Assembly (NCBI GenBank): GCA_949299335.1 | Contig: CASGAD010000014.1 | Coordinates: forward strand, 66,330-130,329 | Direction: 5' to 3' | DNA: 64,000 nucleotides | From: an uncultured bacterium | GTDB taxonomy: Bacteria; Bacillota_I; Bacilli_A; RFN20; CAG-826 | Shown here: piece after piece, positions 1 through 64,000 of the stretch | Numbering within the stretch: the first letter of the stretch is position 1 | Layout of the letters: every line of letters begins with the position of its first letter | Position numbers and translations under genes: made by a program | The notes under the pieces: generated by a model | What the model was told of the DNA's origin: nothing | Seen by the model: the letters and a program-made list of their open reading frames with translations, nothing else | The model's database searches: none

Positions 1-575
1 TTGGTATTATGCAATCAGAAAGTGTATGTCCAGATTGTGGTGGCAGTGGAAAAATTATTAAAACACCTTGTCCAGATTGTGGTGGAAAAGGTTATAAGAA
101 AGTTAAAAAAGATATCGATGTCAAAATCCCAGCAGGTATTCAATCTGGTCAACAAATTAGAGTCGCTGGAAAAGGCGAAAGGGGATCTAATGGAGGCGAT
201 AATGGAGATTTGTATATCGAAGTTATCGTGGCCGAACATGATTTCTTTAAAAGACAAGGCAATGATATCCATATCGAAATACCATTAGATTTTGTTGATG
301 CATGTTTAGGCGTAAATGTTAGTGTACCAACAGTTTATGGAGATGTAGAATTAAAGATTCCAGCTGGCACTCAACCAAATGCAGTTTTAGCCTTAAGAGG
401 TAAAGGTGTTAAGGATTTAAGAGGCAACGGATATGGTGATGAATTCGTTCATGTGAACGTTAAAACACCAACTCATTTGAATAAAGATCAAAAGAAAGCC
501 CTTGATGATTTTAAAAAAGCAAGCCTAAACGGCGACAATTTATTTGATAAATTCAAAAGAGCGTTTAAAAAATAA
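1..575 (+). CDS. dnaJ: Chaperone DnaJ, C-terminal part (5' end lies outside the window; open from base 3)
   Basis: Zn-finger repeats CPDCGGSGK and CPDCGGKG followed by a DnaJ C-terminal domain pattern. Stop TAA at 573-575. Confidence 0.9.
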   Translation, partial: GIMQSESVCPDCGGSGKIIKTPCPDCGGKGYKKVKKDIDVKIPAGIQSGQQIRVAGKGERGSNGGDNGDLYIEVIVAEHDFFKRQGNDIHIEIPLDFVDACLGVNVSVPTVYGDVELKIPAGTQPNAVLALRGKGVKDLRGNGYGDEFVHVNVKTPTHLNKDQKKALDDFKKASLNGDNLFDKFKRAFKK

Positions 576-592
576 CTTTAAAAGTTTATACT

Positions 593-627
593 AAAGAGGG
601 ATAAAAAAAATCCCTCTTTAATTTTTC
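593..627 (+). terminator. Rho-independent terminator after dnaJ
   Basis: 9-bp stem AAAGAGGGA (593-601) pairs with TCCCTCTTT (611-619). The loop is 9 nt and a T-rich tract follows. Confidence 0.75.
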
Positions 628-690
628 TTATTCGTATATTATTTTAACTACTCGGGAGATAATAAACTAAAAGAGTTTATTCGATTAATT

Positions 691-1134
691 ATGCCAAAAT
701 GTAAGTATTGTCATGAAAATATAACTAGATTTGATAAAGAAATTTGTCCTTTTTGTGGTGGCAAAAAGCCTTTAGAAGGAGTTGATGATTCAACTTATGA
801 TATCACTCAATTTGTTGACATCATGAAAGAGAACAATAAAGAAATAAAATTCAAGCAAAAGAAAAGAGTCACTAATGGATTATTATGTATGTTTTTAGGC
901 TTTTTTGGGGCCGATGCTTTTTATTTAGGCTTTAAAAAACTAGGAATTTTACGTTTATTGATTAATTTAATAATATACGCTGCAGCAAGTTTAATTTTAT
1001 TTTTCCTTACCGAGTTAAGTTTTTATTCATTTATTATCCCATTTGGGGCATTATTTGTTATTTATTTTATAATTGGAATAATTAATTTATTTATCAGAGG
1101 CAAAAAGGACGTTAACGGAGTATTTATTAGATAA
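691..1134 (+). CDS. Zinc-ribbon / TM2-domain membrane protein
   Basis: N-terminal CxxC...CxxC (CKYC..CPFC), then the TM2-like motif LGFFGADAFYLG and two hydrophobic helices. Confidence 0.7.
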   Translation: MPKCKYCHENITRFDKEICPFCGGKKPLEGVDDSTYDITQFVDIMKENNKEIKFKQKKRVTNGLLCMFLGFFGADAFYLGFKKLGILRLLINLIIYAAASLILFFLTELSFYSFIIPFGALFVIYFIIGIINLFIRGKKDVNGVFIR

Positions 1135-1850
1135 TGCAACGCTATTTCGCTTATAAAAATAAACATGATGAAATTGTTATCAACGATGATGACATTTTTC
1201 ATATTGTTAATGTAATGCGTATGAAAGAAGACGCTGAATTTGAAATAAATAATGATGGAGATATATATTTAGCAAAAGTTGATTTAGTATCGCCTTTTAA
1301 ATTTAGTCTAATCAAAAAAATAGAAGAAAATCATGAGTTAAATGGTTATATCCGTTTATTATATTGTCTTCCTAAAGGTGATAAAGTTGATTTAGTCATT
1401 CAAAAGGCAGTGGAATTAGGGGCTAATGAAATTGTTTTAATTAATAGCACTCGTTCAATCGCTAAAATAACTAATGAAAATAGGGACAAAAAAATTGCTC
1501 GTTTTAATAAAATTATTAAAGAAGCAAGTGAACAATCTAAAAGAACTAAGTTATTAAAATTAAATGATGTCATTACTTTTAAAGAGCTAAAAAATTATAA
1601 AGCTGATACTTCGTTTATCGCTTATGAAAATACAAGTTTAACTAGTAATGACTTATTAAAAGAATTGTCTTTAATTAAAGGCAAGACAGTTAACGTCATT
1701 ATTGGCGCTGAAGGTGGCATTACTAAAGAAGAACTTGATATAGCAATAAATCTAGGTTATAAAGAAATTTCATTAGGAAAAAGAATATTAAGAAGTGAAA
1801 CTGCTTGTATTTATATTCTTTCTTTATTATCTTTTTATATGGAAAATTAA
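1134..1850 (+). CDS. rsmE: 16S rRNA (uracil1498-N3)-methyltransferase RsmE
   Basis: Typical length. C-terminal motif IGAEGGITKEE...LGKRILRSETA. Lies between dnaJ and mtaB as in Bacillus. Confidence 0.85.
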   Translation: MQRYFAYKNKHDEIVINDDDIFHIVNVMRMKEDAEFEINNDGDIYLAKVDLVSPFKFSLIKKIEENHELNGYIRLLYCLPKGDKVDLVIQKAVELGANEIVLINSTRSIAKITNENRDKKIARFNKIIKEASEQSKRTKLLKLNDVITFKELKNYKADTSFIAYENTSLTSNDLLKELSLIKGKTVNVIIGAEGGITKEELDIAINLGYKEISLGKRILRSETACIYILSLLSFYMEN

Positions 1851-1851
1851 G

Positions 1852-2613
1852 ATGAAATCGTTATTTAGTATCCTTGAAAAAGAAAGAAATACCCGTAACT
1901 ACAAATATTCAGATGAAGTAGTCTTTTTTAATAAGTTCAAAGGCATGCTTAAAATTAATCCTTACTTTACTAAATACTTAGATTGTGAAAATGATTTTGA
2001 TATCATCAAAGCTAATATCATTATTAAAGCAATCATTAATAAAGAAGAATTAGATAAAATCATTAATGAAGCATATTTAAAGTATGAAAAACGTTTTATA
2101 AACAATATTAAAGAATTAATTAAAGAACAAATTAGCGATTTACCTTATATTGATTACGACAATTTTAAGGTTTATATTCCATTTTTCAATAAAGCCACCA
2201 ATATTGTTTATTCTCTTGAAAATGAAAAAATGAAAGAATATCCATATATTGAGTTAGCCAAAAAATATGAACCATTTATTGTAGAAGCTTTTGAAACTTA
2301 TACTATTGATGTTTTTGATTCGTTATTTACTCAACTTGTGAAAGTAGATGAATCAAAGACAACAATGGCTTTTTATCATTATGATTTTAATGCGATTTTT
2401 ATAATAAATAGGCAAGGAACTTTAGATAATGTCATATATTTATTTGATAAATACCTAATTAATCCTCATAAATATAATATTATTGAACGAATCAAACCTT
2501 TAATTAGAGCATATTATAATAACGATTTAGGTGAATTTGTTAATCTATTATATAAAAATGGATTTGTTAGTTATTACGTTTTTAGAAGGATTTGTAAGGT
2601 TAAAAAGATATGA
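1852..2613 (+). CDS. Hypothetical protein (253 aa from ATG 1852)
   Basis: Long ORF. ATG 1852 sits 1 nt after the rsmE stop, and the ORF's TGA overlaps the mtaB ATG. No recognisable motif. The 1795 start in the ORF track overlaps rsmE and is unlikely. Confidence 0.55.
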   Translation: MKSLFSILEKERNTRNYKYSDEVVFFNKFKGMLKINPYFTKYLDCENDFDIIKANIIIKAIINKEELDKIINEAYLKYEKRFINNIKELIKEQISDLPYIDYDNFKVYIPFFNKATNIVYSLENEKMKEYPYIELAKKYEPFIVEAFETYTIDVFDSLFTQLVKVDESKTTMAFYHYDFNAIFIINRQGTLDNVIYLFDKYLINPHKYNIIERIKPLIRAYYNNDLGEFVNLLYKNGFVSYYVFRRICKVKKI

Positions 2614-3902
2614 CATTATTACTCGAATTTCTTGGATGCAAAGTTAATAGTTATGAAGTAGAAGCAATCGCTCAAGAATTTTTTGATCATGGTTTTAAAT
2701 TATTTGATTCTGATAATGAAGATTCTCCAGATGTCATAATTATTAATACCTGTGCAGTTACTGAAACTAGTGTCACTAAAGATAAAAAAATGATTCGTCA
2801 CTATAAAAAACTCTATCCTAATGCCATAATTTGTGTCATGGGTTGCTATTCTCAATATAAAGGAGAATATATTAGTGAAGAATTAGGTGCTCAAATTGTA
2901 ATTGGAACTTCAAATCGAAATAAATTATTTAGTTTATATGAAAAATATATAGCTACAAAGAAAAATATATACCTTCATGATGAAAATAACTCAATTAAAA
3001 ATTATGAAGTTTTACATGTAAATAAGTTTTTATTTAATACAAGAGCTTATGTCAAAATTCAAGATGGGTGTAATAATTTTTGTACTTATTGTTTGATTCC
3101 TTATATTAGAGGACGCTCAAGAAGTAGAGATAAAGATGACATTGTTAATGAAATAAAAACATTAATTTATAATGGACATCGAGAAATCGTTCTTACTGGA
3201 GTAGATATGTCTAGCTATGGACTAGACTTTAAAGAAAAAATATCTTTTAGTGATTTACTTGAATATATCATTTTAAATGTGCCTAATTTATATAGATTAC
3301 GTATATCTTCATTAGAAATTAGTTTATTAGACGATAAATTTCTACATTTATTAGAAAAGTATGATGTTTTAGCTAATCATTTACATATCCCATTACAAAG
3401 TGGCAGTAAAGAAGTTGTTAAAAAAATGAATCGTAAGTATGAAATAGATTTATTTAAAGAAAAAATCGGTTTGATTAGAAAAATTAGACCTGGAATCTCA
3501 ATTACTACTGATGTAATCGTTGGTTTTCCTGGAGAAAGTGAAGTTAACTTTATTGAAACATATCGTTCTTGTGAAGAGATTAAGTTTTCTAAAATTCATG
3601 TTTTCCCTTATTCGGATAGAGAAGGGACAATTGCTTCTAAAATGAACGATAAAATTCCTAATAATGTTAAAAAAGATCGTGTCCATCGACTCATGGCACT
3701 AAGTAAAAATCTTGAGGAAGAATACTCTAAAGAATTCTATGGTCAAGAAATCGAATTTTTATTTGAAGAGTATGACGATTTATTAAAAGGCTATAAAGGG
3801 CATAGTTCGAATTATTTAGAGTGCTATGTTCAAAGTGAAGAAAATTTAAAAGGGGCAATAAAAAAAGTTAAATTTACTAAGGAAAATTCACTTGAATTTT
3901 GA
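2610..3902 (+). CDS. mtaB: tRNA (N6-threonylcarbamoyladenosine) methylthiotransferase MtaB (radical SAM)
   Basis: UPF0004 N-terminal domain (INTCAVT), radical-SAM motif CNNFCTYCLIP, C-terminal TRAM-like region. Synteny after rsmE. Confidence 0.85.
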   Translation: MTLLLEFLGCKVNSYEVEAIAQEFFDHGFKLFDSDNEDSPDVIIINTCAVTETSVTKDKKMIRHYKKLYPNAIICVMGCYSQYKGEYISEELGAQIVIGTSNRNKLFSLYEKYIATKKNIYLHDENNSIKNYEVLHVNKFLFNTRAYVKIQDGCNNFCTYCLIPYIRGRSRSRDKDDIVNEIKTLIYNGHREIVLTGVDMSSYGLDFKEKISFSDLLEYIILNVPNLYRLRISSLEISLLDDKFLHLLEKYDVLANHLHIPLQSGSKEVVKKMNRKYEIDLFKEKIGLIRKIRPGISITTDVIVGFPGESEVNFIETYRSCEEIKFSKIHVFPYSDREGTIASKMNDKIPNNVKKDRVHRLMALSKNLEEEYSKEFYGQEIEFLFEEYDDLLKGYKGHSSNYLECYVQSEENLKGAIKKVKFTKENSLEF

Positions 3903-3974
3903 CAATGTCAAAAATAAAAAAGTTCGATTAAATCAGTATTATTTAATTTTTTATATATAATATCAAAAAAATAT

Positions 3975-4002
3975 TTGCTTTTTAAAATTAGTACTATATA
4001 AT
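3975..4002 (+). promoter_or_regulatory. Candidate sigma-A promoter of rpmF
   Basis: TTGCTT (3975-3980), 16-nt spacer, TATAAT (3997-4002). SD AGGAGA at 4014-4019. Confidence 0.4.
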
Positions 4003-4027
4003 ATTCACTTGTTAGGAGAATTATATT

Positions 4028-4201
4028 ATGGCAGTACCTTTTAGAAGAACTAGTAAAACATCAAAAAGAATGAGAAGAACTCATTTTAAATTACATGTTA
4101 ATGGTGTATCAATTTGTTCACATTGTGGAGCAATGGTTAAATCACATACAGTTTGCCCAAAATGTGGTTATTATGATGGCAAACAAGTCATTAAAAAGTA
4201 A
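4028..4201 (+). CDS. rpmF: 50S ribosomal protein L32 (not in the ORF track, 57 aa)
   Basis: Hand translation gives [57 protein letters not shown]. The MAVP..R.SK..R..RR start and two CxxC pairs fit L32, and there is a good SD. Confidence 0.9.
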
Positions 4202-4223
4202 TCTAAATTTGAATTCTAAATCA

Positions 4224-4250
4224 AGTCTCTCTAGCCAGAGACTTTTTTAT
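4224..4250 (+). terminator. Rho-independent terminator after rpmF
   Basis: Stem AGTCTCT (4224-4230) pairs with AGAGACT (4237-4243), followed by TTTTTT. Confidence 0.7.
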
Positions 4251-4280
4251 TGCTGATATATAGAATATATTTTCTATTTT

Positions 4281-4289
4281 TGCTAAAAT
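4281..4289 (+). promoter_or_regulatory. Extended -10 (TGcTAAAAT) placed for a leaderless transcript of the oxidoreductase gene
   Basis: TGCTAAAAT ends at 4289 and the A of the ATG is at 4296, 7 nt downstream. No SD lies between them. Confidence 0.4.
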
Positions 4290-4295
4290 ATCACC

Positions 4296-5273
4296 ATGAA
4301 TTTAGGTTTTTTAGGTTGTTCTAAAATCGGAATAAAAATTATTGAGGCACTAAAATCAATTCCTGAAGTGGTTTTATATGGTTGTAGTGCGCAAGATTCT
4401 ATTAGAGCAAAAGAATATAAAGAAAAATATGGTTTTCTTAAAAGCTACGAATCATATGAAGAAATGTTAAACGATCCTAATATTGAATTAGTTTATGTTT
4501 CTACATTAATGAGTACTCACTATAAAGATGTTTTGATGTGTCTAAAGCATAATAAAAGTGTAATAGTAGAAAAAGCTTTTACAATGAATGCCAAAGAAGC
4601 AGATGAGCTATGTTATTATAGTGAAAAACATAATATTTATCTTGGTGAAGCTATTTGGACTAGATATATGCCTAGTAAAGCTATTATTAATAAACTTATT
4701 AAAGATGGCGTTATAGGGGAAGTTTATCATGTTGACGCTAATTTATCATATTCTTTAAAAAATGTTAAAAGATTGACCACTAAAGAGCTTGGTGGAGGTA
4801 TTTTACTTGATGTAGGAGTTTACCCTATTAACTTTTTAACAATGTTTTTTGGCTATGATTTTAAACTTATTAATAGCGTTATGGTCATGAACAAGGAATT
4901 TAATGTTGATGAAAGTGTAATGATAAATGTAGTCTATAAAAACGGATTGACGGCCTCTTTATTTGCTTCAATGAACGGAGTTACTTCTAAAAAAGGAATT
5001 ATTTATGGAAGTAAAGGTTATTTAGAAATTGATGATATAAATAATCCTCATAAGGTTTCTATTTTCGATACATTCAATAAAAGATCACCTGAACTTAGTA
5101 AAGTAATTGAATTTGAAAAGCAGGTGAATGGTTATGAATATGAATTTATAGAAACAATTGAAAATGTTAAAAATCATCAAATTGAGCCAAATTCAATGCT
5201 TCATAGTGAAACATTAAAAATTATGAAAATCATTGATGAAATCAATGAAAAATCGATAAAAGTATATAAGTAG
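4296..5273 (+). CDS. Gfo/Idh/MocA-family NAD(P)-dependent oxidoreductase
   Basis: N-terminal Rossmann pattern LGFLGCSKIG, EKA(F) motif VIVEKAF, typical length of about 325 aa. Confidence 0.8.
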   Translation: MNLGFLGCSKIGIKIIEALKSIPEVVLYGCSAQDSIRAKEYKEKYGFLKSYESYEEMLNDPNIELVYVSTLMSTHYKDVLMCLKHNKSVIVEKAFTMNAKEADELCYYSEKHNIYLGEAIWTRYMPSKAIINKLIKDGVIGEVYHVDANLSYSLKNVKRLTTKELGGGILLDVGVYPINFLTMFFGYDFKLINSVMVMNKEFNVDESVMINVVYKNGLTASLFASMNGVTSKKGIIYGSKGYLEIDDINNPHKVSIFDTFNKRSPELSKVIEFEKQVNGYEYEFIETIENVKNHQIEPNSMLHSETLKIMKIIDEINEKSIKVYK

Positions 5274-5308
5274 TTATTTTATAGTAATTAATTAGTATTA
5301 AATTAGTA
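5260..5308 (+). repeat. Phased TAGTA array 1 (period 11 bp), fills the gap between the oxidoreductase gene and deoC
   Basis: Perfect TAGTA at 5282, 5293 and 5304. Degenerate AAGTA at 5260 and TAGTT at 5271; the latter contains the TAG stop. Confidence 0.7.
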
Positions 5309-5322
5309 GTTAGGAGGAAAAT

Positions 5323-5958
5323 ATGAACTACAATAAATATATTGATAACACTCTTTTAAGAGCTGATGCTACATTAGCTGAGATTAAAGGTTTATGTGAA
5401 GAAAGCATTAAGTATGATTTTAAGTCCTGCTGCATTAATCCAGCTTATATAAAGGCAACAAAAGAATTTTTAAAAGGAAGCAATGTCTTAGTTTGCACAG
5501 TCATCGGATTCCCACTTGGTAGCATGACTACTGAAGCAAAAGTTTTTGAAACTAAAGATGCTTTAGAAAAAGGCGCCGATGAAATTGATATGGTCATTAA
5601 TGTTAGTAGATTAAAAGATCATGATGATGATTATGTCTATAACGAAATAAAAGCTATCAAAGAAGTTTGTGGAAAGCATATTTTAAAAGTAATTATCGAA
5701 ACTTGCTTATTAACCGATGAAGAAAAAGTTAGAGTTTGCAAATTAGCTAAAAAAGCAGGTGCTGATTTTGTTAAAACAAGTACTGGCTTCTCAAAATGGG
5801 GAGCAAAAGCAGAAGATGTTAAATTAATGAGAGAAACTGTTGGTCCAGATATGGGTGTTAAGGCTTCTGGTGGAGTCAGAACACACGAAGAAATGATGGA
5901 AATGATCGAAGCTGGAGCAACAAGAATTGGAACAAGTAAAGGTTCCGCATTAATGTAA
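5323..5958 (+). CDS. deoC: Deoxyribose-phosphate aldolase
   Basis: Motifs IDMVIN and FVKTSTGF (Schiff-base Lys) and KASGGVR. Strong SD AGGAGG. Confidence 0.92.
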
Positions 5959-6047
5959 TTATCCAAAAATAAAAAAACTATTGCTTAGCAATATTAATTT
6001 CTGTAAAATTAATAACGTTCGAATTCGAGAATGGAGGTGAAAAAAAG

Positions 6048-6221
6048 ATGTCTAAGGTAGTAATTAGAGAAGGTGAATCTCTCGATGAAGCATTACGTAG
6101 ATTTAAAAGACAAGTCAACAAGGCTGGTACCATTCAAGAATGCAGAAGAAGAGAATGCTTTTTAAAGAAAAATCTTAAGAGAAAATTAAAAAGCGAAAAC
6201 GCTCGTAAAAAATACAGATAG
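6048..6221 (+). CDS. rpsU: 30S ribosomal protein S21 (not in the ORF track, 57 aa)
   Basis: Hand translation gives [66 protein letters not shown] upstream. Confidence 0.9.
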
Positions 6222-6223
6222 TC

Positions 6224-6252
6224 AAAAATCCACTCGATAGGGTGGATTTTTT
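6224..6252 (+). terminator. Rho-independent terminator after rpsU
   Basis: Stem AAAAATCCAC (6224-6233) pairs with GTGGATTTTT (6242-6251), running into a T tract. Confidence 0.75.
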
Positions 6253-6299
6253 TGTTAAAAACTTATTTTTAACCTTGTTGTACTACTAAGGAGGTAAAA

Positions 6300-7490
6300 A
6301 TGAGTTATTTTATTAAACAAATTGGATTGAAAGATTGTTCCTTTGCTTGTGTAAAGATGCTTTTAGCAATGGTATATAAAAATAAAAAGTTTTTATATTA
6401 TCCTCAAATTAAAAAAGATGAATCATATTCGCTTTTAGATATTATAAAAATCGCTAAAAATGAAGGAGTTGAACTAAAAGGATATAAATATGTAACTAAA
6501 GAAAGTTTCTTCGTTCAAAAAAGATTCCCAATTTTAGTGGTACTAAAAGAAAACAATCTTTTGCATATGGTATTAGTTAAGAAAATTAAGTGTAAGAGAG
6601 TTTTAATTTATGATCCTAAAATAGGTATATATGAGTTAAAAAAAGATAAATTCCTAGAATTATGGAATAGTGAGATATTAGAGATCGAATCAATAGGTTC
6701 TTCTAATTATAAGGAGAGTTATTCATCGCCAGTACCTTTAAAAAATAAGATTATATCGTACTTTTTACAAGTTATTAGTCTATTAACTATTTTAGGTGCA
6801 ATGTTTTTCTCGAATGAAACTTATAGTTTTTATATACCATTATTGCTTTTAGTAGCTTTTGCTATTTCTGAATTTGCTTATAAAAGAGTATTAATTAGTT
6901 CTATGAAAGCTTTTGACAATCGTATTATCGAGCGTGTATTTGACGAAAAAAGAAAAGTTTTTAAAGACAAATACATTGAAATGAATAAATTTAAAACATT
7001 ATTACTTGGTAGACCAATTCAATTAATCAACTCGATAATTGTTTTAGTGGTTGGGCTAATTATTTTATCACTAAATAGTTATTTAAATCTTATTAACATT
7101 ACTTTAGTAATATCTTTGAGCATTATTCTAGAAGTTATTCAATATAAATATTTTTTAAATAGGGATGATATTAAAGTAAAGGAAAATGAGTTATTTGAAG
7201 CAGATTCATCGATTGATTACCAAAAGTCTTTAGCATTACTTCAAAATAAAGTTTATAAGCGAGTAACTTTTATTAGTTATAAAAAGTATTTAATTACTTT
7301 TTTAATTGGAGTGATTTGTCTAGTTTATGCCGCCTTTAGTGATGAGATAAGTTTGAATTTTATATTATTTCATGCGTTTATATATTCTTATATAAATGAA
7401 AATGCTACAAACATTTTAAAAATTTACTTTGAAACACCTGATTATAAGTATTCTAAGTGTTTATATAAGTATTATTGTGATGAAATTTAA
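6300..7490 (+). CDS. Peptidase-C39-domain membrane protein (like a bacteriocin-processing ABC exporter but without an ATPase domain)
   Basis: N-terminal 125 aa fit C39: Gln7, Cys13 (KDCSFAC), His89 (LLHMVLV), Asp105 (IYDP). About six hydrophobic helices follow. No Walker A/B or ABC signature. Strong SD AAGGAGG. Confidence 0.65.
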   Translation: MSYFIKQIGLKDCSFACVKMLLAMVYKNKKFLYYPQIKKDESYSLLDIIKIAKNEGVELKGYKYVTKESFFVQKRFPILVVLKENNLLHMVLVKKIKCKRVLIYDPKIGIYELKKDKFLELWNSEILEIESIGSSNYKESYSSPVPLKNKIISYFLQVISLLTILGAMFFSNETYSFYIPLLLLVAFAISEFAYKRVLISSMKAFDNRIIERVFDEKRKVFKDKYIEMNKFKTLLLGRPIQLINSIIVLVVGLIILSLNSYLNLINITLVISLSIILEVIQYKYFLNRDDIKVKENELFEADSSIDYQKSLALLQNKVYKRVTFISYKKYLITFLIGVICLVYAAFSDEISLNFILFHAFIYSYINENATNILKIYFETPDYKYSKCLYKYYCDEI

Positions 7491-7539
7491 GTCATTAAGT
7501 GTAGAATAAATCAAAAATATTCTTTCTAATATTGTTTCA

Positions 7540-7548
7540 TGCTAAAAT
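7540..7548 (+). promoter_or_regulatory. Extended -10 (TGcTAAAAT) placed for a leaderless ybeY transcript
   Basis: TGCTAAAAT ends at 7548 and the ATG is at 7555, the same 7-nt spacing as at 4289/4296. No SD. Confidence 0.4.
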
Positions 7549-7554
7549 AAATGC

Positions 7555-8004
7555 ATGAATTTAGATTTTAATAGCGAAATATCACAAGATGTAAGTGAAT
7601 TCGAACCTTTATATAATAGGTTATTAGAAAAAACATTAGTCATGTTAAATAAGTCAACTAATTGTTTAATGAGCGTTACTTTCGTTAATAAAGAGCAAAT
7701 TCATGAAATCAATAAGATTTATCGAAATATTGATAGGCCTACTGATGTTATAAGTTTTGCTTTTTTGGATGACGAAAACGAGAAAAATATTAAAGGAGAC
7801 TTTCCATTAGATTTAGGTGAAATTTACATTTGTTATGAAGTAGCAGATGAAAACCGTAAATCTTACGGCAATAGTTTAAAAAGAGAATTAGCTTTCCTTT
7901 TCGTCCATGGACTATTACATTTGCTTGGATATGATCATATGACTAAAGAAGACGAAGAGGTCATGTTTCCTCTTCAAGAAAAGATATTAGAAGGAGAACT
8001 TTAA
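7555..8004 (+). CDS. ybeY: rRNA maturation endoribonuclease YbeY
   Basis: Metal-binding motif HGLLHLLGYDH. About 150 aa. Confidence 0.92.
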   Translation: MNLDFNSEISQDVSEFEPLYNRLLEKTLVMLNKSTNCLMSVTFVNKEQIHEINKIYRNIDRPTDVISFAFLDDENEKNIKGDFPLDLGEIYICYEVADENRKSYGNSLKRELAFLFVHGLLHLLGYDHMTKEDEEVMFPLQEKILEGEL

Positions 8005-8006
8005 TA

Positions 8007-8408
8007 ATGATTAGTAAAGAAGAATTAGTATTAAAAGCGATTGAAGCTAGAGAAAATGCCTATACTCCATATTCGAAGTTTGCTGTTGGAGCTGCTTTAT
8101 TAACAACAAGTGGAGAAGTTTATTTAGGATGTAACATCGAAAACGCTTCGTATGGATTATGTATGTGTGCTGAAAGAAACGCTCTTTATAACGCTTATTG
8201 TCACGGAGTTTCTCAAGATGATATCGAAGCTTTAGCAATTGTCGCAGATACAGATGAACCAGTTTCACCTTGTGGAGCATGTAGACAAGTTATTAGTGAA
8301 TTATTCCCGAAAGATGCCCCTATTTATTTAGCTAATTTAAATGGCGATATAAAAGAAACTTGTATTGAAGAACTTTTACCATACGCCTTTGAAAGTAGTG
8401 ATTTATAG
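8007..8408 (+). CDS. cdd: Cytidine deaminase
   Basis: CAERNA and PCGACRQ zinc-binding motifs. 133 aa. Confidence 0.92.
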   Translation: MISKEELVLKAIEARENAYTPYSKFAVGAALLTTSGEVYLGCNIENASYGLCMCAERNALYNAYCHGVSQDDIEALAIVADTDEPVSPCGACRQVISELFPKDAPIYLANLNGDIKETCIEELLPYAFESSDL

Positions 8409-8409
8409 T

Positions 8410-9282
8410 ATGAAGAGTGGATTTGTCTGTTTAGTTGGTCGTTCCAATGTCGGAAAATCAACTATTTTGAATCGTATTATCGGAAAAAAGGTTTCAATCG
8501 TTTCTCCTAAATCTCAAACCACAAGAAATTCTATTCAAGGAATTTATAATGATGAAGATTCTCAAATAATTTTCGTTGATACTCCAGGAATTCATAAACC
8601 TAAGAATGCTTTAGGCGAAACAATGGATAAAATTTCATATTCTTCAATTAGAGATTGCGATTTAGCTATTTTTGTTGTGGATGCTAGTAAGCCTTTTAAT
8701 GAAGGTGACCAATATCTTTTTGATCATTTAAAATTTGATTGCAATGTAATAATTGTTTTAAACAAAATTGATGAAACTAATGTTGAATTAGTAAATGACT
8801 TAAAAAATAGATATGTTGAGCAATATCATCCAGTAGAAGTTGTACAGACTTGTGCTTTTGATGGTTTTGGTATTAAAGATTTAATAGGAGCAATTAAAAA
8901 GAACCTTGATGAAGGTCCTCAATATTATGATGTATCTACAACAACCAATAGAGATTTAGCCTTTAGAATTCAAGAAATTATAAGAGAAAAAATGCTAACT
9001 TTATTAAGAGAAGAAGTTCCTCATTCATCAACAGTTGTATGCGAAAAAATTGATGATGAAGAGTATCCATTAACAATATACGCTAAAATAATCGTTGAAA
9101 AAGATAGTCAAAAAGGAATAGTAATTGGTTCTAGAGGAATAATGATTCGTAAGATTGGAACATATGCTAGACAAGATATTGAAGCTATGCTAGGAAAACA
9201 TATAAATTTACAATTAAACGTACAAGTAGTAGAAAACTGGAGAAATTCTAGTAGATTTTTAGTAAGAAATGGCTTTAATTAA
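8410..9282 (+). CDS. era: GTPase Era
   Basis: G1 motif GRSNVGKST, DTPG, NKID, C-terminal KH domain. Start chosen at ATG 8410 (MKSGFV), 1 nt after the cdd stop, rather than 8365. Confidence 0.92.
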   Translation: MKSGFVCLVGRSNVGKSTILNRIIGKKVSIVSPKSQTTRNSIQGIYNDEDSQIIFVDTPGIHKPKNALGETMDKISYSSIRDCDLAIFVVDASKPFNEGDQYLFDHLKFDCNVIIVLNKIDETNVELVNDLKNRYVEQYHPVEVVQTCAFDGFGIKDLIGAIKKNLDEGPQYYDVSTTTNRDLAFRIQEIIREKMLTLLREEVPHSSTVVCEKIDDEEYPLTIYAKIIVEKDSQKGIVIGSRGIMIRKIGTYARQDIEAMLGKHINLQLNVQVVENWRNSSRFLVRNGFN

Positions 9283-9284
9283 TA

Positions 9285-10007
9285 ATGGAATTAATTAATG
9301 GTATTGTTGTTTCACTATCAAAATATAGAGACAATGATGCAATAATAAATGTTTTAACTCCTAATGATCTTGTCCCTATTATTATTAGAGGAGCATATTC
9401 AAAAGGTAGTAAGTATTTGCAATATGCAAAAACTTTTTATAGTGGCGAATTTGAAACCTATAAAGGACAAACAAAATATTTAAAGCTTAGAGCAGTTAAA
9501 ATAGATGAAGATTTTAATCTTCTATTTAGTGATTATAAATCTTTAATGTGCTTAGAATTAATTAAAGAACTATTTACAAAGGCTTTTTCTAGTGATTCAG
9601 TTTCAAATTTTTATCTACTTTTAAAAGTGACATTAAAAAATATTAAAGAAACGCATGAGACTCTTAAATACACTTTATTATTCGTTGCTTATTTTTTAAG
9701 AATTTCAGGCTACTCTGTAGTAGTTAATGAGTGTTCGAGTTGCCATAAAGCTGGGAAATTTGAATATTTTTCTTTTTCTAATGGTGGGTTTATTTGCAAT
9801 GAATGCAAAAATGAAAATGATATTAAACTAAATGAACAAGAAAAATGTATACTTGTAAGCTTATTTACCTATCGATATAGTGAAAATGCTAAAAATATCG
9901 ATGCTAACGATGAAATTTATTTAGGATTACTTAACATTTTGTGTGAATTTATAACGTTTTATAACAATATTAAAATTATTTCGTTAGAATTATTAAAAAT
10001 ACACTGA
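9285..10007 (+). CDS. recO: DNA repair protein RecO
   Basis: OB-fold N-terminus and Zn motif CSSC..CNEC. Position after era as in Firmicutes. Confidence 0.85.
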   Translation: MELINGIVVSLSKYRDNDAIINVLTPNDLVPIIIRGAYSKGSKYLQYAKTFYSGEFETYKGQTKYLKLRAVKIDEDFNLLFSDYKSLMCLELIKELFTKAFSSDSVSNFYLLLKVTLKNIKETHETLKYTLLFVAYFLRISGYSVVVNECSSCHKAGKFEYFSFSNGGFICNECKNENDIKLNEQEKCILVSLFTYRYSENAKNIDANDEIYLGLLNILCEFITFYNNIKIISLELLKIH

Positions 10008-10014
10008 TATTAGG

Positions 10015-10043
10015 TTGACAGAATAAATCATAATAACTATACT
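10015..10043 (+). promoter_or_regulatory. Sigma-A promoter of glyQS-dnaG-sigA
   Basis: TTGACA (10015-10020), 17-nt spacer, TATACT (10038-10043). Confidence 0.6.
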
Positions 10044-10147
10044 TATGAGCATTGAGGCTTTCGTGAAATTAGTTATGTTATTAAATACGATAGTAATTAT
10101 TTATAAAAATAATTAATTTGTTATTTAGTTAAAAGGAGATTTTTAGT

Positions 10148-11521
10148 ATGGATAATAAATTTGAAACGCTTGTAACGCATTTGCAAACAACTGGATATGT
10201 ATTTCAGGGTTCACAAATCTATGGTGGTTTAAGCAATTCATGGGATTATGGTCCTTTAGGAAGTGAGTTAAAAAACAATTTAAAGGATTTATGGTGGAAA
10301 AAATTTGTAAGTGAATCACCTACAAATGTTGGAATCGATGCTTCTATTTTGATGAATCCACGTGTTTGGCAAGCAACAGGCCACGTTTCAACTTTTAACG
10401 ATCCATTGATTGATTGTAAACATTGCCATGCACGTCATAGAGCAGATGACTTAATAAGCGAACAATTTCCAGAAGTGGATGTAAATGCTATGACTATGGA
10501 AGAAATGAGTGCATTTATTAAAGAACATGAAGTTAAATGTCCTGCTTGCGGAAAGTCTAATTTTACAGATGTTAGACAATTCAATATGATGTTTAAAACT
10601 CATATTGGTGTCACCGAAGATTCTAAAAGTGTTGTTTATCTTAGACCAGAAACAGCTCAAGGTGTTTTTGTAAACTTTAAAAACGTTCAAAGAACAACAA
10701 GAAAAAAGTTACCACTTGGTATTGCTAATGTAGGAAAATCATTTAGAAACGAAATTACTCCAGGGAACTTTATATTTAGAACTCGTGAATTTACTCAAAT
10801 GGAGCTTGAATTCTTCTGTAAACCTAATACAGATTTAGAATGGTTTAAATATTGGAAAGATTTTTCTATCGATTTTGTAAAATCTTTAGGTATTAAAGAA
10901 GAAAACTTACGTTTTAGAGATCATGAACCTGAAGAATTAGCTTTTTATTCAAAGGCAACAACTGATATCGAGTATAAATTTCCTTTTGGCTGGGGAGAAA
11001 TCTGGGGTATTGCTGATAGAACCGATTATGACTTAAAAAGGCATCAAGAATTTAGTGGTGAATCCTTAGAATATTTAGATCCAGAAACTAATGAAAAATA
11101 TATTCCTTATTGTATTGAACCAAGTTTAGGACTTGATAGATTATTTTTAATGGTAGTAACTGATAGTTATGATGAAGAAACATTAGATAATGGTGAAATT
11201 AGAAAAGTAATGCACCTTAAGCCATTCTTAGCACCATTTAAAGCAGCTATTTTACCTTTAAATAATAAATTAACAGATAAAGCATTATCTGTATTTAACG
11301 ATTTAATCCCATATATTAGGGTAAATTTTGATACAACAGGTAGTATTGGCAAAAGATATCGTAGAAATGATGAAATCGGTACACCATATTGCGTAACAAT
11401 TGATTTTGATACATTAAACGATGAATCAGTTACTGTTAGAGATCGTGACACAATGCTTCAAGAAAGAATTAAAATTTCCGATTTAAAGAATTACTTATTA
11501 GAAAAAACTTTTTATAAATGA
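10148..11521 (+). CDS. glyQS: Glycine--tRNA ligase (single-chain class II)
   Basis: Motifs [26 protein letters not shown] and GLDRL. 457 aa. SD AAAGGAG. Confidence 0.93.
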
Positions 11522-13377
11522 CAAATATATTTGATTTAGCAAACGACATTTTAAAATCAGCAGACATAGTCGAAGTTGTTTCTCATTATATTAAACTAGA
11601 AAAGAGGGGAAAAAACTACGAAGCTCTATGTCCTTTTCACGATGATAAAAAATTAGGAAATTTCTATGTTAGTCAAGAAAAAGGCATTTTTAAATGCTTT
11701 GCATGTAATAGTGGAGGTAACGCAATAACCTTTGTTCAAAAATATAACAATTGTAGTTTTGTCGAAGCTGTTAAAAAAGTTGCTGAAATTATTGGCTATC
11801 GAGATGAAAGACTTCAAGATATTATTCAAGAAAAGAAAATTGATCCAAAAATTCAAGCTATATACGATTGTTTGAATGATATTGCTAACTTTTACGAAAC
11901 AAGTTTGTTTCAAAGCGAAGAATCTCATGAAGCTTTAGAGTATTTACATAATAGAGGATTAAGCGACGATGTAATTAAATACTTTAGAATCGGTTATGCG
12001 CAATTAAAAGGTGAAAATGTTATTAATTTTTTGCTTAAAAAAGGATATTCCTTACAAACAATTAGTGATGCAGGTATTTTGAATCTTTCTCAAACACCTT
12101 ATAGAGATATTAATTCTGGAAGAATTGCTTTTTCGATCAGTGATAAAGACAATAATATTGTTGGCTTTAGCTGTCGTAAATTTAGAGAGTTTGACGATTC
12201 AAATGCTAAATATATTAATACTAGTTCAACAAAATTATTTAATAAATCAAATATTTTATTTAACTTTTATAACGCTAGTCTTGAATCCAAAAAAGTTGGA
12301 TATGTCTATATATTAGAGGGCTTTATGGATGTTATTGCCTGTTATAGAGTAGGCATCAAGAGTGCAATTGGTTTAATGGGCACAGCTTTAACTAAAGAAA
12401 ATATTCAATTATTGAGATATTTAAAGTGTGATGTTAGATTATGTCTTGATTTAGATGAACCAGGTCAAATGAACACCTTAAAAATTGCTGATTTATTAGA
12501 TGCTAGTGGTATTAAATATCAAATTGTCAATAACGAAGTTGATTTCAAGGTTAAAGATAGTGATGAAATTTTAAAAAATTATGGTGAAGAAAAGTTAAGA
12601 GAATATTTAACTAGACTAGTCAATAAAGGTGAATATTTAATTAATTACTATACTAAAAATTCTAGTTTTGATACTTTAGAGCACAAAAAAGAATTTTTAA
12701 GAAAAATGATTCCTTTTCTTGCTTCGTTAAATGATCCATTAGATTTTGAAGAATATATTAATAAAGTAAATTTAAAGACTGGTTTTAGTAAAGACATTAT
12801 TAAAACTTATGTCAAAAAGTATATTAAGAAAAATAAAGAAGTAAAGGAAAGTGAAGAGATCGAGCTTGAAATTAATGAGCATGAATTGCTTTCAAGAAAT
12901 AAAGTTGTATCACGTCTTAATTTAGCTGAAATGCAAATTATAAGATACATGCTTGAAAACAAAGATGCTGTAAAAATATATCAAGAACGATTAGGCTACT
13001 TTGTAGAACCTTCGTATCGAAATATCGCCAGTACAATTGAAGAATTTATTGTACATCAAGGTGATCAAACTGATTATAACGTCCAAAATATTGTAACTTA
13101 CTTATCAAATGATGATTGCAAAATTAACAATAAAGATAAAGTTATTGATGATATTTCTGGCGTATTAATTAATACATATCTATTGCCACCATATTCTGAA
13201 GAGGAAATGCTTGGCATACTTGAGACGATTAATGTCGAAAAAGCGTCTCGAAGATTAAAACAGGATTTAGATGCTTCCTCAAAAGGAGCTTCTGAACTTG
13301 AAAAAGCAGAATTAGCTAAAGCTGCATTAGTAAGAAAAACAAGTCTTATTCAGGACTTAGATAAAAAAAGGAGGTAA
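11518..13377 (+). CDS. dnaG: DNA primase
   Basis: Zn finger CPFHDDK...CFAC, TOPRIM motif EGFMDV. The ATG overlaps the glyQS TGA. Confidence 0.92.
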
Positions 13378-13382
13378 CTTAT

Positions 13383-14660
13383 ATGACTACAAGCAAAAAG
13401 AAAAAGGATATTGTCGAAGAAGAAAACGAAGAACTAGATGATGAATTACTAGATGATGCTTCAGATAATGTCATTATTGAAGATGAGGATGAAGGAATTA
13501 AGAGTTTAGAACAAGTTATTAAAGAATTTGAACAAAAGTATAAAAGTTCAAAAATTATTGATCAAGACGAATTTTTAGATGCAACAAGTTACCTTGATTT
13601 AAACGATGATGATTACGAAAAAGTTTTCGAACGCTTTAAAAAGGCTGGCTTTGAATTAACAGGTGGAGAAAAAGATACTGATTTAGATGATGTTGATATC
13701 CCAGATGATCTTAGTGAAGAAGATTTAGTTTCTGATGAAGAAGATTTTGATGATATTGATTTAGCTGAAAGCGAAGAATCTCAAATTGATGTTAATAACC
13801 TTGAAAACTTCGAAAACACAGATGTTAAAGTTAATGATAGTGTTAAACTTTATCTTAAAGAAATTGGTAGAGTACCTTTATTAAAGCCTCAAGAAGAGCA
13901 AGAACTCGCAAAAAGAATTGTGGCTGGCGATAAGGTTGCTAAAGATAAGCTTATTACTGCTAACTTACGTTTAGTTGTTTCTATTGCAAAACACTATATT
14001 GGTAGAGGTATGCAATTTTTGGATTTAATTGAAGAAGGAAACTTGGGACTAATGAAAGCAGTCGATAAATTCGACTATACTAAAGGTTTTAAATTTTCAA
14101 CATATGCCACTTGGTGGATAAGACAAGCTATTACTAGAGCAATTGCTGACCAAGCAAGAACCATTAGAATCCCAGTCCATATGGTAGAAACAATTAATAA
14201 GATTACAAAAGCTCAAAGACAATTAACTCAAGAATTAGGAAGAGATCCAACTGAAGAAGAGATTTCTGAAAAATTAGCAGATCCAACCTTAACACCAGAT
14301 AGAATTAGAACAATTACCGGCTTAGCTTTAGAACCTGTTTCTTTAGAAAGTCCAATTGGTGAAGAAGATGATTCTCATTTAGGAGACTTTGTTGAAGATA
14401 AAGATAGTGTTTCTCCAACTGATTACACAACTCAATCATTAATTAGAGATGCTCTTTATAACGTTATGAATGATTTGACTGATCGTGAAGAAAGAGTTCT
14501 TAGACTTAGATATGGTCTAGATGATAATAGACCTAGAACATTAGAAGAAGTTGGTAAAGAATTTGGTGTCACTAGAGAAAGAATTCGTCAAATTGAAGCA
14601 AAAGCTATTAGAAAGTTAAGACATCCAAATAGAACAAAAAAATTGGATGATTTTCATTAA
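13383..14660 (+). CDS. rpoD: Primary sigma factor RpoD/SigA
   Basis: Acidic region 1.1, region 2 motifs [11 protein letters not shown] and [13 protein letters not shown], region 4 motif [11 protein letters not shown]. Confidence 0.95.
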
Positions 14661-14663
14661 TTT

Positions 14664-15350
14664 ATGATTTCTAATAGACTAAAAGCAATTGTTTCATTAA
14701 TAAAAAATGACAATAACATAGCTGATATTGGTAGCGACCATGGTTATGTGCTTTTAGAATTACGTAAAAAAGGCTTTAAGTCGAAATTATTGGGTGTTGA
14801 AAATAAAGAACACCCTTTTTTGCGTTTAAAGAAAAATATTATGGCTAGTGGAATTAAGGATATCGCTTGTAGTTTATCTAATGGATTAGATGCTTTACCT
14901 AATAATTATAAAACCATTGTTATTGCTGGAATGGGATTTGATGTAATAAAAAATATTATTTCTCAAAATATAGATAAATTAGATCATATTACCAATATTG
15001 TTATTGATTCACATACAGATAAAGATAAAGTAAGGCCATATTTTTTATCTTTAGGCTATGATGTAGAAGATGAAACTATAATTTTTGAAGATAATATTTA
15101 TTATGATTTAATTGCATTTATTAAAGTTAATAGTATTCAAAAATACTCTAAGGAAGAATTAGAATTTGGAAAAATTAATTTAAAAGCTAAATCTAGTACT
15201 TTTATTAATATGTTAAATGCTGAAATCGTTAAAAATAATGATATTATTAATAAAATTAACAACAGTAATAGTAAACGAATTAATGAACTTGAAAAGCGTA
15301 ATAATTATTTAAGAGGTATATTAAATGAAAACAAGAGCTCTATTAACTAA
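14664..15350 (+). CDS. trmK: tRNA (adenine22-N1)-methyltransferase TrmK
   Basis: ADIGSDHGY SAM-binding motif. Synteny after sigA (yqfN position). Confidence 0.8.
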   Translation: MISNRLKAIVSLIKNDNNIADIGSDHGYVLLELRKKGFKSKLLGVENKEHPFLRLKKNIMASGIKDIACSLSNGLDALPNNYKTIVIAGMGFDVIKNIISQNIDKLDHITNIVIDSHTDKDKVRPYFLSLGYDVEDETIIFEDNIYYDLIAFIKVNSIQKYSKEELEFGKINLKAKSSTFINMLNAEIVKNNDIINKINNSNSKRINELEKRNNYLRGILNENKSSIN

Positions 15351-16107
15351 ATTATCTAAATTATTTCCTAAAAAAATAGCTGAGGCTTATGATTTTCCTG
15401 GTTTACAGGTTTCAAAATTAAAAGAAGAAACCAATATAATTTTGCTTTGTTTGGACTTTGATGAAGATGTGTTAAATTATATATTAAAAAATAATTTAGA
15501 AAATAAACTCGACTTAATTATCACCCATCATCCATTTATTTTTGGTAAAAAGAAAGAAATTTTAGCTAATGATAATATAAAAAACTATCTTTACCATAAA
15601 ATGGAAGAATTAAATATTCCAATTTATAGTTTTCATACTAACTTTGATAGTGGTGTAAATGGAATGAATGATGCTCTTATTAATAAACTTGAATTATCAA
15701 ATCCTCATAGATTGATTAGTGAGCCTATGGCTTGTGGAGGGGATTTGCCTTATGAAATGACAGTAGAAGAGTTTGCTAAATATGTTTTAGATAAATTAGA
15801 TGTCGATTATGGATTACTCTTAAATTATGGTAGTAAAGTAATAAAAAACGCAGCCATTATTGGTGGAGGTGGATGGAGGAGCTTTAAAGCTGCTCAATTA
15901 GAAAGTTATGATATTTTTATTAGTGGAGATATTCCTCATCATGGTAGAAGAGATGTAGTTGCTAATAAATATAATTATTTAGACCTGCCTCATGAAGTAG
16001 AAAATATTTTTATGGAACAAATGAAAAAAATACTACTATCTTTCGATAGCAGTATCGATGTTATTTCCTTATATCAGGAACAGTTTCCCAAAGTGATTTG
16101 TAAGTGA
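15325..16107 (+). CDS. Nif3-family dinuclear metal-centre protein (YqfO-like)
   Basis: IITHHP motif, HTNFD, C-terminal HH. Synteny after trmK. Confidence 0.8.
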   Translation: MKTRALLTKLSKLFPKKIAEAYDFPGLQVSKLKEETNIILLCLDFDEDVLNYILKNNLENKLDLIITHHPFIFGKKKEILANDNIKNYLYHKMEELNIPIYSFHTNFDSGVNGMNDALINKLELSNPHRLISEPMACGGDLPYEMTVEEFAKYVLDKLDVDYGLLLNYGSKVIKNAAIIGGGGWRSFKAAQLESYDIFISGDIPHHGRRDVVANKYNYLDLPHEVENIFMEQMKKILLSFDSSIDVISLYQEQFPKVICK

Positions 16108-16978
16108 AGTAGTTATAAATATCATTTACAACATTTTGATGAACACTCCCATCAGAAACTAATAATATACGTTTCTCAGATGGGATTTTAATTTGCATAG
16201 CGTCTTTTACATCTTTAACAACGGCATAAAGTATATTTTTAGTAGTTAAGTGGTAGTATTCTAGTAGATATTTGTCATATGATGTAGTATCTGTAATGAA
16301 TATAATGACATCATTATCCTTTAAGTTTTCTTCTAAATTCTTTTTTCTATCGAAGTTTTCATCACTTATTTCATCCTCAATAACAGCATTAGGAAGTAAC
16401 TTACGAAGATAATCTAGGGAGCTATCAAAACTAGAACCAGCAAGTTCAGTTTGATATAAAATATGTGTTTTTGATTTATTGAATTTCTTTTCAGTAATAA
16501 CTGATTTAGCCTTTGCAGCATCATTTACATCATAAAATATAAAACTGAATTTTGATTCATTAGTAAGATAGTTTGCTTCTATTGTATTTGTATTACCAAC
16601 AAAAATAATATTGTATTTTCCTTTAGAATTATTGATAAAATCTAATTTTTTCTTAACATTAGGCGATAGCGTTTCAAAAAATCTAAAATGTTCTTTCTTT
16701 AAAACATTGATAGTTTCATGATCACAGCCATAAGGAGAAGTTAAAACGATTGTATCGTTATTTAAATTCTTTAAAAAATCACTAAAGCCCATTGAAGGAA
16801 TATCGACTACATCAATTCCTAATTGCTTTAATTCTTTTTTAATTGCGTTGGCATTTAATAATCCGCCTAAAAGAATGATTTTCTCATTTGGAAAGTCAAA
16901 ACGTGTTTTTCTAGCTATATTTAGTAAGTTTTCCATTGCTGGAGAATAACCAGCTGGAAGTATTAATGTTGTATCCAT
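16061..16978 (-). CDS. IspH/LytB-like protein that lacks the three [4Fe-4S] cysteine ligands (degenerate paralogue or pseudoenzyme)
   Basis: Collinear with remembered IspH motifs along its whole length: PAGYSPAMENL vs PRGFCAGVDRA, ETLSPNVKK vs DATCPLVTK, EISDENFDRK vs DICYATTNRQ, QTE vs QTT, SDGS vs AGAS. It occupies the position and opposite orientation of B. subtilis ispH (yqfP) next to yqfO. Confidence 0.55.
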   Translation of the reverse strand: MDTTLILPAGYSPAMENLLNIARKTRFDFPNEKIILLGGLLNANAIKKELKQLGIDVVDIPSMGFSDFLKNLNNDTIVLTSPYGCDHETINVLKKEHFRFFETLSPNVKKKLDFINNSKGKYNIIFVGNTNTIEANYLTNESKFSFIFYDVNDAAKAKSVITEKKFNKSKTHILYQTELAGSSFDSSLDYLRKLLPNAVIEDEISDENFDRKKNLEENLKDNDVIIFITDTTSYDKYLLEYYHLTTKNILYAVVKDVKDAMQIKIPSEKRILLVSDGSVHQNVVNDIYNYFTYKSLWETVPDIRK

Positions 16979-17036
16979 GGTAATATTTTAACATTTATAA
17001 TGAAAAAATCATCCAAATTATATAAAATTAGAAACT

Positions 17037-18395
17037 ATGAAATTCAGTGCATTTAATATTAGTAAAGATTTAGTAAAAATTTTAGAAGAAAAAGGTTATG
17101 TTGAGACCACACCAATTCAACAAGTCGTTTTATCAAAAGCATTAAAAGGTGAGAACATTGTCGCTAAAAGCGAAACTGGAAGTGGAAAGACACACGCTTT
17201 TTTAATTCCAATTATTGAAAACGCAAAAGAGTCCAATTCATTACAAGCAATTATTTTGGCTCCTTCTAGAGAATTAGCGAGACAAACTTATAAATTTGCT
17301 TGTGAGATTTGTAATGAGATTTCCTATAAAAAGATTAATGTTAAACTTTTTATAAGTGGAGAAGATTCATCTAAGGATTTAAAATCTTTTAAAAATGGTT
17401 GTAATATTTTAATTGCTACTCCCGGAAAATTAAAAAGTTTGATTGAGCAAACGGATTTCGATTTAGCACAATTAAAGACATTAGTTCTAGATGAAGCCGA
17501 TATGCTTTTAGATAGTGGATTTTTCCAAACAATTGATTCGATTATTAAAAAGTGCGATAAGAGCTTGCAAATTGAAGTTTTTAGTGCAACTATTTCTGAA
17601 GGACTGGAAGTATTTTTGAAAAAATATATTTCTCCTGATTATGTAGTTACATCTACAACAAATGAATTAACTTCAAAAACAGTTAAACATTTCTTCATTA
17701 ATACTAAACATAAAGATACACTTGAATTACTTTTAGTATTTATTAATCAATTTAACCCTTATTTATTATTGATATTTGCTAACTCCAAAAAGAAAGCTAG
17801 AGACATTTATAATTTCTTGTCACAAAACAAGATTAAATGTGGCATTTTAAGCGGTGAATTGGAAGCTAGAGAAAGAAAATCTATGCTTAGAAGAATAAAA
17901 AATGATGAATTTAGGGTTGTGGTATGTTCAGATTTGGTAAGTAGAGGTTTAGACATTGAGAATGTATCAGATGTTTTAAGTGTCGATTTACCTAATAACC
18001 TTGAATATTATTATCACCGTGCAGGAAGAACCGGAAGAAACTGCAAAACTGGAAATAGTTATGTGTTTTATGATCACGATACCTTTGATTTACCATCCAA
18101 ATTAGTTCAAGATGGACTTGAAGTAAGTTTTTTAAAACTTGATAATGGAGTTTTTGTTCCTACAAGTTCACCAATTAAGGATAAAAGAAAGGCCAAAAAA
18201 ACTCCTACCGAATTAGATTTAGAGATTAAAAAAGCTAAAATTAAAACAATGAGTAAAAAAGTTAAACCAGGCTATAAAAAGAAGGTAAAAGTTGCTATTG
18301 ATAAGGTAAAAAGAAAACATAGAAGAGAAATAATTAAAAAAGATATTAGAAGACAACGTGAAGAACGTTACATAAAAGAAAGCAAAGAAAGATAA
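17037..18395 (+). CDS. DEAD-box ATP-dependent RNA helicase (CshB/YqfR-like) with a K/R-rich tail
   Basis: Q motif, TGSGKT, DEAD (LDEADM), SAT, HRAGRTGR. Confidence 0.9.
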   Translation: MKFSAFNISKDLVKILEEKGYVETTPIQQVVLSKALKGENIVAKSETGSGKTHAFLIPIIENAKESNSLQAIILAPSRELARQTYKFACEICNEISYKKINVKLFISGEDSSKDLKSFKNGCNILIATPGKLKSLIEQTDFDLAQLKTLVLDEADMLLDSGFFQTIDSIIKKCDKSLQIEVFSATISEGLEVFLKKYISPDYVVTSTTNELTSKTVKHFFINTKHKDTLELLLVFINQFNPYLLLIFANSKKKARDIYNFLSQNKIKCGILSGELEARERKSMLRRIKNDEFRVVVCSDLVSRGLDIENVSDVLSVDLPNNLEYYYHRAGRTGRNCKTGNSYVFYDHDTFDLPSKLVQDGLEVSFLKLDNGVFVPTSSPIKDKRKAKKTPTELDLEIKKAKIKTMSKKVKPGYKKKVKVAIDKVKRKHRREIIKKDIRRQREERYIKESKER

Positions 18396-18398
18396 TTT

Positions 18399-19292
18399 AT
18401 GGTTTATAAAAGTGATGAATTGTTAATTGGAAGCCATGTTTCAATGAGTGGACCAAGATATTTTTTAGGAAGTGTAGAAGAAAGTATAAAAAATAACGCC
18501 AATACTTTAATGTTTTATACTGGTTCACCTCAATCTATGGCTCGTTCTCCAATTGAAAAATGTAAAATTAAAGAAGCACTCGCTTTAATGAATGAAAAAA
18601 ATATAGATATTAATAAAGTTGTTTGTCATGCGCCATATTTAATAAACTTAGGAAATCCAATTAATTCTGATAAATTCGTTTTTTCTAGAAATTTATTAGC
18701 TAATGAGGTTGATAGATGTCATAGTTTTAATGTTAAACTTTTAGTTTTACATCCAGGCGCCCATTTAGGCATAGGAAATGATGAAGCTATTAAAAATATA
18801 GCTCATGGTATAAACGATGTTTTATCTATGATAGATTACGATATTATAATCTGTTTGGAAACTATGGCTGGTAAAGGAACAGAAGTAGGCTCTAACTTAG
18901 AAGAAATTAAAAAAATCATCGATTTAATCGACAAAAAAGAGAAAATTGGAGTTTGTATTGATACTTGTCATTTAAACGATGCAGGTTATGATTTAAGAGA
19001 TTCAGATGCTTTTTTAAACTATTTTGATGAAGTTATCGGACTAAATTATTTAAAAGTAGTCCATCTAAATGATTCATTAAATTATAAAGGAGCACATAAG
19101 GATCGTCATGCAAATATTGGGTTAGGGACTATAGGATTTGATGTTTTAAGAAATTTTGCTTTTAATCCAAAATTAAAAGATGTTCCTAAAATATTAGAAA
19201 CACCTTATTTTAATGATAAGCCACCTTATAAATTAGAAATAGAAATGATAAGGGATGGAAATTTTATTAAAGAAAAATATTTAAATTTATAA
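18399..19292 (+). CDS. nfo: Endonuclease IV
   Basis: AP-endonuclease family 2 motifs HAPYLINL, LHPG, DTCH and HLNDS. Confidence 0.9.
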   Translation: MVYKSDELLIGSHVSMSGPRYFLGSVEESIKNNANTLMFYTGSPQSMARSPIEKCKIKEALALMNEKNIDINKVVCHAPYLINLGNPINSDKFVFSRNLLANEVDRCHSFNVKLLVLHPGAHLGIGNDEAIKNIAHGINDVLSMIDYDIIICLETMAGKGTEVGSNLEEIKKIIDLIDKKEKIGVCIDTCHLNDAGYDLRDSDAFLNYFDEVIGLNYLKVVHLNDSLNYKGAHKDRHANIGLGTIGFDVLRNFAFNPKLKDVPKILETPYFNDKPPYKLEIEMIRDGNFIKEKYLNL

Positions 19293-20342
19293 TTTATCGA
19301 TTTCTTCGAATAATGTAGGCAATGCATCTTTTTGGCTAACTGTCTTAAGGATCTTGCCTTTTTTAAATATAATAAAAGAATCTTTACCACCAGCTAGTCC
19401 AATATCTGCGTTTTTGCCTTCACCAACGCCATTAACAATGCACCCCATGATAGCAACAGTGATATATTTTTTATTTTTAATTAAATAGTTTAATGTTTCA
19501 TCTGCCATTTTAGCCGTATTTGTAACTTGGCATCTGCCACAAGTTGGACAACTAATAATAGTAGGATAATTTTCATATAATCCTAAATCATGTAATAGTC
19601 TGACACATGTTTTAATTTCTTTTTGAGGATTATGTGTTAATGAAATTCGAATCGTTGATCCTATTCCTTCTAGTATCAAAGGAGCTAAAGCACTAACTGA
19701 ACGAATAATTCCAATTTCATCATAGCCACTTTCTGTAACGCCGATATGAAGTGGATATTGAGTTTTGTTAGCGATTAATCTGTATGCATTTAAGGTTACA
19801 AGTGGATTAGAAGCTTTAACACTTATAACAATGTCATTAAAATTATAGCGTTCAAATATTTTTACATATCTTAAAGCGCTTTCGACTAATTTTTCTTCCT
19901 CACTTAATTGATTATTTTCTACTAAGTCCTTTTCTAAAGATCCTTTGTTAACGCCAATTCTAATTGGAATGTGTTTTTTCTTAGCTAAATCAATGATTGC
20001 CTCTAAACCTTCGATTCCGCCAATATTTCCTGGATTAATTCTAATTTTATCCGCTCCATTTTCCATAGCTAATAAGCCGAGTCTATAGTCAAAATGGATG
20101 TCAGCGACAATAGGAATAGCAATTTGCTTTTTTATCTCTTTTAAAGCTAAGGCATCTTCCTTATCTAGAATACTTACTCTCATTAAATCAGCACCTAAAA
20201 GGGCACATTCATTAATTTCTTTAACAACCTCATCAATTTTACTTGTTTTTATGTCACACATTGATTGAATAGCAATTTTATTATTGCCACCAATTTTTAC
20301 ATTGCCAACGATGACTTGTTTTGTTTTTTCTCTTAAGTTCAT
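19287..20342 (-). CDS. ispG: 4-hydroxy-3-methylbut-2-enyl diphosphate synthase IspG
   Basis: VADIHFDYR, RINPGNIG, IRIGVNKGSLEKDL, CPTCGRC and GCIVNGVGE are all present. Start taken at ATG 20342 (MNLREK). Confidence 0.92.
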   Translation of the reverse strand: MNLREKTKQVIVGNVKIGGNNKIAIQSMCDIKTSKIDEVVKEINECALLGADLMRVSILDKEDALALKEIKKQIAIPIVADIHFDYRLGLLAMENGADKIRINPGNIGGIEGLEAIIDLAKKKHIPIRIGVNKGSLEKDLVENNQLSEEEKLVESALRYVKIFERYNFNDIVISVKASNPLVTLNAYRLIANKTQYPLHIGVTESGYDEIGIIRSVSALAPLILEGIGSTIRISLTHNPQKEIKTCVRLLHDLGLYENYPTIISCPTCGRCQVTNTAKMADETLNYLIKNKKYITVAIMGCIVNGVGEGKNADIGLAGGKDSFIIFKKGKILKTVSQKDALPTLFEEIDKL

Positions 20343-20415
20343 ACACTTATATCTTATTAACTTCGTTAAAATTATACAATACAATAATAAAATAATAGAA
20401 AACTATCACCAAAGG

Positions 20416-20424
20416 TGGTAAAAT
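20416..20424 (+). promoter_or_regulatory. Extended -10 (TGgTAAAAT) upstream of rpmG
   Basis: TGGTAAAAT at 20416-20424, about 30 nt upstream of SD GGAAGGAG and ATG 20457. Confidence 0.4.
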
Positions 20425-20456
20425 ACTAAAGCATTTAGAGGAAGGAGCGATATTTT

Positions 20457-20606
20457 ATGCGTGATAACATTATTTTAAAATGTACAGTTTGTGGTGAGGA
20501 ACAATACATTACATCAAAGAATAAGAAGAACAATCCTGACAGAATCGAAAAAAATAAATATTGTCCACATTGCCAAAAAGTTACAGTTTTCAAAGAGAAG
20601 AAGTAA
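20457..20606 (+). CDS. rpmG: 50S ribosomal protein L33 (not in the ORF track, 49 aa)
   Basis: Hand translation gives [49 protein letters not shown], with two CxxC pairs and a KNKKN..R motif. Confidence 0.9.
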
Positions 20607-20611
20607 TCTAA

Positions 20612-21268
20612 ATGATAAAAACTTTTCGTTTTGAGAACGACACAAAGGAATTTAGCGCTAACACATATGTAGTTGGTGAAAAAAATGGTCCTTGTGTTGT
20701 GATTGATATAGGCTCAACGAGCGATAGAGTTATCAATTACATTAAAGAAAACCATACAACGTGTATTGGAATTCTATTAACTCATGGTCATTATGATCAT
20801 ATAAGAGGTGTTAGAAAACTCTTAGAACATTATAATTGCACAGTCTTTCTTGATGAAAAAGAAGATGAGATGATGGATAATCCACGTTTAAACGGAAGTA
20901 CTTTAATTGATGGTAACGAAAATGCGTTGAACTTAGGTACAAACGTTAAATATTTAGTCGATGATGAAGATGAAATATCATTTTATGGAGGTTTATTATT
21001 TTTTAAAGTAATAGAAACACCTTTCCATACTGATGGTAGCGTTTGTTATCTTTACGAAAAAGAAAACGCCTTATTTACTGGAGATACATTATTTAAAGGA
21101 TCAATTGGTCGAACTGATTTACCAGGCGGAAAAACTAAATTAATCAGACCTAGCCTTGATAAATTAAAGAAACTTGATCCTAAATTAATTGTTTATCCAG
21201 GACATGGCGATACGACATCTTTAGAAAAAGAATTAAAAGAAAATATTTACTTAAATGGAGGATACTGA
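20612..21268 (+). CDS. MBL-fold metallo-hydrolase (glyoxalase II-like)
   Basis: THGHYDH motif and C-terminal PGHG. Confidence 0.85.
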   Translation: MIKTFRFENDTKEFSANTYVVGEKNGPCVVIDIGSTSDRVINYIKENHTTCIGILLTHGHYDHIRGVRKLLEHYNCTVFLDEKEDEMMDNPRLNGSTLIDGNENALNLGTNVKYLVDDEDEISFYGGLLFFKVIETPFHTDGSVCYLYEKENALFTGDTLFKGSIGRTDLPGGKTKLIRPSLDKLKKLDPKLIVYPGHGDTTSLEKELKENIYLNGGY

Positions 21269-21270
21269 GA

Positions 21271-21828
21271 ATGAACGTTACAGAATTAAGACCTGGAAAT
21301 TATTTCAAAGAAGATAATAATTTATACTTAGTTATCGATATTTTGTTAAACAAAACAGCTATGCGTAAAATGGTTGCTAAAGTTAAAGTTAAGAATGTTA
21401 GAACTGGTGCAATCACAGAAATGAGCGCTAATAGTGGATACCAAGTAGAAACAATTAGACTTGAAAAGAAAAAAATGACCTATTTATATCGTAATGGCGA
21501 TGCTTTAGTCTTTATGGATGGCGATACCTACGAGCAAATCGAAATTCCTGAAAGTAGATTAGAATGGGAAATTAAATTTTTAAAAGAGAATCAAGAAGTT
21601 GAAATGGTAACTTACGAAGATGAAATTCTTGGAATTAACTTACCATCAAAGGTCACATTAAAGATTACACATTGCGAGCCAGCTGTTAGAGGTGATACTG
21701 TTAATAAAGCAACAAAAGAAGCTACACTTGAAACTGGTATTACAGTAAGAGTTCCATTATTCATTGAAGAAGGCGAAGACGTCCTTGTACGTACAGATAC
21801 CGGATTATATGATGGTAGAGCCAACTAA
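21271..21828 (+). CDS. efp: Elongation factor P
   Basis: 185 aa. KAT[KQ]EA..ETG and VRVPLFI motifs. Confidence 0.93.
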   Translation: MNVTELRPGNYFKEDNNLYLVIDILLNKTAMRKMVAKVKVKNVRTGAITEMSANSGYQVETIRLEKKKMTYLYRNGDALVFMDGDTYEQIEIPESRLEWEIKFLKENQEVEMVTYEDEILGINLPSKVTLKITHCEPAVRGDTVNKATKEATLETGITVRVPLFIEEGEDVLVRTDTGLYDGRAN

Positions 21829-21847
21829 TCAATTAGCGAGATAAAAA

Positions 21848-22072
21848 ATGATTGAATGGTGGGCAGCACTATTATGGTGCATCTTGGCTTTGGTCGTTGG
21901 TGGTGTTATTGGTTTCTTTGGAGCGAGATATTTCTTCAAAAAAGAACTTCAAAAGAATCCACCTATTAACGAAAAGATGATACGTGTTATGTATCAACAA
22001 ATGGGTAGAAAACCTAGCGAAGCTCAAATCAAAAGTATAATGAATAATATCAATAAGCAGAACAAAAACTAA
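21848..22072 (+). CDS. UPF0154 (YneF-like) small membrane protein
   Basis: One N-terminal TM helix, then the NPPINEKMIRVMYQQMGRKPSE pattern typical of YneF. Confidence 0.75.
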   Translation: MIEWWAALLWCILALVVGGVIGFFGARYFFKKELQKNPPINEKMIRVMYQQMGRKPSEAQIKSIMNNINKQNKN

Positions 22073-22077
22073 TATTA

Positions 22078-22112
22078 GAAACTCGCTTGATAAATAAGCG
22101 AGTTTTCTTTTA
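22078..22112 (+). terminator. Rho-independent terminator after the yneF-like gene
   Basis: 10-bp stem AAACTCGCTT / AAGCGAGTTT (22079-22088 / 22096-22105), 7-nt loop, T tract. Confidence 0.75.
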
Positions 22113-22242
22113 GGTATTAAAGTAGTAGGACTACATAATTAGAAAATAAACTTTTGTATTTATATTTTGTTTATAATTTTCAAATAAAACCAAAAGTGTG
22201 TTGTTAAACACATAGTTAATTAAAAAGAAGTTAGTAGTCAAT

Positions 22243-22271
22243 AAAAAACACGATAACAATCGTGCTTTTTT
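22243..22271. terminator. Bidirectional hairpin terminator in a convergent gap
   Basis: Stem CACGAT (22249-22254) pairs with ATCGTG (22259-22264), flanked by an A run on the left and a T run on the right. Confidence 0.5.
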
Positions 22272-22305
22272 AATAAATTCATATATGTTGAAAAGTTTTC
22301 CACAT

Positions 22306-22343
22306 TACTAATAAACTACTAAATTTCTACTAGTTTTCTACTT
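22306..22343 (-). repeat. Phased TAGTA array 2 (period 11 bp), starting at the plsY stop
   Basis: Plus-strand TACTA at 22306, 22317 and 22328. TACTT at 22339 overlaps the TAG stop of plsY. Confidence 0.7.
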
Positions 22344-23099
22344 TTTGCTTTTATTCCAACCTGCTGTATTTTCCGTATGATTAATAATTTTAATGATGTT
22401 TGATTTGTGTCTATAAACTAATAAAGCGTAGCCTAAAGTTGCTAATACCGGGAAATAAATGCAAGCATGAGGACCATATTCTGAAAGCATAAGATAGCCA
22501 CTAATCGAATTTCCACATGTAGCGAAGATAATATAGACTATCCAAGTAAATAAAACATAAGAGCCACACATTGTTAATGAAGATAAAGATACATATTTTT
22601 TAATTTTTAATGTGATGAAGAATATTGGCATAAAGAATGGAATTGCTGTCCAACTAGTAGAAAGAGCAAATCCACAATAAGTAGCAACAATTTTTCCACC
22701 TTTAAATTTAAGAAATAAACTATATGAGTGGCCAATCATTCCTCCGAAGGCTACCAAGTAATAAGCTAATTCACTTAAAGTATTTCCTTGTCCTAAAGCA
22801 TTAAATTCTTTATTATCACCTAACATGAATGAATTGATGGATTCGACATAAGTAAATAAAAGGAAGGCTACAATGAATGGAACAATTATTTTAAATATAT
22901 CGAGAGTGATAGTAATAATACCAGCTTTTTTAGAAACAACTCTACCAACATTTGTTCCTCCTGTGTTATGACTTCCTGATTCTCTAGGATCAATGCCATA
23001 AAAAATCTTAGAAATTAGTACTCCATTTGGAATGCTTCCAAATAAGTAACCAACCACAAAGCATAAAACTAGTATTAAAAATCTTAAAAAATAAACCAT
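22338..23099 (-). CDS. plsY: Glycerol-3-phosphate acyltransferase PlsY
   Basis: GSIPNG...SGSHNTGGTNVGR motif, multi-TM. Adjacent to parE/parC as in B. subtilis. Confidence 0.88.
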   Translation of the reverse strand: MVYFLRFLILVLCFVVGYLFGSIPNGVLISKIFYGIDPRESGSHNTGGTNVGRVVSKKAGIITITLDIFKIIVPFIVAFLLFTYVESINSFMLGDNKEFNALGQGNTLSELAYYLVAFGGMIGHSYSLFLKFKGGKIVATYCGFALSTSWTAIPFFMPIFFITLKIKKYVSLSSLTMCGSYVLFTWIVYIIFATCGNSISGYLMLSEYGPHACIYFPVLATLGYALLVYRHKSNIIKIINHTENTAGWNKSKK

Positions 23100-23333
23100 A
23101 AAAATTCCCTTACTAATAATAGTATAAAGTTTATAAATCGAAAATAAAATTATTACAAGAAGTTATACATAATAAAAATAAATTTTATAAATTAATTTTT
23201 ATCTAAAGTAGTAGAATGTAAAAAGCAGCTTAAAGTTGAAGTTGAACAAATTTCGTATTTCCTTAAATTTTTTATATAAAATAGGTGCTTTTTTTGATAA
23301 AATAAATAAGTTGATTTTAGGAAAAATAATATT

Positions 23334-25265
23334 ATGGGAAATTATAGTGCGAGTAACATAGAATTACTTTCTGGTTTAGCAGGGGTTAGAAAAAGACCAG
23401 CTATGTATATTGGTAGCACCAATTCATACGGTCTCCATCATTTAGTGTGGGAAATTGTCGATAATTCAGTTGATGAAGCATTAAATGGTTTTGGAAATAA
23501 AATCACTGTTACCATTCATAAGGATAATTCAGTTACAGTTCAAGATGAAGGTAGAGGGATACCTTGTGATATACATAAGCAAACAAAAATTCCTGCTGTT
23601 CAATTAATTTTCTCAACTTTGCATAGTGGAGGAAAATTTAATGATTCAGCTTATAAATCCAGTGCTGGATTGCATGGTGTTGGTAGTAGTGTCACTAACG
23701 CACTAAGTGTTTTTTGTGACATCACTGTTTATAAAGATGGAAAAATTAATCATTTAAGATTTGAAAATGGTGGAAATTTAAAAGTACCACTTGAAGTTTT
23801 AGGCAATACCACAAAACATGGTACAACCGTTACTTTTAAACCTGATCCTACTATTTTTTCAACTGTTGAGTTCAATTATGATAGAATCGCTGACCATTTA
23901 AGAGAGTCTGCTTTCCTTTTAAAGAAAGTACGTTTCATTTTAATTGATGAAAGAAGCGGTAATAAAGATGAATTCTATTATGAAAATGGCTTAAAAGAAT
24001 ATGTCGAAGAAATTAATCAAAATAAGACCAAAATGGGTGATGTTTTTGATTTTGAAGATACAGTTAGTCAAATTGATTGCGAAATAGCTCTTCAATATTG
24101 CTATAACGACTATAACGAAACTATCAGAAGTTATGTTAATAATGTCCATACTAAAGATGGTGGAACCCATGAAGTCGGTTTTAAAATCGGTATTACTAAG
24201 GCAGTAAATGATTATGCTGAAAATAATAATCTTCTTAGAGGCAAAGCTAAGCTTGAAGGAAGCGATATTCGCGAAGGCTTAACAGCTGTTATTTCTTTAA
24301 GACTTCCTGAATCAATTCTTGAATTTGAAGGTCAAACAAAAGGCAAATTAGGTACTCAATTAGCACAAAATGTTGTAAGTAACCTTGTTTATACTAAATT
24401 TTCATATTATTTAGCTGAAAATAAAGAATTCGCTGTTCGTTTAATTAAAAAATGCCAAGATTCAATGAATGCTAGAATTGCAGCAAGAAAAGCTAAAGAA
24501 GAAGCTAGAACTAAGAAAAAGTCTAAAGAATCAATAATTTTAAGTGATAAATTAACTCCTGCTCAAAGTAAAGAATATGATAAAAACGAATTATTTATCG
24601 TTGAAGGTGATTCCGCTGGAGGAACCGCAAAAAAAGGTAGAAATCCAAAATATCAGGCTATTTTACCTTTAAGAGGCAAACCATTGAATACTGACAGTTT
24701 AACAATGGAAAAAATTCTCCAAAACCAAGAGTTCGCAACAATTATTAACACTATTGGAGCTGGAGTAGGACAAAATTTTGATGTAAGTGAATCTCATTAT
24801 GGGAAAATCATTATCATGACTGATGCTGATACTGATGGAGCTCACATTCAAACGTTACTTTTAACTTTCTTCTATAACAATATGCGTTCTTTAATTACTG
24901 AAGGACATGTTTATGTTGCTGTTCCACCTTTATATCGTATTTATAAAACTGATAGCAAAGGAAAAACCACTGAAGTTTATGCCTGGAATGATGCAGATTT
25001 AGAGGAAGGGAAGAAAAAAATTGGCGCCGGATATAAAATATCTCGTTATAAAGGTCTAGGTGAAATGAGTGATAAGCAATTAAAAGAAACCACTATGGAT
25101 CCTAAAAATAGATTGCTTGTTCAAATTAAGATTGATGACCCATTAAGTGTTGAAAATAAAGTTGCTATTTTAATGGGCAAAGATTCAGATAAACGTAAAA
25201 AATGGCTTGAACAAAATGTCGATTTTAATGAAGTTGATAAATTCATTGAGGAGGTTAAACACTAA
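23334..25265 (+). CDS. parE: DNA topoisomerase IV subunit B (type IIA topoisomerase ATPase subunit)
   Basis: GHKL ATPase motifs, EGDSAGG, PLRGK, TOPRIM motif MTDADTDG. Called ParE rather than GyrB from the plsY-parE-parC synteny. Confidence 0.85.
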   Translation: MGNYSASNIELLSGLAGVRKRPAMYIGSTNSYGLHHLVWEIVDNSVDEALNGFGNKITVTIHKDNSVTVQDEGRGIPCDIHKQTKIPAVQLIFSTLHSGGKFNDSAYKSSAGLHGVGSSVTNALSVFCDITVYKDGKINHLRFENGGNLKVPLEVLGNTTKHGTTVTFKPDPTIFSTVEFNYDRIADHLRESAFLLKKVRFILIDERSGNKDEFYYENGLKEYVEEINQNKTKMGDVFDFEDTVSQIDCEIALQYCYNDYNETIRSYVNNVHTKDGGTHEVGFKIGITKAVNDYAENNNLLRGKAKLEGSDIREGLTAVISLRLPESILEFEGQTKGKLGTQLAQNVVSNLVYTKFSYYLAENKEFAVRLIKKCQDSMNARIAARKAKEEARTKKKSKESIILSDKLTPAQSKEYDKNELFIVEGDSAGGTAKKGRNPKYQAILPLRGKPLNTDSLTMEKILQNQEFATIINTIGAGVGQNFDVSESHYGKIIIMTDADTDGAHIQTLLLTFFYNNMRSLITEGHVYVAVPPLYRIYKTDSKGKTTEVYAWNDADLEEGKKKIGAGYKISRYKGLGEMSDKQLKETTMDPKNRLLVQIKIDDPLSVENKVAILMGKDSDKRKKWLEQNVDFNEVDKFIEEVKH

Positions 25266-27946
25266 TGGCTGCAAGAAATAAACCAGTTGAAGAAGAAATT
25301 GTAGAAAATATTAGCGTTGAATCCCTTGATGGAGTCATGGGTGATAGATATGCTATCTACGCAAAATATGTTATTCAAGATAGAGCCATCCCAGATGTTA
25401 GAGATGGTTTAAAGCCAGTTCAACGTAGAATAATTTTTAGTATGTATCAAAATGGTAATACATACGATAAGCCAACAAAAAAATGTGCAAAGATTGTTGG
25501 TGATGTTATGGGTAGATTCCATCCTCATGGAGATACTTCAATTTATGATGCTTTAGTTAGACTATCTCAAAGCTGGAAAATGAGTATGCCATTAGTAACT
25601 TTCCAAGGTAATAATGGTTCAATTGATAATGACCCAGCTGCTGCATACCGTTATACTGAAGCAAAATTAAATGAATTTAGTGAAACTCTTATTAATGACA
25701 TCGAAAAGAATACGGTCGATATGACTTTAAATTTTGATGATACAGAATTTGAGCCTGTTGTTTTGCCTTGTAGATACCCTAATTTATTTGTAAATGGCAG
25801 TGAAGGTATTGCTGTTGCTATCGCTACAGAAATTCCACCTCATAATTTAACTGAAATTTGCGAAGCTGCTATTCATTACATTCAACATCCAAAGTGTTCT
25901 TTAGATGATCTTTTAGAGATTGTTAAAGGGCCTGATTTTCCTACTGGTGGCGTAATTTATGAATGTCAAGGCATAAGGGACATTTATGAAACCGGTAGAG
26001 GAAAAATCGAAATTGCTAGTAAAGTTACAATCGATGACTCTAATAAGAACTATAACGAATTAGTTATTAGTGAAATTCCTTATGGAGTAGTTAAGCAAAA
26101 CCTTGCTTATCAAATCGATAAGATTAAAAAGAGCCATGAAATTGATGGAATTAATGAAGTTAGAGATCTTTCAAGTGGTGATGAAATTAAAATTTGTGTT
26201 GAACTTAAAAAGGAAGTTGATCCTAATATTGTTCTCGCTTATTTGATGAGTAAAACTCAATTAAAAGTATCCTATAGCTCTAATATTGTTGCTATTTGTG
26301 ATAATCATCCTAGAACTTTAGGCCTTTTATCATATTTAGATTATTACACTAAATATCAAATCGATGTTATCACTAGAAAGTTTAATTTTGATTTAAAGAA
26401 AGCTAAAGATAGACTTCATATTGTTGAAGGTTTAATTAAGTCGGTAAGTATTATTAATGAAATCATTGCTATTATTAGAAAAAGTGCTGATAAAGCTGAT
26501 TCAAAGAAAAACTTAATGAATGCCTATGGATTTAGTGAAATTCAAGCTGAAGCCATCGTTACAATGAGATTATATAAACTCTCCAATACAGATGTAAGAA
26601 TCTATGTTGAAGAAAAAGCAGAGTTAGAGAAGACAATTGCTTATTTAGAAGAAACTTTAGCTGATGAAAATAAAATAAGAAAAGTTATCGTTAATGATTT
26701 AAAAGCAATCATTAAGAAATTTGGAATCCCTAGAAGAACAGTCATCGAAACTAAAAAAGATGAAATTCAAATTGATAAGCGTGATTTGATTGTTAAGGAA
26801 GATGTTTACGTGGTTGTTACTAAGGATGGCTATGTAAAAAGAAGTTCTTTAAAGAGTTACAAATCTAGTAATGGGGCTCTTCCTGGAGTTAAGCAAAATG
26901 ATGTAGTTATCATGAATCAAATTGTAAATACTGCTGATTATATCTTAGCTTTTACTAATAAAGGGAATTATATTATCATGCCTGTCCATGAGATATTAGA
27001 AGGTAAGTGGAAAGATGAAGGTAAACACATTAATTATATGTGTAATCTTCCATTACAAGAATCATTAATTAGGTGTATTGTTGTTAAAAACTTTGAAGCA
27101 CCAGCATGTATCGCTATTGTTACAAAGAATTCACAAGTTAAGAAAACCTTATTAAGTGATTTTTACACTACTAGAACATCTAAACCAGTTTGTTGTATGC
27201 GTCTTACAGGTAATGATGAAGTTGCCGATGTTGCAGTGCTCTATGGAAATAGCAATATTTATTTATCTACTGAATCAGGAAGATCAACAACTTACTTTAA
27301 TGAAAATGCTTTCGAACCTACAAAACTTAAAACTTGTGGTGTTAAGGGCATTTCGACCTTGAGTAAGAGCACAATTTCTAGAATGCTAACCTATCGACCA
27401 GGTGAAAAGAGCAAATTAGTCATCGTAACAGATAAAGGATTTGTTAAGATTGCTGATTCTAGTAACTTTGTTTTAACTGATAGATTAGGAAGAACCGGAA
27501 CAATTCTTGAGTCGTTTAAAACTTCACCTCATTTAATGAGATGTTGCTTTAAATTAAAAGGTAAACCAACTGAGCTTACTATTCATTGCTTAATGAAGAG
27601 TGGAGAAATGAAAGATTTCACTATTAAAGATTTCTATTTAACTCCTCAAGATAAACATTGTATAACCAATTTAGAAGGATTTAATAAGGAAAAAGATGTA
27701 ATTGAATACATCTATAACGATGAAGCAGAGGTAATTGAAGCAAATGTTAAAGCTGATGCTCCTATAAAAATGCCTTCTGAAACACCTACCTTAATAAAAA
27801 GTTCACCAAAATCTCAAGAAAATGATATCTTCTACAGTTCAGATAAAAAACAAACTATCAAAATAGTGAAAATTGATGATTCTTCAGAAGAACCAGAAGA
27901 AGAAAATTATGAACAAATCTCCATTTTTGATGAAATGGGTGATTAA
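25265..27946 (+). CDS. parC: DNA topoisomerase IV subunit A, with a roughly 90-aa Ser/Glu-rich C-terminal tail
   Basis: DGLKPVQRR, HPHGD, AAAYRYTE (catalytic Tyr). The ATG overlaps the parE stop. Confidence 0.85.
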   Translation: MAARNKPVEEEIVENISVESLDGVMGDRYAIYAKYVIQDRAIPDVRDGLKPVQRRIIFSMYQNGNTYDKPTKKCAKIVGDVMGRFHPHGDTSIYDALVRLSQSWKMSMPLVTFQGNNGSIDNDPAAAYRYTEAKLNEFSETLINDIEKNTVDMTLNFDDTEFEPVVLPCRYPNLFVNGSEGIAVAIATEIPPHNLTEICEAAIHYIQHPKCSLDDLLEIVKGPDFPTGGVIYECQGIRDIYETGRGKIEIASKVTIDDSNKNYNELVISEIPYGVVKQNLAYQIDKIKKSHEIDGINEVRDLSSGDEIKICVELKKEVDPNIVLAYLMSKTQLKVSYSSNIVAICDNHPRTLGLLSYLDYYTKYQIDVITRKFNFDLKKAKDRLHIVEGLIKSVSIINEIIAIIRKSADKADSKKNLMNAYGFSEIQAEAIVTMRLYKLSNTDVRIYVEEKAELEKTIAYLEETLADENKIRKVIVNDLKAIIKKFGIPRRTVIETKKDEIQIDKRDLIVKEDVYVVVTKDGYVKRSSLKSYKSSNGALPGVKQNDVVIMNQIVNTADYILAFTNKGNYIIMPVHEILEGKWKDEGKHINYMCNLPLQESLIRCIVVKNFEAPACIAIVTKNSQVKKTLLSDFYTTRTSKPVCCMRLTGNDEVADVAVLYGNSNIYLSTESGRSTTYFNENAFEPTKLKTCGVKGISTLSKSTISRMLTYRPGEKSKLVIVTDKGFVKIADSSNFVLTDRLGRTGTILESFKTSPHLMRCCFKLKGKPTELTIHCLMKSGEMKDFTIKDFYLTPQDKHCITNLEGFNKEKDVIEYIYNDEAEVIEANVKADAPIKMPSETPTLIKSSPKSQENDIFYSSDKKQTIKIVKIDDSSEEPEEENYEQISIFDEMGD

Positions 27947-28173
27947 TAAGTAGTAATTATTGTAACTATAAAAATAAATATAGAAGCGATTAAGGCGATT
28001 AAATTGAAGTAAAAAGAGTGCTTAATTTCCAAAGTTTCCATCTTATAAGATTGATAAACTCCAACACATAAAAATGCAATTCCAATAAAAGGAATGAAAA
28101 GTGAAGCACCAGCTCCAATTAATCCCATTAGTTTACTTAAATGTAATTTGCTTTCTAATTTATTATCGTCCAT
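27943..28173 (-). CDS. Hypothetical small membrane protein (76 aa, two TM helices)
   Basis: ORF with two clear hydrophobic helices. Its 3' end overlaps the parC stop by 4 nt. No recognisable family. Confidence 0.45.
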   Translation of the reverse strand: MDDNKLESKLHLSKLMGLIGAGASLFIPFIGIAFLCVGVYQSYKMETLEIKHSFYFNLIALIASIFIFIVTIITTY

Positions 28174-28233
28174 GAATATTATTTTAATGAAAAGTAATAA
28201 AAAAACTACATATTTCTTACAAAAGATGTGTTT

Positions 28234-28271
28234 TAGTAAATAATTAGTAGTTTATAAGTACTAAATTAGTA
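28234..28271 (+). repeat. Phased TAGTA array 3 (period 11 bp) in the divergent gap upstream of yqeG
   Basis: TAGTA at 28234, 28245 and 28267. AAGTA at 28256. Confidence 0.7.
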
Positions 28272-28359
28272 GTATTCATGGATTTTTGTTTAACTAAAAC
28301 CTATTTAAAAACTTGATCTAATTTTGATTGATTTACTTTAAATAACAATACCAAAAATG

Positions 28360-28365
28360 TAAAAT
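28360..28365 (+). promoter_or_regulatory. -10 box TAAAAT placed for a leaderless yqeG transcript
   Basis: TAAAAT ends at 28365 and the ATG is at 28372 (7 nt). No SD. Confidence 0.35.
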
Positions 28366-28371
28366 ATATGT

Positions 28372-28893
28372 ATGTGGAAAAAATTCGTTCCTTTTGCTTT
28401 AGCTGAAAACATTTATGAGATAGAACCTGACTTTTATAAGAAGTATGGTATAGATACTATAATATGTGATTTAGACAATACTTTAGATGCTTATTATGTT
28501 CTTACTCCATCAAATGAAGCGACTAAATTAATTAAGACGCTAAAAGATAATGGCTTTAGAGTAATAATAATCTCGAATAACACAAATAGTAGAGTCGAAA
28601 AATACGCTAAAGATATAAATTGCGAATATGTTTCACTAGCTAGAAAGCCTTTTAGAGCTAAATCAAGAAAGTTTATTAAGCATAATAATATTGATATTAA
28701 AAAGGCAATTTGTATAGGTGATCAAGTGTTTACTGATGTATTATTTGCTAATCGAATGAAAATGAAATGCATATTATGTAATAATTTAGTAGAGAAAGAT
28801 CAATTCTTTACCAAAATAAATAAATTCTTTGATAAACATTTTAGAAAAAGAGTTTTAAAGAAAAAATTAGCGAAAAACTGGAGGGACATGTAA
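28372..28893 (+). CDS. YqeG-family HAD-IIIA phosphatase
   Basis: DLDNTL, ISNN and GDQVFTDV motifs. First gene of the yqeG-rsfS cluster. Confidence 0.85.
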   Translation: MWKKFVPFALAENIYEIEPDFYKKYGIDTIICDLDNTLDAYYVLTPSNEATKLIKTLKDNGFRVIIISNNTNSRVEKYAKDINCEYVSLARKPFRAKSRKFIKHNNIDIKKAICIGDQVFTDVLFANRMKMKCILCNNLVEKDQFFTKINKFFDKHFRKRVLKKKLAKNWRDM

Positions 28894-28895
28894 TT

Positions 28896-30035
28896 ATGGG
28901 ACAACTTAATAGAGTTCAAAAGTGCTATCATTGTGGCGCTATATTACAAAGCGAAGATCCAAATAAAGAAGGGTACATTACACCTAATATTTTCAATCAA
29001 TTTCCTGATGGACTCTTACTTTGTAACGATTGTTACAAAAATGAACGTTTTTCAAACGCTCCAAAAGAAGCAACTTTTAATCAAGACTACATAACTTTAT
29101 TAGAAGAAATCAAACGTAAAAATGCCTTAGTTGTTTATACTATTGATTTATTTTCTTTTGAAGGATCCTTCATTAGTAAAATTACAACTTTATTAGATGG
29201 AGTGGATGTATTAGTTGTTGCTAATAAAAAAGACTTACTTCCTAAAGAAGCTAATGATGCTGATTTAAGAGAATATGTTGCTCATAGATTAAGACTCATT
29301 AAATTATCAGTTTTAGATGTTGTTATTACATCGACTGGTAAAATGTCTTATAACATTGAAGAAATGTATAGAAAAATGTTAGAGCATTCAAATAATAGAG
29401 ATATTTATTTTATCGGAGCAAGTATCAGTGGTAAGAGTGCTTTAATTTCTGAATTATTAAAACGTTATCAAAACAACACAAGAGAAATGATTGTTACTCA
29501 TAGTTTTGAAGGAACATCCTTAAGAGGCTTTAGAATTCCTTTAGCTAATGGACATTATTTATTCGAAACTCCAGGTACAGCAATTGATAATACAATGGTT
29601 GGCAAACTTGAAAGAAGACTTCAAAATGTTATTTTACCTAAAAAATCAATTGTTGCTAAAAAATATGTCTTAACAAAAGGCTCATTCTTAATGATTGGCG
29701 GATTAGCTTGTTTAGAAATGGTTGAAGGACCAAAAACACCTATCAAATTATATGCTGCTGATACAATCGATTCTAAAGTTAAGAAAGGAAAAGTCGATAA
29801 AGTCTTTTTATCAAACCTCAAAAAGGGCTCATTAAAGCCAAATAGTGAAAATTTAGTGGACATGAAAGACTTTGATGCATACGATATTGAAGTAAGTGAA
29901 CAAGGAGCTAGAGATATTGGTATTGCTGGATTAGGTTGGGCAGCTTTAAAAGGAAATAATCAAGTCTTTAGAATTTATGTTCCTAGAGGAGTATACGTAT
30001 ACACAACACGTAGTAAGGTAAAAGATGTTAAGTAG
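28896..30035 (+). CDS. yqeH: Ribosome biogenesis GTPase YqeH
   Basis: N-terminal Zn finger CYHC..CNDC, circularly permuted GTPase motifs (NKKD ... GASISGKS). Confidence 0.85.
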   Translation: MGQLNRVQKCYHCGAILQSEDPNKEGYITPNIFNQFPDGLLLCNDCYKNERFSNAPKEATFNQDYITLLEEIKRKNALVVYTIDLFSFEGSFISKITTLLDGVDVLVVANKKDLLPKEANDADLREYVAHRLRLIKLSVLDVVITSTGKMSYNIEEMYRKMLEHSNNRDIYFIGASISGKSALISELLKRYQNNTREMIVTHSFEGTSLRGFRIPLANGHYLFETPGTAIDNTMVGKLERRLQNVILPKKSIVAKKYVLTKGSFLMIGGLACLEMVEGPKTPIKLYAADTIDSKVKKGKVDKVFLSNLKKGSLKPNSENLVDMKDFDAYDIEVSEQGARDIGIAGLGWAALKGNNQVFRIYVPRGVYVYTTRSKVKDVK

Positions 30036-30330
30036 TAAAAATAAAGCAGAGTTAAAAAGAATAGCTCATTCTAATGAATTAGTAAAAATTAATATTGGCA
30101 AAGACTTATTAAGTGATTCATTAATTGAAAGCATTGAAAATTGCTTCTCAACACATGAATTGATTAAAATTTGTTTCTTAAAAAGTGCTTTGGCCTCAAA
30201 AACTAAGCAAGAGTTTATATTAGATTTAATTGATGCGCTAGATTGCGATGTAATTCAAATTATTGGAAATACAGCAATTATCTATCGCGACAACAAAGAA
30301 ATCAAAAATCATATTATTTTAAGTAGATAA
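30025..30330 (+). CDS. yhbY: YhbY/CRM-domain RNA-binding protein (YqeI-like)
   Basis: About 100 aa with a LKRIAH...VKINIGK pattern. Synteny. Confidence 0.75.
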   Translation: MLSSKNKAELKRIAHSNELVKINIGKDLLSDSLIESIENCFSTHELIKICFLKSALASKTKQEFILDLIDALDCDVIQIIGNTAIIYRDNKEIKNHIILSR

Positions 30331-30332
30331 AT

Positions 30333-30974
30333 ATGAATTCTAATACCTTTATTAATGAAAACATTTGCTTAAAAGAAGGAAAAATCATCCTCAGTGATGA
30401 TTTTTTGCTATTTTTAAAGAGCAAAATTACAGATGAGAGGCGATATAGACATTCGTTAAGTGTCGCTTTACTATGTTATGAAGTTGCAATTGCTAATAAA
30501 TTAGAAAATCCATTGCTTTATTACTTTGCTGGAGTAATTCACGATATTGGAAAAAATTTTGATAAAGAAATAGAGGAGAGCATCATCGATAAATATTATC
30601 ATGACTACTTGAATTTTCCAAAATACGCATATCATCAATTTATTGGTGAATACTTAGTAATGCATGATTTAGTTATATTTGAAGATGATTTGCTCAATGC
30701 TGTAAAATATCATTGTACGGGACGAGAAAGGATGTCTCCTTTAGAAAAAATCGTATATGCATGCGATAAAATAGATCCATTAAGAGGATTTGATAGTTCT
30801 AAATTAATAGAAGCGATGAAAAAAGACTATGTAAGTGGATTTAAGACTGTTTTAAAAGCTAATTATGAGTTTTTGCTCTCTAAAACAGCTTCAAGAAACG
30901 ATTTAGATGGCATTTTTAACCCATTAAGTGCAAAATGCTTTAAATATTATCTAGGTATAGAAAGGAAGGAATAG
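30333..30974 (+). CDS. yqeK: HD-domain bis(5'-nucleosyl)-tetraphosphatase YqeK
   Basis: HS..V and HDIGK motifs. Lies immediately upstream of rsfS. Confidence 0.8.
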   Translation: MNSNTFINENICLKEGKIILSDDFLLFLKSKITDERRYRHSLSVALLCYEVAIANKLENPLLYYFAGVIHDIGKNFDKEIEESIIDKYYHDYLNFPKYAYHQFIGEYLVMHDLVIFEDDLLNAVKYHCTGRERMSPLEKIVYACDKIDPLRGFDSSKLIEAMKKDYVSGFKTVLKANYEFLLSKTASRNDLDGIFNPLSAKCFKYYLGIERKE

Positions 30975-30982
30975 GATCATAA

Positions 30983-31306
30983 ATGTACCCAAGACTCATT
31001 AATCAAATTAAAAAGGCTATTGAAAGTAAAAAAGGTGAAGACATTAAAATTTATAATGTTAAAGACAAAAATCCATTATTTGATTATGTTATCATTTGCA
31101 CAGGCTTAAATGAGAAAAACATGGATGCAATTACTTCAAATATTGAAGACACTTTGGAAGAACAATCATTTGAAGTAAAAAGTATTGAAGGCTTAGGATC
31201 AAGTGATTGGATTCTAGTTGATTGCTATGATGCAATTGTTCATATTATGTCTCAAAGCTATCGTGAGCATGTTAAATTAGATGAATTAATTAAAAATAAT
31301 AAATAA
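30983..31306 (+). CDS. rsfS: Ribosomal silencing factor RsfS
   Basis: 107 aa. DYVIICTG...WILVDCYDAIVHIM pattern. Confidence 0.9.
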   Translation: MYPRLINQIKKAIESKKGEDIKIYNVKDKNPLFDYVIICTGLNEKNMDAITSNIEDTLEEQSFEVKSIEGLGSSDWILVDCYDAIVHIMSQSYREHVKLDELIKNNK

Positions 31307-31313
31307 GAACATA

Positions 31314-31376
31314 AAAAACTCTACAAGTTATATTTATTTAATAAATTAAATAGGTAATTGTAGAGTTTTATTTTTT
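31314..31376. terminator. Bidirectional terminator-like hairpin with a long loop
   Basis: 13-bp stem AAAAACTCTACAA (31314-31326) pairs with TTGTAGAGTTTTA (31358-31370), T run at 31371-31376. The 31-nt loop is unusually long. Confidence 0.5.
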
Positions 31377-31421
31377 AAGGGAATTATTTAGTAAAAAGGT
31401 AATTGAAGTTATTTAAAATTA

Positions 31422-31449
31422 ACTTCGTATAATATCTATTATGTAATTT
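31422..31449. other. dif: dif-like Xer recombination site (chromosome dimer resolution)
   Basis: ACTTCGTATAA-TATCTA-TTATGTAATTT has the 11-6-11 layout. It matches the remembered B. subtilis dif at 23/28 positions. It lies in the convergent strand-switch gap. Confidence 0.65.
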
Positions 31450-31529
31450 TTTTGAAAATTATTACGATATAATCAATAATATATTAATAATTAAATAATT
31501 TATATTCTGTTGATAATAAAATTAATAAT

Positions 31530-31567
31530 TACTAATAAACTACTAGTTATTTACTAATTTGATACTA
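31530..31567 (-). repeat. Phased TAGTA array 4 (period 11 bp), four perfect units, starting at the stop of the 183-aa ORF
   Basis: Plus-strand TACTA at 31530, 31541, 31552 and 31563. The 18-mer ATTACTAATAAACTACTA (31528-31545) is identical to 22304-22321. Confidence 0.75.
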
Positions 31568-32116
31568 ACAAGAATATAATTTTGTATAATTATTTTTAAT
31601 TTCATCATATTTAAAGTTTAAATTAATTATATTAGAAATAAAATCTCTATAACAATTTAAGATCTTTAAAACAGTATTTTTATTTAAAAATGCGCACGGT
31701 CTAGCATCTTTAATTTTGCCATTTTCTAACTTAAATAAGTCTTTGTGAACAATCTGAATGTTTTGAATTTGAGCATAATATTCATTATCTAAAGATAAAG
31801 AATGAATTATACCTAAGTTAATACCATCTTCGCCATCAAAATAGCATTCATACTTAGTTTTAATAGGGCAAATAAGGACACTATTTTCGTATTCTCCACT
31901 ACTTTTAATAACCACCACTTTAATTGATTTTGCTTCTTTTTTATCATAGTAGCAATTATAGATTTCACCGATTAAAAAGGCTTTTTTGTCTCTATTAAAC
32001 AAGTAATTAGTTGTATATGATAAGGTGGTATTTGCCCGTTCTAATTGCCTAGTTAAAGCATTATTTTTGTCAGATTTAACAAAATATATGTTTTTTTCTT
32101 TAATTTGACTATCCAT
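31565..32116 (-). CDS. Hypothetical protein, weak PemK/MazF-like pattern
   Basis: Good SD AAGGAGAG. GEIY...KVVVI...VLICPIKTK...AQIQNIQIVHKDLF resembles the toxin pattern GD[IV]Y..RP.VV..v.v.PiT..dQirtvdk.Rl. The similarity is weak. Confidence 0.5.
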   Translation of the reverse strand: MDSQIKEKNIYFVKSDKNNALTRQLERANTTLSYTTNYLFNRDKKAFLIGEIYNCYYDKKEAKSIKVVVIKSSGEYENSVLICPIKTKYECYFDGEDGINLGIIHSLSLDNEYYAQIQNIQIVHKDLFKLENGKIKDARPCAFLNKNTVLKILNCYRDFISNIINLNFKYDEIKNNYTKLYSC

Positions 32117-32164
32117 ATATACTCTCCTTTCAGAAGATATAACAATATGGATTTTGATTTTTTT

Positions 32165-32938
32165 CTATTTTTGCAATTTTCTTTTAATTGGATACAAAAT
32201 TAAATCAATAATAATGAATACGATTATAACTAAAATTACAATCGCGAACATACTAGCATAATCAGAATCGTTTCTATAGACGTATATTAGTCGGCCAATT
32301 CCCCATAATGAGGAAGAATTAAGCAAAATTTCACTCATAATTGATACTTTTATGCCTAAAGCTATAGAATTTGTTGCTCCTAGAAGCAAAAAAGGAAAGG
32401 TTTCAGGTAAAATTACCTTAAAAAATGATTTTGGCTTATAATAGCCTTCTAAACGCAAAGACATTTGAATTGATTCACTTAAATTGTCATGCCCTGCAAT
32501 AAATGATTCATACATAATTGGAAAAATTACTATAAAAGTAACTATAAATGAACCAATCTCAAGATCTTTAAAGAAAAATAAAAAAATTATATAGACCACG
32601 CATGGAGTAGGAACTAATTTCATTAAATTAATTAAAGGAGAAATAAAATATCTAAATCCTTTAAAGTACCCTGCAATCGATCCTAATATAAAAGCTAATA
32701 AAAATGAAGCTATTAAAGAGACGAAAGTTCTTAAAAAAGAATAGCCAAAGGCAGAATATGTCGATACATTTCTTAATGACTCAAATAATGCATTAAATAA
32801 ATGGTTTAAATCAGGGAAAATTAAATTATCATTTATAATTAAAGCAATAATTTCATATAAAATTACAATGAAAAAAATTCCTAATATTTCTAGTAGGAAT
32901 TTTTTATTCTTCTTTATGAATGAGCCAATTCCTTTCAT
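32165..32938 (-). CDS. ABC transporter permease (binding-protein-dependent, NitT/TauT-like)
   Basis: Six TM helices. EAA-like loop LSESIQMSLRLEGYYKPKSFFKVILPETFP. Confidence 0.75.
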   Translation of the reverse strand: MKGIGSFIKKNKKFLLEILGIFFIVILYEIIALIINDNLIFPDLNHLFNALFESLRNVSTYSAFGYSFLRTFVSLIASFLLAFILGSIAGYFKGFRYFISPLINLMKLVPTPCVVYIIFLFFFKDLEIGSFIVTFIVIFPIMYESFIAGHDNLSESIQMSLRLEGYYKPKSFFKVILPETFPFLLLGATNSIALGIKVSIMSEILLNSSSLWGIGRLIYVYRNDSDYASMFAIVILVIIVFIIIDLILYPIKRKLQK

Positions 32939-32955
32939 AAAGTATATTTTATAAT

Positions 32956-33930
32956 TTATTTTGCTAATAAACTATTAAAAGAAGTAATTTCTTCAGTTGT
33001 GAAAGTAACATCGTTTGGAACTATACCAAAACCATTTTTACTTCCATCATTCCCTTGTACCCCTTCTAAAACGCTTGAACTAAAGCCAAAATTAGCAGAA
33101 ATGACGGTATCATCGTTATTATAGGTCTCTAATAACTCAGTTTTAACGGCTCCTGGATTTGATAATGCTTGAGAAATTGAAGCGTTTATTGATTCAAGGA
33201 CGTACTTATAAACTTCACTATTTGAAGAAATATCATTTCTTACAAATAAACCTGCTTGAGGAATATAATCTTTGCTCCAAGTGGTCACTTCTTTAATCTT
33301 AGTTTGTAAATTGATATCTAAAATTTTAATACCTTTTTTTGTTAAATTTGATTTAATTGCGGTAGCGGCTGGTTCAGCAACAACAGCATAATCAACTTGA
33401 GTGCCGTCAATTTTATAATCAGCGGTCATTGTGAGTAATTTATCTTTTAAACTACTAATAGAATCTAAATACACATCACATCCACCTGCATCTTTATAAA
33501 CAGTTTTAAATAGTAAATCTGGAGTGTTATTTTCTTGGAATCCATAAACTACATCATCTTGACTAATAGTTAATGAATCAGCATCACTTTCATCTTTATT
33601 AAAAGCAAATAGATGGAAATTGCCCCCAGTAATCATTTTTACAAACGAATATTTTGCTTCATCACCTTGTTTTTCTAATTTCGCAAGTGCTTTAGCACTA
33701 TCAAAAATAATAAATGGATAATCACCTTTACTTAATTGAGCTGGAATATTGCTTGAATCTGCTAAAACATCTACTTTTCCTTCTTCAATTAACTTATAAG
33801 TGCCTAATGTTGGTGCTCCACTAGGCATTAATAAATATTTGTCATAATCATCAGTTGTTTCTTTACTACATGATGATGCTAATAAAGCAATACATAAAAA
33901 ACTGCTTAATTTTAATAAATTAAATTTCAT
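32956..33930 (-). CDS. ABC transporter substrate-binding lipoprotein
   Basis: Signal peptide with lipobox LLASSC. About 300-aa periplasmic-binding-like domain. Adjacent to the permease. Confidence 0.65.
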   Translation of the reverse strand: MKFNLLKLSSFLCIALLASSCSKETTDDYDKYLLMPSGAPTLGTYKLIEEGKVDVLADSSNIPAQLSKGDYPFIIFDSAKALAKLEKQGDEAKYSFVKMITGGNFHLFAFNKDESDADSLTISQDDVVYGFQENNTPDLLFKTVYKDAGGCDVYLDSISSLKDKLLTMTADYKIDGTQVDYAVVAEPAATAIKSNLTKKGIKILDINLQTKIKEVTTWSKDYIPQAGLFVRNDISSNSEVYKYVLESINASISQALSNPGAVKTELLETYNNDDTVISANFGFSSSVLEGVQGNDGSKNGFGIVPNDVTFTTEEITSFNSLLAK

Positions 33931-33955
33931 TTTTCGCCTTCCTTTAATATTTAAT

Positions 33956-35173
33956 TTAAAAAACTTCTTTGATTACTTTTCCAATCATCTTTTCAGATGG
34001 TTTTAAGTTAAAATTCTCTAAAATTGTTGCGCCAATGTCACCAAATGAGTCTCTATCATCGAGTTTTTGGCCATTAGTGATTGATTTTGAATAAATAATT
34101 AGAGGTACTTTTTCTCTAGTATGATCGGTTCCAGCCCAAGTTGGATCATTGCCATGGTCAGCGGTAATCATTAATAAATCATCATCTTTTAAGTTATTTA
34201 TTAAATCTTTTAACTCTTTATCGAATGTTTCGATTGCCTTACCATAGCCAATTACATTTCTTCTATGACCATATTCACTATCAAATTCAACTAAATTAAC
34301 AAAGCATAAGCCTTCTTTAAAGTCTTTACTTTTAGCGATATCAATAGTTTTGACCATTCCATCAGAATTAGAGCTTGTATGAACTGTTTCGGTAACACCA
34401 ACTCCATTGAATATATCGTTAATTTTTCCAACACAGCTAACTGTGTAGTTATTGGCTTTTAAGATATCCATAGCGGTTTCTCCACTTGGAGAGACTGCAT
34501 AATCGTGTCTATTAGATGTTCTTTTAAAAGTATCACTAGTTTCACCAACATATGGTCTAGCAATAACTCTACCAACAAACCATTCAGGTTTCATACATAA
34601 TTCTCTAGCGATTTCACAATATTTATATAGTTTGTCTAATCCTAAATATTTTTCGTGGCCACAAATTTGTAAAACAGAATCACTACTTGTATAAACAATT
34701 AAACTATCATTCTTAATTTGTTCTTCACCTAATTTACGTAAGATTTCTGTACCACTAGCAGCACAATTTCCAATAACTTTATGTCCAGTTTTTTCTTCTA
34801 AAGCGTCAATTAATTCTTTAGGGAAACCAGTATCAGTGAATGTTTGGAATGGCTTAGTTGTTAAAACTCCCATCATTTCCCAGTGCCCAGTCATAGTATC
34901 TTTCCCATTACTTGCTTCATTTAAGCGTACACAATAACTATTTTTATGATCTAGATTTGATTTAACGCCTTTAAGGTCATCAATATCTCCAATTCCTAAT
35001 GATTCTAATGTAGGAATATATAATGTGCCTGGATAATTATCGCAAATATGTTTAAAAGTATTTGCGCCTTCATCACTAACATCTCCAACTTGATGGAATT
35101 TGTTAGCGTCTTTGGCTTCTCCGATACCTAAACTATCCATTACAATTACAAAAATTCTTGAATATTTTTTCAT
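33956..35173 (-). CDS. deoB: Phosphopentomutase
   Basis: VMDSLGIG, GHWEMMG and TADHGNDP motifs. Start at ATG 35173, 4 nt after SD GAGGAGA. Confidence 0.92.
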   Translation of the reverse strand: MKKYSRIFVIVMDSLGIGEAKDANKFHQVGDVSDEGANTFKHICDNYPGTLYIPTLESLGIGDIDDLKGVKSNLDHKNSYCVRLNEASNGKDTMTGHWEMMGVLTTKPFQTFTDTGFPKELIDALEEKTGHKVIGNCAASGTEILRKLGEEQIKNDSLIVYTSSDSVLQICGHEKYLGLDKLYKYCEIARELCMKPEWFVGRVIARPYVGETSDTFKRTSNRHDYAVSPSGETAMDILKANNYTVSCVGKINDIFNGVGVTETVHTSSNSDGMVKTIDIAKSKDFKEGLCFVNLVEFDSEYGHRRNVIGYGKAIETFDKELKDLINNLKDDDLLMITADHGNDPTWAGTDHTREKVPLIIYSKSITNGQKLDDRDSFGDIGATILENFNLKPSEKMIGKVIKEVF

Positions 35174-35202
35174 AATATCTCCTCGCAACTAATAATTTTA
35201 CC

Positions 35203-36087
35203 TTATTCATCTTTCCAGAACAAATCATACGCCTCTTTTAACTTTTTTTCACTTAAATGTGTGTATATTTGTGTTGTTGAAACTTTTGCGTGTCCTAACA
35301 TTTCCTGGACTGACCTAATTTCTGCCCCATTTTCTAACAAATGAGTAGCAAAAGAATGACGGAGAGTATGTGGATGGATTGATTTTTTAATATTAGCTTT
35401 AGTGGCTAACCTTTTCACAATTAAATAAACCCTTTGTCTAGTAAAATCCTCTCCATGTTCATTAATCATTAATTTTTTTGAATGATTAATATCACGTTTA
35501 TTACGGACATATTTTATGTATTGCTTAATAGCAAATAAAGCTTCTTCTTTAATTGGAATGATCCTTTCAATATCACCCTTTCCAAGAATCTTAACTAGTC
35601 TATCTTCTTCATTAATGTCTTTTAACTTTAAATTAACGAGTTCAGAAACTCTTAATCCACAATAATAGAGTAAATCAATGATTACTTTTTCTTCTAAACC
35701 ATCACTTGTAGTTAAATCAGGAGCATTTAATAATTCTTTAATCTCGTCTTGAGTTAAATAAGTAGGTAATAGTTTTTCCTTTTTTATTCTTTCAACAGGC
35801 CCGCTAATTAAATTATGTTTTATATCTTCTTTTTCTAAAAATATATAAAAATTTTTAATGGTTGATATTCTTCTTTCTATTGAGCTAGCTTTTAATGAGT
35901 CTAATGACATTTTAAAACTAAATTCGATTAGTAAATTCTCATTTAAATCATTTACTTCTTCTAGATAAGGAAAATATTTCAAAAAGCATTTAAAGTCGTC
36001 TTTATAATCAATTAAGGTTATGTTTGATAAACCCTTTTCAAACTGGAGATAATAAAAGTATTTATCCAATGCTTCGTTTAATTTCAT
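35203..36087 (-). CDS. xerD: Tyrosine recombinase, XerC/XerD family
   Basis: RVSEL...HPHTLRHSFATHLLENGAEIRSVQEMLGH...TQIYTH catalytic motifs. 3.8 kb from the dif-like site. The C-versus-D assignment is tentative. Confidence 0.8.
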   Translation of the reverse strand: MKLNEALDKYFYYLQFEKGLSNITLIDYKDDFKCFLKYFPYLEEVNDLNENLLIEFSFKMSLDSLKASSIERRISTIKNFYIFLEKEDIKHNLISGPVERIKKEKLLPTYLTQDEIKELLNAPDLTTSDGLEEKVIIDLLYYCGLRVSELVNLKLKDINEEDRLVKILGKGDIERIIPIKEEALFAIKQYIKYVRNKRDINHSKKLMINEHGEDFTRQRVYLIVKRLATKANIKKSIHPHTLRHSFATHLLENGAEIRSVQEMLGHAKVSTTQIYTHLSEKKLKEAYDLFWKDE

Positions 36088-37286
36088 TTTTTATTATCCT
36101 TTAAGTCACTTAATCTCATAAAGGTTGTTTTTTTGGTTTCTCGATTAAGTTTATTTATTAAAAGTTGAGTTTTATTCTCTTCTTCATGTCTAGAATAGTT
36201 ATCAAAAGTCATTTGAACTTTGATATCGTGCTTAGGAACTAGGTTTTTTAAAGTAAATCCAATTAACCTAATAGTTTCATTTTTAAATGAAGATTCAAAT
36301 AACTTTAGTGCTTCGGCATATATCAAATCTTTTGAATTAGTATAGTCTTTAAATGACTTAGAGACAGTATTTGTTTTAAAACCAGTTTCACAACTAGCAT
36401 CTTTATAGGTTATTTGAATTGTTTTGCATAGCATATCTTCTTTTAAGAAGTTATCTATGACATTATTGACTAATCTAATATAAAATTGCTTGATAACAGT
36501 TTTTTCATTTGTATCATAGTCTAAAGTTCTAGTCATTCCGATTGATTTAGCAAAATCAAAAGAAGATTCGACCTCATCGTTAGAATTTCCTTCTAATTGA
36601 TTAATAATATCGTCTTTAAATTTTCCAAAGAAATTGTAAATTTCTTCATTTTCACTTTTTAAGGAATAATAAAGATCACCGATTGTTTTTATGCCAGCTC
36701 TTTCTAGTTTAGGGGCAGTTTTTTTACCTATGCCAAAGTATTTCGCGACACTTAATGGAAATAATATATCTTTAATGTCTTTTTTTCTTATAACTGTAAT
36801 GCCCATTGGCTTTTTATAATCACTACCCATTTTGGCTAAAAATCGAGTTGGAGCTATACCGATCGAACACTTCAATTTGGTTTCTTGGAACAAACCATCT
36901 TGCATTTTCTTAACAAGTTTAAGGAAATCTTCGTGCTTGAATTTATTATATACGTCTGTAAAATCACAAAAACATTCATCAATCGACATTTGTTCAATTT
37001 TTAATGTGTATTTTCTAATGTAATTAATGAATTCTTTAGACATTAACTCGTAATAACGATAATCCCCCTTACATATTATTAAGTCTTTACAAAGCATTTT
37101 TGCTTGAAAAGTAGGCATTCCAGAATGTATACCATATTCTCTAGCTTTATAGGAGCAAGTTGAAATTATACCTCTTCGTCCTTCACCTCCAACGGCAACT
37201 GGTTTTCCAATTAATTGAGGATTTTTAATTTCTTCGCATCTTACAAAGAATTGATTTAAGTCGATATGTAGGATTATCTTTGCCAT
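36084..37286 (-). CDS. dinB: DNA polymerase IV (Y-family)
   Basis: HIDLNQFF, SIDECF and a HhH region GIGKKTAPKL. No SD in front of the ATG. Confidence 0.88.
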   Translation of the reverse strand: MAKIILHIDLNQFFVRCEEIKNPQLIGKPVAVGGEGRRGIISTCSYKAREYGIHSGMPTFQAKMLCKDLIICKGDYRYYELMSKEFINYIRKYTLKIEQMSIDECFCDFTDVYNKFKHEDFLKLVKKMQDGLFQETKLKCSIGIAPTRFLAKMGSDYKKPMGITVIRKKDIKDILFPLSVAKYFGIGKKTAPKLERAGIKTIGDLYYSLKSENEEIYNFFGKFKDDIINQLEGNSNDEVESSFDFAKSIGMTRTLDYDTNEKTVIKQFYIRLVNNVIDNFLKEDMLCKTIQITYKDASCETGFKTNTVSKSFKDYTNSKDLIYAEALKLFESSFKNETIRLIGFTLKNLVPKHDIKVQMTFDNYSRHEEENKTQLLINKLNRETKKTTFMRLSDLKDNKK

Positions 37287-37291
37287 ATTTA

Positions 37292-37329
37292 TACTAAATA
37301 ACTACTAGTTATATACTAATTATTTACTT
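37292..37329 (-). repeat. Phased TAGTA array 5 (period 11 bp), fills the xseB-dinB gap
   Basis: Plus-strand TACTA at 37292, 37303 and 37314. TACTT at 37325 overlaps the xseB TAA stop. Confidence 0.7.
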
Positions 37330-37503
37330 ATTTAATTTTTCTTTGGCTTTTTCAATTATTTCACCTAAATCTTTAATTAATTCTTGAGCTTCATCATATA
37401 ACTTCAAACTTTTCTCAAGATCTAATTCACCACTATCAATTTGACTTACAATTTTTGATAGTTTTTCCATTTTTTCTTCAAATGTTAACTTCTTTTCAGC
37501 CAT
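37324..37503 (-). CDS. xseB: Exodeoxyribonuclease VII small subunit (not in the ORF track, 59 aa)
   Basis: Hand translation gives MAEKKLTFEEKMEKLSKIVSQIDSGELDLEKSLKLYDEAQELIKDLGEIIEKAKEKLNK. Starts 1 nt after the xseA stop. Confidence 0.88.
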   Translation of the reverse strand: MAEKKLTFEEKMEKLSKIVSQIDSGELDLEKSLKLYDEAQELIKDLGEIIEKAKEKLNK

Positions 37504-37504
37504 C

Positions 37505-38707
37505 TTATTTTATCTCCTTAACATTAGAAACGATTTCACCATTCATAACTTTTGTTTTAATAGTATCACCTACTTTGATTTTAGACATATCTTTTAAGAT
37601 TTTTCCATCGTTAGAATAAGTTATTGAAAAACCTTTTTTAAGAATATTTTGAGGATTTACTAAATCTAAAGTTTTAACTAAATGATTAAATTCATTTTGA
37701 ACATTATTAATTTTATAAATTAAGGCATTATTTATCTTTTCTTTATATGAATCAAGCTTTTGGTGATATAAAGTAAAAATATTTTGAATATTTAGTAAAC
37801 AGGTCGACTTACTTAATAGTAATAATTCTTTTTCTTTATTAGCTATTATTCTTTTCATTGCTGAATGTAAATAATTTTGAGTTTGCTTTATATCGGTAAT
37901 GACATCATTAATATCAGGAACTGCAATTTCGCAAGCTCCAGTTGGTGTTGAAGCATAAGCATCAGCTACTAAATCGCATAGAGACTGGTTAATTTCATGT
38001 CCAACTGCACTTATAATTGGAATATTTGCTTTATAAATAGCTAAAACAAGTTCTTCATCATCAAATGCACTTAAATCATCTTCAGATCCGCCACCTCGAC
38101 CGATGATAATTAAATCTGGATTTGATTTAATGGCACTATTTAGATTTTTAATTAAATCTTTTGGAGCTTCTTCACCTTGAACTAAAGAATAAAAAATATC
38201 AATATTTGCTAAAGGAAAACGTCTATTTAAGTTAAACTCAAAATCTTTAGCTGCCGCACTGTTTTTTCCTGTAATTATTGCAATTTTTTCAGGAAATGAT
38301 GGAATATTTAATTTATGTTCTTTATCAAATATACCTTGTTTATATAGTTTTTCTTTTAAGGCTTGTTTTTTTAAAAGTTGTAATCCTTTGCCATATAAAG
38401 ACATTGAACGACAAATAACTTGGTAAGTTCCACTAGGAGGATAACTACTAATTGAACCTGTAACAATTACCTCATCCCCGTTTTTAGGCTCAAAATCTAA
38501 GTTATAAGTATCGAACTTAAACATTACAGCACTTATAACACATTTATCGTCTTTTAAAGAAAAATAAAGATGGCCAGATTTGTTCTTGCCACGATAATTT
38601 GATATTTCTCCCTTTATCATTAATTTATTAAATAAAGGGATATTATCAAAGACGCTTTTAACTAGTTCGTTAATTTGCGTTATCGAATAACAATTCTCTT
38701 GTTCCAT
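37505..38707 (-). CDS. xseA: Exodeoxyribonuclease VII large subunit
   Basis: OB-fold N-terminus (GEISN), GRGGGS motif. 400 aa. Confidence 0.9.
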   Translation of the reverse strand: MEQENCYSITQINELVKSVFDNIPLFNKLMIKGEISNYRGKNKSGHLYFSLKDDKCVISAVMFKFDTYNLDFEPKNGDEVIVTGSISSYPPSGTYQVICRSMSLYGKGLQLLKKQALKEKLYKQGIFDKEHKLNIPSFPEKIAIITGKNSAAAKDFEFNLNRRFPLANIDIFYSLVQGEEAPKDLIKNLNSAIKSNPDLIIIGRGGGSEDDLSAFDDEELVLAIYKANIPIISAVGHEINQSLCDLVADAYASTPTGACEIAVPDINDVITDIKQTQNYLHSAMKRIIANKEKELLLLSKSTCLLNIQNIFTLYHQKLDSYKEKINNALIYKINNVQNEFNHLVKTLDLVNPQNILKKGFSITYSNDGKILKDMSKIKVGDTIKTKVMNGEIVSNVKEIK

Positions 38708-39128
38708 CTTTTAAACAACTTTGCAATATGGCGTTGACATATTTATAGTCTTTTTCTCCGCCATCGCCAAATTTTTTAGCAAACTTTACTGCGTTATTAA
38801 TGATAATAGCTTTATCAACTTTTTCTTCAACGAAATAATATTCTGCAACACTAACAATAAAAATTGCTTGAATAACAAGATTTAATCTATGAAATTCCCA
38901 ATTTTTAAGATATTTAGAGACACAAGTAATAATTTCGTTTTGATGTTTTAAAGAATTTAACAAAGTTTCCTTTAAATATATGTCACACTCTTCATAAGGA
39001 GCATCACAAGCATTTGAAATGGCATTTTCAAAATTAATTGGATTATTTGTTTCTTCTAACATCAAAAACGAGTACATGAGTTGAATTGCTATCTCATGCA
39101 ATTTAGCACGATTAATTTCTTTTGACAT
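38670..39128 (-). CDS. nusB: Transcription antitermination factor NusB
   Basis: NusB-like helical pattern. Synteny asp23-nusB-xseA. Start taken at ATG 39128 (MSKEINRAK). Overlaps xseA by 38 nt. Confidence 0.8.
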   Translation of the reverse strand: MSKEINRAKLHEIAIQLMYSFLMLEETNNPINFENAISNACDAPYEECDIYLKETLLNSLKHQNEIITCVSKYLKNWEFHRLNLVIQAIFIVSVAEYYFVEEKVDKAIIINNAVKFAKKFGDGGEKDYKYVNAILQSCLKDGTRELLFDNAN

Positions 39129-39129
39129 A

Positions 39130-39450
39130 TTAAGCCTCAATTGTCTTTTCGACTACTTTAATATTCATTTCAACTGGGACAGTTTCACAAGTCAAAAGTA
39201 AACTATTAGTAATTCTTTCCTCTAATGTTTCTTTAATGTTATCGATATTAGTACCTTTTTTAACATAGACAACTATTTTATAGTTGACTGTGTTATTTTT
39301 AATTTGTGCTGAGACAATAGTATTTTTATCTCTAACGATTTCTTTAATAGATTTTACAGCGTGGTTTGCAACTTCTGTAAAAACCTTTGAAGATAAGCCT
39401 AATTTTCCACCATTAGCACTATAATGTTCTAATAATACATAATTTGCCAT
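39130..39450 (-). CDS. Asp23/Gls24-family protein (YqhY-like)
   Basis: About 106 aa. The pattern and the position upstream of nusB match B. subtilis yqhY. Confidence 0.7.
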   Translation of the reverse strand: MANYVLLEHYSANGGKLGLSSKVFTEVANHAVKSIKEIVRDKNTIVSAQIKNNTVNYKIVVYVKKGTNIDNIKETLEERITNSLLLTCETVPVEMNIKVVEKTIEA

Positions 39451-39451
39451 A

Positions 39452-41449
39452 TTATCTACCTCTAATAACGCTCATTACAACACGTGTAATGTTTTCTGGA
39501 GTAAATCCGAACGATTTAATTACATCTTTAGCTGGACCACTCTTACCGAATTCATTAATTCCAAAGACATATCTAGCATATTTATGTAATCCATAGGTTG
39601 AGTTCATTTCGATAAATAATCTTGATGAATAATCTCCACCTAATGTATTTTCTTGATATTTTTTATCCATTTTATCAAATAATTCGCAACATGGCATTGA
39701 AACTACTCTAACATTAACACCTAATGAGAAAAGCGTTTTCTTAGCTTCTAAAGCCAAAGATACTTCGCTACCGCTCGCGATTAAAGTAAAGTCAAGTTTA
39801 CGTTGTGAAGATTCTCTCGAAACGATATAAGCACCATTTTTGACTAAATCGTAATCACTAGAGTTATCAAGTAATGGCAAATCTTGTCTAGTTAAAATAA
39901 TTGCACTTGGTGTATGTGTACTTTCAAGAGCTAATCTATAACTTGCTAAAGTTTCTCTAGCATCTGCTGGTCTAAATACATTAAGATTAGGAATTGATCT
40001 TAACATCGCAAGTTGTTCAACTGGTTGATGGGTTGGACCATCTTCACCTACAGCAATTGAATCATGTGAGAATAAATAAATTTGTGGTAATTTTTGTAAA
40101 GCACTCATTCTAATAGCAGCTTTGCAATAATCAGCAAAAACAAAGAATGTTCCAGTATATGTTCTTAATCCACCATGGAGCAACATACCATTTGCAGCTG
40201 CTGACATAAAGAATTCTCTAATTCCCCAATTGAAATTTGTTCCTGCTCTATTATTAGGACCCCAAGTTGAACCATTTTTAAGCTTAGTTTTAACACTTTC
40301 AGCAACATCAGCACTACCACCAACAAAATTTGGCAATAATTCATGATAGAAATTTAAAATTTCACCTGAAGTATTTCTTGTTGAGTTCTTTTTAAAGATT
40401 TCAGTATTAATTTTTCCTTTTTCAACGAATGGTTTTACATTATTTTCATTAAATGTTAAGCATTGTTGATATAAAACAGGATTTGACTTTTGAAGTTTAA
40501 TTAATGCTCTAGAATTCTTTTGGAAAGCTAATTCACCTCTATTGATGAATGTTTTTCTAAAGTTATCATAAACTTCAGTTGGAATTGTGAAGTCTGGATA
40601 ATCAAATCCATAACTTAATTTTGCTGCTTTTCCATCTTCAACACCTAATGGAGCACCATGAACTTTACAAGTTCCTTGATTTTTAGATCCAAATCCAATA
40701 ATTGTTTTAAAAATTACTAAAGTTGGAGCTGATTTACTCTTTCTAGCAAGACCTATAGCTTTTTTAATTTGCTTATAGGAATTCCCTTTTTTAACTAAAA
40801 TGACATTCCAATGGCTTGCTAAGAATCTATTTATAATGTCTTCATCACTAGATTGAGATAATGGACCATCTAATGTTACATTATTTCTATCATAAAGTAA
40901 GATTAATTTATTTAATTTATTAAGGCCGGCAAAACTAATTGCTTCTTGAGAAATGCCTTCTTCTAAACAACCATCTCCACATAAACAATAGGTATAGTGA
41001 TTATAAATGCTACTTCCATACATTGATTGTAATTTAGTTTCAGCAATTGCCATACCTACAGCTTGAGCAATTCCTTGTCCTAAAGGACCACTTCCAGCAT
41101 CGATTCCATCAGTTTCACCAAATTCAGGATGACCTGGAGTCCTACTATTTAATTGTCTAAAAGATTTTAAATCATCTAATGTTACATCATATCCGCAAAG
41201 ATGAAGCATTGTGTAATAAAGCATACTGCCATGTCCACAGCTCATAACAAATCTGTCACGGTTTAACCATTTTGATTGATAAGGATTAGAAACTAAATAA
41301 TCCTTAAATAATGAATAAACAATAGGAGCAGCACTTAAACACATTCCAGGGTGTCCACTTTTTGACTTATTAATACCATCAATACAAGTAGCTCTAATGG
41401 TTGCAATGCTTAACTCATCAATGTTTCTAATTTTTACGGCTTTTGACAT
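39452..41449 (-). CDS. tkt: Transketolase
   Basis: SGHPG, GDGCLEEGIS, GEDGPTHQP. 665 aa. Confidence 0.95.
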   Translation of the reverse strand: MSKAVKIRNIDELSIATIRATCIDGINKSKSGHPGMCLSAAPIVYSLFKDYLVSNPYQSKWLNRDRFVMSCGHGSMLYYTMLHLCGYDVTLDDLKSFRQLNSRTPGHPEFGETDGIDAGSGPLGQGIAQAVGMAIAETKLQSMYGSSIYNHYTYCLCGDGCLEEGISQEAISFAGLNKLNKLILLYDRNNVTLDGPLSQSSDEDIINRFLASHWNVILVKKGNSYKQIKKAIGLARKSKSAPTLVIFKTIIGFGSKNQGTCKVHGAPLGVEDGKAAKLSYGFDYPDFTIPTEVYDNFRKTFINRGELAFQKNSRALIKLQKSNPVLYQQCLTFNENNVKPFVEKGKINTEIFKKNSTRNTSGEILNFYHELLPNFVGGSADVAESVKTKLKNGSTWGPNNRAGTNFNWGIREFFMSAAANGMLLHGGLRTYTGTFFVFADYCKAAIRMSALQKLPQIYLFSHDSIAVGEDGPTHQPVEQLAMLRSIPNLNVFRPADARETLASYRLALESTHTPSAIILTRQDLPLLDNSSDYDLVKNGAYIVSRESSQRKLDFTLIASGSEVSLALEAKKTLFSLGVNVRVVSMPCCELFDKMDKKYQENTLGGDYSSRLFIEMNSTYGLHKYARYVFGINEFGKSGPAKDVIKSFGFTPENITRVVMSVIRGR

Positions 41450-41451
41450 AA

Positions 41452-43209
41452 TTATTTCTCCTCTATAACTTTAAGTCCAAGATCTTTTAGTTGATCTTCA
41501 TCAACACTTAATGGAGCGTTTGTAACTGGACAAACTGCTGATAAATTTTTAGGGAAAGCGATAACATCTCTAATATTATCTGTTCCACTTAAAATCATTG
41601 TAAGTCTATCAAGTCCAAGAGCAAATCCACCATGTGGAGGTGTTCCATATTTTAAAGCTTCTACAAAGAATCCAAATTTTCTTTCGATATCTTCTTGTGT
41701 GAAGCCAAGGACTTTAAAAATTTCTTTTTGAACATCTTGGTCGTAGATTCTTAAAGAACCACCACCAGCTTCATATCCATTTATTACTATATCATAAGCA
41801 TAGCTATAAACGTTATATGGTTCTGTTTCTAATTTATCTAAATCTTCATCACATGGTCTAGTAAATGGGTGATGACATGGGGTAATTTCACCAGTTTCTT
41901 CACTCTTTTCAAATAACGGGAAATGTACAACCCATAATAGATCAAATGTATTTGGTTTAACTAATTGTAATTCTTTAGCTAACGTTGTTCTTAAAGCACC
42001 TAATCCAAAGTTAAGATCTCTTAAAATTTGGCTTGTGCCAATAATTAAAGCATCACCATCTTTAAGTTCCATCCTTGTGATTAATTGTTTTTGAATTTCT
42101 TCACTTAAAAATTTGACTAATGAACCTTCTAAAACACCATTTTCATATTTAAAGTATCCAAATTGTTTCATATTAAACTTTGGAGCAATTAAATTTAATT
42201 GGTCTTGTTTTTTACGTGAAAGTTCTTTAGCGAATCCATCTACTCTAATAGCCTTAACATATTTATTTTCTTTATATGCGTTAAATTCTGAATTAACAAG
42301 GATATCTTTTACATCAATTAAATATAAAGCATATCTTGTATCAGGCTTATCACTTCCATATTTATTAACTGCTTCTAAGTAATCCATTCTTCTTAAAGGC
42401 AATTTTACATCATAATTTAAAACCTTTTTAAAAATGTTACTGACAAGTCCTTCGCCTAAAGTTAAGATTTCATCTTGGTTTAAAAAACTTGTTTCGACAT
42501 CAATTTGAGTAAAATCTGGTTGTCTATCAGCTCTTAAATCTTCATCTCTAAAGCAACGAGCAACTTGATAGTATCTTTCAAAACCAGCTACCATTAACAT
42601 TTGCTTATATAATTGGGGTGATTGAGGTAATGCATAGAATTGTCCATGATGAATTCTACTAGGAACTAAATAATCTCTAGCTCCTTCTGGAGTCGAAGGT
42701 GCTAAATATGGGGTTTCTATCTCAATGAAATCATTAGCATCTAAATATTCATGAACTGCTTTAACAATATTTGCTCTAATCTTAAAACGTTTTTGCATTA
42801 CATTTCTTCTTAGATCTAAATAACGATATTTAAGTCTAATATCTTCGTTTGCATCAGTATTTTCTTGAGTTGAAATTGGAGGTTGAGTAGCTTTATTAAT
42901 AACTTTTACATAGCTTGCTAAAAGTTCAACTTCTCCAGTAGCTAAATTTTTATTAGGAACATCTTTTTTAACAATTGTACCCTTGATTTCTACTACATAT
43001 TCATTACGAATATCAGGAACTTCAATTTCATCTGGTTTTATACAAACTTGTAAATATCCTTCTCTATCCCTTACATCGAGAAACATCAAACTACCAAGTT
43101 TTCTAATTTTAGATACCCAGCCTAAAATGGAAACTTCTTTTCCGACATCGGAAACTCTAAAATTTCCACAATAGTTAGTTCTAGTAAATTTTTCTTCCAT
43201 TACATCCAT
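41452..43209 (-). CDS. aspS: Aspartate--tRNA ligase
   Basis: FRDEDLRADRQPEF-like motif 2 and GLDRL motif 3. The start is uncertain: ATG 43209, ATG 43200 or GTG 43227. Confidence 0.9.
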   Translation of the reverse strand: MDVMEEKFTRTNYCGNFRVSDVGKEVSILGWVSKIRKLGSLMFLDVRDREGYLQVCIKPDEIEVPDIRNEYVVEIKGTIVKKDVPNKNLATGEVELLASYVKVINKATQPPISTQENTDANEDIRLKYRYLDLRRNVMQKRFKIRANIVKAVHEYLDANDFIEIETPYLAPSTPEGARDYLVPSRIHHGQFYALPQSPQLYKQMLMVAGFERYYQVARCFRDEDLRADRQPDFTQIDVETSFLNQDEILTLGEGLVSNIFKKVLNYDVKLPLRRMDYLEAVNKYGSDKPDTRYALYLIDVKDILVNSEFNAYKENKYVKAIRVDGFAKELSRKKQDQLNLIAPKFNMKQFGYFKYENGVLEGSLVKFLSEEIQKQLITRMELKDGDALIIGTSQILRDLNFGLGALRTTLAKELQLVKPNTFDLLWVVHFPLFEKSEETGEITPCHHPFTRPCDEDLDKLETEPYNVYSYAYDIVINGYEAGGGSLRIYDQDVQKEIFKVLGFTQEDIERKFGFFVEALKYGTPPHGGFALGLDRLTMILSGTDNIRDVIAFPKNLSAVCPVTNAPLSVDEDQLKDLGLKVIEEK

Positions 43210-43243
43210 ATATTTCAAAAATCTCACTTTCTATACAATAAAT

Positions 43244-44617
43244 TTATTCTTTATGATGGCATCCACAATGACAGTGTTCATCATCATGATGATTTTCACA
43301 TTCACATTCATGATCTTCGCCACAATGACAGTGTTCATCATGCTCATCTTCAGCAAATAAATCATCAAGTACATCAATCAATTCATTTTCTTTTACTTCA
43401 ATTTGCTCTTGAGACATCATATTTTTAAGAACAAATTTATGAGAATCTAATTCATTATCACCAATAATTAAGGCATAAAGAGCGTCTCTACGTTCACCTT
43501 TTTTAAACATTTGACTCATGCCTTTATTTTCTAAACAAATATCACATGTATAACCTGACATTCTAATAACATTAGCGATTGATAAAGATTCATTTATTGC
43601 TCTTTCACCAATTGGCATCAAATATACATCTAAGAATTGTTCGATATCAGTAAATAAATTATCATCTTCCATAACACTAGCAAGTCTTTCAATACCCATA
43701 GCGTAGCCACAACCTTCAATTTCTGGTCCACCTAATTCATGGATTAACTTGTTATAATGTCCTCCAGCGCCAATTGCACCATAATTTTTGCCTTGGCTAG
43801 AAGTATAATGGAATTCAAAAACAACTCCACTATAATAATCAAGACCTCTAACTAATTCATGGTCAATAGTATATTTAATTCCTAATTTATCTAGATTAGT
43901 TAAGACTGTATCAAAATCTTTTTTAGCACTTTCACTTAAAAAATCAGTAATTTTTGGTGCCTTATCGATAATTTCGCGGTCTTCTTTAACTTTACAATCT
44001 AATATTCTAAGAATATTAAGTTTAAATCTTTCTTTACAATCTTCACACATTGTGTCGATATATTGAGAAAAATACTCTTTTAATGCTTCTTTATATTTGT
44101 TTCTAGATTCTTCATCGCCCAAAGTATTGATTTTTAATTCCAAATTTTGGAATCCAAGCATCATTAAAGAGTTATATCCCATCGAAATAACTTCTGCATC
44201 TCTTTCGCTTCTAATAACTCCTGCACATTCGACACCGAATTGGTTAAATTGTCTATATCTACCTTGTTGTGGTCTTTCATAACGGAAACAAGGACCACAA
44301 TAATAGCCTTTAATTGGATAATCTTGCATAGCAAAAAGTTTATTTGCTACCATCGATCTAATTGTTCCGGCAGTAATTTCAGGTCTTAAAGTAATGCTTC
44401 TACCACCTTTGTCATCAAAAGTGTACATTTCTTTACGAACAATATCGCTACTATCACCGACACTTCTTAAAAATAATTCACTCGTTTCAATAATAGGAGT
44501 TCTAAATTCTTTATAGCCATATAATTCAGCAGTTCTTTCTAAAACTACTTCAATATATGAATATTTTCTAGCTTCATCCAATATTACATCATGAGTTCCT
44601 TTAACTAAATTAAACAT
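43244..44617 (-). CDS. hisS: Histidine--tRNA ligase with a His/Cys/acidic C-terminal tail
   Basis: Class II motifs (CFRYERPQ.GR.RQF, GGRYD-like GAGGHYN). The last roughly 35 aa read EDEHDEHCHCGEDHECECENHHDDEHCHCGCHHKE. Confidence 0.92.
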   Translation of the reverse strand: MFNLVKGTHDVILDEARKYSYIEVVLERTAELYGYKEFRTPIIETSELFLRSVGDSSDIVRKEMYTFDDKGGRSITLRPEITAGTIRSMVANKLFAMQDYPIKGYYCGPCFRYERPQQGRYRQFNQFGVECAGVIRSERDAEVISMGYNSLMMLGFQNLELKINTLGDEESRNKYKEALKEYFSQYIDTMCEDCKERFKLNILRILDCKVKEDREIIDKAPKITDFLSESAKKDFDTVLTNLDKLGIKYTIDHELVRGLDYYSGVVFEFHYTSSQGKNYGAIGAGGHYNKLIHELGGPEIEGCGYAMGIERLASVMEDDNLFTDIEQFLDVYLMPIGERAINESLSIANVIRMSGYTCDICLENKGMSQMFKKGERRDALYALIIGDNELDSHKFVLKNMMSQEQIEVKENELIDVLDDLFAEDEHDEHCHCGEDHECECENHHDDEHCHCGCHHKE

Positions 44618-44639
44618 AAAAAACCTCTTAACTTTAATA

Positions 44640-44669
44640 ATTATAAATAATTATTATGCTTTCGTTCAA
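44640..44669 (-). promoter_or_regulatory. Candidate sigma-A promoter of hisS-aspS
   Basis: On the minus strand: TTGAAC (44669-44664), 18-nt spacer, TATAAT (44645-44640). SD AAGAGG before ATG 44617. Confidence 0.45.
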
Positions 44670-44693
44670 GAAAATAGAGAAATAATCGTATCT

Positions 44694-46964
44694 TTAATGA
44701 ATAACACGTCTTACTTCGTAAATGTCTTTCATACCCTTTAAAATGTCAAAAATGTGTTGAAGAACGTTGGCATCACTAACATAAATTTGGCAATAAACAC
44801 TTGTAGTCATGTTTTCTTGATGCATCTTAGCGTTAATTTCAGTACATTTGACTTTGTTAGCGTTAAAAGCGTTTAAAATATCAGCTAATAAGTTATTTCT
44901 ATCTCTTGATTCAATAACAATATCAACTGGATATGATTTTATTCCTAAGTTTGTTTTCCGATGAACATCGATTAATCTACCCTTAACATTTGCAACATTT
45001 GGGCAATTTATTCTATGAACAGTAACTCCATTACCTTTAGTGACATAACCAATAATATTATCTCCTGGAATTGGCGTACAGCAATTTCCAAGAGTGATTT
45101 TAAAGCCAGTTTGATTATCAATAGTTACTGGACAATTGTCATCTTCAAAATTTTCTTTTCTACTAATCTTTAATTCTGAAGTTTCAACTCTTTTAATTTT
45201 TAAGAAATCACAAATTTGAGCTGGAGTTGGATTATGCGCAGCAACAGCCATAAATAAATCATCAACAGTAGATAATTGGTAGTTCTTTAGTACTTTATCA
45301 GTAGATATTAAGGATATCATTTCGTTTTCATCGTACCCTCTATCCTTGAAGAAATCACTTAAAATAGTTTTACCTCTAGCAATTTTTTCATCTTTTACTA
45401 GTCCACTATTTTTCTTTTGTAAGAATTTTTTAATATGCCCTTTTGCACTATTAGTTTTTACAATATTTAACCAGTTTTCATTAGGACCAGGTGCGGTTTT
45501 AGAAGTTTTAATCTCTACAATATCACCAGTTTTTAAAATTGTATTTAAAGGTACTAATGTATTATTAACTATTGCACCAACTGCTGTGTCACCTACTTTA
45601 GTATGAATTTTATAAGCGAAATCTAAAGGTGTTGAACCATTTGGTAAATCTATTACTTTTCCTTTTGGAGTGAAAACATAAACATTTGCCTCAAAGATAT
45701 CTTTACTTAGTGATTCCATATATTCACTAGCCGTTTTATCTCGGGAACTATTATTTATGCTTAAGAAATCTCTAAACCAATGCAACTTTTCTTCGATTTC
45801 ATGTTGTTCTTGCTTAGGACTATAATGTGCCCCTTCTTTATATCTCCAGTGTGCTGCAACACCAGTTTCAGCAATTTCATCCATTTCTTTAGTTCTTATT
45901 TGAACTTCGAAGATATTACCATCCCCAGCGATAATTGACGTATGTAAAGATTGATACATATTTGGTTTAGGCATTGCTATATAATCTTTAAATCTTCCTG
46001 GAATTGGTTTAAAGTGAGCGTGAATTAAACCTAATATTTCATAACAATTTAATTCAGTCTCAGTAATAATTCTTAAAGCCAAAAAATCATAGATTTCATC
46101 AAAAGCATGGCCTTTAATGAACATCTTTTTATAGATTGAATATACAGACTTAATTCTAGATTCAATTTCAAATTTAATATTTTGCTCAATTAAAATATCA
46201 GCAATTTTCTTTTTTAAACTATTTAACGCTTTAGTTCTATTAGCAATTTTTTCATTTAATTGAGAAACTATATGATGAAATTCAACAGGACGTTCGATTT
46301 CAAGAGATAAATCCTCTAATTCACTCTCTAACTTATAAATACCTAATCTATGAGCAATTGGAGCAAAAACTTCTAATGTTTCTTTAGCTAAAGCATGTTG
46401 TCTATCAGGTTTTAAAGCTTTAACTGTTCTCATATTATGAAGTCTATCGGCTAATTTAATGATAATGACACGGACATCTTTAGCCATTCCTAGAAAGATT
46501 TTACGATGATCTTCAGCTGCAAATTCTTCTTCAGTACGTTTTGAAAGCTTCAATCGTTGAATTTTAGTTAACGCATCAACGATTCTAGCACAATCTTCGC
46601 CAAACATTGCCTTAATATCATCAATTGATGTATCAGTATCTTCAACAACATCATGCAATAAAGCAGCGCAAAGAGTAATAGGTCCGCTTTGAAGTGAAGC
46701 ACAAATATAAGCAACTTCAATTAAGTGTTGCAAGTATGGCTCTCCACTTTTTCTAAAGATTCCATCGTGCTTTTTTCTAACAAATTCATAAGCTTTAATA
46801 ATTAAATCACGGTCTTTTTCATCGTGAATATAAGAAAAATATATTTCTTGGACATCTTCAATTGTATGCATTACATAACCACCATTTTGTAAAATAGGTG
46901 ATTCGTCTTTAGCATCAAGTGTTAGGGCTTCAGTTTGTACACCATCTCTTTTAATCTCTTCCAT
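44694..46964 (-). CDS. relA: Bifunctional (p)ppGpp synthetase/hydrolase RelA/SpoT (Rel)
   Basis: HD motif HDVVEDT, synthetase domain, TGS and ACT regions. Start at ATG 46964 with SD GAGGA. Confidence 0.92.
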   Translation of the reverse strand: MEEIKRDGVQTEALTLDAKDESPILQNGGYVMHTIEDVQEIYFSYIHDEKDRDLIIKAYEFVRKKHDGIFRKSGEPYLQHLIEVAYICASLQSGPITLCAALLHDVVEDTDTSIDDIKAMFGEDCARIVDALTKIQRLKLSKRTEEEFAAEDHRKIFLGMAKDVRVIIIKLADRLHNMRTVKALKPDRQHALAKETLEVFAPIAHRLGIYKLESELEDLSLEIERPVEFHHIVSQLNEKIANRTKALNSLKKKIADILIEQNIKFEIESRIKSVYSIYKKMFIKGHAFDEIYDFLALRIITETELNCYEILGLIHAHFKPIPGRFKDYIAMPKPNMYQSLHTSIIAGDGNIFEVQIRTKEMDEIAETGVAAHWRYKEGAHYSPKQEQHEIEEKLHWFRDFLSINNSSRDKTASEYMESLSKDIFEANVYVFTPKGKVIDLPNGSTPLDFAYKIHTKVGDTAVGAIVNNTLVPLNTILKTGDIVEIKTSKTAPGPNENWLNIVKTNSAKGHIKKFLQKKNSGLVKDEKIARGKTILSDFFKDRGYDENEMISLISTDKVLKNYQLSTVDDLFMAVAAHNPTPAQICDFLKIKRVETSELKISRKENFEDDNCPVTIDNQTGFKITLGNCCTPIPGDNIIGYVTKGNGVTVHRINCPNVANVKGRLIDVHRKTNLGIKSYPVDIVIESRDRNNLLADILNAFNANKVKCTEINAKMHQENMTTSVYCQIYVSDANVLQHIFDILKGMKDIYEVRRVIH

Positions 46965-46999
46965 AATTAAGTCCTCAAATAAATAATATAACAAATAAA

Positions 47000-48550
47000 T
47001 TATTTTGCATTGAAATCTCTAATTAAAAATTGAATATATGCAGATCCATTGAAGGTATTTCGAGTTAATTCACCAATTATGTCGATATATCTATACTTAT
47101 AAATATCGTGATTATAGTTAAAATAGACTATTTTTCCGTTTCCGTTAGCCTTTGCAAAAAGATGTTTATCATCTTTGGATTTAATAAATGAAGCAACTGG
47201 AAAATCTTTAATAACAAATAAAGGCTTTTTAAATCCTTCGCCAAATGGCCCAAAACTACGATATAAATTATAATCTTCAAGATTTAAATCGCTTAAATAT
47301 AAAGGTACAACTTCTTTATGTTCTTCAATAAATTTATGTTCGTTAGCTAATAAATTGAATTCTTTAACAAATTTATCATAATCTTCTTTTTTGATGGATA
47401 ATCCACCAGCACAATCATGTCCGCCATAAGTAAGTAATAAATATTTTAAAGAATTAAATGCTTTAACTATATTAAAGCCATTTTTACTTCTTGCACTACC
47501 TTTTAAAATATTTTCTTGCTTTGTAGTTGAAAATACAACAACAGGCTTATCGTATTTATTTAATAAATTATTTGCTACTAGTCCAGCTAAACCTTCAGCT
47601 TCTTGAATTATAGTAATAATTGCAGATTCATTTTCGTTAATTTTTAAAGAAGAAGAAAATTCACTAATTAATTCTTTTCTTTTAGTATTTGTTTCGTTAA
47701 TCCGATTTAAGCGTTTAAAATTCAATTTGTCATCGTTAAGAAAGTATTTAACGACATTAAAACGGGTATTGCTATTAATTAATCTACCAATTGAATTGAT
47801 TTTAGGAGCAATTTCTAAAGCAAAATTGTCTTCAGAAATTGTTTCGTACTTTTTATCAATTAAATTATAAATCGAACTAAATTTTTCTTCGTTAATATAT
47901 TTTAAGCCTAATTTGACTATCAAACGGTTATATGACTTTAAAATCATCATATCACTAATTGTTGATATACTAGCTAATGTTAATAAATAATGGTCAATAT
48001 AGCCTAAAAAAGCCCACGAAAAGTAAAAAGATACCATCCCAGCGCTAATATTATATTCTCCTATTGAACTTAAAGAAGGGTGAATAATATATTTTGCGTT
48101 AGGCAATTTATCTAAAATAGTATGATGATCAAAAATAACTACTTCTATACCTAAACTATTAGCATAATCTATTTCATTAATTAAACTAATTCCATTATCT
48201 ACGCATAAAATTATTTGATAACCAAGTTTATAAAATATATCAATGTTTTCTTTAGTTAAACCATATCCATCGTCCTCTCGACTTGGCATGTAAAATCCAG
48301 GATTATAGTTAACTTTACTAAATAAATTAGTCATTATTGCTAAAGACATAATGCCATCAGTATCATAATCTCCATAAATTAAGATTTTTTTGCTTTCTTT
48401 GATGGCAGAGTTAAAATACTCTACAATTTCTTCTATTTTAGGAAAAACTAAATAACTAGGCAATTTAGATTCATCCTCACATTGTAAAGCGTTATATTCA
48501 TCCTTATTTAATGAATAATAATCTAATAATCTTTCAAATAAACTTTTCAT
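47000..48550 (-). CDS. recJ: Single-stranded-DNA-specific exonuclease RecJ (short form)
   Basis: DHH motifs DYDTDG and DNG, DHHA1 motif GGHDCAGG. Confidence 0.85.
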   Translation of the reverse strand: MKSLFERLLDYYSLNKDEYNALQCEDESKLPSYLVFPKIEEIVEYFNSAIKESKKILIYGDYDTDGIMSLAIMTNLFSKVNYNPGFYMPSREDDGYGLTKENIDIFYKLGYQIILCVDNGISLINEIDYANSLGIEVVIFDHHTILDKLPNAKYIIHPSLSSIGEYNISAGMVSFYFSWAFLGYIDHYLLTLASISTISDMMILKSYNRLIVKLGLKYINEEKFSSIYNLIDKKYETISEDNFALEIAPKINSIGRLINSNTRFNVVKYFLNDDKLNFKRLNRINETNTKRKELISEFSSSLKINENESAIITIIQEAEGLAGLVANNLLNKYDKPVVVFSTTKQENILKGSARSKNGFNIVKAFNSLKYLLLTYGGHDCAGGLSIKKEDYDKFVKEFNLLANEHKFIEEHKEVVPLYLSDLNLEDYNLYRSFGPFGEGFKKPLFVIKDFPVASFIKSKDDKHLFAKANGNGKIVYFNYNHDIYKYRYIDIIGELTRNTFNGSAYIQFLIRDFNAK

Positions 48551-48559
48551 AATAATTTA

Positions 48560-48583
48560 AATGAGGGACAATTGTCCCTCATT
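48560..48583 (-). terminator. Perfect 11-bp hairpin between secDF and recJ
   Basis: AATGAGGGACA (48560-48570) pairs with TGTCCCTCATT (48573-48583). It is weakly T-rich downstream on the minus strand, so it may act as an attenuator or partial terminator. Confidence 0.5.
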
Positions 48584-48585
48584 CT

Positions 48586-51495
48586 TTAGTCATTAATTCC
48601 GCTAAATACAGCTTCTTCTGGGCCTTCTTCACTAGCAACTACTTTATTTTTCTTCTTTGTATCTTTCTTTTTAATAGTCATTTTGCCTTTTAACTTAGCA
48701 AATTCTTTAGTAAAGATTATTTCTAATGGCAATTGTAATGATTTAACAAATATACAAAGTAGTATCATACCTAAAAGGATAAGTCCTAAAGTATATTGAT
48801 CAAATGCTGTTGAGAAGAAGAATGAGATAACTGCGAAAGCTGAAAGTGCTGTGGCAACAAGAATATAACTATAGTTAATATTTGTAACATAATTATATTC
48901 TGTTTCTCTAACATCTAATTCAAACAATCTATGTTTATTTTCTTTATAATAAAGTTTTTCGGCTGAGTAATAAATATCAAGCATAATGTAGCCTAAGATA
49001 CTTAATAATAATAAGCCTAAGCTAATTTCACTAGTGAATGGCCCTCTAATTAATGAGAAGATACCAGCAACACTAGTCAAGGTTGCTCCAACTATAATAA
49101 CTCCACTTAAAGCTTTTGATGGGCCATATCTTAATAAGAAGTAAATTAAGGTTGCACCTAAAGATATTGCGCAAGCTATTAATACGTAAAGATTAATGTT
49201 ATCATCTCTAACGTCATAGACTTTTTCAATAGAAACAATATAGTTTGTGCCTAAATTTGCCTTTTCTTGAATAGCTACACTAATTGCTTCTTCAGCTGTT
49301 AAGGCATTATCATATCCTTCAACATAATAAATACCTTCGTTAGATTCTGTGTCAATTATTGTGTTTAAATCAACATAGAAATAAACTTCTCTATTGGTGA
49401 TAATGGAACTTGAGCTTTCACTAAAGTTGTAATCATAATAGAAATAATCGACTGTAAGCTTATTTTTGAATGCCTTTGTAGTTAAATCTTTATCAGTATA
49501 AATGTTATCAAAGGCATTTTGAACTTTAATTGAGTTAGCTGCAATATCATATTTTGCATTACTATTTTTAATGTTATATGTAATGACTGCTCTTGAATCT
49601 AATTCATTAGAGCCAGCATTATAAATATTGCCATTAATCGATTGGAAAGTAATTAATCCAACAATGCTTGCTAATGTTAAGACACTAGTAACAATACCAA
49701 CAATTTTAAATGTTGACTTAGGAGTTTTCTTTTTAAATGATTCAAGATAAGAAGATTTAACATCTTTACTTAAATCAGCGGTAACTTTTGTATCAATTGC
49801 AAATTGCTTGATATGATTTTGAGCATAAGCTGAGTTATATAAGAACCAACTTACACCTCTAAAGGCAACTATATTAATAACAATTGTGAAAGCACTGCCT
49901 AATAAAGTTATTGCACCAAATGCAGAAATAACTGAACTTGGAATTAAGTAACAAGTTAATCCAATAATTGCACCTATTGCTGAGAAGCCAATAATATTCA
50001 TTGAAGTCTTTTTATTAGCTTCTTGATATGCTTTTTTAAGAGATTTACCTGCGTAAATTTCTGTTTTTGCTTTTGATAACCATATAGATACACCAAATGT
50101 TGCAATCAAACTTACACTAAGTAAGCCTAAAATGGTACCAATATTGAATTCATTACCTAAAACATTAAATACACTTAAACTTGAAATTATACTGCCTAAA
50201 ACAGTAATAATGCCTATAATTCCAGCTGTACCATAGTTAACTAACAAGAATAATGAACAAATTATAACTGCTACTAATGTAGAAATTAAAACTGTAGATT
50301 CTAAATTAACTGTGCCTGCTCTTTTAATATATTCGATGAATGGAGAAACAATATTTGTTCCATCACTTACTTCGGATTGATTGATTAAAGTAATTTCATA
50401 ACGTAAATTTGAAGAATTTAATTCGTTACAGAATAATGTTGCTTTTTTATATGCCAATCTATCATCTTCTTCAATTGTGTTATAGATTTTATAACTAGTT
50501 GTAACATCAATTGGCTTATCACCATCATTAATTGCGCCTAAATTGTAGTATTGGAAGTAAACTTCATCATAAACTTCAGCTTTTTGATCTTCTTCACTTA
50601 AAGTTGAATCATAATTCCAATAGAAACTTGCTGGATTTGATAAATCAAAGAATGTAACAACATAATCTGATAAATTGGAGTCATCAATATTTTTATCATC
50701 ATTTGATAACATATCGCTTAAGTCTAATCCTGATAACCAGTTATTGACAACGAATAAGACTTTACTTTTATCAAGTTTAGTAACTTCTTCGGCTTCAGAA
50801 TCATCGCCTGTAGTATCATCTGTTGTTGTTGATTCATCAGTCGTAACTGTTGAGTCATCAGCTTTTTGAACATTTTCTTTAAATCCAAACTTATTGTAAT
50901 TTGCACTTGAAGTTGAAGAATCTGTGCTTGAAGACATTTCGTCAACAGTAGATTTGAAGTCTTCTGGATTAGTTAATGTTACTACTACATAAGGATAACC
51001 ATTTAAATATTCTACTCTAGCGCTATTTTCAACAAATACTGGCTCAACAGTTGTATCACCAGCTAATACTTGAGTAGCATCTCTACCCATGTTATAAGTT
51101 TCTTCATAGTCCTTAATCATGATAGAGTTACTGAAAGTTAAATAATTAATAACATCATCATAATCGTTTAATGTATCTTTGAAGGTTAAACTCAAAGTAT
51201 CATCCCCGATTGTTTCAAGCTTATATTCACTAATTTCTGCACTATCTAATCTAGATTTAAATTCTTCTGTAACTTCTTCTAAGTAAGTCACATCAGGATC
51301 TAAACTTGTTGCAGGATTTTCAGTTCCGCTTGAGAAGTCATTGTTTGTCTTTCTTTCAGAAATTTTGAAAACAAAATTTCTAGATGTTGAGTAATCACTA
51401 TTTCCGTTTGTTGATAGAATAGTAGGAACTACTCCAACCAACACTGCAGTGAATAATGACGCACACATCGAAATATAACCTATAAATCTCTTCAT
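48586..51495 (-). CDS. secDF: Protein translocase subunit SecDF (fused), with an expanded extracytoplasmic domain
   Basis: Two 6-TM SecD/SecF modules. 969 aa. SD AAGAGG. Confidence 0.85.
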   Translation of the reverse strand: MKRFIGYISMCASLFTAVLVGVVPTILSTNGNSDYSTSRNFVFKISERKTNNDFSSGTENPATSLDPDVTYLEEVTEEFKSRLDSAEISEYKLETIGDDTLSLTFKDTLNDYDDVINYLTFSNSIMIKDYEETYNMGRDATQVLAGDTTVEPVFVENSARVEYLNGYPYVVVTLTNPEDFKSTVDEMSSSTDSSTSSANYNKFGFKENVQKADDSTVTTDESTTTDDTTGDDSEAEEVTKLDKSKVLFVVNNWLSGLDLSDMLSNDDKNIDDSNLSDYVVTFFDLSNPASFYWNYDSTLSEEDQKAEVYDEVYFQYYNLGAINDGDKPIDVTTSYKIYNTIEEDDRLAYKKATLFCNELNSSNLRYEITLINQSEVSDGTNIVSPFIEYIKRAGTVNLESTVLISTLVAVIICSLFLLVNYGTAGIIGIITVLGSIISSLSVFNVLGNEFNIGTILGLLSVSLIATFGVSIWLSKAKTEIYAGKSLKKAYQEANKKTSMNIIGFSAIGAIIGLTCYLIPSSVISAFGAITLLGSAFTIVINIVAFRGVSWFLYNSAYAQNHIKQFAIDTKVTADLSKDVKSSYLESFKKKTPKSTFKIVGIVTSVLTLASIVGLITFQSINGNIYNAGSNELDSRAVITYNIKNSNAKYDIAANSIKVQNAFDNIYTDKDLTTKAFKNKLTVDYFYYDYNFSESSSSIITNREVYFYVDLNTIIDTESNEGIYYVEGYDNALTAEEAISVAIQEKANLGTNYIVSIEKVYDVRDDNINLYVLIACAISLGATLIYFLLRYGPSKALSGVIIVGATLTSVAGIFSLIRGPFTSEISLGLLLLSILGYIMLDIYYSAEKLYYKENKHRLFELDVRETEYNYVTNINYSYILVATALSAFAVISFFFSTAFDQYTLGLILLGMILLCIFVKSLQLPLEIIFTKEFAKLKGKMTIKKKDTKKKNKVVASEEGPEEAVFSGIND

Positions 51496-51507
51496 ATATA
51501 ACCTCTT

Positions 51508-51533
51508 ATTTATAAATGTAATTTATAAATGTC
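51508..51533. repeat. Tandem 13-mer ATTTATAAATGT(A/C) x2, each holding the 10-bp palindrome ATTTATAAAT
   Basis: Copies at 51508-51520 and 51521-51533, immediately upstream of the secDF SD. Confidence 0.6.
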
Positions 51534-51611
51534 ATTGCTTATACTACTATAAAACGGCATAAAACACAATTTCTTTTTAGTCTAATATATTGATTAAGGT
51601 AAATTTAAAGT

Positions 51612-52571
51612 TCATTTTAATACATTTGAATAATAAAAAAGTTGTCCGAGTTTAGTTAGAAGTCTACCTCTTCTAGTTCTTGAAATAAATCCAATACTTA
51701 CTAAATAAGGTTCATAGACCTCTTTTAAGTTCACTAAATTTTCATTAATAATACTTGATAAACTTTCTAAACTAATAGGTTGATCTAAAAAATTTTCATA
51801 AAGCACTTTAATAATCTTTTTATCTATGGCAGTCAATCCATATAAATCAATATTAGTAAATTCAAAAAAATCATTTAAAAAAGTGTCATTTACAATGTTA
51901 ATTTGTTTATAAACACAATAATCATATAATCTTTTAATTAAGTTATTAGCGATTCGAGGATTTAATTTAGTTCGAGTTGCAAATTCTTCAGCAAGCGATT
52001 CATTGCTAAAAGTAATTCCTAACTTTGAAGAATTATAAATCACAAGTTCTTTTAATTCACTTTTAGTATAGTTAGCAAAATGGAATTTTATGCCGAATCT
52101 TTCTCTTAAAGAAGGAGAAATTAATCCATCCAAAGTCGTTGCTCCTATCATAGTAAAACGAGGCAATTTTACTGATATAATCTTGCTTTTTTCCTTACTT
52201 TTATAAGGTATATTTAATGTAAAATCTTCTAAAGCACTATATAAAACTTCTTCGACTTTTTTATCTAATCGATGTATTTCGTCAATAAAAAGAATATCAC
52301 CTTCATTAATCATAGCTAATACTTCAACTAAATCTTGAACTGATTCAATAATTGGGGCATTTATAATTCTAATTTCTTTTTTTAACTCTTTAGCTATTAG
52401 CATTGCTAAAGAAGTCTTTCCTACTCCTCCTGGACCAAAGAATAATAAATGATCTAGTGATGTATTTCGTTTTATTGCGCTATAAATATAAACTTTAATT
52501 TCTTTTATTATTTGACTTTGACCATAAAACTCAGAAAAATTACTTGGTCTAAAAGAAATATTACTTGTCAT
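51612..52571 (-). CDS. ruvB: Holliday junction helicase RuvB
   Basis: Walker A motif GPGGVGKTS, FIDEIHR, sensor motifs. Confidence 0.92.
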   Translation of the reverse strand: MTSNISFRPSNFSEFYGQSQIIKEIKVYIYSAIKRNTSLDHLLFFGPGGVGKTSLAMLIAKELKKEIRIINAPIIESVQDLVEVLAMINEGDILFIDEIHRLDKKVEEVLYSALEDFTLNIPYKSKEKSKIISVKLPRFTMIGATTLDGLISPSLRERFGIKFHFANYTKSELKELVIYNSSKLGITFSNESLAEEFATRTKLNPRIANNLIKRLYDYCVYKQINIVNDTFLNDFFEFTNIDLYGLTAIDKKIIKVLYENFLDQPISLESLSSIINENLVNLKEVYEPYLVSIGFISRTRRGRLLTKLGQLFYYSNVLK

Positions 52572-53115
52572 TTTTTAGCCTTTTGATAGCTTCTTTTAAA
52601 GCTTCGCTATCACTTAAACCATTTTCTATTTTCGAGATTACTTTATTAATTTTACTTAGATCATAACCTAATGAAATTAAAGCGTTAAAAACATTATCAT
52701 ATCTAATATCTTTAATAGGAAATTTCTTAACTTTAGGATATAACTCTAAAATTATCCTTTCAGCTTTATTTCCAATTCCGTTAACTAAAGAAAGTTCCTC
52801 GTAATTTTTATTTACGATTAACGAAAAAAGACGATTAGAATCAATGTTTTTAAGTATTTGTAATGCGGTTTTAGGACCAATTCCATTCACCTCATTTAAT
52901 AAATTAAAACACTCTAATTCGTCTTTTTCTTTAAAACCATAAAAAGATATTTCACCTTCTTTGATATAGGTGAAAATATATAATTTAATTTTATCGTTAC
53001 GCTTCAAAGTTTTATTACAATTAGTAAAAATCTTAAAGCATATTCCACTATTAGTTAATAAAGACACAGATTCTTTATTAATTTCTTCTATTATTCCAAC
53101 AAAATAAGAAATCAA
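52561..53115 (-). CDS. ruvA: Holliday junction DNA-binding protein RuvA
   Basis: OB N-terminus, two HhH motifs (VNGIGPKTA, VNGIGNKAE). Overlaps ruvB. Confidence 0.88.
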   Translation of the reverse strand: MISYFVGIIEEINKESVSLLTNSGICFKIFTNCNKTLKRNDKIKLYIFTYIKEGEISFYGFKEKDELECFNLLNEVNGIGPKTALQILKNIDSNRLFSLIVNKNYEELSLVNGIGNKAERIILELYPKVKKFPIKDIRYDNVFNALISLGYDLSKINKVISKIENGLSDSEALKEAIKRLKNDK

Positions 53116-53136
53116 TTAAAAATTTATATGGATAAA

Positions 53137-54399
53137 TTATTCAAAATAGTCAAATTCAAAGTCACAAAGTTTGACTGTGTCACCATCTTTAGCGCCAAGT
53201 TCATGCAATTTTTGATCTACGCCAATCTTATTTAAGTAAGTGATAAGTCTCATCATGCCTTCATCAGTTGATAAATTAATTAAGTTATAAGTTCTTTCAA
53301 CTCTTTCCCCCTTAATTTCAAACAAATGTTCTTTAACTTTAACAATTTCAAAAATCTTATCATCATCAAGATTAAAGACTTGTTCTTGATCTTTTTCTTC
53401 ATAAACTGGGAATGTAGGAGCAATTTCTAGTAACTCTTGGCATTTATAAAGCACTAAATTTAAATTTTTATCAGTTAAAGATGAAACAGGAATGACTTCT
53501 TTATTCACTTTAGCCTTAAATTCTTCATAACGAGCTTCACTTCCATCCTCATCCATTTTACTGGCTACAATAATTTCAGGACGATCGATTAAGTGCATTC
53601 CATAAAATTCTAATTCTTTCCTAATATCTAAATAGTCTTGATATGGATCTCTAGTACCGCTCATATCGACCATATGAATTAAAACTCTACATCTTTCAAT
53701 ATGTCTTAAAAATAATAAGCCAAGACCTTTACCTAAATGTGCCCCTTTAATTAATCCAGGCATATCCGCAATGACAAAACTATGTAAATCGTCAACTTTT
53801 GCCACACCTAAATTTGGGACAATTGTTGTAAAATCATAATCTCCGATTTCAGCTTTACAATTTGTTACACAACTAATAAAAGTTGATTTTCCAACGCTTG
53901 GTAAACCGATAATTCCAACATCTGCCAATAATTTAAGTTCTAAAATTAATCTTTTCTTTTCTCCAGGAAGTCCGTTTTCAGCGATTTTAGGCGCTTTATT
54001 TCTACTATTTTTAAAACAAGCATTTCCTCTTCCACCACGGCCACCTTTACAAACTAGGTAAGTGTCACCTTCATGTGATAAATCACAAATAAATTGATGG
54101 TTTTCTTCTAAAAAAACAACAGTGCCAATTGGCAAATCAATATAAACATCTTCTGCAGCGTGTCCATAACGCATTTTAATATCGCCTTTTTCACCATCAT
54201 CTGCAATAAATGTCTTGGAATGTCTATAATTCATAAGAGTTGTGGTAGTTTTGGATGCTCTTAAATAAACGCTTCCTCCGCGTCCACCATTTCCACCACT
54301 TGGTCCACCTTTAGGGACATTTTTTTCTCTTCTAAAAGCGATAGCGCCATTACCGCCTTTGCCGCTTCTTACTTCAATAATCGCTCTATCAATAAACAT
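53137..54399 (-). CDS. obg: GTPase Obg/CgtA
   Basis: Gly-rich Obg fold (GGNGG.GG), GLPSVGKST, C-terminal OCT domain. Confidence 0.93.
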   Translation of the reverse strand: MFIDRAIIEVRSGKGGNGAIAFRREKNVPKGGPSGGNGGRGGSVYLRASKTTTTLMNYRHSKTFIADDGEKGDIKMRYGHAAEDVYIDLPIGTVVFLEENHQFICDLSHEGDTYLVCKGGRGGRGNACFKNSRNKAPKIAENGLPGEKKRLILELKLLADVGIIGLPSVGKSTFISCVTNCKAEIGDYDFTTIVPNLGVAKVDDLHSFVIADMPGLIKGAHLGKGLGLLFLRHIERCRVLIHMVDMSGTRDPYQDYLDIRKELEFYGMHLIDRPEIIVASKMDEDGSEARYEEFKAKVNKEVIPVSSLTDKNLNLVLYKCQELLEIAPTFPVYEEKDQEQVFNLDDDKIFEIVKVKEHLFEIKGERVERTYNLINLSTDEGMMRLITYLNKIGVDQKLHELGAKDGDTVKLCDFEFDYFE

Positions 54400-54422
54400 A
54401 AATACACTCCAATTGTTCTTTT

Positions 54423-54458
54423 AAAAGAAAACCACCTACTTTTAATAAGCAAGTGGTT
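54423..54458 (-). terminator. Terminator or attenuator after rpmA
   Basis: Stem AACCAC (54430-54435) pairs with GTGGTT (54453-54458). On the minus strand it is followed by TTTCTTTT. Confidence 0.45.
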
Positions 54459-54473
54459 CATTTTAAAAATTAA

Positions 54474-54767
54474 TTATTCAACTACTTCGTAAACACTAAC
54501 GCGTTTTCTATTTTTACCAACTCTCTCGTATTTAACAATACCAGCTTTTGTAGCGAAAATAGTATCATCTCCACCTCTTTTAGTATTTATACCAGGATAG
54601 ATTCTTGTACCACGTTGTCTATAAATAATTGCACCTGCTTTACAGAATTGACCATCACTTCTTTTAGCACCTAATCTACGTCCAGCACTATCACGTCCGT
54701 TTTTAGTACTACCGACACCTTTATGGGATGCAAAGAGTTGTAAATCAAGTAAAAATCTAAGTTCCAT
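54474..54767 (-). CDS. rpmA: 50S ribosomal protein L27 with a cleavable N-terminal extension
   Basis: [21 protein letters not shown]: the Firmicutes propeptide cleaved before SHKG by Prp. Confidence 0.95.
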
Positions 54768-54785
54768 TTTATTTACCGTTCCTTT

Positions 54786-55091
54786 CTACCATTTAGAAAC
54801 CTTTAAATACTTTGAATAAGAAGCTTCTATTGTTTTTAATTGGATGAGCATGACTTTAATAACAATTTGATTTTCATGTTCTTTAAGGCCTTCTCCTTCA
54901 GCAAGAATATAACCTTTTTCGACCTTAACATAGATATTTTTGTCAATATTTAAGGCGTTTATGCCACCAACTCCAATAGCGCTAACAGCACTACACACAA
55001 TATCTTTTCCACTTTCGTCGTAATTAGCATGTCCGGAAATTTCAAGTTTTGAAATAATCCCGTTATTTTCTAAATAGTTAACTTCAATCAT
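54786..55091 (-). CDS. prp: Ribosomal-processing cysteine protease Prp (YsxB)
   Basis: SGHA...VCSAVS motif. Lies between rplU and rpmA. Start at ATG 55091, overlapping the rplU stop. Confidence 0.88.
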   Translation of the reverse strand: MIEVNYLENNGIISKLEISGHANYDESGKDIVCSAVSAIGVGGINALNIDKNIYVKVEKGYILAEGEGLKEHENQIVIKVMLIQLKTIEASYSKYLKVSKW

Positions 55092-55402
55092 TATTTTAAA
55101 TTGATGCTTGTAATTGTTAAGCAAGTATATGGTTGTCTATGACCAATTGATCTACGATAATTTGATTTAGCTTTATACTTGAATACGTGAATCTTTCTAC
55201 CTAAACCTTGCTTTTCAACTTTAGCGACTACTGTAGCTCCAGCAATTGTTGGAGTACCTGTGGTAATCTTTTTATCGCCGACTAATAATACATCATTAAA
55301 GGTGTAGTCTTTGCCAACTTCTACATCTAATTTTTCGACATAAATTTTTTGGCCAACTTCGACTTTAAATTGTTTACCGCCTGTTAAAATTATAGCGTAC
55401 AT
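55091..55402 (-). CDS. rplU: 50S ribosomal protein L21
   Basis: [14 protein letters not shown] start. 103 aa. Confidence 0.95.
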
Positions 55403-55506
55403 ATTTGCCCTCCTAAACTTATTAATTACTCGCTTTTAAGGTATTCTCATTCAAGAATTTAAGGACCTTTTCAATGCGGTTGTAACAAATATAGGTTACA
55501 ACGCAT
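55403..55506 (-). promoter_or_regulatory. Structured 5' leader of the rplU-prp-rpmA operon (position fits the Firmicutes L21 leader)
   Basis: 12-bp stem with one bulge (55474-55486 pairs with 55495-55506), right after the predicted transcription start. Confidence 0.4.
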
Positions 55507-55509
55507 GTG

Positions 55510-55538
55510 ATAATATCATATTTACAAATGATAGTCAA
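55510..55538 (-). promoter_or_regulatory. Sigma-A promoter of the rplU operon
   Basis: On the minus strand: TTGACT (55538-55533), 17-nt spacer, TGaTATTAT extended -10 (hexamer 55515-55510). Confidence 0.55.
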
Positions 55539-55559
55539 ACGGTTAAATAAATTTTTACG

Positions 55560-55742
55560 TTATTTCCATTGAAATTTATATCCGCCTGGTAATTGGACTG
55601 TCCCATCACTAGATGAATATAATTTATAGACGACAACTGTAATAATCGCTATTACTAAAACAGACATAACTGCCGCTAAAGTAATAGCTTCACCACATTT
55701 AATACTTGAAAGTTCATCACTCATTAATGGTAATTTATACAT
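55560..55742 (-). CDS. Small hydrophobic peptide (60 aa) with a double-glycine-type leader-like N-terminus
   Basis: Strong SD AAAGGAGGA 5 nt before the ATG. Sequence: MYKLPLMSDELSSIKCG|EAITLAAVMSVLVIAIITVVVYKLYSSSDGTVQLPGGYKFQWK. Confidence 0.6.
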   Translation of the reverse strand: MYKLPLMSDELSSIKCGEAITLAAVMSVLVIAIITVVVYKLYSSSDGTVQLPGGYKFQWK

Positions 55743-55796
55743 ATTTTCCTCCTTTCATGAGTACAACATAGATAAATTACCAATTTTTTCATTTAA

Positions 55797-58385
55797 CTAA
55801 ATGTTTTTTAATTTTTCTAAAATTTGGTTAAGTTTACTCTTATAGTTTTCGTATTTTTCTTTTTCAAGATCAATTTTAACTTTTGGAGCTTTTTCAACGA
55901 AGTTTGGATTATTCAATAAACCCTCACTTCTTTTAATTTCAAATTGAACTTGAGCCAAATCCTTCTCTAATCTAGCTTTCATCTCATTTTTATTAATTAA
56001 GTCTTTAACAAACAATGTTAAGTTATCAAGAATAATACTGGTAACACCTTTAATGTTTTCTTTAGTAGTAACTAAAGATTTAGCAAAGCTAAATCTAGCA
56101 ATATAAGGATAAATATCTTCTACATCTAAATTTGTTTTAATATAAAGTTCTAATGGTGCGTTTGGAGCTAATTCATTTTTAACCTTATATTCTCTTAATT
56201 TTTCAATTGCAGCTTTTAATATATCTCCCTTTTTAAGTGAATCTTCAAAGATATATTCATTTTCAAAATCAGGATAAGATTCAAGCATGATAGACTCTTT
56301 ATGATCTGGTAAAGCTAAATAAATCTCTTCTGCAATAAATGGCGAGAATGGATAAATCATCATAATTATTGCTTTTAAAGCTTTAATTAATACAAAATAA
56401 GTTCCTTCTTTATATGCTTTTTCATCTTTTAAAGTAACTTTTGTCATTTCTAGATAAAATGAACAGAAATCATCATAAACAAAATTATATAAATTTGTAC
56501 TAGCAACACCATATTCATATGAATCCATGGCTTTAGTTACATTCTTAATAGTATCTTCTAATCTAGTGAGAATGTATTTATCAATTGTTTCAAGTTTATT
56601 TAAATTTATTTCACCTTGAGAATAGTTTTCAGGCAAATTCATAAGAATATATCGGGCACTGTTCCAAATTTTATTTAAATAATTATTAGCGGATTTAACT
56701 TTTTCTTCGCTATAACGCATATCTAAGCCTGGAGATGCAGTTGTTGCTAAGAAATATCTTAAGCTATCGACACCATAATTATTAATTACATCTATTGGAT
56801 CAATACCATTTCCTAATGATTTTGACATTTTTCTTACTTGAGAATCTCTTACAATTCCATGAATTATGACATTCTTAAATGGAACATTCTTTGTAAAATA
56901 TAGTCCTTGGAAAACCATTCTTGCTACCCAGAAGAAGATAATATCGTATCCAGTGACCATACAATCTAAAGGATAATAACGTTTAAAATCATCTGTATTA
57001 TCTGGCCAACCTAATGTTTCAAAAGGCCATAAAGCGCTTGAGAACCAAGTATCTAAAACATCTTCATCTTGGGTCCGATTTTCCATATCAGTAGGTTTTT
57101 GGGCAGAAACTAGTATTTCATTAGTAGTTTTATGGTAATAAACAGGAATCCTATGACCCCACCATAGTTGTCTTGAGACACACCAGTCATCACATTTTTC
57201 CATCCATTGCTCTAAAACTTTTTCAAATCTTTCTGGGAAAAATTTAATTTTATCTTTTGAAGCTTGTTGATCTAAGACAAGTTGAGCAAGAGGTTTCATT
57301 TTTACAAACCATTGTAATGAAAGAATAGGTTCTACTACAGCATCACTTCTTTCGCTGTGTCCAACTTGGTGTTTAATGTTTTCAATCTTAATCAAATTGC
57401 CTTCTTCTTTAATAGTCTTCACTAATAAATCTCTACAAGCAAATCTATCCATACCAGCGTATTTACCACAATTTTCTTTCATAGTGCCATCAACATTCAT
57501 AATAATTGGATGTGGTAAATTGTATTTTTGACCAATAATCCAGTCATTAGGATCATGAGCTGGGGTACATTTCATTGCGCCAGTACCAAATTGAATATCA
57601 ACATATTCATCTGCAATAACAGGAATTTCCTCATGGTTAGCTGGATTTATAACTTTTTTGCCAACTACATCTTTATATCTTTCATCATTCGGATTAACAA
57701 CAATGCAAGTATCACCAAACATTGTTTCAGGTCTAGTTGTAGCAATTGTTAAAAACTTTGAAGGATTATCTACAAAAGGGTATTTAAAGTAGAAAAATTG
57801 GCCTTCATCTTCTTTATATATAACTTCAATATTACTTAAAGCAGTTTTCATGACTGGATCATAGTTAACAATTTTTTGTCCTCTATAAATAAGTCCTTTA
57901 TTATATAAAGTAACAAAAACTTTGTTAACAGCTTTTGAACAACCAGCATCCAAGGTGAATCTTTCACGAGTATAATCGACCATTATGCCCATTTTCGCCC
58001 ATTGTTCATGAATTTTAGAAGTATATTCTTCTTTCCATTCATAAGCACGTTTCATGAATTCTTCTCTACCTATGATAAATCTTGAAGTTCCTTCACTAGC
58101 AAGTTTAGCATCTACTTTTGCTTGAGTAGCAATTCCAGCATGGTCAACACCTGGTAAAAATAATACATCAAAGCCTTTAGCTTTTTTATATCTACAAGTA
58201 ATATCTTGAATAGTGTTATCGATTGAGTGACCTATATGAAGCTTACCTGTAACGTTTGGTGGAGGAATAACCATAGAAAATTTTTGCTTTGATTTGTCTC
58301 CAGCTGTAAAATAACCAGCTTTCTTCCAAATTTCGTATCTTCCAGCTTCCACTTCTTTAAAATCGTATTTTTTGTCAAGTGCCAT
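55797..58385 (-). CDS. valS: Valine--tRNA ligase
   Basis: HIGH (LHIGH) and KMSKS motifs, C-terminal coiled coil. 862 aa. Confidence 0.95.
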   Translation of the reverse strand: MALDKKYDFKEVEAGRYEIWKKAGYFTAGDKSKQKFSMVIPPPNVTGKLHIGHSIDNTIQDITCRYKKAKGFDVLFLPGVDHAGIATQAKVDAKLASEGTSRFIIGREEFMKRAYEWKEEYTSKIHEQWAKMGIMVDYTRERFTLDAGCSKAVNKVFVTLYNKGLIYRGQKIVNYDPVMKTALSNIEVIYKEDEGQFFYFKYPFVDNPSKFLTIATTRPETMFGDTCIVVNPNDERYKDVVGKKVINPANHEEIPVIADEYVDIQFGTGAMKCTPAHDPNDWIIGQKYNLPHPIIMNVDGTMKENCGKYAGMDRFACRDLLVKTIKEEGNLIKIENIKHQVGHSERSDAVVEPILSLQWFVKMKPLAQLVLDQQASKDKIKFFPERFEKVLEQWMEKCDDWCVSRQLWWGHRIPVYYHKTTNEILVSAQKPTDMENRTQDEDVLDTWFSSALWPFETLGWPDNTDDFKRYYPLDCMVTGYDIIFFWVARMVFQGLYFTKNVPFKNVIIHGIVRDSQVRKMSKSLGNGIDPIDVINNYGVDSLRYFLATTASPGLDMRYSEEKVKSANNYLNKIWNSARYILMNLPENYSQGEINLNKLETIDKYILTRLEDTIKNVTKAMDSYEYGVASTNLYNFVYDDFCSFYLEMTKVTLKDEKAYKEGTYFVLIKALKAIIMMIYPFSPFIAEEIYLALPDHKESIMLESYPDFENEYIFEDSLKKGDILKAAIEKLREYKVKNELAPNAPLELYIKTNLDVEDIYPYIARFSFAKSLVTTKENIKGVTSIILDNLTLFVKDLINKNEMKARLEKDLAQVQFEIKRSEGLLNNPNFVEKAPKVKIDLEKEKYENYKSKLNQILEKLKNI

Positions 58386-58386
58386 A

Positions 58387-58989
58387 CTAATTACCTTCCT
58401 TTACGCATTGATTGATATAATTTTTAAGATTTTCGATACTCTTTTTATCTTCTTTTGATATTAAAAATATATTTTTATTTAAAATCTCATTACCTAACTT
58501 ATTCACTAAGTTTTTATTAATTTTTGATTTCATAGACATATTTAGTTTGTCACATTTAGTCATGCAAATAACAAATTTATAATCGTATGAAAGCAAAAAT
58601 TGATAAAAATCTAAATCATCACTAGTTGGTTCGTGTCTAGAATCAAGTAAAAACACTATTAACTTAAGATACTTATTGTCATTAAAATAGTTTTCTACTA
58701 GTTTTCCATAAAATTCATAGTCGAGTCCTTTTTTAGCACTATAACCATACCCAGGACAATCTACTAAATAAAAAGAATCTTCGACTAAAAAATAATTTAG
58801 TAAACGAGTATGACCAGGATTGCTACTTGTAAAAGCTAGTTTTTTATTATTAGTAAGCGCATTTATTAAACTTGACTTGCCAACATTAGATTTACCAACA
58901 AAAAGAACCTCCTTTAGTCTATCTAAAGGAGCGTCCTTTATGTCAGCGACACTTTTAACAAAACTAGCTTTTTTAAAGTAGAATTCCAT
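58387..58989 (-). CDS. engB: Ribosome biogenesis GTPase EngB/YsxC
   Basis: GKSNVGKSSLINAL, DCPGYGY, TKCDK. Confidence 0.9.
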   Translation of the reverse strand: MEFYFKKASFVKSVADIKDAPLDRLKEVLFVGKSNVGKSSLINALTNNKKLAFTSSNPGHTRLLNYFLVEDSFYLVDCPGYGYSAKKGLDYEFYGKLVENYFNDNKYLKLIVFLLDSRHEPTSDDLDFYQFLLSYDYKFVICMTKCDKLNMSMKSKINKNLVNKLGNEILNKNIFLISKEDKKSIENLKNYINQCVKEGN

Positions 58990-58990
58990 T

Positions 58991-61327
58991 TTAATTAAAA
59001 ATTACCTTGTAAGCGTCATCTACGCTCTTCATGTATACAATTTTAAGATTTGAAGTTATTTCTTCTGGTAATTCAGTTACATTACGTTTATTACCTTCAG
59101 GAATAATAATTTTTTTAATGCCTGTTCTCATAGCAGCCAAGGATTTTTCTCTTAATCCACCGATTGGTAAGGCATTGCCTCTTAAAGTGACTTCACCAGT
59201 CATTGCAATGTTTCCACTAACTGGTTTTTTACTTAAAGCGGAAATTATAGCAATGGTAATTGCCACTCCTGCGGATGGACCATCTTTAGGAATTGCACCT
59301 TCTGGTACGTGCACGTGAATATCATTTTCATCGAAAATCTTCGAATCTATCGAATATTTTGCAGCATTAGCTTTAACATAATCTAAAGCAATTTCGCAGC
59401 TTTCTTTCATAACTTCACCTAATTTACCAGTTAAAATTAATTTACCTTTACCTGGGAAATAGTTTACTTCAATAGGGAGAATTTCTCCTCCGTATTCAGT
59501 ATATGCAAGTCCAGTTACTACACCAATTTGACTGCCTTTTTCTTTAGTAAGTGATTCAAAAATCTCAACTCCTAAATACTTAACAACTTCTTTAGGACCG
59601 ACGACAACTTTTGTAAAGTTCTCATCTTCAAGTTTTTGGATGACAATCTTTCTTAATACACTAGCGATAGCTCTTTCTAAACTTCTGACTCCACTTTCAC
59701 GTGTGTATCTATCAATGATGTAATAAATACCATCGTCAGTGAATTCAACTTCACCTTCTTTCAATCCGTTATTTTCCATTTCTTTTTTAATTAAGAAATC
59801 TTTAGCAATATGTAATTTATCAATAGATGTATATGAAGGAACTGAGATAAGTTCAAGTCTATCAAGTAATGGTCCAGGAATATTTTCGATGTTATTTGCT
59901 GTACAAACAAACAAGACATTACTCAAATCGTAATTTAACTCTAAATAGTTATCAGCAAATTCTTTATTTTGTTCTGGATCTAAAACTTCAAGTAAAGCAC
60001 TTGAAGGATCTCCTTTAAAAGCATCATGAGATAATTTATCGATTTCATCGAGTAAAAATACTGGATTGTTAACCTTCACTTTTCTTAAAGAATTAATAAT
60101 TCTTCCTGGTCTAGAACCTACATATGTTCTTCTATGCCCTCTGATTTCAGATTCATCACTAACTCCACCTAAGGAACATTTAATGAATTTTCTATCTAAA
60201 GCTCTAGCAATCGAACGAGATAATGATGTTTTTCCACATCCAGGAGGTCCATAAAAACATAAAATTGGAGCTTTTAAGTTATCTTTCACTTTTTTAACAG
60301 CAAGATACTCTAAAATTCTTTCTTTAACTTTTTTAAGACCATAATGATCTTCATCTAAAACTTGTTTAGCATGACTTATATCGTTATTGTCTTCGGTCTT
60401 TTCAAACCATGGAACACTTAAAACTATATCAATATAGTCTTGAATTAAAGAATTTTCTAAAGAGCCTTGTGGCATTAATTCTTTACGCTTTAATTCATCC
60501 TTAATCTTAGTTTTAACTTCTTCAGGATAAGGATTCTTTTCAAGCTTATCAGTTACAGAAATTTCATCATTTGAGCTATCTTCACCTAATTCCTTTTTAA
60601 TAGCTCTCATTTTTTCTCTTAAATAATAATCTTTTTGTTGTTTTTCAGAATTATCTTGAACAACTTTCATTATTTTGCGATCAATTTCATGGATTTTTAA
60701 AATCTCATTCATCGCAAGTAATATTCCCATAAGTCTCTTATTGACTGTTTCCGCACCTAAAAGTTCTACTTTTTTAGCTGATGGGATGCTTAAACGATAA
60801 GCTAACGCAATACTTAGGTCTTTTGCATCAAGTCCTTTTGATAATTCATCTTTTAATCCTTCAGCGTATGGACCTTGGAATAAAATATCAAGTCTTGATT
60901 TCTCGATTGTTGAAATAATTTGTTTTACAAGAGAAATTTCTTCTTGAGAGTCACCTAAAACATCATCCATGATAGTGACATGGGCTCTAAAAGTCTTTTT
61001 CTCTTCGACAAGAACTAAGTCGTTAATTTTTACTCTACTAATTCCAACAATTCTTGTTTTTATATCGTTTTTAGCTTGGGAACATTCAACAATTTTACAA
61101 ATAGTTGCAAAATGAAAAATGTCGTCATAACTATTAATATAATCGTTATCAAAATCAACTTGACTTACCACAACGCAATAAGACTCAAAGGATTCCTTTG
61201 AGTCGTTAATTGCATTAATTGAAAAAGGTCTTTGTACACTTAAAGTGGTTTGTTGTTTTGGAAAAGAAACATATCCTCGAGTTATGACTACAGGTAATTC
61301 TAAAGTTGTACCATTAATTAAATTCAT
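58991..61327 (-). CDS. lon: ATP-dependent Lon protease
   Basis: LON N-domain, Walker A motif GPPGCGKTS, catalytic motif KDGPSAG. Start at ATG 61327 with SD AGGAGGTG. Confidence 0.95.
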   Translation of the reverse strand: MNLINGTTLELPVVITRGYVSFPKQQTTLSVQRPFSINAINDSKESFESYCVVVSQVDFDNDYINSYDDIFHFATICKIVECSQAKNDIKTRIVGISRVKINDLVLVEEKKTFRAHVTIMDDVLGDSQEEISLVKQIISTIEKSRLDILFQGPYAEGLKDELSKGLDAKDLSIALAYRLSIPSAKKVELLGAETVNKRLMGILLAMNEILKIHEIDRKIMKVVQDNSEKQQKDYYLREKMRAIKKELGEDSSNDEISVTDKLEKNPYPEEVKTKIKDELKRKELMPQGSLENSLIQDYIDIVLSVPWFEKTEDNNDISHAKQVLDEDHYGLKKVKERILEYLAVKKVKDNLKAPILCFYGPPGCGKTSLSRSIARALDRKFIKCSLGGVSDESEIRGHRRTYVGSRPGRIINSLRKVKVNNPVFLLDEIDKLSHDAFKGDPSSALLEVLDPEQNKEFADNYLELNYDLSNVLFVCTANNIENIPGPLLDRLELISVPSYTSIDKLHIAKDFLIKKEMENNGLKEGEVEFTDDGIYYIIDRYTRESGVRSLERAIASVLRKIVIQKLEDENFTKVVVGPKEVVKYLGVEIFESLTKEKGSQIGVVTGLAYTEYGGEILPIEVNYFPGKGKLILTGKLGEVMKESCEIALDYVKANAAKYSIDSKIFDENDIHVHVPEGAIPKDGPSAGVAITIAIISALSKKPVSGNIAMTGEVTLRGNALPIGGLREKSLAAMRTGIKKIIIPEGNKRNVTELPEEITSNLKIVYMKSVDDAYKVIFN

Positions 61328-61358
61328 TAATTTGCACACCTCCTATAGTTATTAAAGT

Positions 61359-62816
61359 TTACTTTGTTTCTTCTTTTACTTCTTCAGTACTCTTTTTTGT
61401 TGTTTTTCTTGTTGTAGTCTTTTTGGCAGTTGTGCCTTCTTTTGCTTTTGTTGTTGTAGCTTTCTTTGCTGTTTTCTTAGCTGGCTTTTCTTCTACAGTT
61501 GCTGTAGCATCTGCTTTTTTAGCTTCGCCTTCTTCTTTAATATCACCATTATTAGCGATAATAAATCTTTCAATCTTATTTTGATATAAGTTTTCAACAA
61601 TTCTGCTTTCATTAACAGCAAACATCTTTTTAACATCTTCTGCTTTCATGTTGTATTGTTTTGCTACATTTTCATAGTAAGCATCAACTTCACCTTTAGA
61701 AATAGTTAAATGTTCAGCATTTCCTATTTCACCAATAACAACATATTCAGTTAAACGATTTTTTGCATCTTGCTTGAATTGAGCATTAATTTTTTCATCA
61801 TCCATTCCAGTAATTTCTTTATATTGCTCAAATGTTAAACCGTTTTGTTCGATTTGATGAATCATGTCTTCTTTCATTCTATTTGCTTCATCTTCAAGAA
61901 CTTTATCAGCGATTGTGATTTCAGCATTATCACAAATTGTCTTTAAAATTTTTGTAAATTGAGCGTTTTGAGCTTGGTGTTTCTTTTGTTCGAATAAAAC
62001 TTTTTCTTCGTGTTTCTTTAAATCATCAAGAGTCTTAACACCTTCAATATTTAAAGAAGCGACGAATTCTTCGTTTAATTCAGGAACTTTCTTTTCTTTG
62101 ATTTCATGAATCATACAAACAAATTTAGCATCTTTACCAGCTAAATCTTTAACATATTGTTCTGGGAACTTAACTAAAACATCCTTTTTAGATTCACTTG
62201 TAACACCAACTAATTGATCTTCAAATCCAGGAATGAATTGGTTGCTACCTAAAACTAATGAATAGTTATCAGCACTTCCACCTTCAAATTCCTTGCCATC
62301 AATATATCCTTTAAAATCAAATACAACTGTATCACCTTTAGCAGCTGGACCATCTTTTAAAACTAATTCAGAATTATCTGCTAATAAATGATCAATAGCT
62401 TCTTTGACTTCTTTTTCAGTTACATCAGCAACTTCTAAAGGAACTTTGATACCTTTATATTGTCCTAATTTAACTTCTGGATAAGTTGTAACGACAAATG
62501 TAACATCAAATCCATCTTCTTTAACACTAGTAACATTGACTTCTGGATTACCGAATGGTCTAAGTTTGTGTTCTTTTAACGCATCGTTATATGCTGCTGG
62601 TAAGCAAAGGTTAATTGCTTCGTTAATTAAATCAGCTGGATTAATTTTTTGTCTTGCTAATTCGATTGGAGCATTGCCTTTTCTAAATCCTTTTACTTCA
62701 ACTTTGCTTGCTAATCTTTTTAAGGCTTTTTCTTGAGCGTCTTTCCAAGCTGCACCATTAACTGAGGTGCTAACTTCATAAACAGAATTGCCTTTATTGA
62801 CTAATTTTGTAGCCAT
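61359..62816 (-). CDS. tig: Trigger factor with a roughly 60-aa Lys/Thr-rich C-terminal tail
   Basis: N-terminal ribosome-binding motif GFRKGNAP, FKBP PPIase domain. SD GGAGG. Confidence 0.93.
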   Translation of the reverse strand: MATKLVNKGNSVYEVSTSVNGAAWKDAQEKALKRLASKVEVKGFRKGNAPIELARQKINPADLINEAINLCLPAAYNDALKEHKLRPFGNPEVNVTSVKEDGFDVTFVVTTYPEVKLGQYKGIKVPLEVADVTEKEVKEAIDHLLADNSELVLKDGPAAKGDTVVFDFKGYIDGKEFEGGSADNYSLVLGSNQFIPGFEDQLVGVTSESKKDVLVKFPEQYVKDLAGKDAKFVCMIHEIKEKKVPELNEEFVASLNIEGVKTLDDLKKHEEKVLFEQKKHQAQNAQFTKILKTICDNAEITIADKVLEDEANRMKEDMIHQIEQNGLTFEQYKEITGMDDEKINAQFKQDAKNRLTEYVVIGEIGNAEHLTISKGEVDAYYENVAKQYNMKAEDVKKMFAVNESRIVENLYQNKIERFIIANNGDIKEEGEAKKADATATVEEKPAKKTAKKATTTKAKEGTTAKKTTTRKTTKKSTEEVKEETK

Positions 62817-62847
62817 TAATATATACCTCCGAATTTGTACGAAAATT

Positions 62848-62869
62848 ATTATACATTAAAATGTATAAT
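62848..62869. promoter_or_regulatory. 22-bp perfect palindrome that contains the probable tig extended -10
   Basis: ATTATACATT-AA-AATGTATAAT reads TGTATAAT on both strands. The minus-strand copy (62855-62848) sits about 30 nt upstream of the tig ATG. Confidence 0.45.
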
Positions 62870-62931
62870 CTAGTAAAGAAAAACGACGACTTTCAAAGTC
62901 ATACTCGTTTAATCTAACCTGAATTATTTTA

Positions 62932-63873
62932 TCAAAGTTTTAATAAAATACTATGATAATTATCAACTAACTCGATATTTGACTTATCTAAAAAGTATAA
63001 ATAAGTTTCACTATTGTCTAAATTTGCTTTATCTAAGCCTAATAAAGTATTTACATATTCATAAATTGCTACCGCATAAGATGCGCATTCAATGCTATTT
63101 TTTAAAAAATTAGGAGCTAATAAATATGAGCCTTTTAAAAAATATATACTCACTAAATTCAATAAAGTAACATTCTTTTCGTGGGCATAAATAAAGTTCA
63201 TGGCTTCTCTAATCAAATTATTTTGCTCATTTTTCTCAATTACCATATTATGTGGATTTATTTGATAATAATTATTTCCACTTTTACATAAAAAAGTATC
63301 GTTATAATCAACAAAAATCAAATAGTCAAGTAACATTCCATAAACGCAATCTAATTCACATTTATCTTTTAAAATTCCTGAAATAATTAAAGGCAAATTT
63401 ATTTCTTCATAACTTTTATTAGATACTAATTCGTTTAAAGCTGAGGCAACTTTATTTTCATCATTAGACTTTAATAAAGTAATAATTTCTTCGTTAGAAA
63501 AATATTCTTTTGTTTCATTATCTTTTTTAAGTTCATCTACATAATCTTCAAGTTTACATAAGAACTCTTCAGTTTCTTGATTAACATATTTCTTTCCTCT
63601 AAAATATTCGATTTCATCAGATATTTTAGAACTTCTAGTATTTAACTTGATTAATAAATATAAATAGATTTTTATTGATTCTACTAAATTATTGTTTTCT
63701 AAATAATCTCTATAAGTTAAATAGGCATTTAAGGCATTTTGGTAGCATTTTAAAACTATATAGCTTCTTAATAATAAAAATATGGCATTAAAATCATTAA
63801 TAGAAATAGCGCTTTTAATGACTTCTTCATATTTTCCTTGCTTATATAGTTCTAATAAGTCCTTAAATTCCAT
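62932..63873 (-). CDS. Hypothetical helical-repeat (TPR-like) protein, possibly YsoA-like
   Basis: Helical repeat pattern. Lies upstream of tig, as the TPR protein YsoA does in B. subtilis. Confidence 0.45.
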   Translation of the reverse strand: MEFKDLLELYKQGKYEEVIKSAISINDFNAIFLLLRSYIVLKCYQNALNAYLTYRDYLENNNLVESIKIYLYLLIKLNTRSSKISDEIEYFRGKKYVNQETEEFLCKLEDYVDELKKDNETKEYFSNEEIITLLKSNDENKVASALNELVSNKSYEEINLPLIISGILKDKCELDCVYGMLLDYLIFVDYNDTFLCKSGNNYYQINPHNMVIEKNEQNNLIREAMNFIYAHEKNVTLLNLVSIYFLKGSYLLAPNFLKNSIECASYAVAIYEYVNTLLGLDKANLDNSETYLYFLDKSNIELVDNYHSILLKL

Positions 63874-63874
63874 A

Positions 63875-64000
63875 TTACTTACTCCCTAATTTATTAAGTA
63901 ATTCTTTAGCGGCAGATTCAGGAATTATCTGCATCAACTCTTCAATTTTAGCATTTTTTAATTCGTTTATCGATGGGTAAGCTTTAATTAAGGCTTCTTT
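63875..64000 (-). CDS. 3' end of a gene encoding a helix-hairpin-helix C-terminus (UvrC-like); 5' part lies outside the window
   Basis: Hand translation gives KEALIKAYPSINELKNAKIEELMQIIPESAAKELLNKLGSK*, which resembles the (HhH)2 tail of UvrC. Stop TAA at 63875-63877. Confidence 0.4.
   Translation of the reverse strand, partial: KEALIKAYPSINELKNAKIEELMQIIPESAAKELLNKLGSK

Follow-up and report, generated by a model that had tools for sequence, protein, structure and literature searches.

TAGTA arrays: a conserved, dispersed and apparently undescribed family of 11-bp-phased repeats in uncultured Bacilli

Several described systems resemble the repeats reported here in one respect or another. The operators of OmpR, PhoB and ArcA (pho and ArcA boxes) are repeats with an 11-bp period, each made of a core of about 7 bp and about 4 bp of A/T-rich sequence; the units, two to five or more in number, are occupied head-to-tail along a single face of the DNA. 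MraZ boxes are bound by a ring-shaped oligomer. In the RNA world of TRAP and HutP, a ring oligomer reads repeated UAG-containing units, some of which overlap translation starts, with spacers of 2–4 nt, and serves small metabolic regulons with leader terminators. REP and BIME elements are dispersed, extragenic and transcribed, and lie after stop codons and between operon genes as palindromic hairpins. The orienting sequences of FtsK and SpoIIIE (KOPS and SRS) are polar DNA sites opposed about the terminus and dif. In the fork traps of Bacillus (RTP-Ter) and E. coli (Tus-ter), opposed groups of polar sites surround the terminus and dif, and the gene for the binding protein adjoins one of the sites (PMC10331603). 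Finally, the TAACTGA heptamer repeats of Beggiatoaceae and Cyanobacteria are abundant, lineage-restricted, intergenic, forward direct repeats that lie a few nucleotides 5' of starts lacking a Shine-Dalgarno sequence (SD) and provide stops in all frames; the genes downstream of them are functionally unrelated, and a role in translation was proposed (MacGregor 2015, PMC4679880).

The locus described here lies in a 64,000-nt stretch of DNA from an uncultured bacterium, referred to as the window. Array 1 (5260–5308, + strand) contains five in-phase units with a period of 11: AAGTA at 5260, TAGTT at 5271, and TAGTA at 5282, 5293 and 5304. Tandem Repeats Finder also detected it, likewise at period 11. 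On its 5' side is an ORF encoding a GFO/IDH/MocA oxidoreductase (4296–5273, +; Pfam), the TAG stop of which (5271–5273, +) doubles as bases 1–3 of unit 2. On its 3' side, 3 nt past the last unit, is the deoC SD, AGGAGG (5312–5317, +), followed by the deoC ORF for deoxyribose-phosphate aldolase (5323–5958, +, ATG at 5323; Pfam and homologs). The preliminary description had located the array, stop and SD exactly, in coordinates and in sequence, and the array does occupy the whole interval from the oxidoreductase stop to the ribosome-binding site of deoC. The further claim that this 49-nt gap holds no separate promoter or terminator also stands: the consensus-scan matches listed included, within the gap, nothing resembling a promoter or terminator and no sigma-70 pair of -35 and -10 hexamers 16–18 nt apart, and 5274–5322 contained neither a G+C-rich hairpin with a U-tract, as expected of a terminator, nor the alternative hairpins of an attenuator. 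The RNA fold of array 1 was weak and unremarkable (-11 kcal/mol, z = -1.7), Rfam gave no match at the gathering threshold across the whole window and none at E <= 1 within 5150–5450, and ARAGORN found no tRNA. An intrinsic terminator after rpmF (4223–4244, +) closes the preceding transcription unit. The extended -10 sequence TGCTAAAAT (4281–4289, +), 6 nt 5' of the oxidoreductase ATG, is probably a leaderless-type promoter driving an oxidoreductase-deoC unit; its layout, TGnTAAAAT-6 nt-ATG, recurs at 7555, 16978 (- strand) and 28372.

Array 1 is not alone in the window. The pattern TAGTA-N6-TAGTA matched 13 times, as compared to 0.25 in dinucleotide shuffles, and a three-unit pattern with <=2 mismatches matched 18 times, as compared to 0.54 in shuffles. 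Among all 1024 pentamers, TAGTA ranked first for same-strand pairs at distance 11 (13 observed, about 0.34 expected). TAGTA pairs in the window are spaced by 11, 22 or 33 nt exclusively, with zero at 9, 10, 12 or 13 nt. Four further arrays are intergenic. The array 3' of plsY (22306–22343, -) consists of AAGTA and three TAGTA units, the first unit overlapping the stop codon; next come ATGTGGAAAAC and a terminator hairpin, and the DnaA-box-like sequence TGTGGAAAA (22296–22304, -) lies 1 nt past the array. Another (28234–28271, +) is 5' of a yqeG-like operon, 100 nt from a leaderless-type promoter and ATG. A third (31530–31567, -) has four perfect units, the first TAG of which is the stop codon of a gene for a protein with a predicted MazF fold, and lies 126 nt from dif. 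The last (37292–37329, -) fills the xseB-dinB gap and ends 5 nt 5' of the dinB ATG, which has no SD. A possible partial array, of uncertain status, was found in the 3' coding end of era (9227–9264, +; TAGTA at 9227, 9249 and 9260), where the absent in-phase unit would create an in-frame stop. Literature on TAGTA or UAGUA repeats, on 11-bp pentanucleotide repeats and on RF39/leaderless topics yielded no account of the array motif; the arrays constitute a conserved, dispersed and apparently undescribed family.

The array unit is y-TAGTA-n-WWWW, with seven specified bases and four that are strictly A/T; the period is exactly 11 bp, and arrays hold 3–8 units. In a position matrix built from 128 units, A2, G3 and T4 were conserved at 98–100% (T4 at 99%), T1 at 90% and A5 at 94%, while G+C content was 46% at position 6, 8% at position 7 and 0–2% at positions 8–10. 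The A/T-only block is thus centred 5–6 bp from the conserved G, the pattern expected of recognition on one face of B-DNA. Arrays of related MAGs sit at the same gene junctions, and they are conserved across genera in which DinB identity is 45–70% and which span roughly 0.24–0.42 G+C. At orthologous sites, pentamer identity was 91–94% as compared to 55–58% for the spacers, with a random expectation of 41–45%. Despite spacers near saturation, the 11-bp spacing was held at these sites and was never 10 or 12; spacers vary within single arrays as well as among orthologs, with pentamers and phase retained. A simple tandem repeat produced by slippage was rejected on this basis, since the units as wholes are not nearly identical. 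The arrays have no dyad symmetry, and folding of their RNA (mean z = -1.0) spoke neither for structure nor against it. A scan of genome contigs for four units returned at least about 8 relevant loci; among the matches listed, most were unrelated perfect 11-bp tandem repeats (Bacteroidota and others), and a scan of viral contigs returned perfect tandem repeats alone, mainly in giant-virus bins.

The genes preceding arrays are diverse: xseB, plsY, deoB (in loci L131 and L176), dxs, recN, lepA, hemW, dnaK, the MazF-fold gene and the oxidoreductase gene. TAGTA lies on the sense strand of the adjacent gene at about 19 of 21 independent sites. Where there is free choice of position, the array starts <=10 nt from the upstream stop at 8 of 11 sites, and this anchoring persists even with 50–290 nt of open intergenic DNA beyond. 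In many genera, the SD-less starts of dxs, dinB and yqeG lie 1–6 nt past the last unit, with no recognisable promoter between array and start. Arrays precede intrinsic terminators at plsY, in L133 and L184, and at the dif-proximal site; in L036 and L131, some units are placed 3' of the T-tract of a terminator hairpin. In L229, the plsY/UPF0154 module of array plus box is inverted and located between both terminators, and in L073 and L108 an array lies antisense to genes, 5' of the ftsA promoter. The distance from array to downstream promoter ranges from 13 to 65 nt, which sets the arrays apart from classical activator sites. A leaderless promoter formed by the array itself was rejected as well: where an array abuts an ATG, positions -12 to -7 depart from the clear TAnAAT-6 nt-ATG layout of the clade, and the array-ATG gap ranges between -1 and 6 nt. 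A substitute terminator was rejected because the essential gene dxs follows without an intervening promoter and several arrays precede ordinary terminators. Pairing with the 3' tail of 16S rRNA was also rejected; compared by eye, the register was inconsistent.

A dif-like Xer recombination site (31422–31449, +), used as the polarity reference, lies at the GC-skew sign change, and a gene for an XerC/D-type recombinase is found at 35203–36087. Among the 31 distinct arrays for which a dif could be located, 30 are oriented toward it. The plsY array is the only one in the window directed away; plsY is the window's one lagging-strand gene with a free 3' end, and its array is gene-sense. The dif-facing tendency is confounded with the direction of the genes, which themselves converge on dif; with each set of orthologous sites counted once, about 7 sites face dif and 1 faces away (p = 0.07). 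Arrays occupy 4 of the window's 6 intergenic gaps that lie <=10 kb from dif, as compared to 1 of 17 elsewhere (p = 0.008, for a radius picked post hoc). An unbiased genome scan placed three of six site types, among the matches listed, in the region syntenic with the window; the sampled array loci are all syntenic with one chromosome region. One array copy is constantly 112–170 nt from dif, with the MazF-fold gene or deoB upstream, and the motif TGTGGAAAA also follows this copy in many relatives. Here the distance from the last unit to TGTGGAWAA is either 18–21 or 29–31 nt, two classes one helical turn apart, and TGTGGAWAA is a motif of double-stranded-DNA type. The window showed no homolog of RTP or Tus.

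The preliminary description had implied that array 1 is a control element of deoC and proposed a comparison of deoC upstream regions in related genomes. The array is present in all relatives that have the oxidoreductase-deoC junction (L001-L004, L207 and L210), but where the oxidoreductase gene is missing, deoC has no array 5' of it: in L005 and L208 the upstream region carries the rpmF terminator, and in L209 a promoter-like stretch. The distribution among relatives thus indicates that the array tracks the upstream gene's 3' end and the chromosome region, not deoC. With the same array type trailing many unrelated genes, a dedicated deoC element is not borne out; a side effect of array 1 on deoC expression is possible but would be incidental.

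Our preferred reading, held tentatively, is that the arrays are polar, one-face protein-binding arrays on double-stranded DNA. An oligomeric protein would dock cooperatively and head-to-tail on one face of the helix, touching the major groove at every A-G-T; half a turn further on, the narrow A/T minor groove would face it. The TAGTA strand runs parallel to the flanking genes, heading to dif. The family itself, with its phasing, conservation, polarity and positions, is observed, and from it we infer protein binding, action at the level of DNA and a terminus-related role: given arrays that are polar and densest at the terminus, the protein-DNA complex most likely would have a direction-dependent chromosomal function, perhaps as a polar barrier or guide for replication, translocation or the Xer machine, or as an insulator of transcription units. 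Array 1 lies within a probable two-gene unit that reads, in order, leaderless-type promoter, oxidoreductase, array, SD and deoC; RNA polymerase would cross it in the direction common to nearly all arrays, and if deoC is affected at all, this would be a by-product and not the purpose of the array. The inverted module of L229, the antisense array of L073 and L108, and the units beyond T-tracts in L036 and L131 fit poorly with a transcript-based role. Genuine MraZ boxes (AAGTGG x3, 10-bp period), found 5' of mraZ in L073 and L108, demonstrate that direct-repeat DNA operators are able to adjoin a start codon. However, stop anchoring and abutted SD-less starts are predicted more naturally by a role in RNA or translation, and the DNA reading must invoke genome compaction to account for both, along with the occurrence of TAG in all three frames over three units. 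It is doubtful, though worth stating, that the arrays are the cis sites of a lineage-specific, terminus-centred chromosome system new to science, pointing to dif from both arms. The reader in such a system might be the divergent MazF-fold protein whose gene adjoins the dif-proximal array, or some other oligomer; the system itself would trap replication forks, guide a DNA translocase or Xer recombination, or provide a boundary element.

The MazF-fold candidate is a lineage-restricted protein of 183 aa (31568–32116, -) with a predicted MazF/PemK-like fold. Its AlphaFold2 model has a pLDDT of 79, and in a Foldseek comparison of this model with the PDB the best 50 matches were all MazF (probability 1.00; target-normalised TM-score 0.52–0.76); as modelled, the protein fits the SH3-like barrel of MazF/Kid/CcdB type. 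At the sequence level there was no Pfam, PDB sequence or profile match, and alignment with MazF by hhalign was not significant (probability 0.2). No small antitoxin-like partner gene is present 5' of the gene. The family is co-distributed with the arrays, and the stop codon of the gene is in every case the first TAG of an array. Its candidacy as the array reader is speculative. The window genes scanned included no regulator gene.

The main rival to the DNA platform holds that the arrays act after transcription, as a UAGUA platform in 3' UTRs and between cistrons for an oligomeric protein that binds or cleaves RNA. We consider this possible but on balance unlikely. Such a platform would delimit cistrons, govern the processing or stability of mRNA, and enable or regulate translation of SD-less downstream genes; at deoC it would mean post-transcriptional control beside the ribosome-binding site. 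Much of the placement speaks for it: TAGTA on the sense strand at about 19 of 21 independent sites, starts within 10 nt of stop codons despite the 50–290 nt available downstream, arrays ahead of terminators at plsY, L133, L184 and the dif-proximal site, and last units abutting the SD-less starts of dxs, dinB and yqeG in many genera. The similarly laid out TAACTGA repeats, also proposed to act in translation (PMC4679880), lend it further support. The MazF-fold family, co-distributed with the arrays and with its gene ending in an array's first TAG, could supply the reader, as MazF proteins recognise single-stranded RNA motifs of 3–7 nt, although the profile comparison of the 183-aa protein with MazF was not significant. 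On the other hand, RNA-repeat binders are not known to need an exact 11-nt spacing or an A/U-only spacer core, and array RNA shows no marked lack of structure (mean z = -1.0). The inverted module between the terminators of L229, the ftsA antisense array and the units past T-tracts are misfits, and the clustering at dif and the helical phasing of TGTGGAWAA are left unaccounted for.

A second alternative, which we regard as very unlikely, is that the arrays are passive punctuation: factor-free universal translation stops joined to A/U-rich unstructured spacers that let ribosomes reinitiate at the following AUG. Because 11 mod 3 = 2, three units give TAG (often TAG-TAR) in every frame, which would bar sense-strand arrays from the interiors of ORFs, and at several genes the real stop codon is supplied by the array; all-frame stops are also a property of the TAACTGA heptamer. 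Conservation, however, is centred on A-G-T and not on the stop (T1 90%, A5 94%, T4 99%), and position 6 is a purine in just 57% of the 128 units, so that the second stop is frequently missing. This pattern rules out a three-frame stop as the sole function. Exact spacing and an A/T-only core would be superfluous, TAA would suit an A/T-rich genome better than TAG, and antisense and inter-terminator copies exist.

An operator or attenuator specific to deoC, acting through a regulator of nucleoside catabolism or a leader mechanism, is highly improbable and largely refuted by distribution. In its favour, array 1 adjoins the ribosome-binding site of deoC and recurs in six related loci, and deoB is likewise trailed by an array in L131 and L176. 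Against this, arrays of identical type occur at many unrelated housekeeping genes and none occurs at deoC in relatives without the oxidoreductase gene; there was also no alternative RNA structure, Rfam match, or regulator gene among the window genes scanned. Scarcely credible is a neutral slippage minisatellite or functionless selfish mini-element: genome and viral scans with the same pattern did mostly give perfect 11-bp repeats, in other phyla, among the matches listed, but here spacers diverge (55–58%) while pentamers (91–94%) and phase persist across genera, positions are syntenic, and terminal repeats and target duplications are absent.

If the arrays are protein platforms, they represent an undescribed family of cis elements punctuating the genomes of widespread, uncultured, reduced-genome gut Bacilli. 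They lie where translation stops and starts, transcription-unit boundaries, the terminus and dif intersect, which makes either of the two leading readings of interest. Acting on DNA, they would be a novel polar element of chromosome architecture; acting on RNA, a novel post-transcriptional punctuation that supports SD-less translation. The terminus system, if real, would be a third independent form of polar terminus control besides Tus-ter and RTP-Ter. The analysis also yields a concrete candidate protein, the 183-aa product with the predicted MazF fold. Gene callers applied to this clade should allow for array-supplied stops and for SD-less and leaderless genes.

Compared with the systems introduced above, the arrays combine familiar parts in an unfamiliar way. 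They have no dyad symmetry, unlike the palindromic hairpins of REP. A TRAP/HutP-type repeat was rejected: the UAG core is shared, but TAGTA arrays place 6 nt of spacing after a 5-nt core, and no TRAP/HutP-like protein was identified here. TAACTGA repeats resemble some TAGTA sites in position and orientation and differ in unit structure, being contiguous identical heptamers where the arrays consist of pentamers that recur exactly every 11 nt, with variable 6-nt spacers between them; arrays are, in addition, tied to upstream stops and clustered at dif. MraZ boxes, like the arrays, consist of at least three short direct repeats about one helical turn apart that abut a start; MraZ itself was rejected as the array binder, as both the motif and the 10-bp period of its boxes differ. 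Phased pentamers also distinguish the arrays from fork-trap sites of 23–30 bp and from the G-rich 8-mers of KOPS/SRS type, and, unlike either, some arrays lie within operons. With the OmpR/PhoB type, the arrays share a period of exactly 11 and a 7-bp core with an A/T linker, as measured over 128 units. They differ in motif (TAGTA, as opposed to TGTTA or CTGTCAT) and in having no fixed promoter distance (13–65 nt), many being at convergent gene ends or ATGs; and, unlike operators of that type, nearly all of them are oriented along genes and toward dif.

Array 1 (5260-5308, forward strand) consists of the pentamers AAGTA, TAGTT and three copies of TAGTA, separated in that order by the spacers TATAAG, ATTTTA, ATTAAT and TTAAAT; it is followed by GTT, the Shine-Dalgarno sequence AGGAGG (5312-5317), AAAAT and the deoC ATG at 5323. 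The preliminary description of this interval proved exact when sequence and coordinates were re-read, and Pfam identified the flanking ORFs as a GFO/IDH/MocA oxidoreductase (4296-5273), whose TAG stop codon at 5271-5273 lies inside the array, and DeoC (5323-5958). The locus runs from the rpmF terminator (4223-4244) through a leaderless-type promoter, TGCTAAAAT (4281-4289), the oxidoreductase gene, array 1 and the Shine-Dalgarno sequence to deoC; because of this layout, the oxidoreductase transcript most likely runs through array 1 into deoC. The preliminary interpretation was supported in part: no promoter or terminator lay in the gap among the scan matches listed, but a dedicated deoC switch is unlikely, given the presence of the same type of array at many unrelated genes. 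Nor did the array follow deoC among relatives, the deoC homologs being from uncultured Bacilli, Mollicutes or Erysipelotrichaceae MAGs: an in-phase array of 4-5 units, with differing spacers, was present in all six related loci having the oxidoreductase-deoC junction (L001-L004, L207 and L210, L-numbers denoting loci from MAGs or metagenome contigs; DeoC identity 82-91%). Where the oxidoreductase gene was absent, so was the array, and deoC was preceded by the rpmF intrinsic terminator (L005/L006, L208) or a promoter-like stretch (L209). Array 1 is one member of a conserved, apparently undescribed family of phased repeats.

Two adjacent units, TAGTA-N6-TAGTA, occurred 13 times in the window (G+C ~28%) versus 0.25 times in dinucleotide-preserving shuffles, and the three-unit pattern with ≤2 mismatches 18 times versus 0.54. 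Distances between TAGTA copies in the window peaked at 11, 22 and 33 nt only, with none at 9, 10, 12 or 13; among 1024 pentamers TAGTA ranked first in same-strand pairs at 11 nt (~38 times expectation), the runners-up being pure A/T words at <3 times expectation. Beyond array 1, four intergenic arrays were located, after plsY (22306-22343, -), 5' of a yqeG-like operon (28234-28271, +), after a 183-aa ORF (31530-31567, -) and between xseB and dinB (37292-37329, -). Metagenome contigs, searched through DinB, and genomes, searched by pattern, yielded 41-45 distinct arrays from low-G+C relatives among the matches listed. Arrays follow xseB in many genera, the next gene being dinB, dxs or recN; others follow deoB, dxs, recN, lepA, hemW or dnaK, or lie 3' of parC-like, yqeK-like, clpB-like and Sir2-like genes. 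The genes downstream are housekeeping genes, mutually unrelated.

The consensus of 128 internal units was T (0.90) A (1.0) G (0.98) T (0.99) A (0.94), followed by any base at position 6 (46% G+C), nearly exclusive A/T at positions 7-10 (G+C 8% at 7, 0-2% at 8-10) and T (0.71) or C (0.16) at position 11. At orthologous sites, identity was 91-94% in pentamer columns and 55-58% in spacer columns, where composition alone predicts 41-45%. Because pentamers are conserved and spacers stay near that expectation, it is, judged from the sequences, the pentamers, their phase and the A/T character that are under selection, the spacer sequence being free. Slippage repeats are ruled out, since pentamer and phase are retained while spacer sequence drifts.

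Arrays begin where the upstream gene ends, on or close to its stop codon, which the first unit often supplies. At 8 of 11 independent sites with 50-290 nt of free spacer the first unit lay ≤10 nt from the stop, a result equalled by none of 200,000 random placements but qualified by the unit length: since 11 mod 3 = 2, three successive units bring TAG into all three frames, so that a sense-strand array stops any ORF entering it. In many genera the last unit lies 1-6 nt 5' of a start codon without a Shine-Dalgarno sequence (dinB in the window and L127-L146; dxs in L008, L147, L155, L161, L162 and L164; yqeG in L127 and L146). Other relatives have 50-65 nt between the xseB-proximal array and dinB, with a leaderless-type promoter (TAnAAT, 6 nt, ATG); this variable distance ties the array to the end of the upstream gene, or to the locus, rather than to the downstream start. 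Intrinsic terminators, when present, are usually 3' of the array. At ~19 of 21 independent sites TAGTA is on the sense strand of an adjacent gene; exceptions include the array of L073 and L108, antisense to genes and 5' of the ftsA promoter, and the L229 plsY-UPF0154 array, inverted relative to the window and lying between two convergent terminators.

Some loci carry units in other settings. In L036:3408-3470 (-) and L131:8270-8330 (+) the first TAGTAG unit base-pairs with an inverted unit copy (CCTACTA or ACTACTAA); the two build a terminator hairpin made up of A-tract, stem and T-tract, and additional units lie 3' of the T-tract. The last codons of era hold TAGTA at offsets 0, 22 and 33 (window 9227-9264, +; also L001, L003, L207, L210 and L209), and at the vacant offset 11 a unit would create an in-frame stop; recO, the next gene, starts 21 nt past the last unit without a Shine-Dalgarno sequence. 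These repeats may be a coding-embedded array or an outcome of codon usage. Weak antisense pairs of two perfect units each lie in ispH (16229-16266, +) and valS (57111-57137, +); counted with the sense pairs of era and of a DEAD-box helicase gene, they bring phased pairs within coding sequence above the ~0.3 expected by chance for the whole window.

The best array of the window follows a 183-aa ORF (31568-32116, -) that ends Cys-TAG, the TAG being the first unit; most aligned members of the family (~180 aa) likewise have a C-terminal Cys and then TAG. The family is small and lineage-restricted (24 representative clusters). A homolog occupied the dif-proximal position in all 25 loci with a profile-search match (orthologs in L127-L147, L228-L230 and others), and 2-4 units lay 3' of the gene in every locus examined; both phylogeny and synteny confound this co-occurrence. 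Sequence-level methods gave no family match for the protein, and no antitoxin-sized gene was found adjoining it. When its AlphaFold2 model (pLDDT 79) was compared with the PDB by Foldseek, the best 50 matches were all MazF/PemK toxins (probability 1.00; target-normalised TM-score 0.52-0.76); to this MazF/PemK-like fold the prediction adds one helix at the N-terminus and a helix plus hairpin at the C-terminus. MazF proteins are endonucleases that cut single-stranded RNA at specific sequences. The model makes this protein a lead as a candidate array partner.

GC skew changes sign at ~32 kb, where genes also converge, and a dif-like Xer site, ACTTCGTATAATATCTATTATGTAATTT (31422-31449, +), lies at the change; it matches 23 of 28 positions of the B. 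subtilis dif sequence. With an XerC/D-type recombinase gene (35203-36087, -) and topoisomerase IV-like genes of parE and parC type (23334-27946, +) nearby, these features indicate that the window contains the replication terminus. About 45 related loci have the dif core, T(T/A)ACATAAT-N6-TTAT(G/A)CGAAGT. An array is always present 112-170 nt from dif, in the order array, DnaA-box-like A-TGTGGA(A/T)AA, weak hairpin, dif, an arrangement that most of the 18 lineages aligned, with G+C up to 0.42, retain; the last unit is 18-21 or 29-31 nt from TGTGG, two classes one helical turn apart. In the window, arrays occupied 4 of 6 intergenic gaps ≤10 kb from dif versus 1 of the 17 other gaps (p = 0.008; the 10-kb radius was picked post hoc). 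For 31 distinct arrays dif could be located, and all of them but the window's plsY array were oriented toward it; with orthologs collapsed, the ratio of toward to away was ~7 to 1 (p = 0.07), and orientation toward dif is confounded with gene orientation.

The extended motif A-TGTGGA(A/T)AA-(C/G)T recurs 3' of TAGTA arrays, resembling a DnaA box or, alternatively, a mini-ORF starting MW(K/I)(T/S); its invariant third-codon positions suggest a nucleic-acid motif rather than a peptide. It was seen at 22296-22304 (-) and 28373-28381 (+) in the window, at L008:351-359, and in L135, L138, L140, L141, L143, L147, L152, L156, L162, L171, L176, L188 (where three A-TGTGGA(A/T)AA boxes cluster), L228 and L230, lying 1-31 nt past the last perfect unit, or 100 nt past the array at the window yqeG site. 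Several window genes have (TG)nTAAAAT 6-7 nt before ATG and no Shine-Dalgarno sequence (4281-4298; 7540-7557; 16976-16995, -; 28357-28374; 32936-32960, -); these look like promoters of leaderless mRNAs, seemingly common in the organism, and the layout also precedes dinB and ftsA in relatives. Above the leaderless-type promoter, ~30-65 nt 5' of dinB, T(T/A)GTTAACATAATC is conserved (L147, L149-L153, L155, L156, L160-L162); it includes the TAACATAAT arm of the dif core and may represent either an operator or a Xer half-site.

We tentatively, and by a narrow margin, favor the view that the arrays act on DNA, where they would offer a platform for proteins lined up head-to-tail along one face of the helix. 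Pointing this way are a repeat period that exactly matches the helix, a block of A/T alone placed half a turn away from the conserved G, the phasing relative to a DNA motif, a polarity and density centred on dif, and copies beyond any sensible transcript. A UAGUA platform on transcripts is only slightly less likely; in its favor are the bias to the sense strand, the way arrays are anchored at stop codons and placed 5' of terminators, their abutment on starts of essential genes without Shine-Dalgarno sequences, and the MazF-fold candidate. That the arrays mark a new terminus-centred polar system is unlikely. A pure three-frame stop device was rejected on the lower conservation of T1 compared with T4 and A5, a hairpin or terminator by terminator scan and RNA folding, a sigma-70 promoter because none lay in the gap among the matches listed, and the clade's leaderless promoter by the sequence before array-abutted starts; Rfam and tRNA searches returned no match for the arrays.

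Among known repeat types, the MraZ operator was rejected, since true MraZ boxes differ (AAGTGG x3, 10-bp period, 5' of mraZ). Such classical operators abut the mraZ start in L073:5090-5130 (-) and L108:4700-4740 (-), a second, distinct direct-repeat operator type within the clade. The pattern used to search for TAGTA arrays also recovered perfect 11-bp tandem repeats from Bacteroidota, archaea and giant-virus bins, which are separate from the TAGTA family. Many Bacteroidales/Paludibacteraceae genomes among the matches listed carry 4-8 units of TAGTA(G/T)GT(G/T)AT (L010, L016, L017, L020, L025, L027, L037-L039, L042, L045, L047, L051, L057, L063, L065, L072 and others), and the copies in L010, L020, L027 and L051 have in common a flank of the form ..TTTAGCAT..; G+C content and spacer uniformity mark these arrays as unrelated to ours. 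Literature searches found no description of TAGTA arrays. Among published elements, the TAACTGA heptamer repeat of Beggiatoaceae comes nearest; it lies 5' of starts without a Shine-Dalgarno sequence (PMC4679880).

Follow-up and report, generated by a model that had tools for sequence, protein, structure and literature searches.

A natural family of PCAT-derived proteins with a C39 peptidase and an exporter membrane domain but no ATPase domain in uncultured low-GC Bacilli

The window (the whole stretch of 64,000 nucleotides that was analysed) encodes a 396-aa protein, here called the C39-TMD protein (Table 1), which is best read from its sequence as a descendant of the double-glycine leader-processing ABC exporters (PCATs) that has cleanly lost the nucleotide-binding domain (NBD) and keeps a shortened six-helix membrane domain (TMD) and a predicted-active C39 peptidase. 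PCATs are the textbook case of leader cleavage coupled to ATP-driven export. Here, a large natural family keeps the peptidase and the exporter TMD without the ATPase, and it does so within a housekeeping operon and not in a bacteriocin locus. Lacking the NBD by which PCATs are defined, the protein falls outside that class, yet clearly descends from it. The architecture and the reality of the gene are near certain.

Table 1. Positions, in the window, of the C39-TMD gene, its parts and the features around it
Feature	Position	Strand	Basis or remark
rpsU (ribosomal protein S21)	6048..6221	+	Pfam Ribosomal_S21 E=2.9e-17; 78 bp 5' of the C39-TMD gene
Terminator-like hairpin behind rpsU, then U-run	6224..6251	+	RNA fold
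Shine-Dalgarno sequence AAGGAGG	6288..6294	+	5 nt before the ATG of the C39-TMD gene; direct sequence reading
CDS of the NBD-less PCAT-like protein, ATG start, 396 aa + stop	6300..7490	+	ORF list; product on 11 contigs
Peptidase C39 domain, residues 3-130	6306..6689	+	Pfam PF03412 E=5.4e-18
Codon of catalytic Gln7	6318-6320	+	
Codon of catalytic Cys13	6336-6338	+	
Codon of catalytic His89	6564-6566	+	
Codon of catalytic Asp105	6612-6614	+	
A7 homopolymer in the C39 coding region	6638..6644	+	A8 in one conspecific assembly, a frameshift
Six-helix membrane domain, residues 150-373	6747..7418	+	hhalign, PDB profile match, Foldseek, hydropathy
Cytoplasmic C-terminal tail, residues 374-396	7419..7487	+	Continues the TM6 helix; AF2 helix 352-394
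ybeY	7555..8004	+	Pfam YbeY E=3.2e-43; near-constant downstream neighbour
cdd, era, recO (remaining conserved downstream gene string)	8007..10007	+	Pfam (cdd); BLASTP synteny; Pfam of related loci
Prp, protease for L27	54786-55124		

The gene lies between rpsU and ybeY, both of which were identified by Pfam, and has a strong Shine-Dalgarno sequence of its own, as described in an earlier note made from the sequence alone. Its stop codon (7488-7490) is separated from the ybeY start by 64 bp. The hairpin behind rpsU has a folding energy of -15.1 kcal/mol (z=-4.95; 0 of 200 shuffled sequences equally stable), and is absent from the list given by a simple terminator scan. A simple promoter scan of the interval between rpsU and the C39-TMD gene gave nothing convincing. 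The G+C content is about 21-37% in the first 16 kb of the window and about 25% over the C39-TMD gene, and the gene content of the window is otherwise purely housekeeping. A search of the entire 64 kb window against Rfam gave no match, and 0 families among the PADLOC (anti-phage defence) models matched the C39-TMD protein at E<=0.01.

The N-terminal domain matched Pfam Peptidase_C39 with 65.5 bits (gathering score, 22) over profile positions 3-129 of 133, and carries Gln7 (oxyanion), Cys13, His89 and Asp105 (orienting) in the canonical order of the family (PF03412 / MEROPS C39), where the earlier note had placed a complete catalytic set. Among 155 full-length members, with a median identity to the window protein of 26%, the four residues align and are conserved at 97, 98, 99 and 99%, respectively; Cys13 is present in 152 members, the remaining three having gaps at that column, and His89 and Asp105 are each present in 154. 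The PCAT-typical motifs DCG.A, H.V.V and DP..G around the catalytic residues are also retained. As judged from this alignment, the Gln/Cys/His/Asp set is under strong purifying selection. The peptidase part of the AF2 model has the papain-like fold of double-glycine peptidases, with Foldseek matches to LahT150 (6mpz) and ComA (3k8u/5xe8) at TMt 0.73-0.79, and at TMt 0.67-0.79 when the PCAT1 peptidase domain (7n87) is included.

Six hydrophobic segments follow the peptidase (at residues ~150-171, 176-196, 239-259, 264-284, 329-349 and 353-373). The six helices of the earlier note were therefore confirmed, and can be described more precisely as the type IV ABC-exporter TMD of PCATs, in a version ~57 columns shorter. 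Pfam ABC_membrane (PF00664) gave no match to the C39-TMD protein at E<=1. When 73 aligned family members were compared by hhalign with six aligned full-length PCATs, the probability was 99.7 and E=1.4e-26 over 392 columns, with family columns 12-406 aligned to PCAT columns 4-455 of 703, corresponding to the peptidase plus the entire six-helix TMD. The missing ~57 columns fall within this aligned span, and the largest gaps are in two intracellular loops; in ABC exporters, the intracellular loops carry the NBD-coupling helices. The C-terminal tail ends at the point where a PCAT would go on into its NBD. Against the PDB, the family profile matched PCAT1 (4ry2) and related entries at E=1.2e-11, and one of the alignments crosses from the peptidase into the TMD (query 5-301 onto PCAT1 16-349). 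The AF2 model (pLDDT 83.7, pTM 0.73), compared with PCAT1 structures by Foldseek as the earlier note had proposed, is closest to the inward-facing, substrate- or ADP-bound states (6v9z, 8vp5 and 4ry2; E ~1e-13 to 1e-10, TMq 0.57-0.61, or E ~1e-13 to 1e-12, TMq 0.59-0.61 for 6v9z and 8vp5 alone) and less similar to ATP-bound or occluded states. These profile and model comparisons show that the membrane domain is homologous to the whole PCAT TMD (type IV ABC-exporter), with its end at the TMD-NBD boundary of PCATs.

The three outer loops are 3-4 residues long with zero K/R, and the inner loops and tail contain 11, 8 and 4 K/R, a distribution which by the positive-inside rule places the C39 domain on the cytoplasmic face, as in PCATs. 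Between pairs of members, the peptidase domain averages 34% identity and the membrane domain 21%, which marks the latter as fast-evolving. The only positions outside the peptidase domain that are conserved in at least 94% of the 155 members are D206, K232, N259 and E295, of which D206, K232 and E295 are cytoplasmic-loop residues that could mark an interface with an unlinked partner, possibly an ATPase. Semi-conserved carboxylates are found near the inner helix ends (E191 in TM2, 76% acidic; position 277 in TM4, 43%; E367 in TM6, 54%); these would fit proton coupling or cationic-cargo binding alike, and hint only weakly at either.

The C39-TMD protein gave no match to Pfam ABC_tran (PF00005) at E<=1, and a six-frame regular-expression search of the 64 kb window found no ORF with both a Walker A motif and an LSGGQ-type signature. 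This agrees with the earlier note, which had reported no NBD in cis or adjacent, ybeY as the next gene, and no accessory, immunity or bacteriocin gene nearby, the neighbours being housekeeping genes. The short interval between the stop codon and ybeY leaves no room for a frameshifted NBD. At the ~40-45 loci examined, neither an ABC ATPase nor an accessory gene adjoins the family gene, and the C-terminal NBD that is part of the PCAT/AMS architecture is likewise missing from nearly all of the best 150 matches to the C39-TMD profile. Searches for double-glycine-leader ORFs with strict and relaxed patterns, in the window and in loci L001-L016, returned only chance-like matches, which fall inside housekeeping or membrane proteins; in this set, the linkage to a double-glycine-leader cargo gene that is expected of PCAT/AMS systems, where accessory or immunity genes often accompany it, was not found, and the neighbours are housekeeping genes. 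No N-terminal leader is present in the conserved Pfam-less neighbours (a zinc-ribbon/TM2 protein, and a 272-aa ORF at 1795-2613), or in a 1252-aa lipoprotein near the family gene in the alternative context of locus L003.

A word-seeded search yielded 16 clusters, nearly all of 396-414 aa. An exhaustive profile search, which covered 1.84 billion representatives (50% identity clusters), gave 1343 matches with E<=1e-3, 277 of them with E<=1e-30. Nearly all of the best 150 matches align end to end and have lengths of 386-422 aa, typically ~390-400 aa. In a second search, the family was recovered at E<=1e-54 and full-length PCATs (PF03412 + PF00664 + PF00005, ~700 aa) at E>=1e-11, a gap in scores which indicates that the family is discrete. 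Members carry no annotation beyond 'hypothetical protein' or 'C39 domain-containing protein', and no model in Pfam, NCBIfam or PADLOC covers the full-length protein; with this generic annotation and no dedicated Pfam or NCBIfam model, the family is invisible to functional annotation. A literature search for an NBD-less C39/PCAT protein family found no description. Truncation of a normal PCAT during sequencing or assembly, including a frameshifted NBD, had been raised as a concern in the earlier note, and is ruled out by the length and architecture shared by nearly all of the best 150 matches, by an identical 396-aa product on 11 contigs, and by the 64-bp gap to ybeY.

Two disrupted alleles occur in assemblies of the same species (99.3% nucleotide identity). 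In the K374* allele, an A->T substitution at 7419 (in locus L054) results in a 373-aa protein (P0001, on 3 contigs) which has lost the 23-residue cytoplasmic tail; a miscalled start was considered for this protein and proved wrong, as it begins at the same ATG and carries a true nonsense change. In the frameshift allele (locus L046, 1 contig), the gene is called as two ORFs of 116 aa and 229 aa, and the sole difference from the window over 6222-7560 is one extra A in the A7 run, which may be a homopolymer assembly error. K374* is a substitution and was seen repeatedly, and the intact allele, on 11 contigs, is the majority. The occurrence of both disrupted alleles within the species indicates that the full-length protein is not strictly indispensable.

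About 45 related loci were gathered from look-ups of identical proteins and from one scan each of genomes and metagenomes (using a 17-sequence alignment). The ybeY gene is directly 3' of the family gene in 33 of the 35 loci having downstream DNA (three cases missed by BLAST were confirmed via the motif HGxxHLxGY[DN]H), usually with a spacing of 15-96 bp, and is followed by cdd, era, recO, glyS and dnaG. The upstream neighbour is rpsU in ~21 loci and dnaJ in ~15; of the conserved rpsU-ybeY slot in the earlier note, the ybeY side thus stands, while rpsU is not constant. The single clear exception is a clade (L003/L004) in which the gene is found between tilS (opposite strand) and ileS-lspA-rluD. 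The dnaJ...rpoD block is collinear across the lineage. For 16 loci with complete genes, mean pairwise identities were 29% for the C39-TMD protein, 74% for GlyRS, 57% for Era and 34% for RecO. Pairwise identities of the C39-TMD protein correlated with those of GlyRS (Spearman 0.64, a value reached in 0 of 2000 permutations) as strongly as did those of Era. The earlier note had treated the gene as a local insertion, at what we take to be the place of the phoH/pgpH segment in the gene order of Bacillus subtilis. A divergence that tracks GlyRS fits instead an old, vertically inherited and fast-evolving gene, present across a whole uncultured lineage, and not a recent insertion. Judging by gene order and divergence, the family gene belongs to the ybeY-cdd-era-recO string of uncultured low-GC Bacilli and is inherited vertically. 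The named carriers are all MAGs, namely 'uncultured Bacilli bacterium', 'uncultured Mollicutes bacterium', a 'Bacilli bacterium' from roe-deer omasum, a contig of an activated-sludge metagenome, and a single 'Coprobacillus sp.' MAG in which the member is annotated 'cysteine peptidase family C39 domain-containing protein'.

Taken as a whole, we consider it somewhat probable that the C39-TMD protein is a PCAT-derived leader peptidase that is active, anchored in the membrane and independent of an ATPase; within this composite claim, the uncertain parts are the substrate class and the ATP independence. By analogy with PCAT1, the protein would probably form a dimer, in which the peptidase would dock at the cytoplasmic entrance of an inward-open membrane domain and cleave a double-glycine-type leader off the N-terminus of at least one substrate whose gene lies elsewhere in the genome. 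The protein would use no ATP hydrolysis of its own. As there are no NBDs to power ATP-driven alternating access, the mature product would be released, or would move passively or by an ion gradient via the TMD into or through the membrane, or might be handed to another pathway. Among the three functions offered in the earlier note, a stand-alone membrane leader peptidase is the best supported; a half-system that borrows an ATPase is disfavoured by the lack of a linked ATPase in ~40 loci and by the trimmed coupling loops, and the conservation across the family rules out a domesticated remnant, if by this a gene in decay is meant. A more far-reaching version is doubtful, namely that a natural ABC-exporter TMD works without ATP, cleaving the leader and giving the mature peptide or small protein passage across or into the membrane, driven by an ion gradient or through simple facilitated release, in a core housekeeping role of the whole lineage. 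If true, the ATP-free C39-TMD protein would parallel in nature what the engineered, debated MsbA without an NBD is in the laboratory, and would represent a new class of secretion device. The family raises the question of what a lone type IV ABC membrane domain is capable of, so far approached via laboratory truncations only, and also the question of which conserved substrate would call for double-glycine-type processing in genome-reduced, uncultured Bacilli of gut, rumen and digester.

It is unlikely that the protein is one part of a split transporter, that is, the peptidase and membrane half of a PCAT whose ATPase is a separate polypeptide encoded elsewhere in the genome. The intracellular loops, though shortened, persist, and of the four non-catalytic residues with the highest conservation three (D206, K232 and E295) lie in them, as might be expected of an interface, but the biggest gaps relative to PCATs are in the very loops that couple to the NBD, and the protein ends right after TM6. 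Moreover, no ABC_tran gene adjoins the family gene in the loci examined or occurs in the 64 kb window, and an NBD unfused to the TMD is not known in bacterial type IV exporters. A role independent of cleavage, with the protein acting as a membrane scaffold, receptor or chaperone in the manner of the C39-like domains of HlyB-type exporters, and the peptidase fold serving for binding only, is very improbable. Protease-inactive C39-like domains (CLDs) are known from type 1 secretion ABC transporters (PMC6363468), and the failure to find a substrate in the window and in L001-L016 would suit such a role, but CLDs are without the catalytic Cys, and the near-invariance of the Cys, His and Asp in the family contradicts a non-catalytic, CLD-like function.

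The position of the gene before ybeY and era could also be taken to mean a role in ribosome or RNA maturation, for example in the processing or membrane tethering of a ribosome-associated factor, a reading that appears quite improbable. The association with ybeY extends across members down to 22-30% identity, and the gaps are often just 15-50 bp, suggesting co-transcription; a conserved order is, however, to be expected of any gene passed on vertically within so stable a string, as the collinear dnaJ...rpoD block illustrates, and gene order is all that suggests a link to YbeY and Era. In addition, the L003/L004 clade has the gene elsewhere, the ribosomal-protein (L27) protease Prp is encoded separately in the window, and other bacteria carry unrelated membrane proteins in the same operon (presumably PgpH and DgkA in Bacillus). 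That the gene is an artefact of assembly or sequencing, or a decaying PCAT pseudogene, is scarcely credible: the minority alleles with K374* and with the +1 frameshift in the A7 run point in this direction, but the exact product recurs on 11 contigs, length and catalytic tetrad persist through hundreds of divergent homologues, the stop-to-ybeY distance is short, and the frameshift, being in a homopolymer, is itself a possible assembly error.

The C39-TMD protein can be set beside several known systems. With PCAT1 of Clostridium (Acetivibrio) thermocellum and other PCAT/AMS proteins (ComA, LahT, LcnC, CvaB), the family shares the order of a C39 domain followed by a six-helix TMD, the Gln/Cys/His/Asp set and homology across both domains, and both the fold and the domain arrangement of the AF2 model fit inward-facing PCAT1. 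Unlike PCATs, the C39-TMD protein has no NBD and ends ~23 residues after TM6, the shortening of its aligned region (~57 columns) shows its largest gaps in two intracellular loops, and its gene is without an adjacent cargo, accessory or immunity gene, in a housekeeping string and not in a bacteriocin or quorum-sensing locus. The best NCBIfam match was the Mbov_0121 family peptidase domain-containing ABC transporter of mycoplasmas (NF045998; E=8.4e-15, residues 6-227 onto profile positions 1-234), a family for which no functional data were found; the match takes in the peptidase and the first TM helices. This model has 673 positions and includes an NBD, and the window protein reached 54 bits against a cut-off of 500, so that it is not a member. 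The stand-alone C39 peptidases FapD (NF058616) and FilB (NF050078) likewise have the C39 fold unfused to an ATPase, but the matches to them are far under the cut-offs (35 bits against 330, and 33 against 475, respectively), and both consist of a single soluble or secreted domain, with no six-helix exporter part. The HlyB-type CLD transporters have the same N-terminal fold on a type IV exporter (HlyB, 7sgr, Foldseek E=3e-8), but their catalytic site is dead and the NBD is kept (PMC6363468), whereas the C39-TMD protein has a complete catalytic set and no NBD. Engineered, NBD-less MsbA (MsbA-MD), with its pH-gradient-dependent transport of ethidium and chloramphenicol, provides one experimental precedent for the gradient-driven movement considered here (PMC4979069). 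Both would be type IV exporter membrane domains working without an NBD, a function seen for MsbA-MD and proposed for the C39-TMD protein; MsbA-MD is a laboratory truncation, whereas the C39-TMD proteins are a natural, conserved family with an added peptidase.

The C39-TMD gene, which encodes a C39 peptidase joined to a six-TM PCAT-type membrane domain, was found in three allelic forms among conspecific assemblies, the intact form being carried by 11 contigs. A nonsense allele, K374* (AAA to TAA at codon 374, window 7419; locus L054), was present on 3 contigs and yields a product of 373 aa that lacks the cytoplasmic tail, while a frameshift allele on 1 contig (A8 rather than A7 at window 6638-6644; loci L046/L048) splits the gene into parts of 116 aa and 229 aa.

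On the metagenome contig L042 (953-1129), only the first approximately 58 codons of the family were recovered (51% identity), with deoC/rpsU upstream and unrelated genes downstream; this is either a remnant or the product of a chimeric contig. Locus L011 (CAVKAB010000048.1) shows complete Bacilli-type synteny, running from dnaJ to rpsU and then the C39-TMD gene, and the label 'Bacteroidaceae bacterium' of the genome containing it is probably due to a binning error. The clade of L003 is the one in which the C39-TMD gene has a different context, and two genes upstream of it in L003 lies a predicted lipoprotein of 1252 aa (4956-8714; lipobox LSSC) without a Pfam match, the N-terminus of which carries a Sec/lipoprotein signal and no double-glycine leader.

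Features of the window surrounding the C39-TMD gene, or lying further downstream
Feature	Position	Strand	Remarks
Conserved protein, 147 aa	691-1134	+	N-terminal CxxC...CxxC zinc ribbon
GFO/IDH/MocA oxidoreductase gene	4296-5273	+	between rpmF and deoC
ybeY	7555-8004		not fused to cdd
cdd	8007-8408		not fused to ybeY
era (mechanical ORF)	8365-9282	+	TTG start, overlapping cdd
Multi-pass membrane protein, 969 aa	48586-51495	-	flanked by recJ and ruvB
rplU (L21) and Prp cysteine protease gene	54786-55402	-

In nearly all related loci where the rsmE-mtaB block is retained, the zinc-ribbon gene comes after dnaJ, in the slot that prmA occupies in Bacillus; its product matched the TM2 domain weakly, just under the cut-off (27.8 against 27.9 bits). 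The oxidoreductase gene is broken into two ORFs in L007 (7985-8931) and missing from this place in L001, L006 and L012; it is an insertion, either variable or decaying, within a gene string that is rigid elsewhere. Downstream, ybeY and cdd form a single fused ORF of 282 aa (YbeY and dCMP_cyt_deam domains; L001 11214-12062) in one clade, as in L001, L002, L009 and L010. In related gene calls era encodes 290 aa, matching an ATG at window 8410 (MKSGFVCLVGRSNVGKS...).

The 969-aa membrane protein has large extracellular regions rich in Ser/Thr/Asp and gave no Pfam match at E<=0.01; since secDF sits at the recJ-ruvB position in many Firmicutes, this protein could be a SecDF that has diverged very far. 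The rplU and prp genes are presumably followed by that for L27. Prp is the known ribosomal-protein-processing protease of Firmicutes, and its presence therefore means that this function is encoded separately from the C39 protein.

What the first reader, a model, noticed from the sequence alone, without database searches (positions are those of the whole stretch)
16061..16978. Full-length IspH/LytB-like ORF with all three Fe-S cysteine ligands replaced, next to an intact-looking ispG
The 305-aa product is collinear with IspH along its whole length, but the catalytic residues are gone:
- PAGYSPAMENL vs PRGFCAGVDRA (Cys12 to Ser).
- ETLSPNVKK vs DATCPLVTK (Cys96 to Ser).
- EISDENFDRK vs DICYATTNRQ (Cys197 to Ser).
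- LLNAN vs VVHN and TSPYG vs SAHG (His41 and His74 lost).
- GNTNTIE vs GHAGHPE (His124 lost, Glu126 kept).
- TDTTSYDK vs GSKNSSNS.

The gene sits at the position and opposite orientation of B. subtilis ispH (yqfP), beside yqfO/nif3. By contrast, ispG 2.3 kb away keeps all its hallmark motifs, including CPTCGRC and GCIVNGVGE.

An uninterrupted ORF with serines at all three ligand positions suggests a repurposed pseudoenzyme rather than a decaying pseudogene. It also raises the question of how HMBPP made by IspG is consumed.
Basis: partly seen in the sequence, partly recalled or inferred. Interest (0 to 1): 0.6.

Follow-up and report, generated by a model that had tools for sequence, protein, structure and literature searches.

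The report
Iron-sulfur-free IspH look-alike under selection
At the spot where relatives keep the last enzyme of the bacterial isoprenoid (MEP) pathway, this uncultured gut bacterium has an intact, conserved copy that has lost all three iron-sulfur-binding cysteines, so it must do something other than the known reaction.

Summary
The 305-aa ORF (16061-16978, minus strand) is a full-length LytB/IspH-fold protein. The evidence is Pfam 61 bits, HHalign 99.96% against canonical IspH, and an AF2 model with pLDDT 90 whose top PDB match is E. coli IspH.

All three cluster cysteines are Ser/Thr. His41, His74 and His124 are Asn, Tyr and Thr, and the SxN diphosphate loop is gone. Glu126, Gln166, Thr167 and Ser269 are kept.

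It is not a pseudogene:
- About 18 clusters (45-86% identity) in uncultured gut and rumen Bacilli share these replacements.
- dN/dS is 0.10, the same as the neighbouring genes.
- Invariant residues concentrate around the old active site.
- The upstream promoter region is strongly conserved.

Relatives carry a canonical, Cys-bearing ispH at this exact site, so this is the diverged positional orthologue. A second lineage made the same three Cys-to-Ser changes independently and also lost ispG.

The function is unknown. My best guess is a non-redox ligand- or cation-binding role in a remodelled acidic pocket.

IspG here is intact. I could not determine whether a second, canonical ispH exists elsewhere in this genome. 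Relatives have one in a thioesterase-ispH-uppS/dxs cluster. I found no description of such a protein in the literature I searched.

The parts
16061..16978 (-). Coding sequence of the Cys-less LytB/IspH-fold protein (305 aa). Pocket residues: S12, N42, P82-Y83-G84, S105, N129/N131/T132/E134, Q176-T177-E178, S205-D206, D276-G277-S278.
   Evidence: dN/dS 0.099.
16979..17036 (.). 58-bp divergent intergenic region between this gene and cshB. It is 84% conserved across family loci whose proteins are only 45% identical. It holds an extended -10 element, TGTTAAAAT, at 16993-16985 on the minus strand. That element ends 7 nt before the ATG, which suggests a leaderless mRNA.
   Evidence: Sequence and alignment. 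The region is not conserved in loci with canonical ispH. The promoter reading is an inference from consensus. The generic scan did not list this site on the minus strand.
16029..16056 (-). Terminator-like hairpin followed by a T-run, starting 5 nt after the stop codon. It lies inside the 3' end of the convergent nif3 gene.
   Evidence: 1 site found against 0.2 expected from shuffles.
15325..16107 (+). nif3/yqfO homologue. It is convergent with the LytB-like gene and overlaps its 3' end by 47 bp.
   Evidence: PF01784, 172 bits.
17037..18395 (+). DEAD-box helicase (cshB-like), divergently transcribed from the LytB-like gene.
   Evidence: PF00270, PF00271.
19287..20342 (-). Intact ispG/gcpE, 351 aa from the ATG at 20342. 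The mechanical ORF extends to a TTG at 20384.
   Evidence: It is 68-89% identical in all family loci, with dN/dS 0.07.

Best explanation
This is the diverged positional orthologue of ispH. It keeps the three-lobed IspH fold, cannot hold the [4Fe-4S] cluster, and so cannot carry out the known reduction of HMBPP.

It is maintained by purifying selection for a different, non-redox job. That job still uses the central cavity. Where the cluster and the diphosphate-binding histidines sat, the family now has a conserved hydroxyl- and carboxylate-rich pocket: S12, N42, Y83, S105, T132, E134, Q176, S/T177, E178, S205, D206, D276, S278.

I infer that this pocket binds a divalent cation or a cationic or polyol-type small ligand rather than a bare diphosphate. 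I infer further that the protein acts as a ligand-binding, regulatory or sensor protein, or as a non-redox enzyme.

HMBPP made by the intact IspG is then most likely reduced by a separate canonical IspH encoded elsewhere, as in relatives that carry a thioesterase-ispH-uppS/dxs cluster.

Shown: fold, loss of ligands, selection, positional orthology, and an independent recurrence.
Inferred: absence of a cluster, the nature of the ligand, the regulatory role, and the existence of a second ispH.
For: Fold and homology.

Loss of all three Cys and all three His across 17 family sequences, with the new residues themselves conserved.

Purifying selection equal to the neighbouring genes.

Conservation concentrated at the old active-site loops: p=0.004.

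Conserved upstream promoter region and a terminator-like site.

Canonical IspH at the same site in relatives: L017, L019, L023-L040. In the tree the family is monophyletic (100/100) and lies beside those sequences.

Independent recurrence in P0081:
- It clusters with canonical P0196/197/200 at 100/100 bootstraps and never with this family.
- It has Ser at all three Cys positions.
- All 10 canonical invariants that it changed lie within the 14 changed in this family (Fisher p=2e-4). Four changes are identical: C12S, A73P, C96S, C197S.
- Its locus has lost ispG.
- The ORF is still intact. In neutral simulations, 0 of 400 runs stay stop-free at comparable divergence.
- It is as similar to its sister sequence as the neighbouring genes are.

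From the literature: E126 and H124 mutants of E. coli IspH are nearly inactive, and the reaction runs on the cluster (PMC8837944).

Fe-S enzymes are otherwise retained in the window: IspG and a radical-SAM MtaB-like gene. The Cys loss is therefore specific to this protein.

A canonical ispH away from the ancestral site exists in relatives. One of them co-occurs with a family member in the same sheep-rumen BioSample and the same metagenome assembly.
Against: - No direct evidence of what the protein binds or does.
- The acidic-pocket reading rests on homology to E. coli IspH positions. I had no coordinates of the model, so nothing was measured.
- I could not show a second canonical ispH in any genome that carries this family. 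Contig-length fingerprints, protein accessions and tetranucleotide composition all failed to link the two.
- ispG has stayed intact and highly conserved next to this gene in every family locus. That would also fit a role that still involves HMBPP.
- P0081 is a single sequence from a single contig.
Confidence: 0.6

Rival explanations
1. The protein still handles HMBPP but without a Cys-ligated cluster. Two versions are possible. In one it is a new kind of HMBPP-converting enzyme, for example Mg2+-dependent chemistry on the allylic diphosphate through the new carboxylates, or a cofactor held by non-Cys ligands. In the other it is an HMBPP-binding sensor or sequestering protein, and HMBPP is an end product of a truncated pathway.
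For: - ispG is intact, adjacent and strongly conserved in all family loci.
- The residues that contact the HMBPP hydroxyl in E. coli, E126 and T167, are kept, as are Q166 and S269 (PMC8837944).
- No second ispH could be tied to these genomes.
- The literature notes Mollicutes with MEP pathways that lack the final enzymes (PMC13001223).
Against: - All three His and the SxN loop that bind the diphosphate are gone or variable.
- Position 12 is Thr in some members and position 105 is Cys in one. That argues against these positions acting as ligands.
- The independent Cys-less lineage lost ispG but kept the protein, so at least there the retained role does not need HMBPP.
- Canonical ispH paralogues at another locus exist in the same clade and the same samples.
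Confidence: 0.2
2. Pure scaffold or moonlighting role. IspH in this clade has a second, cluster-independent function, such as a protein-protein or ribosome/RelA-linked role as proposed for lytB and for IspH-RPS1 fusions. Only that role survives here, and the pocket conservation is structural.
For: - Two independent lineages keep the fold after losing the catalytic residues.
- The literature raises a link between IspH and the ribosome and RelA (PMC4746011).
Against: - The new pocket residues (Y83, D206, D276, E178, N42) are invariant or nearly so within the family. That looks like a binding site rather than filler.
- P0081 does not share most of these residues.
- No partner is indicated by the gene neighbourhood, which is simply inherited from ispH.
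Confidence: 0.15
3. It is a decaying pseudogene or an alignment artefact, and the serines are chance.
For: The NCBIfam IspH equivalogs score only 37-58 bits against cutoffs of 188-624. phmmer against PDB sequences finds nothing.
Against: - dN/dS is 0.10.
- 17 intact orthologues down to 45% identity carry the same replacements.
- HHalign probability is 99.96%.
- The predicted fold is confident and matches IspH.
- The promoter region is conserved.
Confidence: 0.02

Closest known systems
Canonical IspH/LytB, HMBPP reductase (EC 1.17.7.4; E. coli 3F7T/3KE8, A. aeolicus 3DNF, P. falciparum 4N7B; Pfam PF02401, TIGR00216)
   Same: - Same three-domain trefoil fold and the same length.
- Collinear over about 285 residues.
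- Same chromosomal position as ispH in relatives and, from my own knowledge, in B. subtilis (yqfP).
- Keeps E126, Q166, T167 and S269.
   Different: - None of the three cluster cysteines is present.
- His41, His74 and His124 are replaced, and the SxN loop is lost.
- New invariant residues Y83, D206 and D276, and nearly invariant E178.
- TIGR00216 scores 47 bits against a cutoff of 188.
- About 25% identity to canonical relatives.
Second, independent Cys-less IspH (P0081, locus L018, from an uncultured relative)
   Same: - Ser at all three Cys positions, and the A73P change.
- Loss of H41, N42, H74 and N227.
- Same genomic site.
   Different: - Separate origin: it is sister to canonical P0196-P0200.
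- Keeps H124 and T168.
- Much less diverged: TIGR00216 scores 138 bits.
- Its locus has lost ispG.
- Only one sequence is known.
IspH paralogue pairs, such as M. tuberculosis LytB1/LytB2 (PMC4550268), and the thioesterase-ispH-uppS/dxs-linked ispH of relatives (L020, L041, L042)
   Same: They show that LytB genes can exist as non-equivalent copies at different loci within one lineage. That offers a route by which one copy could be freed to diverge.
   Different: Those paralogues keep all three Cys and the catalytic residues. Co-residence with the Cys-less form in one genome is not shown here.
Truncated or partial MEP pathways: Listeria lacking or defective in ispG/ispH, and M. gallisepticum and M. 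tullyi lacking the final enzymes (review PMC13001223)
   Same: Host-associated Bacillota or Mollicutes in which the end of the MEP pathway is remodelled.
   Different: There the genes are absent or defective. Here a full-length, selected IspH-fold protein persists beside an intact ispG.
Fe-S enzyme homologues that lost the cluster and took on a non-catalytic role, e.g. IRP2 relative to aconitase/IRP1 (from my own knowledge, not tested here)
   Same: An enzyme fold is retained, the cluster and activity are lost, and a new binding function is under selection. This is a 'works like' analogy only.
   Different: The fold and lineage are unrelated. No regulatory function has been demonstrated for this protein.

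Membership tests
LytB/IspH superfamily (Pfam PF02401) | Full-length match to the LYTB profile above the gathering score | tested here: met
   61.4 bits against a cutoff of 24.5, covering residues 16-290. HHalign gives 99.96% against canonical IspH.
LytB/IspH superfamily (Pfam PF02401) | Three-domain trefoil fold | tested here: met
   AF2 model with pLDDT 89.9. Foldseek's top 12 PDB hits are all IspH, with E down to 2e-14 and TM 0.58-0.68.
IspH, HMBPP reductase (equivalog TIGR00216 / NF002187) | Score above the curated equivalog cutoff | tested here: not met
   TIGR00216 scores 47.4 against 187.85. NF002187 scores 58 against 276.
IspH, HMBPP reductase | Three cysteines that ligate the [4Fe-4S] cluster (E. 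coli C12, C96, C197) | tested here: not met
   These positions are S12, S105 and S205. Across the family they are S/T, S (one C) and S.
IspH, HMBPP reductase | Diphosphate-binding and proton-relay residues H41, H74, H124 and S225-x-N227 | tested here: not met
   These are N42, Y83 and T132, and the SxN loop is variable.
IspH, HMBPP reductase | E126, T167 (with Q166) and S269 | tested here: met
   E134, Q176 and S/T177 are retained across the family. S278 is retained in 16 of 17 members; one has T.
IspH, HMBPP reductase | Catalyses HMBPP to IPP/DMAPP and binds an Fe-S cluster | not testable with these tools
   This needs biochemistry or complementation.
Pseudoenzyme / neofunctionalised enzyme homologue | Homologous to an enzyme, lacks its catalytic residues, yet is under purifying selection | tested here: met
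   The family holds 17 intact members at 45-86% identity.
Positional orthologue of ispH | Occupies the nif3-cshB site where relatives have canonical ispH, and groups with those sequences in a tree | tested here: met
   for the site. for the tree (neighbour-joining; the deep branching is only approximate).

The most novel reading that the evidence does not exclude
These gut and rumen Bacilli have no canonical IspH at all. They run the MEP pathway to HMBPP with a strongly conserved IspG. In that case one of two things is true. Either the Cys-less protein is a previously unknown, iron-sulfur-independent way of using or converting HMBPP, or HMBPP, a potent activator of primate V-gamma-9/V-delta-2 T cells, is itself an end product that this protein binds or senses.
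Probability: 0.15. Interest if true: 0.9.

Novelty: new variant of a known kind. Interest (0 to 1): 0.62.

Why it matters
IspH is treated as an obligate [4Fe-4S] enzyme and as a drug target.

A whole clade keeps the fold under selection after discarding the cluster ligands, and a second lineage does the same independently. Together these say that the IspH scaffold has a use beyond HMBPP reduction. These proteins are natural separation-of-function variants for testing the long-suspected non-catalytic roles of lytB.

There are two practical consequences:
- Pfam- or KEGG-style annotation will score these genomes as having a complete MEP pathway when the 'ispH' found cannot be a reductase.
- If no second ispH exists, the organisms would be HMBPP producers in the gut, which matters for host immunity.

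Tried and rejected
- phmmer of the single protein against PDB sequences found nothing. The family profile gave only a marginal E of 0.02. Profile-profile and fold comparison were needed.
- The weak Pfam Helicase_C hit (22.5 bits, below the 23.5 cutoff) was taken as generic alpha/beta similarity.
- I made several attempts to show a second canonical ispH in the same genome:
  - Look-ups of canonical relatives P0211 and P0215 showed that they sit at the ancestral site in other species.
  - P0278, P0226 and P0208 sit in a thioesterase-ispH-uppS/dxs cluster.
  - No shared contig length and no neighbouring protein accession linked them to a genome of this family.
  - Tetranucleotide composition did not discriminate. 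Same-genome windows correlate at 0.987-0.992, and different species reach similar values.
  - Only co-occurrence in one sheep-rumen BioSample and one assembly was found.
- A cluster held by Ser, Asp or Glu ligands was considered and judged unlikely, because position 12 is Thr in some members.
- The pseudogene and misalignment readings were rejected.
- A check of one CGG codon in ValRS against 1GAX was uninformative.
- Full-text searches for an IspH-like or LytB-like Cys-less homologue found nothing relevant.
Residues 64-236 agree with the PDB alignment, and the key columns agree with 143 database sequences.

Full report
**What is there.** The window has about 29% G+C and reads cleanly with TGA as a stop codon. 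The ORF at 16061-16978 on the minus strand encodes 305 aa.

- Pfam LYTB matches it end to end at 61.4 bits, against a cutoff of 24.5.
- NCBI's IspH equivalog models score only 37-58 bits, against cutoffs of 188-624.
- A single-sequence search of PDB sequences finds nothing. The family profile reaches E. coli IspH only marginally.
- A profile-profile comparison of the family (A1) with 22 canonical IspH (A2) gives probability 99.96%, E 7.5e-39, over 285 columns.
- An AlphaFold2 model built on the family alignment is confident: pLDDT 89.9, pTM 0.84. Its only significant PDB matches are IspH from E. coli, P. falciparum and A. aeolicus.

| E. coli IspH | This protein | Note |
|---|---|---|
| C12 | S12 | Thr in some family members |
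| C96 | S105 | Cys in one member |
| C197 | S205 | invariant |
| H41 | N42 | |
| H74 | Y83 | invariant |
| H124 | T132 | |
| S225-x-N227 loop | variable | |
| E126 | E134 | kept |
| Q166 | Q176 | kept |
| T167 | T/S177 | kept |
| S269 | S278 | kept |

New invariant or nearly invariant residues appear at or beside the old active-site positions: P82, D206, D276, G277 and E178. The canonical sequences are essentially invariant for C/H/H/C/H/E/Q/C/S-x-N/S. According to the review read (PMC8837944), the reaction takes place on the cluster, and E126 and H124 mutants are nearly dead. This protein therefore cannot be a conventional HMBPP reductase.

**It is a selected gene, not a relic.** A search of 5.8 billion proteins found 18 clusters at 45-100% identity, all carrying the LYTB domain. 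Seventeen full-length members share the replacements.

The genome collection places them in uncultured gut and rumen MAGs labelled Bacilli, Mollicutes or Candidatus Onthovivens. NCBI files that genus under Bacilli. I believe GTDB puts it in the order RFN20, but that is from memory and unverified.

- Against the 86%-identical orthologue (L010), dN/dS is 0.099. Compare nif3 0.091, cshB 0.090 and ispG 0.069. dS is about 1.
- Invariant residues are three times more frequent within two residues of the former active-site positions than elsewhere: 13 of 48 against 27 of 257, Fisher p=0.004.
- The 58-bp region between this gene and the divergent cshB is 84% conserved across loci whose proteins are only 45% identical.
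- That region contains TGTTAAAAT ending 7 nt before the ATG. This is an extended -10 element placed for a leaderless transcript. That reading is my inference.
- The region is not conserved in relatives that have canonical ispH.
- A terminator-like hairpin follows the stop codon.

**Origin.** The gene order is recO-glyS-dnaG-sigA-trmK-nif3-[gene, opposite strand]-cshB-nfo-[ispG, opposite strand]-rpmG-MBL-efp. From my own knowledge, this is the B. subtilis yqf arrangement.

Related uncultured Bacilli have a Cys-bearing IspH at exactly this site: L017, L019, L023-L030 and L031-L040. In a neighbour-joining tree the family is monophyletic (100/100) and lies next to those site-resident canonical sequences. 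It is therefore the diverged positional orthologue of ispH.

TIGR00216 scores (cutoff 187.85) form a gradient:

| Protein | Type | Bits |
|---|---|---|
| P0200 | canonical, ancestral site | 238 |
| P0278 | canonical, uppS-linked | 199 |
| P0208 | canonical, uppS-linked | 193 |
| P0050 | canonical, ancestral site | 183 |
| P0211 | canonical, ancestral site | 176 |
| P0215 | canonical, ancestral site | 174 |
| P0054 | canonical, locus not examined | 171 |
| P0081 | independent Cys-less variant | 138 |
| window protein | this family | 47 |

**A second, independent case.** Among the profile hits, P0081 also has Ser at all three Cys positions.

- Its nearest relatives, at 47% identity, are canonical.
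- It groups with them in 100 of 100 bootstraps and never with this family.
- Of 26 columns that are at least 90% conserved in 143 canonical IspH, this family changed 14 and P0081 changed 10. All 10 lie within the 14 (Fisher p=2e-4). Four changes are identical: C12S, A73P, C96S, C197S.
- The P0081 locus (L018) has the same synteny but no ispG. There nfo abuts rpmG, and tblastn finds no remnant. Its sister L019 keeps both ispG and a canonical ispH.
- P0081 is as similar to its sister (46%) as dnaG is (45%), and more similar than cshB or trmK (37%).
- Neutral mutation simulations never kept the ORF open at comparable divergence: 0 of 400 runs.

So the fold has twice been retained after catalysis was discarded, once without any source of HMBPP. 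The caveat is that P0081 is one sequence from one contig.

**The HMBPP question.** IspG in the window passes its equivalog cutoff, 418 bits against 345. It is present, adjacent and 68-89% identical in every family locus examined. The window also encodes a radical-SAM MtaB-like enzyme, so Fe-S proteins in general are retained. The window holds no dxs, dxr or ispDEF.

A published reconstruction of RFN20 and RF39 genomes reports the MEP genes as generally present (PMC7301438). Such annotation would count this protein as IspH.

In the same clade a different, canonical ispH lies in a 4HBT-thioesterase-ispH-uppS cluster with dxs nearby:
- L020 and L041, labelled Ca. Onthovivens sp..
- L042-L044, from sheep rumen, 45% identical to the former.

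A family member (P0312) occurs in the same NCBI sheep-rumen metagenome assembly and the same BioSample as that canonical gene. That is co-occurrence, not linkage.

I found no shared contig, no neighbouring accession and no compositional signal that ties the two to one genome. Whether these genomes have a working IspH remains open.

**Interpretation.** The best-supported reading is a neofunctionalised, cluster-free IspH-fold protein whose central pocket has been rebuilt.

- The histidines and the SxN loop that grip the diphosphate are replaced.
- Three new carboxylates (D206, D276, E178) join the retained E134.
- The result is a hydroxyl- and carboxylate-rich site better suited to a cation or a polar or cationic ligand.

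This is inferred from positional homology. I had no model coordinates. What the protein does is unknown. A regulatory or ligand-sensing role and a non-redox enzymatic role are both possible.

The rival reading, that it still acts on or senses HMBPP, keeps real weight. ispG is so well conserved beside it, and the hydroxyl-contacting E126 and T167 are retained.

**Novelty.** Full-text searches found no description of a Cys-less IspH homologue. The nearest literature concerns:
- Cys-bearing paralogues (PMC4550268).
- IspH-RPS1 fusions, with a proposed link to the ribosome and RelA (PMC4746011).
- Truncated MEP pathways in Listeria and some Mollicutes (PMC13001223).

I rate this a new variant of a known kind.

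Noticed in passing
window 44694-46994 (-), codon 679; also CGG codons in ORFs 31565-32116, 47000-48550 and 55797-58385: CGG is very rare: 4 of about 20,000 codons. The one in rel/relA aligns with the conserved Trp of the 'IEVNW' motif in PDB 8fr8. A 2026 NAR paper lists Onthovivens among genera with a predicted CGG Arg-to-Trp reassignment (PMC13092985). The LytB-like gene contains no CGG.
   Followed up: partly
locus L018 (Logan ERR13731099 contig), gene at 10001-10876: An independent IspH variant (P0081) has Ser at all three Cys positions. It sits in a locus that has lost ispG, and its sister locus L019 is fully canonical.
   Followed up: yes
loci L020 and L041 (10001-10870), L042 (10001-10861): Relatives carry a canonical ispH in a conserved 4HBT-thioesterase-ispH-uppS cluster with dxs nearby. 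This is away from the ancestral nif3-cshB site.
   Followed up: partly
proteins P0219 and P0289 (canonical, Cys-bearing IspH at the ancestral site in relatives): NCBI names these 'hypothetical protein'. Close relatives P0215, P0211 and P0050 score 174-183 bits, just under the TIGR00216 cutoff of 187.85. Even functional-looking IspH in this clade escapes automatic naming.
   Followed up: partly
window about 31300-32200: GC skew changes sign near 32 kb. Genes run rightward before it and leftward after it, as at a replication terminus. A Xer-type recombinase gene lies at 35203-36087 on the minus strand.
   Followed up: no
window 16979-17036: Both divergent genes, the LytB-like gene and cshB, have -10-like elements only a few bases from their start codons and no obvious Shine-Dalgarno sequence. 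This suggests leaderless transcripts.
   Followed up: partly
window 48586-51495 (-); also 1795-2613 (+), 31565-32116 (-), 32956-33930 (-), 62932-63873 (-): A 969-aa ORF between ruvB and recJ has no Pfam hit on record. Four smaller ORFs also have none.
   Followed up: no
window 37300-41449 (-): The order is tkt, a 106-aa ORF, nusB, xseA, xseB, followed directly by dinB. From my memory, B. subtilis has ispA and dxs after xseB. Neither is here.
   Followed up: no
window 6300-7490 (+): A 396-aa protein with only a Peptidase_C39 domain sits between rpsU and ybeY in this genome and in all relatives examined.
   Followed up: no
window 19287-20384 (-): The mechanical ORF for ispG starts at a TTG 14 codons upstream of the ATG at 20342. 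Gene callers use the ATG (351 aa) in all related contigs.
   Followed up: no

Follow-up and report, generated by a model that had tools for sequence, protein, structure and literature searches.

A 28-bp sequence on the plus strand of the analyzed DNA, ACTTCGTATAATATCTATTATGTAATTT (positions 31422–31449), very likely serves as the chromosomal dif site in an uncultured Bacilli bacterium of low GC content and standard genetic code. There is a very high probability, too, that the two replication arms meet either at this site or no more than a few hundred bp from it. Read as dif, it is an ordinary Firmicutes-type site and a feature of an already known kind. The window (the whole 64-kb stretch of DNA that was analyzed) has a G+C content of ~28% and is densely filled with housekeeping genes.

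Sequence of the dif site and its match to known sites

The 28-mer has the 11-6-11 Xer layout that a first-pass annotation of this DNA had assigned to these positions. It is composed of a XerC-type left arm (ACTTCGTATAA, 31422–31432), a central hexamer (TATCTA, 31433–31438), and a XerD-type right arm (TTATGTAATTT, 31439–31449). Its inner bases are ATAA and TTAT, and the arms have asymmetric outer halves, like those of B. subtilis dif. A search that allowed up to three mismatches found one copy in the 64-kb window, and the site is also single when ~20 kb of flanking sequence is included; a search of shuffled sequence for the 28-mer gave zero matches.

The site was compared with entries in the survey by Kono et al. 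2011 (PMC3025954), which was limited to genomes that conserve both XerC and XerD. The experimentally confirmed dif of B. subtilis listed there (ACTTCCTAGAATATATATTATGTAAACT) is the same as the sequence that the first-pass annotation had given, and alignment reproduced its count of 23 identical positions out of 28. After it, the window's best candidate differs from B. subtilis dif at nine positions. Identity is 19/28 to E. coli dif (GGTGCGCATAATGTATATTATGTTAAAT) and 25/28 to the site that the survey predicted for L. rhamnosus GG (ACTTCGTATAATATATATTATGTAAACT).

Alignment to Firmicutes dif sites had been proposed in the annotation as a check. A position weight matrix was built from the 33 distinct Firmicutes sites in the supplement of that survey (PMC3025954). 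Both strands of the window were scanned (128 kb), with 30 first-order Markov simulations of the window as the null. The 28-mer scored 23.2 bits and was the best position in the window by far, the runner-up on either strand scoring 3.4; the top score over all 30 simulated windows was 15.3 bits. The reference sites score 24.0–40.7 bits on their own matrix, a range that the 28-mer falls slightly under because its central hexamer contains a C and because TT stands at positions 26–27, at the outer end of the XerD arm, where the window site has TTT and the references have ACT.

GC skew and gene orientation at the probable terminus

The site is located in a convergent intergenic gap (31307–31564) that also holds the switch in GC skew. 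This 258-bp gap had been described as free of open reading frames, which is borne out in that none of 20 or more amino acids lies wholly inside it. There were also no Rfam matches in the gap at the gathering threshold or at E values up to 1, no tRNA, and no sigma-70 promoter matches above the level expected from shuffled sequence. Transcription converges on the gap as the annotation had noted, with 29 of 33 genes on the plus strand to its left and 26 of 26 on the minus strand to its right. The four left-side exceptions were listed correctly as well, and comprise a weak LytB/IspH match (16061–16978), GcpE/IspG (19287–20384), PlsY (22338–23099), and a 76-aa ORF (27943–28173), all on the minus strand.

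Cumulative G–C climbs from the first base of the window until it peaks at 31408, inside the gap and at a distance of 14 bp from dif, after which it drops to the end of the window. The plateau, taken as all positions within 10 counts of the maximum, spans 31307–31893. G is in excess on the plus strand to the left and on the minus strand to the right, which is the pattern of converging forks and not of an origin. The reading of this region as a replication terminus is thus upheld within the window, and relatives agree: at loci L003, L005, and L007, the maximum of cumulative skew falls within ~100 bp of each genome's own dif.

First codon positions contribute most of the skew in the window, and the skew therefore partly restates gene orientation. 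Since orientation switches at the same place as the skew, the two lines of evidence are not fully independent. Two less dependent measures both agree with a terminus. Intergenic skew on the plus strand is +0.17 to the left of the gap and −0.25 to the right, and coding-strand skew at third codon positions is −0.29 in the four lagging-strand genes versus −0.11 in their leading-strand neighbors.

Guide motifs of the KOPS type were considered and rejected as independent evidence. GAAGAAG, the guide motif of L. lactis according to a reference cited in PMC5357621, is directed toward the dif site in 35 of its 38 copies in the window, a polarity that is confounded with gene orientation. Because GAAGAAG codes for Glu-Glu and the direction of nearly all genes is that of replication, the two effects are inseparable. 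Apart from GAAGAAG, the E. coli guide motif GGGNAGGG was searched for and is absent from the window.

Conservation of the site in related genomes

Relatives were obtained through homologs of the recombinase encoded in the window, and more were added by a genome scan and by look-ups of homologs of orf183, the gene on the right side of the gap. The recombinases of the first relatives are 67%, 55%, and 52% identical to that of the window, and gene order in these genomes is xseAB-dinB-xer-deoB-...-orf183 / gap / rsfS-yqeK-yhbY-yqeH-yqeG-parC. Ten lineages have the order parC...rsfS / site / orf183...deoB-xerD, with Xer proteins that are ~50%–67% identical.

An alignment of these ten lineages shows a conserved block that coincides with the 28-mer from its first base to its final one. 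The mean majority fraction reaches 0.94 within the 28-mer compared to 0.61 and 0.65 in the two flanks, and by part it is 0.99 and 0.92 in the arms and 0.90 in the central hexamer. One relative (L007) keeps both arms and has a different central hexamer, TGATTA. The same locus carries the sequence AGTTTACATAC ~45 bp upstream of its dif (around 14745–14755), which agrees at 10 of 11 positions with the consensus XerD arm in reverse complement (TTATGTAAACT); this may be the scar of an older site or may have arisen by chance.

A syntenic lineage (L152, 5830–6720, and L153) has no xer gene between dinB and deoB and also no dif in the gap. No dif-like site was found in the gap at this locus, where the best score on the dif matrix is −0.1, and the sequence TCGTATA there is a possible remnant of a left arm. 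The joint absence of gene and site fits a functional pairing of the two, in a single case. The orf183 homolog in this lineage reads through an in-frame TGA, and the lineage therefore probably uses genetic code 4.

Outside the 28-mer, an A-rich run followed by CGATA(T/A) occurs 16–18 bp past the XerD arm (ACGATATAAT, plus strand, 31464–31473). It is semi-conserved in six lineages (the window, L005, L007, L010, L049, and L101), changed in L003 and L059, and missing in L085. Either an accessory site or something −10-like could account for this element, within 31450–31473.

DNA of the window's organism occurs in both ENA and Logan assemblies, and the junction at dif is backed by several independent ones. 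At the left end of the window, scaffold_154 of ENA assembly ERZ16268168 ends at about window position 3905, and scaffold_194 has the first 3.9 kb; the window therefore comes from a longer assembly that bridges both scaffolds.

The same arms in other genomes and viral contigs

We searched one genome per species for the arms alone, using the pattern ACTTCGTATAA-N6-TTATGTA, and recovered at least 119 genome stretches with one match per stretch. Hosts among the matches listed include Lactobacillaceae, Trichococcus, Erysipelotrichaceae, Coprobacillaceae, and several assemblies named "Bacilli bacterium," and further hosts among them are Methylophilaceae, Gemmatimonadota, and Longimicrobium. Even in genomes with 60%–70% G+C, the dif consensus persists at the positions left unspecified by the pattern, with T(A/G)T..A and AA(A/C/G)T. 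Skew was evaluated at 40 loci among the matches listed that have the site at least 2.5 kb from both ends: the sign change was of terminus type at 25, of origin type at 0, and absent at 15. The arms recur at terminus-type skew changes, and the window site therefore belongs to a widespread family of terminus sites.

The same dif arms are present in 17 viral contigs from IMG/VR (L128–L144). Most of these have unusual central hexamers, among them CGTGAA, TCAAAG, and CAGATG. This is what one would expect either of elements integrating through Xer recombination or of host DNA inside prophage calls.

Two of the Lactobacillaceae loci, from Lacticaseibacillus chiayiensis (L015, 3670–5476) and Lactobacillus gigeriorum (L038, 4165–6040), have a full-length XerS-family gene (NCBIfam XerS 444 and 459 bits, cutoff 267), with a classical XerCD-type site of 28 bp, ACTTCGTATAATATATATTATGTAAA[CG]T, lying 0.7–0.8 kb away. 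At about nine other Lactobacillaceae loci, the same arrangement of XerS by a classical site is suggested by weaker tblastn matches.

A XerD-like recombinase encoded near the site

The annotation had placed a XerC/D-family recombinase gene 3.8 kb from the site, and this gene is confirmed at 35203–36087 on the minus strand, 3754 bp from dif. Its 294-aa product is a XerD-like tyrosine recombinase with a SAM-like N domain and a Phage_integrase domain (Pfam). The catalytic R...HxxR...H...Y motifs are all present in an alignment to E. coli XerD, which is also the nearest solved structure (1a0p, E = 7e-42). NCBIfam models gave 295 bits for XerD (cutoff 329.6), 269 for XerC, and 98 for XerS (cutoff 267), which leaves the protein under the equivalog cutoffs of both XerD and XerC. 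It is the likely partner of the XerD arm.

A xer gene is found 1–6 kb from the site across the clade, out to Erysipelotrichaceae. Because xer stands beside deoB over this same range, the short distance to dif belongs to the region's general synteny. No second Xer gene (xerC) and no ftsK were found in the window and ~10 kb past each end (~85 kb in total).

Genes and other features around the gap

The plus-strand block that runs up to 31306 has the order parE-parC-yqeG-yqeH-yhbY-yqeK-rsfS, in which parC and parE were identified by NCBIfam and yqeK has an HD domain. It ends at the gap with rsfS (30983–31306, plus strand; Pfam RsfS, E = 4e-27). From 31565 onward, the minus-strand genes are, in order, orf183, an ABC permease, a probable lipoprotein, a phosphopentomutase, the tyrosine recombinase, dinB, xseB, xseA, and nusB. 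Farther to the right, a 969-aa ORF (48586–51495, minus strand) has no Pfam family at E values up to 0.001, with a marginal SecD/SecF match at E = 1.3.

The gene orf183 (31565–32116, minus strand, 183 aa) ends at the gap on the side of the XerD arm. It had zero matches in Pfam (E up to 10), NCBIfam, and PDB sequence and profile searches, and its family is very small, with 24 representatives among 1.84 billion proteins. A single-sequence AlphaFold model was useless (pLDDT 35), and an alignment of 22 sequences gave a usable one (pLDDT 79). The top Foldseek matches of this model in the PDB are all MazF/PemK toxins (E ~4e-4, target-normalized TM 0.6–0.76), relative to which it carries an additional N-terminal helix. 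The predicted fold thus resembles MazF/PemK endoribonuclease toxins. No antitoxin-like gene was found upstream of orf183. Homologs lie directly beside dif at loci L028, L049, L078, L101, and L154.

Just past rsfS, an AT-rich hairpin (AAAACTCTACAA ... TTGTAGAGTTTT, 31314–31376) is flanked by a run of A at one end and a run of T at the opposite end. The annotation had called it bidirectional, and it does fold far better than shuffled sequence on both strands, with z-scores of −4.1 on the plus strand and −3.8 on the minus strand and a U-tract in each direction. Because of its AT-rich stem and long loop, it escaped a scan for consensus terminators. Three relatives (L003, L059, and L010) have a hairpin of other sequence at the same place. 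We conclude that this hairpin is probably a bidirectional intrinsic terminator of the yqeG-rsfS operon.

Two kinds of repeats lie between the hairpin and the site or overlap them. The inverted repeat GAAGTTA-N8-TAACTTC (31405–31426), which overlaps the left arm, exists as the annotation had pointed out, but carries no meaning. The window has one 7-bp inverted repeat of this kind for every 372 bp, and the gap alone has three; being at chance frequency and absent from relatives, it is therefore attributed to chance, and a role as an extra half-site or hairpin was rejected. There is also a direct repeat, TAAA(T/A)AGGTAATTG(T/A)AG..., whose two copies (31347–31370 and 31392–31415) are 79% identical and 45 bp apart, one in the 3′ arm of the hairpin and the other in the DNA just left of dif. 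This repeat is probably due to chance.

Periodic TAGTA arrays

Five intergenic arrays in the window contain four to five units each of (Y)TAGTA(R)-N4 at a strict period of 11 bp. They are at 5260–5308 (plus), 22306–22343 (minus), 28234–28271 (plus), 31530–31567 (minus; array 4), and 37292–37329 (minus). Perfect triples occur five times at period 11 and at no other period from 8 to 20, and none occurred in 200 Markov simulations. Array 4 has four units on a strict 11-bp period, the first of which includes the TAG stop codon of orf183; the stop codon of the upstream gene falls inside a unit in at least three arrays. Successive TAGs fall in each of the three frames, and TAGTAG or TAGTAA is the sequence of many units. 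The sense of the array follows the gene just upstream in all five cases, including that of the lagging-strand gene plsY.

Arrays are also found in relatives (L003, L007, L059, L085, L101, and L152) and are conserved at the orf183 end. They are absent from the Erysipelotrichaceae and Coprobacillus loci, and no Rfam match was found. At L152, the array follows yqeK and so is on the other side of the gap. A role as polar Ter-like fork-trap sites was rejected, given that orientation tracks the adjacent gene and not replication and given the position of the array in L152. In this lineage, the TAGTA array is an element of intergenic DNA in general, with no specificity for dif. Array 4 is one of five and follows gene orientation, and therefore is neither part of dif nor a fork trap: the array described as bracketing the site is real, and its association with dif is not sustained.

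Proposed function and alternative explanations

By analogy with the established XerCD/dif model, each 11-bp arm would be bound by one tyrosine recombinase. The two dif sites of a chromosome dimer would be brought together at the closing septum, and the dimer would be resolved to monomers by strand exchanges where the 6-bp central region borders the arms. The probable partner of the right arm is the XerD-like enzyme encoded 3.75 kb away, and a XerC-type partner and an FtsK/SpoIIIE-type translocase would be expected elsewhere in the genome. The hairpin past rsfS probably halts the yqeG-rsfS transcript ahead of dif.

The two-recombinase model is taken as the default because the arms are asymmetric like those of B. 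subtilis dif and identical to those predicted for L. rhamnosus GG. It is unlikely, though conceivable, that the site is instead served by the XerD-like recombinase alone, as in the XerS/difSL, XerH/difH, and XerA systems, with no XerC/XerD pair. The single Xer gene seen in ~85 kb would agree with such an arrangement, yet this count covers a small part of the genome. The short distance of 1–6 kb between xer and the site across the clade, out to Erysipelotrichaceae, points the same way until it is set against the xerD-deoB linkage, which reflects regional synteny and not specific adjacency to the site. A sole recombinase would also suit a protein that falls under both the XerC and the XerD equivalog cutoffs, and the joint loss of gene and site in L152/L153. 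The arms themselves argue for a pair: their asymmetry equals that of the B. subtilis arms (by eye, each site has 6 palindromic positions out of 11), and the L. rhamnosus GG prediction with identical arms comes from a survey of genomes with XerC and XerD (PMC3025954). In a looser version of the sole-recombinase arrangement, the adjacent MazF-fold gene might also be part of a terminus module.

With a two-recombinase dif as the preferred reading, the remaining explanations question whether the site is a resident dif at all. The 17 IMG/VR contigs with the same arms indicate that elements carrying such sites exist, and the 28-mer might in principle be an attachment site or scar left by a Xer-integrating element (IMEX or phage). 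We consider this very improbable: the window has one site and no second flanking copy, the neighbors are housekeeping genes with no phage or mobile-element genes among them, the site occupies the same position in ten lineages, and it lies at the skew switch. Nor do we class it as an attachment site, given the one copy and those neighbors. A region that is 75% A+T, with 86 low-grade inverted-repeat pairs in 371 bp, could also produce a near-palindrome by chance, in which case the strand switch would merely be an operon boundary. The probability of this is negligible, and conservation and the matrix results already refute it. The 28-mer is a sharply bounded conserved block with a score far above the null distribution, shuffled sequence gave no matches, and the arms recur at skew switches in unrelated genomes.

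Significance and comparison with known systems

With the dif site, the replication terminus of an uncultured Bacilli lineage with a small genome is fixed in place, together with its dimer-resolution site. It can be used for orienting and closing metagenome-assembled genomes, for estimating growth rate from coverage (peak-to-trough ratio), and for spotting elements that integrate at dif. The Xer/dif field gains no new biology from the site; the more unusual features beside it are the TAGTA arrays with their strict period and the MazF-fold orphan gene, a constant neighbor of dif.

The recombinases of B. subtilis are RipX (XerD) and CodV (XerC). The window site resembles the dif of B. subtilis and other Firmicutes in its 28-bp 11-6-11 layout, in its left arm (ACTTC...ATAA) and right arm (TTATGTAA), in its position at the point where GC skew shifts, and in the presence of a XerD-like recombinase in the genome. 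It differs from B. subtilis dif in the central hexamer, which is TATCTA here and TATATA there, and at the outer end of the XerD arm, which is TTT here and ACT there. A further difference is that xerD is only 3.75 kb from dif here, whereas Kono et al. 2011 (PMC3025954) report xerD genes to be usually nearer the origin.

Residues RQ..QQ of E. coli XerD contact FtsK (reviewed in PMC5357621) and, by eye, are not conserved in the C-terminus of the window recombinase. The E. coli dif site, which is served by XerC, XerD, and FtsK, has the same architecture and the same inner arm bases as the window site, and differs in the outer left arm (ACTTCGT here, GGTGCGC there).

In streptococci and lactococci, difSL is an atypical 31-bp site directly beside xerS, and XerS has ~356 aa. 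The window shares with this system a recombinase gene near the chromosomal resolution site at the terminus. We did not assign it to the XerS/difSL class, as the site is a classical 28-mer and not a 31-bp difSL, and lies 3.75 kb from the gene of a 294-aa recombinase that scores 98 bits against the XerS cutoff of 267.
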